24,000 bases of DNA from Aliarcobacter cibarius (GCF_013372265.1 NZ_CP054051.1:608263-632262), one strand, 5' to 3'. Positions 1 to 24,000 are shown, counted from the first letter of the stretch. The notes: generated from the sequence alone by a model not told the origin. Made by a program: numbers and translations.

Positions 1-1466
1 TTATTACCACTTTTACAGAACTTAAAAGAGATGGAATATCCAAAGCAAATAAAAATTATATTATAAAAGATTTTGGTAAGTTTTCAACGAAAGAAACTTG
101 TCATACTTGTAATGGTAAATGTAAAATAACATGTAATTCTTGTAGAGGTAATGGAAAACATAGATGTAACTATTGTAGTGGAACAGGTTCAACTCAAACT
201 ACTTATAGAAATCATATGGGAAAGCTAATATATACAACAACTAGTTGTTATAATTGTAGTGGTCGTGGTAATAAAGCTTGTTATTCATGTTCTGGATCTG
301 GAAAAGTTCGTTGTGATAATTGTAATGGTCATGGATATTTTATTATTACCCACGATATTGTGGCAAAAGCAAAGCCAGAATTTATTATTAAAACTGATTC
401 TAAATTTGCAAATAATGATTTAGAACAATTTTTAAAGAAAAAAAATTTACTTTTCTTAAATGATACTATAGATTTTAAATATATTAATAAAAACATGAAT
501 AGAAATGATGATAAAGAAATATTCACATATATTGGGAATAGTGTTATTATAAAACAAAACTTCAGTGTTCATTCAAAAGAATACACTTGTTATGCTTTTT
601 CAAATCCTCCTATTCCATTCATTAAACCAACTATATTTGATGATTTATTTATAAATGAAATAGAATTTCTTAATAGCAAAGAAGGTCAAAAGAAATATAT
701 TAGTAAGAAAAAAGCTCTTAGCTTTTTTGATTCATATAGTAAATTACCTATACTTGATAAAGCAATAAAAGAAATAGCTAGTGTTAGAGAAAAGAACAAG
801 GAAAATACTACATACTTATTAATTAAAGCTACTCAGGGATTTATTTCAAGTAATATAGCATCTGCACTTTCAAATCATATAAACAAATTCATGGATAAAA
901 TTTCGCCAACCTATTCTCCATTAATTTGGGTAATAGGTTTATTATTTTCATTTATTGTAACAATAGTTTTTTTTGAATATTCTATTGAAGAACAAGGAAC
1001 AAAAATCATATTTGATTCTATAATTAAATTTGTAATTATGAGTTTTATTTTAATACTTATAATTTATCCTTTAGATCTTTTATTAACATTGTTAAAAAGA
1101 ATGAAAATACCCACTGAATATAGACAAAAATTAAGATATAAAGAACCATTAAAACTTTTTACGCTTGGAAGTTTCATAATTTTATCATTAGTTTTAAGTT
1201 ATGGAATATTATCTAATAAAAATTATGTACCAAAAAGTAATGGAATGCCTCAGTATATTGCATTGAAGATTTTAAATGACGGATGTGAGATATTTAAAGA
1301 TAATAATTTGGATATTTGTGAAAAAATAGATTTCAACAAAGTTATTACTTATTTTCCAGTAATTCATAGAATACCTATTCATAGTGATGAAATAAAATAT
1401 ATAAATAAATTAAGAAGAGAATATACTATGGATATTTTTTATTTACAAAATAATAAATTTAAATAA
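1..1466 (+). CDS. Membrane protein with N-terminal DnaJ-type CxxCxGxG zinc-finger repeats; 5' end lies outside the window
   Basis: Reading frame 3 is open from base 3 with no stop before the Met at 216 listed in the ORF track, so that Met is internal. Six tandem Cys motifs lie at about nt 99-340: CHTCNGKC, CNSCRGNG, CNYCSGTG, CYNCSGRG, CYSCSGSG, CDNCNGHG. The C-terminal third has three hydrophobic helices: LIWVIGLLFSFIVTIVFF, FVIMSFILILIIYPL, LFTLGSFIILSLVLSYGIL. Function unknown. Confidence 0.7.
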   Translation, partial: ITTFTELKRDGISKANKNYIIKDFGKFSTKETCHTCNGKCKITCNSCRGNGKHRCNYCSGTGSTQTTYRNHMGKLIYTTTSCYNCSGRGNKACYSCSGSGKVRCDNCNGHGYFIITHDIVAKAKPEFIIKTDSKFANNDLEQFLKKKNLLFLNDTIDFKYINKNMNRNDDKEIFTYIGNSVIIKQNFSVHSKEYTCYAFSNPPIPFIKPTIFDDLFINEIEFLNSKEGQKKYISKKKALSFFDSYSKLPILDKAIKEIASVREKNKENTTYLLIKATQGFISSNIASALSNHINKFMDKISPTYSPLIWVIGLLFSFIVTIVFFEYSIEEQGTKIIFDSIIKFVIMSFILILIIYPLDLLLTLLKRMKIPTEYRQKLRYKEPLKLFTLGSFIILSLVLSYGILSNKNYVPKSNGMPQYIALKILNDGCEIFKDNNLDICEKIDFNKVITYFPVIHRIPIHSDEIKYINKLRREYTMDIFYLQNNKFK

Positions 1467-1833
1467 AAATATAATTATGTAACAAAACTTTTACAAATTA
1501 GAAATTATAATTTATATAAACTTGATAGAAGTGTATAAAAAAATACTTTCTGATAAATGTTACATTTGGAAATGGTTAATTAAATTATAATTTTTATGTA
1601 CTATAAAGTGTCGACAGTTCAATTTCATAAATGTAGATATTTTTTTATTGATAATAAACATATATAAAAAATATAAAATTATCATATATGAAGATTTGCC
1701 AATATTTTTTTTTATGAAATTGCTTTGTTTTAGAATAGAACTAAAATTTATATCTGGAATGACCCCAAGTTAGATTTTTTATGTGCGAAAGTTGAGTTAT
1801 TAATCTAAACAATAATTTATATATAGGATTTAC

Positions 1834-2037
1834 ATGGAAATAGTTTTTATTTTAAGTTTAATTTTCTTAGTAGGATTAGGTATTCTTTGGTTGTATACAT
1901 TAATAGATGCACTAAAAAGTGAATTTAAAGATGGTACGAATAAAATAGTTTGGTTAATTGTAATATTTATTTTAGGCCCAATCGGGAGTATTTTATATAT
2001 TTTTATTAGTAAAAAACAAAAAATTGTACAAGAATAA
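1834..2037 (+). CDS. Small 2-TM membrane protein, PLDc_N (phospholipase D/nuclease N-terminal)-like
   Basis: 67 aa with AGGA 6 nt upstream of the ATG. Two hydrophobic helices. The second has the W..(I/V)..PxxGxxxY pattern (VWLIVIFILGPIGSILYIFISKK) that I associate with PF13396. The antisense ORF 1830..2096 is low-complexity and is treated as a shadow. Confidence 0.55.
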   Translation: MEIVFILSLIFLVGLGILWLYTLIDALKSEFKDGTNKIVWLIVIFILGPIGSILYIFISKKQKIVQE

Positions 2038-2202
2038 ATTAGAAAATCAAATTTTTCACAAACTATTATTGATAGAATTTTAAATGCTGGAACCATTATT
2101 ATTCAAGGAACTGGTGGAAGTAAAACACCAATCCCTACAATTAGCAATCCACTTAGATTTAGAAGAGAATTTTTAATAATAGTTGAAGAGAAAAAGAAAT
2201 AA
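2038..2202 (+). pseudogene. Start-less C-terminal fragment of a bacterial PH-domain (bPH_2/YdbS-like) protein, in frame directly behind the TAA of the previous ORF
   Basis: My translation of nt 2038-2199 is IRKSNFSQTIIDRILNAGTIIIQGTGGSKTPIPTISNPLRFRREFLIIVEEKKK, then TAA at 2200-2202. It resembles the last half of bPH_2 domains (xxRxLGxGTLxIxTxG....I.xI.nP). There is no ATG/GTG/TTG start and the N-terminal half of the domain is missing. Confidence 0.3.
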
Positions 2203-2385
2203 TTTTTCCTTTTCAAAGTACTCAATTTATCGTGTTGAGTTAGACTCCTTTTTGTATCAAATAATACATAAAATCTAACTCAAACTTAAAAAAATCTAAT
2301 TTTAATATCCACTTTGATAAATTAAAATAATCTGCTTTTTTGAATATTTTTTAAGAATCTCATTTATCACAAGTAGTGCAAAAAT

Positions 2386-2408
2386 AAAAGAGACTAAAAG
2401 TCTCTTTT
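2386..2408 (-). terminator. Hairpin terminator downstream of the xis-like gene
   Basis: Perfect 9-bp stem, AAAAGAGAC (2386-2394) with GTCTCTTTT (2400-2408), and a 5-nt loop. On the minus strand it is followed by a T-rich run (TATTTTTGC). It overlaps the stop codon at 2407-2409. Confidence 0.55.
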
Positions 2409-2598
2409 ATGCTGCTATATTATTCTTTTTTAAACTTTCAAAATAATCATTAATATTATTTTGACTCCAAAAGCTTGAACCTCCTACTTTAATAGGTCTC
2501 AAAAGCTTAATTTGTTTACTGAGCCTATATAACGTTGCTCTACTAACTGGTATTTGAACTAACACAGCATCTATACGTAAAAATTTGTCTTTTTCCAT
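2407..2598 (-). CDS. AlpA/excisionase-family (MerR-like HTH_17) DNA-binding protein
   Basis: MEKDKFLRIDAVLVQIPVSRATLYRLSKQIKLLRPIKVGGSSFWSQNNINDYFESL fits the Xis/AlpA pattern (short leader, HTH, P.K(I/V)G, W, then a C-terminal helix). I moved the start to the ATG at 2598, where a GAGGTGG-like RBS lies about 8 nt upstream and the previous ORF stops at 2600. The track start at 2628 would overlap that ORF. Confidence 0.7.
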   Translation of the reverse strand: MEKDKFLRIDAVLVQIPVSRATLYRLSKQIKLLRPIKVGGSSFWSQNNINDYFESLKKNNIAA

Positions 2599-2599
2599 A

Positions 2600-2962
2600 T
2601 TAAGCCACCTCAGATGTAATATATTCATAAAAAATTGGTATTTTAATTATCGTAAAATCCGTAGACATTCTCAGACGGTGTGGTTGCACCCTATATTTAT
2701 TACAGTAATTCCAAATGCATTTTATATGTTTAATTTTTACAGTATAAGAATCTGAAAAATAATCATAAACATTTTTAATTCCACCAAATCTTCTAAAAAA
2801 TTCTAATATTTCAGGGTTTAATCTGTTGTTGTTGCACCGTATATCCTCTAAAGATTCAAAGGTTTTCTCTCTAAAATCCTTAATTGCAACACATGTTAAC
2901 ATATTAATAAAATTTATTGTTTTAACACATTCTTTTGTGTAAAGTGGATGAATATTAACCAT
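2600..2962 (-). CDS. Hypothetical protein (120 aa), no recognisable family
   Basis: Sits between the Rep-like gene (8-nt overlap at 2955-2962) and the xis-like gene (1-nt gap). The operon context supports coding. Cys-rich, with no motif I can name. Confidence 0.5.
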   Translation of the reverse strand: MVNIHPLYTKECVKTINFINMLTCVAIKDFREKTFESLEDIRCNNNRLNPEILEFFRRFGGIKNVYDYFSDSYTVKIKHIKCIWNYCNKYRVQPHRLRMSTDFTIIKIPIFYEYITSEVA

Positions 2963-3710
2963 TTACTACCTCGGCATCACATATTTTAATACATTTTTTA
3001 GACCCATTTACATTTATTACATAAAAATTATTTTGAATATCGATTATTTTGTAATACGCATCTGCAACTTTAATAAATTTTCCAATATTTATAAAATTAA
3101 TATTTTCTGCCAATTTACCATTAATCAAATGTTGATTGATGAATAAATATTTCCATTCTTGAAAGGCTTTTTGTTTATCAAGTTTTTGATAATTTATACA
3201 CAATAAACCATCACATATTGAATAAATATGTTTTTCAGATATTGCAGCAAAAGTTTTATTTTGAAAATCTCTCACTATCCCATTTTTAAAATCTAAAAAA
3301 TCTCTCTCACTTTCTACTGAGGATTGAGTGATGATTAAAGAAGATGATGATTCGTAGGTCATAGCTGTGACACTATCTTGTGGTGTCACTGATGATACAA
3401 TAGTAGTGTCATTTTGTACTTTTAGTGGTGTCAAAGTGCTACCACCAAAAGTAAGTGTATAAATATTGCTTGTTTGTTGCTTTTTTCCTTTTTTAAATCT
3501 ATGTTGTTTTTTTAATACTTGCATTTTTTCTAGTTTTTTAACTATTCTCTTTGCAGTTGAAATGCTGATAGAAGCTTTTTTCGCAATATGACTATAACTT
3601 GGGAAGCAGCTCATACTATCGTCTGCACAGTCAGCTAAAGCTAATAACACTAGCTTTATATTGCCATTTAAATTACTTTTAAATGCCTCATTTATAGCTT
3701 TTATACTCAT
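2955..3710 (-). CDS. Rep-like protein with N-terminal winged-HTH (HTH_36/DnaD-like) domain
   Basis: The N-terminus IKLVLLALADCADDSMSCFPSYSHIAKKASISISTAKRIVKKLEKMQVLKK is the typical PF13730-type HTH seen in plasmid and phage replication initiators. Its start overlaps the upstream stop (TAATG at 3708-3712). Confidence 0.65.
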   Translation of the reverse strand: MSIKAINEAFKSNLNGNIKLVLLALADCADDSMSCFPSYSHIAKKASISISTAKRIVKKLEKMQVLKKQHRFKKGKKQQTSNIYTLTFGGSTLTPLKVQNDTTIVSSVTPQDSVTAMTYESSSSLIITQSSVESERDFLDFKNGIVRDFQNKTFAAISEKHIYSICDGLLCINYQKLDKQKAFQEWKYLFINQHLINGKLAENINFINIGKFIKVADAYYKIIDIQNNFYVINVNGSKKCIKICDAEVVNG

Positions 3711-4396
3711 TATGCAACCTCTCTTTCTTCATCATAAAAATCTATAAAAATTTGATTATTAGATTGTTTCTTTAAAATTTTAAATTGCTCACTAAAATAG
3801 TAATTATTAAAATTTGATTTATCAATATTGTATTTTTCAGTTAATTCTACAGCTTCCTCATGGCTCAAGTCATAATTTTTTAGTAATAAATTTATTGCAA
3901 AAATTAATTTATTAGGTTCATATTTTGAAATTTTTTGAATATCAATAACTGAAAAATCAACTTCATAATTTTCATATATTTCGTCCAAAATCATTGTTTG
4001 TAAAAATACAACATTTATCTTTCTGTTTTTATCAAATACATTTTTACAGTTGTTGCAAATACGTTGCTTGATTAAATAATACTTATCTAAAGTATTTATA
4101 TTGTCTCTTTCAAAAAAACACTTTTTATTTTTTGAAATATTTTTCAAAACTTGTGAAGCAGTTACTTCTATTGATAGCCTATATATAGATTCAAAATCTA
4201 GGTATTTTATATATCCACCAGTTTTATAAAATAACTCTTCTACGTCATCTTTTATAAATTCATATGTAACTGAATCTATATTGATTAGTTCTTCTTTCCA
4301 TGTTTCTAGTGAATAAGAACTAAAAAATGAGATTTTGAAATCTCGCCAAATCTCGTTATAATTCCTATCGATAGGAATTGACATTCTTTTTTGCAT
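3710..4396 (-). CDS. Hypothetical protein (228 aa), first gene of the rep-side operon
   Basis: I moved the start to the ATG at 4396 (MQKRMSIPIDRNY...), which has AGGAGA 5 nt upstream. The track start at 4444 would run through a 12-bp inverted repeat. No recognisable domain. Confidence 0.55.
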   Translation of the reverse strand: MQKRMSIPIDRNYNEIWRDFKISFFSSYSLETWKEELINIDSVTYEFIKDDVEELFYKTGGYIKYLDFESIYRLSIEVTASQVLKNISKNKKCFFERDNINTLDKYYLIKQRICNNCKNVFDKNRKINVVFLQTMILDEIYENYEVDFSVIDIQKISKYEPNKLIFAINLLLKNYDLSHEEAVELTEKYNIDKSNFNNYYFSEQFKILKKQSNNQIFIDFYDEEREVA

Positions 4397-4416
4397 GTTA
4401 TCTCCTGTTTTAAGAT

Positions 4417-4468
4417 AGATTCTTTTTCTTTTGAAAGCGACCAACTATCAGAGTTTGAAAAAGAATCT
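4417..4468. promoter_or_regulatory. Perfect 12-bp inverted repeat just upstream of the rep-side operon (candidate operator or 5' leader hairpin)
   Basis: AGATTCTTTTTC (4417-4428) and GAAAAAGAATCT (4457-4468) are exact reverse complements with a 28-nt spacer, 21-72 nt upstream of the ATG at 4396. A second inverted repeat lies next to it: TTAGTGA (4473-4479) with TCACTAA (4487-4493). Confidence 0.4.
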
Positions 4469-4700
4469 TTTTTTAGTGATTTTTTGTCACTAAAAGAATA
4501 TTAGAGTAATCATTTTTCTAAGTCAAATATTGTAAAAATCTTTAAAAACCCCATAAAATCGAACATCTTACAAATGTGGAACAACTTAATTAAAAATAAA
4601 TTCAGTATTAATTAATACTAAATTAAGTTAATTTTAAGGTTAATATTTATAAAAAAGTACTATTTAAAAAAAGCAAATAAAATTTTCAATGTGTTACAAT

Positions 4701-4728
4701 TTGTATCAAAATGATTCTTTTGATACAA
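4701..4728 (-). terminator. Hairpin terminator after the mob operon
   Basis: Perfect 11-bp stem, TTGTATCAAAA (4701-4711) with TTTTGATACAA (4718-4728), and a 6-nt loop. It begins 13 nt beyond the stop of the 60-aa ORF at 4741. Confidence 0.5.
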
Positions 4729-4740
4729 ATTTTTTATAGA

Positions 4741-4923
4741 TTAAATACCACTTTCATATATTTCTAATATTTGTTTTTTACTAAACCATTGTAATAATTG
4801 TTCTTTTGTATCTAATCCATATATATACCACCCAGTAAATAATTCACCATTTATTCCAATTTCAAATTTTTCTTCAAATTTTCCTTTTCCATAACACTCT
4901 AATATTGCATCTATTTTTTTCAT
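4741..4923 (-). CDS. Small hypothetical protein (60 aa), translationally coupled to the relaxase
   Basis: Its ATG overlaps the relaxase TGA (ATGA at 4920-4923 on the minus strand) and a hairpin follows. No family recognised. Confidence 0.5.
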   Translation of the reverse strand: MKKIDAILECYGKGKFEEKFEIGINGELFTGWYIYGLDTKEQLLQWFSKKQILEIYESGI

Positions 4924-6359
4924 TTTTTAATCCTTTTAGTATTTTTTGTTATTGTTTCAACTAAATCAAAATTTTCTTTGATAACTTCACCAATATTCAA
5001 ACTATCCATTTTAATTTTTAGTTTGTTTACAAGTTTTGCAATGATTCTTCCAATGTTTGCAATTTTTGAAATAATTGATTGTTTAACTCTTTGTTGTTCT
5101 CCACAGTATTCTCCAAGTTTAACTCGTAGATTTTCTGCGTCTGCTGTAACTTGTTTATAAACTCCATCTCTTGTTTTTCCAGCTTTTCTATAAGCTCTAT
5201 ATTTAGCTTCTCGCTCTTTTGTAATTCCTGATTTAGTTGTTGCTCTAGTACTGTCATTTTTTACTCCTTTATCTTTATAAATATTGTTGATTTGTCTTGG
5301 CTTTGTATTACTTCCTTCATTGGTACTTTGATGTACTTTTGATTCTGCTCCACATACTGTAAATCTAAAGGTACTTGCCAAGTTTGTAAATTTTGCATTT
5401 GATTTTGAATTAGGAAATAAAATATCATTGTTATAATCAAAATTATTAGATTCGTTACTCCCATTATTATCAACTGGTATTTGTTTTTTCGATTCAACTC
5501 TTCTTGGATATTTTGATTGAATATATTCAGCTTTTCTCTCAGTATATTCATTAAGCTTGTTTGTATAGAATCTAATTTCTCTTTGTGTGTCTCTTCTATT
5601 GTATTCATCAATTCTTGATTTTGTGTTTTCGCAGATTCTTTCAAATTCTGCAAGGCTTGTAAATTGTTCACTATAAATTCCTCCTTTATATCTTCTAGCT
5701 TTTTTTGAATCTGGTAGTTTCAAACTAATGTAATCACTTCCAACTCTATTCACAAAAATTCCATTTTCATTTAATAGCTCAATCATTTGGTCTCTATTTT
5801 GTATTTGCCCATTTTTTACAAGCTCATGAAGCATCTCATCCAGCTTTTCATAGTCTTTTTGAAGTGATATTTTTTTACTTGCACCTTGAAGTGTTCTTTC
5901 TTTTGCAGGGTCTTTTGGGTCAGTAAAACCATGAGTTAGGTTGGTTAGATTTTGCCAAACATCCACACGACTTAAATCCTGTTTATGATAAAAAGGATTT
6001 AAAGCTATTTTTCTTGTTAGTTCGATTTTTGGAATTACAAAGTTTAACTCTAGTCTTCCCTTATCAGTATGCTCCACCCAAAGGATATTGTATTGGTCTG
6101 ATTCAAGAGATGGTAATAGATATTTTTCAAAATCTCCCATAAGCTTGTATTTTAAATCTTCATCTATATTTTGCTCTTCAAAGCTAAGACACCCAACACA
6201 CACTTTATGCTTGAAAGAAATAGAATTTATGATATTTCTTGTTAGTTGTTCATCACCAATTAAAACTCTTGCTGTTCCATCTTTTTCTCTGTGATTTAAA
6301 AGATAATCAAGAGCTTTTACACTTCCACCTTTTTTATTTGAAAAAAACTTAACTACCAT
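4920..6359 (-). CDS. Mobilization relaxase, ColE1 MbeA-like MOB(HEN) type (PF03432 relaxase/mobilisation nuclease domain)
   Basis: I moved the start to the ATG at 6359 (MVVKFFSNKKGGSVKALDYLL...), a typical relaxase N-terminus with a candidate catalytic Tyr in DYLL. The motif WVEHTDKGRLELNFVIP gives H-x6-E-x-N, the HEN signature that replaces the 3-His motif in MbeA-type relaxases. The start lies 1 nt after the mobC stop. The C-terminal half is basic and low-complexity, as in many Mob proteins. Confidence 0.85.
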   Translation of the reverse strand: MVVKFFSNKKGGSVKALDYLLNHREKDGTARVLIGDEQLTRNIINSISFKHKVCVGCLSFEEQNIDEDLKYKLMGDFEKYLLPSLESDQYNILWVEHTDKGRLELNFVIPKIELTRKIALNPFYHKQDLSRVDVWQNLTNLTHGFTDPKDPAKERTLQGASKKISLQKDYEKLDEMLHELVKNGQIQNRDQMIELLNENGIFVNRVGSDYISLKLPDSKKARRYKGGIYSEQFTSLAEFERICENTKSRIDEYNRRDTQREIRFYTNKLNEYTERKAEYIQSKYPRRVESKKQIPVDNNGSNESNNFDYNNDILFPNSKSNAKFTNLASTFRFTVCGAESKVHQSTNEGSNTKPRQINNIYKDKGVKNDSTRATTKSGITKEREAKYRAYRKAGKTRDGVYKQVTADAENLRVKLGEYCGEQQRVKQSIISKIANIGRIIAKLVNKLKIKMDSLNIGEVIKENFDLVETITKNTKRIKK

Positions 6360-6360
6360 T

Positions 6361-6687
6361 TTACATCTCTTGTTTATATTGCAATTTTTGCAACTGTTTT
6401 TCAATTTCAACAAGCTGTGTAAGCACTGGTATCTTATGCTTATTATCCATAGTATGCATAGATTTTGCAATTTGGTTTAGGTTATTACCAATACGATTAA
6501 GCTCAAAAATCAAATCCATTTGTATTGGAATAGTAATCTTATGATTGATAATTGCATTCTTTGCAAAATTGGTGAAATTAACACCTAAGGTGGTTAATTG
6601 AGATTCAATTTGTGCATATTCATCAGTAGAAAATCGAAGAGTTTTTCTGATAAATCTTGAGTCATATTTTTGGTCTTTGTTTTGCAT
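6361..6687 (-). CDS. mobC: MobC/MbeC-like relaxosome accessory protein (ribbon-helix-helix)
   Basis: KTLRFSTDEYAQIESQLTTLGVNFTNFAKNAII is RHH-like, and ELNRIGNNLNQIAKSMH is the hallmark L.RIG.NLNQIA motif of PF05713. I moved the start to the ATG at 6687, which has AAGGAAG 5 nt upstream. The 30-codon extension in the track covers a hairpin and is probably non-coding. Confidence 0.85.
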   Translation of the reverse strand: MQNKDQKYDSRFIRKTLRFSTDEYAQIESQLTTLGVNFTNFAKNAIINHKITIPIQMDLIFELNRIGNNLNQIAKSMHTMDNKHKIPVLTQLVEIEKQLQKLQYKQEM

Positions 6688-6725
6688 TTTTGCTTCCTTT
6701 TTATTAAAAAGTAAGTCATTGGGTT

Positions 6726-6860
6726 TTAGGGAGAGAATCATCCCTAACGAGGTCTCATTTTCAGTTTCGGCTGACAATGAGTATCCTCGCCCTTTTAAAT
6801 TTTTAACTTACTTATAAAGGTATTCACAAAAATTTAAATTTGAAAACACCCTTAGGGTGT
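6726..6860. promoter_or_regulatory. Candidate oriT and mob promoter region
   Basis: Lies in the intergenic region between mobC (minus strand) and hsdM (plus strand). It holds two inverted repeats: TTAGGGA (6726-6732) with TCCCTAA (6741-6747), and ACACCC (6846-6851) with GGGTGT (6855-6860). Between them, TATCCTCGCCC (6782-6792) is one mismatch from the YATCCTG/Y nick core of IncP/Ti-type oriTs. The position immediately upstream of mobC is typical for an oriT. Confidence 0.3.
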
Positions 6861-6951
6861 GAGAAAATTACTAAACAGTTATTTGCAATAAAGAGTTATT
6901 TATTTAGTTTTAGCTAACATAAATTCTAACTCATAGGGGAGAAAATAAAAT

Positions 6952-8553
6952 ATGACAGACCAAAAATTTTTACAAGATTTAGAAAAAAAGCTATGGACTT
7001 CAGCAAATAAACTTTTACCTTCACTAGATGCAGCTGTTTACAAGCATGTAGTTTTGGGTATGGTGTTTTTAAAATATGTTTCAGATAGTTTTGAAACAAG
7101 AAGACAAGAACTAATTGGTGAGTTTACAAACCCAAAAAGTGACTACTACCTAAGCAACAATAAAGAAGATGAACTTGTGCTTGAAGAGCTAGAAAATAGA
7201 GATTTTTATACAGAAAAAAATATATTTTGGGTTCCTGCAACTGCAAGATGGAACTATATTCAAAACTCTATTCGTCTATCTTTGGGTTCAACACTTCCTC
7301 TTGGTGGTGAGTTTAAAGGAGCTGGAAAACTTCTTGATGATACTATGGAAGCCATAGAAAAAGAGAATCCTAAATTAAAAAGAATTTTAAATAAAAACTA
7401 CGCTCAACTTCAAATAGAACAAAACAAACTAGCAGACCTTTTTGATTTAATATCAACTATACCATTTACTCATCACAACCTAAAAGCAAAAGATATTTTA
7501 GGTCATGTTTATGAGTATTTTTTAGGTCAATTTGCTTCAGCTGAAGGAAAAAAAGGTGGTCAATTTTATACTCCAAAATCAATAGTAAACCTAATAGTAG
7601 AGATGATAGAACCATACAAAGGAAGAATTTACGACCCTGCAATGGGAAGTGGTGGATTTTTTATAAGTTCTGAGAAGTTTATAGAAGCACATAATGGAAG
7701 AATTGGAGATATATCTATTTATGGTCAAGAGTCAAATCCTACAACTTGGAGATTGGCTGCTATGAATATGGCAATTCGTGGTTTGGATTTTAATTTTGGA
7801 AAAGAGCCTGCTGATACTTTGGTAAATGACTTACACCCTGATTTAAGAGCAGATTTTGTATTAGCAAATCCACCTTTTAATCAAAGCGAATGGTGGAGTG
7901 CAAGCTTGGAAAATGATGCTAGATGGAAAGACTATCCAACCCCTCCACAAGGAAATGCAAACTTTGCTTGGATGCTTCATATGCTATATCACACAGACCC
8001 AACAACTGGAGTTGTAGGACTAGTGCTTGCAAATGGAAGTTTAAGCTCAACTACAAGTGGTGAGGGAGAGATAAGAAAAGCAATAGTACAAAATGATTTG
8101 GTAGAAGCAATAGTTGCTCTTCCATCTCAACTTTTTGCAAATACACAAATTCCTGCTTGTATATGGATACTCAACCGTAACAAAAAACAAAAAGGGAAAA
8201 CTCTCTTTATAGATGCTAGAGATTTTGGATATATGATAGATAGAAAACAAAGAGATTTTGACACAAACGACATCAAAACCATAGCTAAAATGTTTCACCA
8301 CTTTAGAGACGCTGCAGAGTTTGAAAACATCGCAGGGAAATACTATAGTGCCACAACTGAGGAGATAGCAAAACAAGAGTATATCCTAACCCCTGGGCGA
8401 TATGTAGGCACTGAAGAGGTAGAAGATGATGGAATCCCTTTTAAAGAAAAGATGGATAAACTCACAAAAACTCTTGAAGAGCAGTTCAAAGAGAGTGCAA
8501 GACTAGAAGGAATGATAAAAGAGAACTTGGCGGGGTTAGGGTATGAAATCTGA
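6952..8553 (+). CDS. hsdM: Type I restriction-modification system, DNA methyltransferase subunit M (N6-adenine)
   Basis: The HsdM N-terminal region reads LWTSANKLLPSLDAAVYKHVVLGMVFLKYVSD. The AdoMet motif is IYDPAMGSGGFF and the catalytic motif is LANPPFN. AGGGGAGA lies about 8-10 nt upstream of the ATG. Confidence 0.95.
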   Translation: MTDQKFLQDLEKKLWTSANKLLPSLDAAVYKHVVLGMVFLKYVSDSFETRRQELIGEFTNPKSDYYLSNNKEDELVLEELENRDFYTEKNIFWVPATARWNYIQNSIRLSLGSTLPLGGEFKGAGKLLDDTMEAIEKENPKLKRILNKNYAQLQIEQNKLADLFDLISTIPFTHHNLKAKDILGHVYEYFLGQFASAEGKKGGQFYTPKSIVNLIVEMIEPYKGRIYDPAMGSGGFFISSEKFIEAHNGRIGDISIYGQESNPTTWRLAAMNMAIRGLDFNFGKEPADTLVNDLHPDLRADFVLANPPFNQSEWWSASLENDARWKDYPTPPQGNANFAWMLHMLYHTDPTTGVVGLVLANGSLSSTTSGEGEIRKAIVQNDLVEAIVALPSQLFANTQIPACIWILNRNKKQKGKTLFIDARDFGYMIDRKQRDFDTNDIKTIAKMFHHFRDAAEFENIAGKYYSATTEEIAKQEYILTPGRYVGTEEVEDDGIPFKEKMDKLTKTLEEQFKESARLEGMIKENLAGLGYEI

Positions 8554-9856
8554 TAAGTTATCAAATCTTGTTGATAAAATTTTTAGTGGCGGAACACCAA
8601 GTACAAGTAATGAAAAATATTGGAATGGACAATACTCTTGGCTTTCATCAGGGGAGACAGGAAATAAATTTATAAATTCAACTGAAAAAAGTATTACAAA
8701 GCTTGGGATTGATAATTCATCTACAAAACTTGCTCTCAAAAATGATATAGTTATTGCCTCTGCTGGTCAGGGAAAAACTAGAGGTCAAACTTCTTTTTGT
8801 AATATTGATACATATATAAATCAATCAGTAGTAGCAATTAGAACAAATGAAAAAATTCTTGATTCTAAATGGCTATTTTATAATTTATCGAGTAGATATG
8901 AAGAAATGAGAAGTTTGTCTGATTCTCATAGCATTAGAGGTAGTTTAACAACCAAACTATTAGGAATAATGGAAATAGAATATCCAGAATTAGAAACTCA
9001 AAAAAAGATAGCTCATATTCTCTCAACTCTTGATGAGAAAATAGAACTTAACCGTAAAATGAACCAAACATTAGAAGAGATGGCTCAAACTATTTTCAAG
9101 TCATGGTTTGTAGACTTCGACCCCGTACATGCAAAAGCAAATTGCGAGAGTGAAGCAGAACTTGAAAATATCGCCAAAGAGTTAGGTATTAGTAAAGAAA
9201 TCCTAGACCTTTTCCCTAGCGAATTTATTGAGAGCGAAATGGGTATGATACCTAAAGGGTGGGAAGCTACAGAGTTATCTCAAATCTGTAAAATTCAATC
9301 TGGGTATGCTTTTAAAAGTGCTTGGTGGCAAGATACTGGAGTAAAAGTAATTAAAATAAAAAATATTGATGGAAATAGAGTTAATACTTTAGATTGCGAG
9401 TGTGTTTCTGAAGAAATAGCTACTAAAAATTCTAATTTTAAACTTTCAAGTGGAGATTTCCTTATCGCAATGACTGGTGCTACGGTTGGAAAAGTTGGTG
9501 TAATTTATACATCGGATGAAGAGTATTTGCTCAATCAACGAGTTGGAAGATTTCAACCTATTAAATATTATGATGAATATGTAAAAATATTTGCAAGTTC
9601 AAGCAAATTTTTTGAGAGTATTCAAGGACAAGCACAAGGAAGCGCTCAACCCAATATTAGTGCTAGAGAGATTGAAACAGTAAAAATTATTAAACCTAAC
9701 AATGAAATTATGAAAGTATTTTCATCGTTGCTTAATCCATTTTTTTCAAAAATTCTAGAACATCAAGGAGAGATTCAAACTCTTGAAAAAACTAGGGATA
9801 CATTACTTCCTAAACTTTTAAGTGGTGAAATCGATGTATCGGAGTTGAAAATTTGA
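8543..9856 (+). CDS. hsdS: Type I restriction-modification system, specificity subunit S
   Basis: Two target-recognition domains are separated by the conserved central helix KKIAHILSTLDEKIELNRKMNQTLEEMAQTIFKSWFVDFDPV. The conserved C-terminal helix is LEKTRDTLLPKLLSGEIDV. The start overlaps the hsdM stop by 11 nt. Confidence 0.95.
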   Translation: MKSDKLSNLVDKIFSGGTPSTSNEKYWNGQYSWLSSGETGNKFINSTEKSITKLGIDNSSTKLALKNDIVIASAGQGKTRGQTSFCNIDTYINQSVVAIRTNEKILDSKWLFYNLSSRYEEMRSLSDSHSIRGSLTTKLLGIMEIEYPELETQKKIAHILSTLDEKIELNRKMNQTLEEMAQTIFKSWFVDFDPVHAKANCESEAELENIAKELGISKEILDLFPSEFIESEMGMIPKGWEATELSQICKIQSGYAFKSAWWQDTGVKVIKIKNIDGNRVNTLDCECVSEEIATKNSNFKLSSGDFLIAMTGATVGKVGVIYTSDEEYLLNQRVGRFQPIKYYDEYVKIFASSSKFFESIQGQAQGSAQPNISAREIETVKIIKPNNEIMKVFSSLLNPFFSKILEHQGEIQTLEKTRDTLLPKLLSGEIDVSELKI

Positions 9857-10401
9857 TAGAAAATATTGAAAAGTTTTTTCAAGCAATTCATTTAGCTCCA
9901 AGACACTTATTTGGTATATGTGTTTTGGGTTTATTTTTACTCTTTAGTTCCTCAAATGTTTTGAGTATATTTGGAATTGAAACAATAGTTAATGACCATC
10001 GAGCTTTTATAGGACTTTTGACACTTTTTTCTTTTGTTTTTTTTATTATTCAATTAATACCAGCCATAAGTAAAAAGTACAGACTACATCAATACAAAAA
10101 GCAATTATTAAATGAGCTTTACTCACTTTCTAAAGAGGAAAAAGTTTTGTTGTTGTATTGTTTATATAATAATCAAAAAACTATTTCCCTGCCTATAACA
10201 CATTCTGTAGCTAATCGATTAAAAAGCAAAGGCATTTTAAAAATGTCTCATGGAACTGGGAATAGTCTTGCTTGGTCTTATAATATACAAAATGATATTT
10301 GGAATAAACTTCAAATGTATGAATTAATACTTTTAGATGATTTGACTGAGCAAGAAATGCAAAGAATAAGACATGAAATTTTTAGTAAATATTATAATTA
10401 G
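9853..10401 (+). CDS. SieB-like (superinfection exclusion B family) 2-TM membrane protein, embedded in the hsd operon
   Basis: A TTG start overlaps the hsdS TGA (TTGA at 9853-9856), with GGAG 8 nt upstream. There is no in-frame ATG until residue 131. Two N-terminal TM helices lie at about residues 19-35 and 51-72. The soluble domain LYSLSKEEKVLLLYCLYNNQKTISLPITHSVANRLKSKGIL matches my recollection of the PF14163 pattern (L..L...EK..L...Y.....T..LP......V..L...GIL). Confidence 0.55.
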   Translation: MIENIEKFFQAIHLAPRHLFGICVLGLFLLFSSSNVLSIFGIETIVNDHRAFIGLLTLFSFVFFIIQLIPAISKKYRLHQYKKQLLNELYSLSKEEKVLLLYCLYNNQKTISLPITHSVANRLKSKGILKMSHGTGNSLAWSYNIQNDIWNKLQMYELILLDDLTEQEMQRIRHEIFSKYYN

Positions 10402-10414
10402 TTAGGAGCCGTAA

Positions 10415-11896
10415 ATGTCAAGATGGATATATAGTTTTAGTAATCATGCATTTAATGTAACATGGGAAGATTTAAAAACTCAATTACAAAAAAGTGAAGT
10501 AGATGAAACTATTACTGCAAGTGTAGAAGAACTCGCGAGACTAAAAAAAGTAATAGCATTTATAGATAATGCTTTGTATAGTTTAGAGCCAGAGTTAGTT
10601 CCTCTTTCATTTTTGGATAATTTCAATAATCAAGCTGCTGAATGTAGAAATCAGATAAATAGCTATAACTCAAATAACAATATCGGACATATTACAAATG
10701 CAAATAACAATGCAGATAATCTATTAAGTTATGTAAGACCTTATTTTTTAAGCTCTGAAGCTTTAAAAAAATCTTTACTTGGTGCTATTCGTGCATATAC
10801 AAATGAGATTGATAAACATCTTGGCAAGATAACAGATACTGAGTCTGAATACAAAAAAGTTCAAAAATTTAGAGAAGATATTGAAGAGTATTATAATATT
10901 TTATTTAGCAACGATGAAGAAAAATCTGTTAGAGAGCAAATAGATACTTTACTAAAAGGTACAGAAGAAAAATATAGTGCAATCAATAAATTTCATGATG
11001 AAACTTTAGTTGATGAAGGACATATATCCACTAAATCACAAATCATTGAAGCTAAAAAAGATATTTTAAGAGATGTGAAAGAAGCAAATGAAAAGCTTGT
11101 TGGTGTTTCTGGAAAAATTGAAGAGCTAGATAAATTTTATACTAAAGTATTTGGCACAGAGAATGATGAAGGAAAAGTAGTTGGTGGATTAAAACTTGAG
11201 ATAGAACAAAGAATAAAAGCTTTAGATGATTTCAAAAAAGAGCAAGAAAGAATTTATAATGAAGAAATGACTTCAAGACTAGAATCTTTAAAACAATATG
11301 AACAAGAGCAACAAGCTAATAATAAAAATTTGTATGAACAAATAGAAAAATTACTACCAGGGGCAACAAGTGCTGGTCTTGCTAAAGCATACCAAGACAT
11401 GAAAGAATCATTTGATAAACCAATTGAAAACTGGAATAGAGTTTTTATAGCCTCTATTGTAATTATGTTTATTTCTACTTTTGTATCATTTGTTGATATA
11501 GGGATTGTTAAAGATAATGTTATAACTTTGTTTAGTTTTAAACAAATCGGAGATTTTACAAGTACACTTAATAATTTATTATTTAAGTTGCCTCTTTATG
11601 CTCCACTTATTTGGTTGGCAATATTTGCTAGTAAAAGAAGAAGCGAAAATCAAAGATTACAACAAGAGTATGCTCACAAAGAAGCATTGGCGAAATCTTA
11701 TGTAAGCTATAAAATGCAAATTGATGAACTAAATCAAGAAGATAAAAAGCTTCTCGAAAAATTATTAGATAGTTCCATAAATACGGTTTCTCATAATGCA
11801 AGTGAAAGTTTAGATAAAAAACATGGAGATACTACTCCTATGCAAGAAACTATAAAAATGACTGTTGAACAAGTTTTGAAATTGAAAGGTAATTAA
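10415..11896 (+). CDS. Long helical/coiled-coil protein with a C-terminal 2-TM hairpin; no family recognised
   Basis: AGGAG lies 6 nt upstream of the ATG. Residues about 100-310 are charged and heptad-like, for example EQRIKALDDFKKEQERIYNEEMTSRLESLKQYEQEQQ. A LLPGATSAGLAKAY motif follows. TM1 is VFIASIVIMFISTFVSFV (nt about 11438-11494) and TM2 is LLFKLPLYAPLIWLAIFA (nt about 11570-11632). The tail is basic and amphipathic: SKRRSENQRLQQEYAHKEALAKSYVSY. Confidence 0.7.
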   Translation: MSRWIYSFSNHAFNVTWEDLKTQLQKSEVDETITASVEELARLKKVIAFIDNALYSLEPELVPLSFLDNFNNQAAECRNQINSYNSNNNIGHITNANNNADNLLSYVRPYFLSSEALKKSLLGAIRAYTNEIDKHLGKITDTESEYKKVQKFREDIEEYYNILFSNDEEKSVREQIDTLLKGTEEKYSAINKFHDETLVDEGHISTKSQIIEAKKDILRDVKEANEKLVGVSGKIEELDKFYTKVFGTENDEGKVVGGLKLEIEQRIKALDDFKKEQERIYNEEMTSRLESLKQYEQEQQANNKNLYEQIEKLLPGATSAGLAKAYQDMKESFDKPIENWNRVFIASIVIMFISTFVSFVDIGIVKDNVITLFSFKQIGDFTSTLNNLLFKLPLYAPLIWLAIFASKRRSENQRLQQEYAHKEALAKSYVSYKMQIDELNQEDKKLLEKLLDSSINTVSHNASESLDKKHGDTTPMQETIKMTVEQVLKLKGN

Positions 11897-13413
11897 TGCC
11901 ACTTCCAATAAATATAAACGAATTAATTCATGGCTCAACTGTAGAGTGGGAGAGAATAGAGTTTAAAGAGGGATGGAATCCTGAAATTATTTTACATACT
12001 ATTTGTGCATTTGCAAATGATATAAACAACTGGGGTGGTGGCTATCTTATAATAGGCATCGCTGAGTCAAACGGTAGAGCCGTTTTGCCTCCAAAAGGTT
12101 TGGATATAAACGAGCTTGACAAAATCCAACAAGAACTTCATCAACTTTGCCATAAAATCACACCTACTTATTTTCCAGTAGTTGAACCATACAAAATAGA
12201 AGGAAAGCACTTTTTGGTGGTATGGTGTGCAGGTGGTGAAGCTAGACCATATAAAGTAAATAAAACATTATCAAATAATTCAGATAAAGCCTACTATGTG
12301 CGAAGAATGTCTTCAACTGCAAAAGCAAATGAGCAAGAAGAACAACAACTTTTACAATTAACTGCAAAAATACCTTTTGATGATAGGGTAAATCATCATG
12401 CAACTATTTCCGATTTATCACTAGCTCATATACGAATATTTTTACAAGATGTAAAAAGTGATTTATTTGAAAGTGCTACAAAAATACCATTTGAAGATTT
12501 AGTAAGAATGATGCAAATAGCAAGAGGAAGTAGTGAATATTTACGACCTGTAAATGTTGGATTACTCTTTTTTAGTGAAACTCCTGAGAAGTTTTTCCCT
12601 TATACACAAATAGAAGTAACTATATATCATGATGATATTGGAGATAGTTTTAGTGAAAAAGTTTTTAAAGGTCCAATTCACAAGCAACTAAGAGATGCAC
12701 TTGCTCATATAAAAACACTTGTAATAGAAGAACATGTGCAAAAAGTAGATGGTCAAGCAGAAGCGATAAGGTACTACAACTACCCATTTGAAGCAGTTGA
12801 AGAAGCACTTGCAAATGCTGTATATCATAAAAACTATGAAGAGCGAGAGCCTATCAAAGTTAATGTTTTAGCTGATAAAATGGAGATAATCTCTCATGGT
12901 GGAGCGATGCCACCTATTACAAAAGATGATTTCAAAAAAGATAGAATTATCACTATGAAATATCTTAACAGAAGAATTGGTGATTTTCTAAAAGAGCTTC
13001 ATTTAACAGAAGGAAAAGGCACAGGAATACCAAAAATAAAAAGAGCTATGAAAAACAATGGTTCAGATGAACCTATTTTTGAAACAGATGAAGCTAGAAC
13101 TTATTTTGTGACTATTTTAAAAGCAAAGCTAGAGGAAAGTAATTTATCTCGTGACCGATTACGACCGATTACGACCGATTACGGACGATTAGCGGACAAT
13201 TACGGACGATTAGATTTAGAAGAAGAAAAAATTATAAAATATTTACTTGATTATGGAAAGATAACTAGAAAAGAGCTTTTGGAAATAATAAATGTAAAAA
13301 AAACAAAAGCTCATGAGATACTTAGCCAAATGGTAGAGAAAAAAATTATTATTAAAAGTGGTCAAGGAAGAAGTACGCATTATATTTTAGGGGAAATAAA
13401 AAATGATAAATGA
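11896..13413 (+). CDS. COG2865-type protein: Schlafen-like AlbA_2 domain + HATPase_c_4 (RecG C-terminal-like) domain + C-terminal winged HTH
   Basis: AlbA_2 pattern: EWERIEFKEGW...ICAFANDINNWGGGYLIIGI. HATPase_c_4 pattern: EEALANAVYHKNYEEREPIKVNVLADKMEIISHGG, followed by GKGTGIPKIKRAMKNNGSDEPIFE. wHTH pattern: EEKIIKYLLDYGKITRKELLEIINVKKTKAHEILSQMVEKKII. The start overlaps the upstream stop (TAATG). Confidence 0.8.
   Translation: MPLPININELIHGSTVEWERIEFKEGWNPEIILHTICAFANDINNWGGGYLIIGIAESNGRAVLPPKGLDINELDKIQQELHQLCHKITPTYFPVVEPYKIEGKHFLVVWCAGGEARPYKVNKTLSNNSDKAYYVRRMSSTAKANEQEEQQLLQLTAKIPFDDRVNHHATISDLSLAHIRIFLQDVKSDLFESATKIPFEDLVRMMQIARGSSEYLRPVNVGLLFFSETPEKFFPYTQIEVTIYHDDIGDSFSEKVFKGPIHKQLRDALAHIKTLVIEEHVQKVDGQAEAIRYYNYPFEAVEEALANAVYHKNYEEREPIKVNVLADKMEIISHGGAMPPITKDDFKKDRIITMKYLNRRIGDFLKELHLTEGKGTGIPKIKRAMKNNGSDEPIFETDEARTYFVTILKAKLEESNLSRDRLRPITTDYGRLADNYGRLDLEEEKIIKYLLDYGKITRKELLEIINVKKTKAHEILSQMVEKKIIIKSGQGRSTHYILGEIKNDK
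13151..13211 (+). repeat. GC-rich imperfect tandem repeat of a 10-bp unit (about 6 copies) inside orf505
   Basis: The units are GTGACCGATT, ACGACCGATT, ACGACCGATT, ACGGACGATT, AGCGGACAATT (11 bp) and ACGGACGATT. They encode the linker RDRLRPITTDYGRLADNYGRL between the HATPase_c_4 domain and the wHTH. Confidence 0.85.
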
Positions 13414-16400
13414 AGAACAAGTAGAACTTTTAGCAATAGATTGGTTTAAAGAGTTGGGATATGATTATCTTTTAGGGTATGAAATATCACCAGATAGCCA
13501 AAATCCACAAAGAAAAAGTTATGAAGATGTACTTTTATTTGATAGATTAAAAAATTCACTTATAAAACTAAATTCAAATATTCCTTTGGTTGCTATTGAA
13601 GATTCAATAGATATTTTAAGAAAACCACAACAAGCATCCCTAGTTCAAAACAACAGAGCTTTTCATCAAATGATTCTACAAGGTATAAGTGTAGATATAA
13701 AAAAAGATGATGAAATAAAAGGTGATGTTGTAAAACTTATAGATTTTGAGAACTTTTCAAATAATGATTTTTTAGTAGTAAATCAATTTACAATCAAAGG
13801 AAGTAAGGGAAATAGAAGACCTGATTTAATAGTTTTTATAAATGGTTTACCACTTGCAATAATAGAGCTAAAAAATCCAGCAGATGAAAATGCTGATATA
13901 TACAAAGCATATAATCAACTTCAAACTTACAAAGATGAGCTAGAGGAACTTTTTGTTTTTAATGAAGCATTAGTAATAAGTGATGGAATAAATGCAAGAG
14001 TTGGTTCTTTGACAGCTACAGATGAGAGGTTTATGTTTTGGAGAACAGTAAAAGATGAAAATGATAAACCACTTTTAGAGTATGAATTAGAGACTTTAAT
14101 CAAAGGCTTTTTTAATAAAGAGTATTTTTTGGATTATATTCAAAACTTTATAATCTTTGAAGATGATAGTAAAAAAATCATAAAAAAAATAGCTGCTTAT
14201 CACCAGTTTCACGCTGTAAGAGAAGCTGTTGATTCTGTTGTTTTAGCTTCAACTGAAGGAAGCAGAAGAGGTGGAGTTGTTTGGCACACTCAAGGAAGTG
14301 GAAAATCAATATCCATGGCTTGCTTTGCTGGAAAACTTACAAAACAAGCTGCTATGAAAAATCCAACATTAGTTATTGTAACAGATAGAAATGATTTAGA
14401 TGGACAACTTTATGCAACATTTAGTAGTGCAAAAATGCTTTTGGGTCAAGAACCTATACAAATGGATGATGTTGGTGAACTAAGAGAAACATTAACAAAT
14501 AAACCAGCAGGTGGAATTATATTTACAACTATTCAAAAATTTAGTCTTAAAAAAGAGGAGAGTAGATTTCCTGTTTTAAGTGATAGAAGTAATATTGTTG
14601 TAATTGCAGATGAAGCACATAGAAGCCAATATGGTTTTGATGCAATGCTTGATAAGGATGGAAAGTTTAAATATGGTTATGCTCAACACTTGCGAGATGC
14701 TTTGCCAAATGCTACATTTATAGGATTTACAGGAACACCAATAGAGAGTGAAGATAAAGATACACGAGCTGTATTTGGGGATTATATATCTGTTTATGAT
14801 ATTGAAGATGCTGTAAGAGATGGTGCAACTGTTCCTATATATTATGAAAGCAGACTTGCAAAACTTGATTTAAATGCAGATATTTTAAAAGAGATTGATA
14901 AAGAAGTAGGGGATTTGGATATTGGAGATGAACTGTCTGATAGAGAAAGATTCAAAAGCAAATGGAGTGCTTTAGAAAAACTTGTAGGAAGTGAACCTAG
15001 AATTAAACAAATTGCACAAGATATAGTAACTCATTTTGAAGATAGAACAGCTACTATTGATGGAAAAGGTATGATAGTTGCTATGAGTAGACAAATTGCA
15101 GTTGATTTATATGATGCAATTGTAGCAATTAGACCATCTTGGCATAGTGCTGACCCAACAAAAGGTGCTATAAAAATAATTATGACAGGAAGTGCAAGCG
15201 ATGAAGCAAAACTTCAAAAACATATCTACTCAAAACAGATTAAAAAAGATTTAGAAAAAAGAATTAAAGATGTAGATGATGAGCTTAAACTTGTAATTGT
15301 AAGAGATATGTGGCTTACAGGATTTGATGCACCAAGTATGCACACAATGTATATTGATAAACCAATGAAATCTCATAACTTAATGCAAGCAATAGCTAGA
15401 GTAAATAGAGTTTTTAAAGATAAAAAAGGTGGATTGGTTGTTGATTATATAGGTATTGCAAATGAATTAAAACATGCCTTAAAAACATATACAACAGCTG
15501 GTGGAAAAGGAAAAGGAACTATTGATACAGCAGAAGCACTTGCAGAGATGTTAAAGCGACTTGATATTGTAAGAAATTTGTATCATGGATTTGATTATAG
15601 CTCTTTTATGACAAAAGCTCATATGTTACTAGTTCCTTGTGCAAACTTTATTTTGGGTTTAGATGATGGTAAAAAAAGATATTTGGATGAGGTATTAGCT
15701 TTGACAAAAGCTTTTAGCTTATGTGGAACTTTAGACGGTGCAAAAGAGCATAAAGAAGAGATAGCATTTTTTCAAGCAGTTAAATCTGTAATTCAAAAAG
15801 CAAGTTCAAAACCATCAAATGTAAAAGACCCAAACAAAGCTATAAAACAACTAATAGACAATGCTGTAATTTCAGATGGGGTTGAGGATATTTTTAGTCT
15901 TGTTGGACTTGATAAACCAAATATTGGGATATTATCAGAAGAGTTTTTGGAAGATGTTGCAAATATGCCTTATAAGAATTTAGCTGTTGAACTACTTGAG
16001 AGATTGTTAAAAGATGATATAAGAGCTAAAACAAAAAATAATGTTGTTCAAGAGAAGAAATTTAGTGATAGATTACAAGCTACTTTAGGAAAATATCATA
16101 ATCGGGCAATAGAGACTTCAAAAGTAATTGAAGAGTTAATCCAAATGGCAAAAGATTTTGCAGAAGCTACAAAACATGGTCAAGATTTGGGATTAAATTT
16201 TGATGAGTTGGCGTTTTATGATGCTTTAGCTGAAAACGAATCTGCTTTGATTGAAATGGGAGACGAAACACTTAAAAAAATTGCAATAGAACTTACTTTA
16301 AAACTAAGAAGTAGCATAAGTGTGGATTGGCAAAAAAGAGAATCTGTAAGAGCAAAAATGAGAAATATCATAAGAATAATTTTAAAAAGATATAAATATC

Positions 16401-16477
16401 CACCAAATAAAGCCGAAAAAGCACTTGATATGGTAATGAAACAAGCTGAAGTTTTAAGTGATGAGTGGAGTAGGTAA
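13403..16477 (+). CDS. hsdR: Type I restriction-modification system, restriction/helicase subunit R
   Basis: The N-terminal PD-(D/E)xK nuclease region reads RRPDLIVFINGLPLAIIELK. SF2 helicase motifs are HTQGSGKS (I), IADEAHRSQ (II, DEAH) and GFTGTP (III). The C-terminal region is the HsdR type (DELAFYDAL). The start overlaps the orf505 stop by 11 nt, with AGGGGA upstream. Confidence 0.95.
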   Translation: MINEEQVELLAIDWFKELGYDYLLGYEISPDSQNPQRKSYEDVLLFDRLKNSLIKLNSNIPLVAIEDSIDILRKPQQASLVQNNRAFHQMILQGISVDIKKDDEIKGDVVKLIDFENFSNNDFLVVNQFTIKGSKGNRRPDLIVFINGLPLAIIELKNPADENADIYKAYNQLQTYKDELEELFVFNEALVISDGINARVGSLTATDERFMFWRTVKDENDKPLLEYELETLIKGFFNKEYFLDYIQNFIIFEDDSKKIIKKIAAYHQFHAVREAVDSVVLASTEGSRRGGVVWHTQGSGKSISMACFAGKLTKQAAMKNPTLVIVTDRNDLDGQLYATFSSAKMLLGQEPIQMDDVGELRETLTNKPAGGIIFTTIQKFSLKKEESRFPVLSDRSNIVVIADEAHRSQYGFDAMLDKDGKFKYGYAQHLRDALPNATFIGFTGTPIESEDKDTRAVFGDYISVYDIEDAVRDGATVPIYYESRLAKLDLNADILKEIDKEVGDLDIGDELSDRERFKSKWSALEKLVGSEPRIKQIAQDIVTHFEDRTATIDGKGMIVAMSRQIAVDLYDAIVAIRPSWHSADPTKGAIKIIMTGSASDEAKLQKHIYSKQIKKDLEKRIKDVDDELKLVIVRDMWLTGFDAPSMHTMYIDKPMKSHNLMQAIARVNRVFKDKKGGLVVDYIGIANELKHALKTYTTAGGKGKGTIDTAEALAEMLKRLDIVRNLYHGFDYSSFMTKAHMLLVPCANFILGLDDGKKRYLDEVLALTKAFSLCGTLDGAKEHKEEIAFFQAVKSVIQKASSKPSNVKDPNKAIKQLIDNAVISDGVEDIFSLVGLDKPNIGILSEEFLEDVANMPYKNLAVELLERLLKDDIRAKTKNNVVQEKKFSDRLQATLGKYHNRAIETSKVIEELIQMAKDFAEATKHGQDLGLNFDELAFYDALAENESALIEMGDETLKKIAIELTLKLRSSISVDWQKRESVRAKMRNIIRIILKRYKYPPNKAEKALDMVMKQAEVLSDEWSR

Positions 16478-16622
16478 GGTAAAAATAAAATACAGTACAA
16501 ATGACAGTACAAAATTTTAAATTTAAATAAAAAATCCTTTTTTATAGGGATTTATGATATAAATCAAATTGCAGATAGTTCCTGTAAAATTACTTCCAAA
16601 AAACTAAAAAAATAACTTAAAT

Positions 16623-16642
16623 AAGCCCATTAAATTGGGCTT
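16623..16642. terminator. Hairpin in the hsdR-mcp intergenic region (possible hsd operon terminator)
   Basis: 7-bp stem, AAGCCCA (16623-16629) with TGGGCTT (16636-16642), and a 6-nt loop. The T-run is better on the minus strand than on the plus strand, so the strand is ambiguous. Confidence 0.35.
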
Positions 16643-16668
16643 TATAAAATAAATAATTATCTTTCTTT

Positions 16669-16697
16669 TTGACTACCTTGTAATGTTAATTTATAAA
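16669..16697 (+). promoter_or_regulatory. Sigma-70-like promoter candidate for the chemoreceptor gene
   Basis: TTGACT (16669-16674), a 17-nt spacer, then TATAAA (16692-16697). This lies about 55 nt upstream of the TTG start at 16751. Confidence 0.35.
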
Positions 16698-16750
16698 TAA
16701 GAACAATTGTATTAATATCTTAAATAAGTAAATTTAGTAGGAGGACGAAA

Positions 16751-18736
16751 TTGAGTATTTCTCAGAAGTTGTATTCAGGTTTTGGATTAATGATTTTTTT
16801 AATCATTATGCTGACGGTTATTGGAATAAATAGGGTTTCATTTATTGATAACACTCTTTATAGTGTTGTAGAAGTAAATTCTGTAAAACAAAGATACGCA
16901 ATAAATTTTAGAGGAAGTGTTCATGATAGAGCTATCTCTATAAGAGATGTTGTTTTATCTGAAGATAAAAATAGTGTCTTATTTAAAAAATCTATAGAAG
17001 ATATAAAAAAATTAGAAGAATTTTATACAAATTCTGCAAAACCAATGGATGAAATTTTCTCTAAAAAAGAAGGAATTGAGCCTAAAGAAGTAGAAATTTT
17101 AAATAAAATTAAAGGTGTTGAAGTACAAACTATGCCTTTAGTTAAAAAAATTATTGAACTTAAACTTTCAGGAGATAATGAAAAAGCTCTAGATTTGCTT
17201 GTAAAGGAAGCTAGTCCATTATTCTCAAATTGGTTAAAAGTTATAAATGAGTTCATTGATTATCAAGAAGCAAAAAATCAAAAAGCTACACCTCAAGCAA
17301 GAGAAGTTGCTAGTAATTTCTCAGTTTTAATGATTTCTATTTTAATCATTTCATTAATTTTAGGATCTTTAGTTGCTTATTTTATATCAAGACAATTGTC
17401 AAACTCTGCAAATATTATTCAAAATGGATTACAAGAGTTTTTCTCTTTTTTAAATAAAGAAAAAAATTCTACGAATTTAATAGCTCTTGACTCAAAAGAT
17501 GAATTTGGAAAAATGGCGAATGTTATTAATAAAAATATTCAACATACTCAGAATTTAATAATTCAAGATAATGAATTAATTGAAGATGTAAAAAGAGTTG
17601 TAAATGAAGTAAAAAAAGGGAAATTGAATCAAAAAATTGATAAAACAACTCAAAATCAAAGTTTAGAAGAATTAAAAAATAATTTTAATGAAATGTTAGA
17701 AAATACAGCTAAAAATGTATGTGAAGATATAAATAAAATAACAACTGTGTTAGATAGTTTTTCTAAATTAGATTTTAGAGCTAGAATCCAAAATGATAAT
17801 GGAGTTGTAGCAAAAGGTTTAAATAACTTAGCACAAATTATTAATGATATGTTAGTAGAAAACAAATCAAATGGTTTAACTTTAGAAAAAAACTCAAATG
17901 TCCTACTTGCAAATGTTGATAAACTAAATATTAGCTCAAATGAAGCAGCAGCAAGTCTTGAAGAGACAGCAGCAGTTCTTGAGCAAATTACTTCAAGTAT
18001 TAGAAATAGCACAGAAAATATAGTAAAAATGGCAAGATACTCAAATGAAGTAACAAGTTCTTCAAAAGAAGGAGAAAATTTAGCTAACCAAACAACAATT
18101 GCAATGGATGAAATAAATAATCAAGTAAATGCAATTAATGATGCAATAAGTGTAATTGATCAAATAGCTTTCCAAACAAATATATTATCTTTAAACGCTG
18201 CAGTAGAAGCAGCAACAGCAGGAGAAGCTGGAAAAGGATTTGCAGTTGTTGCTCAAGAAGTAAGAAATTTAGCAGCAAGAAGTGCAGAAGCAGCAAAAGA
18301 GATAAAAACAATAGTTGAAAATGCAACAAGAAAAGCAGATGATGGTAAAGAGATAGCAAATAATATGATTAATGGATATGTTAAATTAAATGAAAATATA
18401 ACAAATACAATTAATTTAATTAAAGATGTTGAGATGTCAAGTAAAGAACAACTTCTTGGAATTGAACAAATAAATGATGCAATAACAAGATTAGACCAAC
18501 AAACACAACAAAATGCACAAATAGCATCTCAAACACAAGAAGTAGCTATTGTAACAGATGAGATAGCAAAATTAGTTGTAAGTAATGCAAATGCAAAAGA
18601 GTTTATAGGGAAGAATGAAGTAGAAGCAAAAAATTTAAAAACAAAAAACAATATAGCAGTAAAAAAAGAAACAATAGTAAAGAAAGATACAAAGATAGTA
18701 TCAAAAGTATCTGATGATGAGTGGGAGAATTTCTAA
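16751..18736 (+). CDS. Methyl-accepting chemotaxis protein
   Basis: A TTG start is preceded by AGGAGGA at a 5-nt spacing. The layout is N-terminal TM helix, periplasmic helical sensor, second TM helix ([20 protein letters not shown]), HAMP-like region, and the conserved signalling hairpin [48 protein letters not shown]. Confidence 0.9.
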
Positions 18737-18737
18737 T

Positions 18738-18762
18738 TTAGATAGTATTTTTTACTATCTAA
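18738..18762 (+). terminator. Rho-independent-type hairpin after the chemoreceptor gene
   Basis: Perfect 10-bp stem, TTAGATAGTA (18738-18747) with TACTATCTAA (18753-18762), and a TTTTT loop. It starts 2 nt after the stop codon. Confidence 0.55.
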
Positions 18763-18788
18763 GTCTTATATTTATTAATTTATATTTT

Positions 18789-18849
18789 GGATAATTTTTA
18801 TCCTTTAATATTGATTATTAATAATTATTTAAGATTAAATATATATAAT
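18789..18849 (+). promoter_or_regulatory. ahpC promoter region with palindromic Fur/PerR-box-like operator candidates
   Basis: GGATAA-TTT-TTATCC palindrome at 18789-18803. TTGATTATTAATAATTATTT at 18811-18830 contains the perfect palindrome ATTATTAATAAT and NAT(A/T)AT hexamers. TATAAT at 18844-18849 lies about 37 nt upstream of the ATG. Confidence 0.35.
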
Positions 18850-18885
18850 TTCGCCATAAAAAAATTAAATAAAAAGGAATAGAAT

Positions 18886-19482
18886 ATGTTAGTAACAAAA
18901 AAAGCACCAGATTTTACAGCAACGGCAGTGTTAGCTGATGGAACAATAGTAGAAGATTTTAACTTATATAAAAATATTGGAGAAAAAGGGGCAATCTTAT
19001 TTTTCTGGCCACTAGACTTTACATTCGTATGTCCATCAGAAATTATTGCATTCTCAAAAAGAACAGATGAATTTAAAGCAAGAGGAATTAATGTAATTGG
19101 TTGTTCAGTAGATTCTCAATTCTCTCACTTTGCATGGAGAGAGACAGCAGTTGAAAATGGTGGAATTGGAAGAGTTAAATTTCCAATGGTAGCAGACTTA
19201 AATAAACAAATTGCAAAAGATTATGATGTTTTATTTGGAGAGTCTGTTGCATTAAGAGGATCTTTCTTAATAGATAAAGATGGAACAGTAAGACATGCAG
19301 TAGTTAATGACTTACCATTAGGAAGAAATGTAGATGAGATGATTAGAATGGTAGATGCGATGTTGTTTACAAATGAATATGGTGAAGTGTGCCCAGCAGG
19401 ATGGCAAAAAGGTGATGAAGGAATGAAAGCAGATAAAGATGGTGTAGCTAATTACTTAGCTAAAAATGAAGGTAAATTATAA
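18886..19482 (+). CDS. ahpC: 2-Cys peroxiredoxin (alkyl hydroperoxide reductase AhpC/TsaA type)
   Basis: The peroxidatic Cys motif is DFTFVCPSEI and the resolving Cys motif is GEVCPAGW. At 198 aa it is near-colinear with the Campylobacter/Helicobacter AhpC as I remember it. AAGGAA RBS. Confidence 0.93.
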   Translation: MLVTKKAPDFTATAVLADGTIVEDFNLYKNIGEKGAILFFWPLDFTFVCPSEIIAFSKRTDEFKARGINVIGCSVDSQFSHFAWRETAVENGGIGRVKFPMVADLNKQIAKDYDVLFGESVALRGSFLIDKDGTVRHAVVNDLPLGRNVDEMIRMVDAMLFTNEYGEVCPAGWQKGDEGMKADKDGVANYLAKNEGKL

Positions 19483-19495
19483 TAAAGGTTATAAA

Positions 19496-19813
19496 ATGGG
19501 GAAATATATAGAATTAAACCAAACAAATATGGATGAAAATGTTAAAGAAGGTGTAGCTTTAGTTGACTTTTGGGCACCTTGGTGTGGACCTTGTAGAATG
19601 CTTGCTCCAGCTATTGATCAATTAGCAGAAGAGTTTGAAGGAAAAGCAAAAATTTGTAAAGTAAATACAGAAGATGAGCCAGATTTAACAAGTAAATATC
19701 AAGTAAGATCAATTCCTACTATACTTTTCTTTAAAAATGGTGAAATTGTAGATCAAATGATTGGTGCTACAACAAAAGCTAAAATTGAAGAGAAATTAAA
19801 CTCTCTTTTATAA
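19496..19813 (+). CDS. trxA: Thioredoxin
   Basis: The WCGPC active site sits in FWAPWCGPCRMLAP, and the cis-Pro region is RSIPT. I moved the start to the ATG at 19496 (MGKYIEL..., 105 aa), because the track start at 19466 overlaps the ahpC 3' end. Confidence 0.9.
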   Translation: MGKYIELNQTNMDENVKEGVALVDFWAPWCGPCRMLAPAIDQLAEEFEGKAKICKVNTEDEPDLTSKYQVRSIPTILFFKNGEIVDQMIGATTKAKIEEKLNSLL

Positions 19814-19817
19814 TTTT

Positions 19818-19848
19818 AAAAGACAAGATATATAATATCTTGTCTTTT
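19818..19848. terminator. Bidirectional hairpin terminator between the convergent trx and mntP genes
   Basis: Perfect 14-bp stem, AAAAGACAAGATAT (19818-19831) with ATATCTTGTCTTTT (19835-19848), and a 3-nt loop. It has T-runs on both strands. Confidence 0.7.
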
Positions 19849-19863
19849 TCTTTAAGCTAAATA

Positions 19864-20418
19864 TTAATGAAAAAATAGATGTTCAATTAATATTTTTAAT
19901 CCTATACCTATTAATATCACACCACCAATTTTTTCAGCCTTATCTTCAAGAAAAGTACCACCTTTTGTACCTATAAATACTCCAATGAAACTAAAAACTA
20001 AAGTTACTATTCCAATAATTAACATTGAAATAAATGGATTTAAATCAAGAAGATTTAGAGTAAATCCAGCAGCCATTGCATCTATACTTGTCGCTACAGC
20101 TAAAATTAGAAGAACTTTATTTGTAATAATTGTTATTTCATCTTCTGTTCCTTCTTGGAAACTCTCATAAAGCATTTTTCCACCAATGATAACTAGAAGA
20201 ATAAATGCAATCCAGTGATCAATTGAAGTTATAAATGTATCAAGACCAATACTCGCTAAATAACCAAAAAGTGGCATTAGAGCTTGAAAAAATCCAAATA
20301 ATAAAGCTACTTTAATAGCTAAAAATTTATTAAAGTTTTGAGATTTAACACCAAGGCCAATTGAAACGGCAAAAGCATCCATAGATAGAGCAAATGCCAA
20401 TAATAATATTTCTATCAT
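19864..20418 (-). CDS. mntP: Manganese efflux pump MntP family (DUF204) membrane protein
   Basis: The N-terminus LLAFALSMDAFAVSIGLG and the internal repeat AVATSIDAMAAGFTL are the duplicated MntP signature. About six TM helices, 184 aa. Confidence 0.8.
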   Translation of the reverse strand: MIEILLLAFALSMDAFAVSIGLGVKSQNFNKFLAIKVALLFGFFQALMPLFGYLASIGLDTFITSIDHWIAFILLVIIGGKMLYESFQEGTEDEITIITNKVLLILAVATSIDAMAAGFTLNLLDLNPFISMLIIGIVTLVFSFIGVFIGTKGGTFLEDKAEKIGGVILIGIGLKILIEHLFFH

Positions 20419-20506
20419 CTATTTCCTTTTTATAAATTAATTTTTTATTTAAGATAAGTTTTAAGTAAATGGGGTATGGTATCAAAAAAAATTTAAAGAA
20501 GAATAA

Positions 20507-21427
20507 ATGAATACAGTAGATACAATCAAACAAAACCGAAGTTTTAATAATTTTGATGAGGCAAATAATATTTCGAAAAGAAATACTTTATATGCAACAA
20601 TTTTGACATTTTTAACTATGATTGTAGAGATAGTTTGTGGATATTATTATAATTCTATGGCTCTTTTAGCAGATGGTTGGCATATGAGCACACATGCATT
20701 GGCTTTAGGATTGGCTTTTATAGCTTATGTTTTATCAAGTAAGTATGCAAATGATTTTAGATTTAATTTTGGAACTTATAAAATTGAAGTTTTGGCTGGA
20801 TATACAAGTGCAATTTTACTTGTATTAGTAGCTTTATTTATGGCTTTTCATTCGGTTGAGAGAATTTTGTCTCCTGTTAATATTGCTTACAAAGAGGCCA
20901 TTTGGATAGCTATTATTGGATTAGTTGTTAATATTATTTGTGCTTGGCTTTTAAAAGATAATCATAATCATGTAGATTCTCACGAACATCATCACTTAGA
21001 AGATATTAATTTAAAGGTAGCATATATTCATGTTTTAACAGATGCTTTAACTTCAATTTTAGCAATTATTGCATTAGTTGCTGGAATGTTTTGGGGAATT
21101 AATTGGCTTGATCCATTTATGGGAATTGTAGCTTCTATTTTGATATCTATTTGGGCAGTATCAATTATTAAACAATCAGGAACAATACTTTTAGATGCAA
21201 ATATGAAAGATCCTGTTGTACAAGAAGTAATAGATGTAATTAATTCATTAAATCAAAAAGTAAGAATTGAAGATTTACATATTTTTAGAGTAGGAAAAGG
21301 TAAATATGGTTGTATTGTATCTTTAAGTTCTGAAGAATTTATCGATATTGGTTATATTAAAAAAGAGCTTTCAATTCATGAAGAATTAGTCTATATTTCA
21401 GTAGAGATTGTAAATACTGACGTTTAG
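20507..21427 (+). CDS. Cation diffusion facilitator family divalent-metal efflux transporter (CzcD/ZitB-like)
   Basis: Six TM helices. The metal-site motifs are LLADGWHMSTHA (TM2) and HVLTDALTS (TM5). The His-rich loop is DNHNHVDSHEHHH. The C-terminal cytoplasmic dimerisation domain is present. Confidence 0.85.
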   Translation: MNTVDTIKQNRSFNNFDEANNISKRNTLYATILTFLTMIVEIVCGYYYNSMALLADGWHMSTHALALGLAFIAYVLSSKYANDFRFNFGTYKIEVLAGYTSAILLVLVALFMAFHSVERILSPVNIAYKEAIWIAIIGLVVNIICAWLLKDNHNHVDSHEHHHLEDINLKVAYIHVLTDALTSILAIIALVAGMFWGINWLDPFMGIVASILISIWAVSIIKQSGTILLDANMKDPVVQEVIDVINSLNQKVRIEDLHIFRVGKGKYGCIVSLSSEEFIDIGYIKKELSIHEELVYISVEIVNTDV

Positions 21428-21434
21428 ATATTTA

Positions 21435-21471
21435 TAGAAGAACTATATTTATAAAAAATTTAGTTCTTCTA
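21435..21471. terminator. Hairpin between the convergent CDF and orf737 genes
   Basis: 11-bp stem, TAGAAGAACTA (21435-21445) with TAGTTCTTCTA (21461-21471), and a 15-nt loop. The right arm overlaps the last codons of orf737. Confidence 0.35.
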
Positions 21472-23662
21472 TTTTTTTATTTTTGTAAAATTCATTGTAA
21501 ATATGTTTCATTTGTTCTAATTCATTTTTACCAAAAATAGAAATATTTCTTTCAAGCTTTAGAACAATATCTTTAGTATCAATATTTAATAAACTTTTTG
21601 CAATAAAGTTTTCAATTAAAACCATTCCTAGTCTTTTTATAGATTTAGTATGTTCTAAAATTTCAAGTGCTTCATTTGTTACTTGTAAAACTTTATTACA
21701 AAGTTTTTTATCAAAATTATTTGAAATTTTATATAAGATATTTAAAGCATAGTTATGTAAAACAATTGGCATTTCATCTCTATCACCAACAGATTCTTTT
21801 AAAAAGACACCCATTTTCCCTAAATTTATAGCTTTATTTATAGTTTCATCATTTTTAATTGTTTCTAAAATATATTTAAATCTATAAGATATTGCCATAT
21901 TCACAAAAGTTGCTCCATATTCAAAAGAACCCAAAGCTGGTATTGCTAAACATTTTTTATAAAAGTTTATAGCTTCATCATAATTTTCTTCCCATTCGCA
22001 AAGATTTGCTTTTATATTATAAAAATGCCATAGCCATAAAGGATTATTATCTTCATTGTGAGAAAAAAGTAGTTTTTCTAATTTTTCTAAAGACTCTATG
22101 GCTTCACGTTTTAAATTATCATTTCTTTGAGAAATTATTATCCAAGCAGCTTTTCTTTGGTAATATCTTATTTCTATATCTAAAGGTTTGTCATTTTTTC
22201 CAAGATTCAACTCTTTTGGAAGAGAATTATATGCTAAATCAAATTGACCCATTCTTTCATATAGTGAACAGATACTTAAAATATATTTGTTTGGATTTAT
22301 TTCATATAAGTATTTGTTTAAAAGTATTGATTGCTCAAAATATCCGCTTCTTTCAAATAAAAATGCTAAATTATTTAGAGTACTAATCGAAATTTTTCTA
22401 TAATAAGATTTTACAGAACTTTCAAAACTATTTATATCATTTGAATCAAACATAAAACCGGCTATTTCAAACCAATAATCGTTGATTAATTCATATTGCT
22501 GTTTTTCTTTTATTGAACTTATAAGTTTTTCTAGTATTTTGATAACTCTTTTTTCATCTAAAACTAACTCTTTTACATAGTAGTATAAAATTAAAAGAGA
22601 AATTGGATTTTCAAATTTTGAAATGCAATCTTCAAGATGATTTCTTAGATATTGAGCTAATTCTTTTTTTTGTGACTTTAACGTTTTGAAATTTACATTA
22701 TTCGTAAAAAATATTTGTAGAGATTTTTCTTGAGATAAAAAGTTAAAGTCCTCAAAACTTCTATTTATAAAGCTTTGAAAGCCAAAGCTTAGATGATTTT
22801 CATCATCATCAGATTTTATAAAATTTTTTCCACAATATTCAAAAAGTTCTAAAGATATAAAGATTTTTTTATCTTTACTTTGGGTAACTATTGTAGAACA
22901 AAGTTGTAATAAAGAGTAAAAAATTTGTTCTTTTTTTGATAATAAAATATCAATATTTGAACTTTTTTGTAATTTATTATTTTTTATTACTTTTATATTT
23001 AATGCACCAAGATTTTCAAGAGTTTTTTTAACACTTTCAACCTTGTCTCCTCTAATATAAAAATATATATTTGTAAATCTACTTAAAATCATAGTAGTGA
23101 AAATAGACCAAAGCCAGTGTTTTTCATCTTCTAAATCAAAATTATAAAGATGAATTTCCATTTTTTTATCAAAATTTGAATAAGCTAGTTTAAGTCGTTT
23201 TGCTTTTCTAATCTCTTTGTTAAACCAAGAGTTGATAAGATTTTTTAATTCATTCCCTTCCGCATCTAAAATTTTAGGCATAAATAAAAGTGATAAAAAT
23301 AAAAAAATAACAAATCCTAAAGATATATAATCTTTTAGTTCAAAACTACTTGGTGTTTCAAGTATCATTTTTTTTAAAAAATCTTCATAAATAGATATTG
23401 TTAAAAATGCAATCATAATAAAAATAACTGAAGTAATAGAGATGGTTAAAGGAATAAATTTTTTATTTAAAAAATATAAAAGAGTTTTATTTTTACCAAT
23501 TAATGAACTTACATCTTCCTCAAATTTTTCTATAGAATCATTTTCACAATATGTTATATTTAATGCATTTTTTTCTTTAAAGATTGAACTCTCTTCTTTC
23601 TTTTCTCTTTTTTTATTTGATAGTTTTGACGTACAAATAAAACAGTTAATATTTTTATTCAT
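21449..23662 (-). CDS. Large membrane-anchored protein with a TPR-like helical-repeat C-terminal half; function unknown
   Basis: 737-aa uninterrupted ORF with two N-terminal hydrophobic helices (IPLTISITSVIFIMIAFLTISIY and ISLGFVIFLFLSLLFMP). TPR-like repeats appear later, for example YFEQSILLNKYLYEINPN and WEENYDEAINFYKKCLAI. Confidence 0.6.
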   Translation of the reverse strand: MNKNINCFICTSKLSNKKREKKEESSIFKEKNALNITYCENDSIEKFEEDVSSLIGKNKTLLYFLNKKFIPLTISITSVIFIMIAFLTISIYEDFLKKMILETPSSFELKDYISLGFVIFLFLSLLFMPKILDAEGNELKNLINSWFNKEIRKAKRLKLAYSNFDKKMEIHLYNFDLEDEKHWLWSIFTTMILSRFTNIYFYIRGDKVESVKKTLENLGALNIKVIKNNKLQKSSNIDILLSKKEQIFYSLLQLCSTIVTQSKDKKIFISLELFEYCGKNFIKSDDDENHLSFGFQSFINRSFEDFNFLSQEKSLQIFFTNNVNFKTLKSQKKELAQYLRNHLEDCISKFENPISLLILYYYVKELVLDEKRVIKILEKLISSIKEKQQYELINDYWFEIAGFMFDSNDINSFESSVKSYYRKISISTLNNLAFLFERSGYFEQSILLNKYLYEINPNKYILSICSLYERMGQFDLAYNSLPKELNLGKNDKPLDIEIRYYQRKAAWIIISQRNDNLKREAIESLEKLEKLLFSHNEDNNPLWLWHFYNIKANLCEWEENYDEAINFYKKCLAIPALGSFEYGATFVNMAISYRFKYILETIKNDETINKAINLGKMGVFLKESVGDRDEMPIVLHNYALNILYKISNNFDKKLCNKVLQVTNEALEILEHTKSIKRLGMVLIENFIAKSLLNIDTKDIVLKLERNISIFGKNELEQMKHIYNEFYKNKKIEELNFL

Positions 23663-23671
23663 TAAGATTTT

Positions 23672-24000
23672 TTATCCTTTTTTTGCAGCTTTGTTTTGAA
23701 CTGGATCACTAAAAGTGTAAATTCCATCTTTTATTGGGAAAGGAAAATTACTAAATATTTCATTAAAATTATCTTGGAATTCTTTAGGAAAATTTTCAAC
23801 ACCTTCTTTTACAATTTCAATATATCTTGATGGAATAAAACAATTTTCTTTTCCTATTTTTGCTATTTTATCTTCTTTTGTTGTCATAAAAGCAATTAGG
23901 TCATCATCTAATTTTTGATTTATAACGGACTCTTTTTTGATAGTTATGCAACTATAATTCTTTTCTCTTAGTTTTAAAATTTCAAATTCTTCTTCAGTTA
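23672..24000 (-). CDS. Hypothetical protein; 5' end lies outside the window
   Basis: The minus-strand frame containing the 71-aa track ORF stays open upstream of its Met through to base 24000 (...TEEEFEILKLREKNYSCITIKKESVINQKLDDDLIAFMTTKEDK...). Its stop is 10 nt before the orf737 start, suggesting one operon. No family recognised. Confidence 0.45.
   Translation of the reverse strand, partial: TEEEFEILKLREKNYSCITIKKESVINQKLDDDLIAFMTTKEDKIAKIGKENCFIPSRYIEIVKEGVENFPKEFQDNFNEIFSNFPFPIKDGIYTFSDPVQNKAAKKG

Follow-up and report, generated by a model that had tools for sequence, protein, structure and literature searches.

Three putatively independent defense-type genes stacked in the hsdS-hsdR slot of a type I restriction-modification operon, one from an uncatalogued candidate family

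Results

The window, the whole 24,000-nt stretch of Aliarcobacter cibarius DNA that was analyzed, carries a type I restriction-modification (R-M) operon with three additional genes between hsdS and hsdR. ORF calls place all six genes on the + strand in the order hsdM-hsdS-orf182-orf493-orf505-hsdR. The methyltransferase gene hsdM (6952..8553) matches Pfam N6_Mtase (7.5e-109) and HsdM_N as well as PADLOC MTase_I (4e-167), and the specificity gene hsdS (8543..9856) matches Methylase_S in two stretches. The restriction gene hsdR (13403..16477), with a HindI-like C-terminus, matches HSDR_N, SWI2_SNF2, T1R_D3-like and T1RH-like_C (2.5e-123), and PADLOC REase_I at 1222 bits. With HsdM, an HsdS with two target-recognition domains, and an HsdR that combines an HSDR_N nuclease with an SF2 motor, all by full-length Pfam and PADLOC matches, this is a type I R-M system.

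The six genes are tightly packed, as read directly from the sequence. hsdM and hsdS overlap by 11 nt (ATGAAATCTGA), as do orf505 and hsdR (ATGATAAATGA). hsdS and orf182 overlap as TTGA, with GGAG at 9841-9844; a 13-nt gap containing AGGAG separates orf182 from orf493; and orf493 and orf505 overlap as TAATG. The TTG start of orf182 is backed by its homologues, in which an ATG or GTG at the same position overlaps the hsdS stop. These ORF calls and junction reads bear out the co-oriented genes, overlaps, and Shine-Dalgarno sites described in an earlier, sequence-only reading of this DNA. Its statement that the six genes must be cotranscribed holds in part: cotranscription is plausible because no convincing + strand terminator was found from hsdM to the end of hsdR, but “must” is too strong, since promoter-like sites in the AT-rich window are no more frequent than in shuffled sequence and internal promoters are possible.

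A mobilizable island in an Aliarcobacter-like genome carries the R-M operon as cargo. Mobilization genes lie directly upstream of the operon on the - strand (4920..6777): a NikA/MobC-like gene (6361-6777; Pfam NikA-like, 1.3e-12; MobC, 5.8e-11) and a weak relaxase-like ORF (4920-6470; Pfam Relaxase, 2e-4, below cut-off). A repeat search detected a 26-nt direct repeat (24/26 identical), the right copy of which (16508..16533) begins 31 nt past the hsdR stop, while the left copy (1444..1469) is a possible island end. The same mobilization backbone is carried by A. cryaerophilus (locus L081), and an integrase backbone stands in its place in the related locus L082.

Target-recognition domains of hsdS are swapped between relatives. 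In most loci with hsdM and hsdR 72-98% identical to the window's, hsdS is only 36-46% identical (the exceptions being L093 at 98% and L094 at 81%), while its central conserved region (8994-9265) is kept.

The contents of the hsdS-hsdR slot vary within the same hsd lineage, which we define as loci with an HsdR 72-98% identical to that of the window. Within this lineage, the full trio occurs only in the window and in L082, where its proteins are 73-88% identical to the window's and the mobile backbone is different. The orf182-orf493 pair is also found in L083, L084, L093, L094, and L081; in the last of these, orf505 has an 894-bp internal deletion and the rest is intact. The SieB-like gene (orf182 type) is alone in the slot in L086/L096 and L100, and, in the clearly independent case L102, alone between hsd genes. 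In L095 it is followed by ThsB-TIR and 1-TM genes in orf493's place and then by orf505, and in L088 orf493 directly follows hsdS, with an Abi_2 gene in orf505's place. A multi-gene defense unit was considered for the trio and rejected: each of the three also turns up on its own, and adjacency is not kept across divergent genomes. The trio is a set of independent, interchangeable modules of predicted anti-phage type, not one three-part machine.

orf182 (9853..10401, + strand) encodes a SieB-family protein. It matches SieB PF14163 at 2.2e-19 (69.9 bits; cut-off 26) over model positions 3-144 of 147, and its homologues P0279 and P0281 likewise score above the cut-off. Hydropathy indicates a two-TM hairpin (residues ~18-42 and 48-74), followed by a ~105-aa C-terminal domain predicted to be cytoplasmic. 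We find that the orf182 subfamily is rare, with 15 clusters among 5.8e9 proteins. In 12 of 13 observed contexts its members lie inside type I R-M operons (a small sample drawn largely from one hsd lineage, with only L102/L103 clearly independent). Among these operons is an EcoEI-type R-M system with the order hsdR-SieB-hsdM-hsdS. orf182 has no match in PADLOC-DB v2.0.0, PDC models included; tblastn returned none in 50,697 phage records or in plasmid records; and the PHROG SieB match reaches only 0.024. A prophage-borne SieB was considered and rejected for orf182, given these empty searches and its setting, an hsd operon carried by a Mob-type island. Its embedding and the name of its Pfam family suggest a role in defense.

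orf493 (10415..11896, + strand) encodes an all-helical protein of an uncharacterized family. It belongs to no family in Pfam or NCBIfam, and its sole match in PADLOC-DB v2.0.0, to LmuB over the coiled coil, is not significant (1.3e-3, 15 bits). The family comprises ~4,400 clusters (representatives at 50% identity). The N-terminal part (1-339), a helical bundle with a coiled coil, is predicted to be cytoplasmic. It precedes a TM hairpin made of two segments by hydropathy (340-367 and 388-406) and a C-terminal juxtamembrane region (407-475), which is highly conserved in the conservation profile and also predicted to be cytoplasmic. The conserved core motifs are IExLLPGATSAGLAxAY ... KRRSExQRLQQEYAHKEALAKSY ... 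KHGD. An AF2 model of moderate confidence (pLDDT 69-73, pTM 0.34) is all helix, and structural comparison gave no informative match.

The orf493 family is mostly found outside R-M loci, but is repeatedly embedded in them. Across 80 diverse genome loci, analyzed with crude longest-ORF gene calls, HsdM, HsdS, and HsdR were the only recurrent neighbors, and an adjacent SieB-like or AlbA_2 gene was never found. Homologues are embedded in type I R-M at 18 of the 58 assessable loci (~31%). Embedding has changed state, by gain or loss, at least 10 times on the tree and involves at least four HsdR similarity classes. Embedded members follow hsdS immediately in nearly every case, their called start commonly touching or overlapping the hsdS stop, and three Campylobacter concisus genomes have a member in the hsdS-hsdR slot. 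The slot-mates of orf493 elsewhere are known or candidate defense genes: KAP NTPase/PDC-S20, RmrA-like with DUF4411, RhuM-Fic/PDC-S23, and AbiD. This distribution suggests that orf493 is an autonomous single-gene module, repeatedly captured by type I R-M operons. We regard the family as a candidate defense family, outside every catalogue searched (Pfam, NCBIfam, and PADLOC), with a role suggested by embedding. A non-immune membrane function may also be possible, because 69% of the assessable homologues sit outside R-M loci, either by themselves or next to a TA, Abi, recombinase, or housekeeping gene, and many have housekeeping and few have known defense genes at ±1.

orf505 (11896..13413, + strand) encodes a prokaryotic Schlafen (pSlfn) of the HisKinase-HTH class, assigned from its Pfam domains and motif conservation. 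It joins a Slfn/AlbA_2 nuclease domain (17-144; SLFN_AlbA_2 PF04326, 7.2e-17) to a GHKL-type ATPase (~295-400; HATPase_c_4, 4.5e-14), a DYGRL-repeat linker, and a C-terminal wHTH (~443-498); hydropathy indicates no TM segments. The HTH part is read from several concordant weak matches, since all Pfam HTH matches are sub-threshold (best, DIP2311-like_C at 8.6e-5 and 23.2 bits against a 27-bit cut-off, with TrmB and HTH_24 also under cut-off). Among the domain assignments proposed earlier, SieB, AlbA_2, and HATPase_c_4 hold, as does, on these weak matches, the wHTH. The Ex4ExK nuclease motif is intact (E17-WERI-E22-F-K24): across six homologues E17 and E22 are invariant and K24 is present in five. 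The GHKL N-box ExxxNAxxH is invariant in homologues down to 36% identity. orf505 also matches PHROG 12156 (5.5e-48) and, at its Slfn-GHKL part, PADLOC pAgo (3e-21). Homologues occur solo on plasmids.

The pSlfn HisKinase-HTH class, defined with the catalytic motif Ex4(E/D)xK, is the second commonest architecture (19.2% of 5,930 pSlfns), and Slfn is its proposed effector; 69.6% of all pSlfns have defense genes within 10 kb (PMC13056530). orf505 shows the same combination, the HTH being weakly matched. Its own Ex4ExK motif and its match to this class make it unlikely to be a mere sensor or regulator, the part that the sequence-only reading had given it; it is more likely a self-contained predicted tRNase. 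The two pSlfns shown to defend are fused to DUF262 or Ig-like partners and act by phage-triggered tRNA cleavage, and HisKinase-type pSlfns tried in E. coli did not protect it from the phages of the panel (PMC13056530). By analogy, the inactivity of the latter against that panel would weaken a defensive reading of orf505.

Discussion

We consider it probable, at roughly 70%, that the hsdS-hsdR junction is a cargo slot in which three independent single-gene modules of defense type are stacked, providing layered immunity. The gene anatomy, the family assignments, the independence of the genes, the R-M linkage of orf182 and orf493, and the intact catalytic motifs of orf505 were computed directly. 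The three cargo genes would be expressed from the R-M transcript, with the R-M enzyme as the first line against unmodified DNA, and orf182, orf493, and orf505 as second-line responders of abortive-infection type, each answering to a separate trigger. On sensing an infection cue through its ATPase/HTH part, orf505 would cleave tRNA; orf182 and orf493 would act at the inner membrane. In orf493, the variable N-terminal coiled coil may be the sensor and the conserved TM and juxtamembrane core the effector, a division suggested by the conservation pattern alone. In this scheme, the activity against phages, the trigger of each responder, and the targets (membrane or tRNA) are predictions from sequence.

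Several of the earlier proposals survive within this account. The cassette does occupy the PrrC/rlo slot, by its position between hsdS and hsdR; each gene is of a defense-associated kind, by family and context; and homologues of orf182 and orf493 are strongly linked to type I R-M. The proposal that the trio forms one system does not survive.

A more specific pair of readings seems doubtful. Here the orf182 subfamily would be a membrane-acting, PrrC-style guard of type I R-M, taken up separately by two R-M families, and orf493 would represent a new, widespread single-gene inner-membrane Abi family with an undescribed fold and effector core. Were the orf182 part true, the guard would fire upon a phage disabling restriction.

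Somewhat less likely is a PrrC-like guard comprising orf182 and possibly orf493, which the R-M complex would hold inactive until an anti-restriction factor (Ocr, ArdA, or Stp-like) releases it and the cell is killed or arrested. Embedding of the SieB-like subfamily in 12 of 13 contexts, across two R-M families and gene orders, points this way. So does the fact that the SieB-like gene is often alone in the operon, mirroring PrrC, which is “almost exclusively” embedded, as does the position of orf493 against the hsdS stop. However, PADLOC reveals no sequence or domain similarity of orf182 or orf493 to PrrC, and most orf493 homologues have no adjacent R-M locus. Exclusive embedding may itself arise from reliance on the R-M promoter or from a small sample.

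It is very unlikely that the cargo consists of R-M accessory or selfish genes, acting in R-M tethering or regulation, in control of the operon by the orf505 wHTH, or as island addiction modules. orf505 does have a predicted DNA-binding wHTH, and small R-M-linked regulators such as RptR are known; orf182 is essentially absent outside R-M operons; and housekeeping neighbors are common for non-embedded orf493 homologues. Yet these genes are missing from most type I R-M operons and come and go within a lineage, and classical Abi, TIR, Fic, and KAP-NTPase genes share the slot. The nuclease and ATPase motifs of orf505 would also be superfluous in a plain repressor, and RptR is a small protein, whereas orf505 has 505 aa.

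Least likely of all, and largely refuted by the genome comparisons, is a single R-M-coupled backup system in which soluble orf505 would sense or regulate and either or both membrane proteins would be the effectors: tight packing with probable translational coupling in the window, recurrence of the trio in L082, and the orf182-orf493 pair in five further loci would favor it, but every pairwise link is broken in the close relatives L086, L088, L095, and L100, the 80 diverse orf493 loci have no adjacent SieB-like or AlbA_2 gene, orf505 is half deleted in L081 beside intact genes and bears its own nuclease active site, and confinement of the trio to loci with at least 73% identity fits shared descent of one operon.

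Comparison with known systems

There are several precedents for type I R-M operons that enclose independent defense genes: PrrC, the PDC candidates, TgvAB, DarTG2, rloA, and rloB. One parallel in position is PrrC of E. coli prr (EcoprrI), a co-expressed non-R-M gene between hsdS and hsdR that provides second-line abortive defense by cleaving tRNA, and the slot described here likewise holds a predicted tRNase in orf505. PrrC is embedded near-exclusively, as the orf182 subfamily may be (12 of 13 contexts, a small sample). PrrC itself, an ABC-ATPase N-domain with a C-terminal anticodon nuclease, has no homology to orf182, orf493, or orf505, which lack a PrrC match in PADLOC and have unrelated Pfam domains. 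Unlike PrrC, orf493 and orf505 belong to families whose members lie mostly outside R-M loci.

TgvAB (V. cholerae VPI-2), DarTG2 (EPEC), Campylobacter rloA/rloB, and the PADLOC PDC candidates are, as here, autonomous systems nested in an hsd operon, and in other genomes orf493 shares the operon with genes that match PDC-S20, PDC-S23, AbiD, and RmrA. In contrast to these systems, the window stacks three unrelated single-gene modules, two of which (orf182 and orf493) have no PADLOC v2 model.

At the level of single genes, orf182 resembles P22/lambda SieB in being small, in having a predicted membrane hairpin, and in matching the Pfam model over nearly its full length. P22 SieB halts macromolecular synthesis midway in the lytic cycle of superinfecting phages (PMC10461980). 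The P22/lambda proteins are prophage-encoded, with an Esc self-immunity product from an internal start, whereas orf182 is R-M-embedded and known from sequence alone. orf505 shares its Slfn Ex4ExK motif, GHKL/HisKinase-like ATPase, and HTH with the pSlfn HisKinase-HTH class, and differs from the pSlfns shown to defend in being of the HisKinase type. The SLFN-GHKL-pAgo model aligns to its Slfn-ATPase part, but orf505 has no Argonaute module. With single-gene membrane Abi effectors, orf493 shares a variable cytoplasmic region, a TM hairpin, and a genomic setting in a defense slot, but comparisons by sequence, profile, and fold give no significant similarity to any catalogued member; pore formation or depolarization by orf493 would be pure surmise by analogy. 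The locus is thus a stacked cargo slot of the kind known from PrrC, rlo, TgvAB, DarTG2, and “guilt by embedding”, to which it adds one uncatalogued candidate family.

Operon structure

The six genes of the operon lie close together on the + strand. Pfam recognizes canonical hsdM (6952-8553), hsdS (8543-9856; 11-nt overlap with hsdM) and hsdR (13403-16477; 11-nt overlap with orf505). The slot between hsdS and hsdR holds orf182, which matches SieB (69.9 bits vs a 26-bit cut-off); orf493 (10415-11896); and orf505 (11896-13413), which matches SLFN_AlbA_2 and HATPase_c_4. The TTG start of orf182 (9853) overlaps the hsdS TGA as TTGA, with GGAG 8 nt 5' of it; AGGAG lies inside the 13-nt spacer 5' of orf493; and TAATG is common to the end of orf493 and the start of orf505. 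The unusual TTG start is supported by orf182 homologues, which have ATG or GTG at the same position, overlapping the hsdS stop. Hydropathy places two transmembrane (TM) segments in each of orf182 and orf493, and none in orf505.

Re-reading the sequence returned the six ORFs and every junction as the sequence-only reading had described them, and its SieB and AlbA_2-HATPase calls are Pfam matches as claimed. Its C-terminal wHTH in orf505 drew several concordant Pfam matches, each below its cut-off (best DIP2311-like_C, 23.2 bits vs 27 bits). No convincing + strand terminator interrupts the six genes; co-transcription is thus plausible, although the earlier wording that they "must" be cotranscribed was too strong.

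Slot contents within one hsd lineage

The three cargo genes are not a single system. They had been proposed to act together as sensor and effectors. However, operons that share this hsd lineage (72-98% HsdR identity to the window) differ in what the slot contains. The window and L082, a relative of ~80% identity, carry SieB-orf493-orf505. Locus L081 has the same order, with orf505 reduced to a remnant by a clean ~894-bp deletion (window 11981-12874; L081 12128-12130). This deletion takes out the Schlafen nuclease half and leaves a 177-aa ORF with the HATPase_c_4 domain only; elsewhere, identity across the operon is 94-96%. SieB stands alone in L086/L096 and L100 (the L086 junctions were read from sequence), and in L088 (Ca. 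Sulfurimonas baltica) the slot holds orf493-Abi_2. In L095 it holds SieB, a ThsB-like TIR protein (PF08937, 1.8e-16), a 208-aa protein with one TM helix, and orf505. Both the trio and the orf182-orf493 pair were seen only where the encoded proteins reach at least 73% identity to those of the window, the pattern expected from shared descent of one operon. These comparisons led us to reject the trio as a single system.

The L095 replacement may itself be an uncatalogued pair. Positions 3878-5055 encode, instead of orf493, the 183-aa TIR protein (PADLOC PDC-M50B/ThsB) and the 208-aa protein, whose TM helix is N-terminal and which has no family match.

orf493 belongs to a large family

orf493 has no match in Pfam or NCBIfam, and only insignificant ones in PADLOC (best LmuB, 1.3e-3, 15 bits). 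Its C-terminus weakly matches PHROG 34659, of unknown function (2.6e-5). The family is nevertheless large: more than 1,000 clusters at 90% identity, with a profile search recovering 4,400 representatives (50% identity) at E <= 1e-3 and 610 at E <= 1e-30, almost all full length (450-500 aa). A phage origin of orf182 or orf493 was rejected, as tblastn against 50,697 phage records returned no match for either.

Type I R-M genes are the only recurrent neighbors of orf493. We surveyed 80 genome loci from Campylobacterota, Gamma-, Beta- and Alphaproteobacteria, Verrucomicrobia and Leptospira, using crude longest-ORF gene calls; only HsdM (18 loci), HsdS (15) and HsdR (14) recurred, and no SieB-like or AlbA_2 protein adjoined orf493 in any of the 80. 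Among the 58 full-length homologues with adequate flanks, orf493 lies strictly between hsdM/S and hsdR in 14 and probably in 4 more (31%), which bears out the earlier expectation that its homologues are linked to type I R-M loci. Embedding was gained or lost at least 10 times on a neighbor-joining tree, and the HsdR proteins of the host operons represent at least four similarity classes. Where a slot has several cargo genes, orf493 is the first gene 3' of hsdS unless a SieB-like gene is present, and the hsdS stop and the start called for orf493 often overlap. The genes embedded with it (KAP NTPase/PDC-S20, RmrA-like plus DUF4411, RhuM-Fic/PDC-S23 and AbiD) are known or candidate defense genes.

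Outside R-M loci, orf493 sits alone with large intergenic gaps in some cases; in others it neighbors MazEF plus Abi_2, toxin-antitoxin and deaminase genes, recombinases, or plain housekeeping genes. Pfam and PADLOC searches of the 87 immediate neighbors in non-hsd loci revealed neither SieB nor any dominant family. We read orf493 as an autonomous single-gene module. A conserved small partner 5' of orf493 was also sought, and all-vs-all clustering of the +-4 neighbors in the 80 loci yielded only Hsd proteins.

An Abi_2/AbiD gene lies directly 3' of an orf493 homologue in three loci: L075 (11644-12573), L088 (9596-10597) and L092 (8411-9412), the last outside any R-M operon and following MazE-PemK. 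Since the L088 and L092 arrangements probably share descent, this sample is too small to establish a pair, and the adjacency could be either chance co-cargo or a real link.

Distant relatives of the C-terminal module are plasmid cargo in Campylobacter, Acinetobacter (Tn7-like) and Vibrio. Hypothetical plasmid genes at L105 4404-5660, L106 4299-5594, L107 4830-6035 and L087 5803-6996 are 27-31% identical to the TM/C-terminal module. On Acinetobacter/Enterobacterales plasmids, such relatives are Tn7-like TniB/TniQ cargo; on Vibrio plasmids, they adjoin an integrase and an Abi family gene; and on Campylobacter conjugative plasmids, they adjoin AAA ATPase, DUF4435, VapD or T4SS genes.

Conservation in orf493 is concentrated near the membrane. 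Two AF2 models of moderate confidence (pLDDT 68.8 and 72.7; pTM 0.34) agree on an all-helical protein: an N-terminal bundle (residues 1-110, pLDDT 80-95), then long coiled-coil helices, a TM hairpin and C-terminal helices. The first conservation peak lies just before TM1 (IExLLPGATSAGLAxAY); further peaks are TM2, the stretch after it (KRRSExQRLQQEYAHKEALAKSY) and NAS..LD.KHGD..P. Sequence varies in TM1, in the short outer loop and in the N-terminal coiled coil. Basic residues follow TM2 and a signal peptide is absent, which by the positive-inside rule would place both large domains in the cytoplasm. orf493 likely combines a variable cytoplasmic sensor with a conserved membrane-proximal core, as far as sequence conservation can indicate. 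Foldseek searches of PDB and BFVD had no match better than E = 0.19, and a sequence-profile search of the PDB returned only designed helical bundles and syntaxin, which are uninformative. The idea of an XaxA-like alpha-pore-forming toxin was dropped, as a match at E = 0.71 is no evidence.

orf182 is rare and mostly seen in R-M operons

orf182 is a member of the Pfam SieB family in an unusual context. In P22, SieB stops macromolecular synthesis midway in the lytic cycle of superinfecting phages (PMC10461980). The orf182 subfamily comprises only 12 clusters by single-sequence search, or 15 by profile, in 5.8 billion proteins. A metagenome scan found four loci only, and tblastn of plasmid collections, like that of phage records, gave no match. 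Twelve of 13 contexts are type I R-M operons (the window, L081, L082, L083, L085, L086/L096, L093, L094, L095, L100, L102 and L103), a small sample drawn mostly from one lineage; within that limit, the expected link to type I R-M is upheld. The 13th, L104, is a 116-aa fragment at a contig start, adjoining Phd-ParE.

The most important contexts are L102 and L103, whose protein is 31% identical to orf182 over its full length and above the Pfam cut-off. Its gene is flanked by hsdR and hsdM in an EcoEI-type system arranged R-SieB-M-S, with a PIN gene next; both the type I family and the gene order differ from those of the window. Small as the sample is, this near-exclusive embedding is the strongest hint that orf182 may be functionally tied to R-M enzymes. 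The L102 system (2773-10511; hsdR-SieB-hsdM-hsdS-PIN_12) has an HsdR with N-terminal DUF4145, and a large serine recombinase lies beside it.

orf505 is a prokaryotic Schlafen

Its domains and motifs place orf505 in the published class of prokaryotic Schlafens (pSlfns). In the catalytic motif, E17-WERI-E22-F-K24, both E17 and E22 are invariant in homologues, and the GHKL N-box (E302 E303 ... N307 A308 ... H311) is invariant in homologues down to 36% identity. The Slfn-ATPase part also aligns with the PADLOC pAgo model, consistent with the SLFN-GHKL-pAgo fusions described in the literature. Homologues stand alone on plasmids or adjoin an SNF2 and methylase pair. Slfn plus HisKinase-like ATPase plus HTH is the second commonest architecture among 5,930 pSlfns, in which the proposed roles are tRNase effector for Slfn and sensor for the domains fused to it; a known defense gene is present within 10 kb of 69.6% of pSlfn genes, and HisKinase-type pSlfns tested in E. 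coli gave no protection against the phage panel used (PMC13056530). Given its own conserved Ex4ExK-type motif and solo plasmid homologues, orf505 is unlikely to be only the sensor or regulator suggested earlier; with the conserved N-box, these features make a self-contained nuclease module more likely than a protein that regulates the two membrane proteins.

Between the ATPase and the wHTH (window 13153-13191), three copies of a 10-nt tandem repeat, GACCGATTAC, encode a repeated DYGRL peptide. Homologues carry DEVS x4 (Prosthecochloris) or NEAI x3 (Parabacteroides) in the same place. This linker may be prone to slippage or length-tuned.

Island setting

The whole R-M operon is cargo of mobile islands. 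Directly 5' of it, on the opposite strand, are a NikA/MobC-like gene, a weak relaxase-like ORF and an HTH_36 gene; in L082, the same six-gene operon adjoins an integrase and an excisionase-like gene instead. A 26-nt direct repeat (1444-1469 and 16508-16533; 24/26 identical) encloses the HTH_36, relaxase-like and NikA/MobC genes and the whole operon (~15 kb), and may thus mark the island ends. Its left copy overlaps the stop codon of ORF 216-1466, and its right copy lies 31 nt past the hsdR stop. Within the window, no integrase gene was seen, no tRNA gene was found, and an Rfam scan gave no RNA family. The G+C content is 22-37%. Among named relatives, Aliarcobacter cryaerophilus GCA_049278035.1 (L081) is closest, with window 2381-16643 in common at 87-96% DNA identity. 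Pfam (E <= 1e-3) recognizes none of three ORFs in the island or left flank: 216-1466 (416 aa), 2600-2962 (120 aa) and 3710-4444 (244 aa).

In most related loci, HsdS shares only 36-46% identity with that of the window, against 72-98% for HsdM and HsdR; the exceptions for HsdS are L093 (98%) and L094 (81%). Only a central conserved region of hsdS (8994-9265) aligns at the DNA level. This divergence is the usual swapping of target-recognition domains.

Comparison with known systems

The natural variants of the slot (SieB alone, orf493 with AbiD, the orf505 deletion and the TIR replacement) are ready experimental controls. The locus offers two leads: orf493 as a possible new defense family, and a possible dependence of the SieB-like subfamily on R-M.

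Defense-type genes embedded in type I R-M operons are already known. Precedents include PrrC, Campylobacter rloA/rloB, TgvAB (VPI-2) and DarTG2, and such nested genes, PDC candidates among them, are an established and productive source of immune systems. More than half of the embedded genes in a systematic survey remain unexplained (Payne et al.). orf505, a predicted tRNase, sits in the same slot as the classic anticodon nuclease PrrC. In the small sample of 13 contexts, the orf182 subfamily is almost as strictly confined to type I R-M operons as PrrC, and could be a second example of an effector dependent on the R-M enzyme or guarding it. orf493 represents an uncatalogued family of a familiar general kind: large, without a Pfam, NCBIfam or PADLOC model, and R-M-embedded in about one-third of assessable cases across at least four lineages. 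Under the "guilt by embedding" reasoning of Payne et al., it would be a good uncatalogued defense candidate, with an embedding signal at least as strong as that of many candidates already catalogued.
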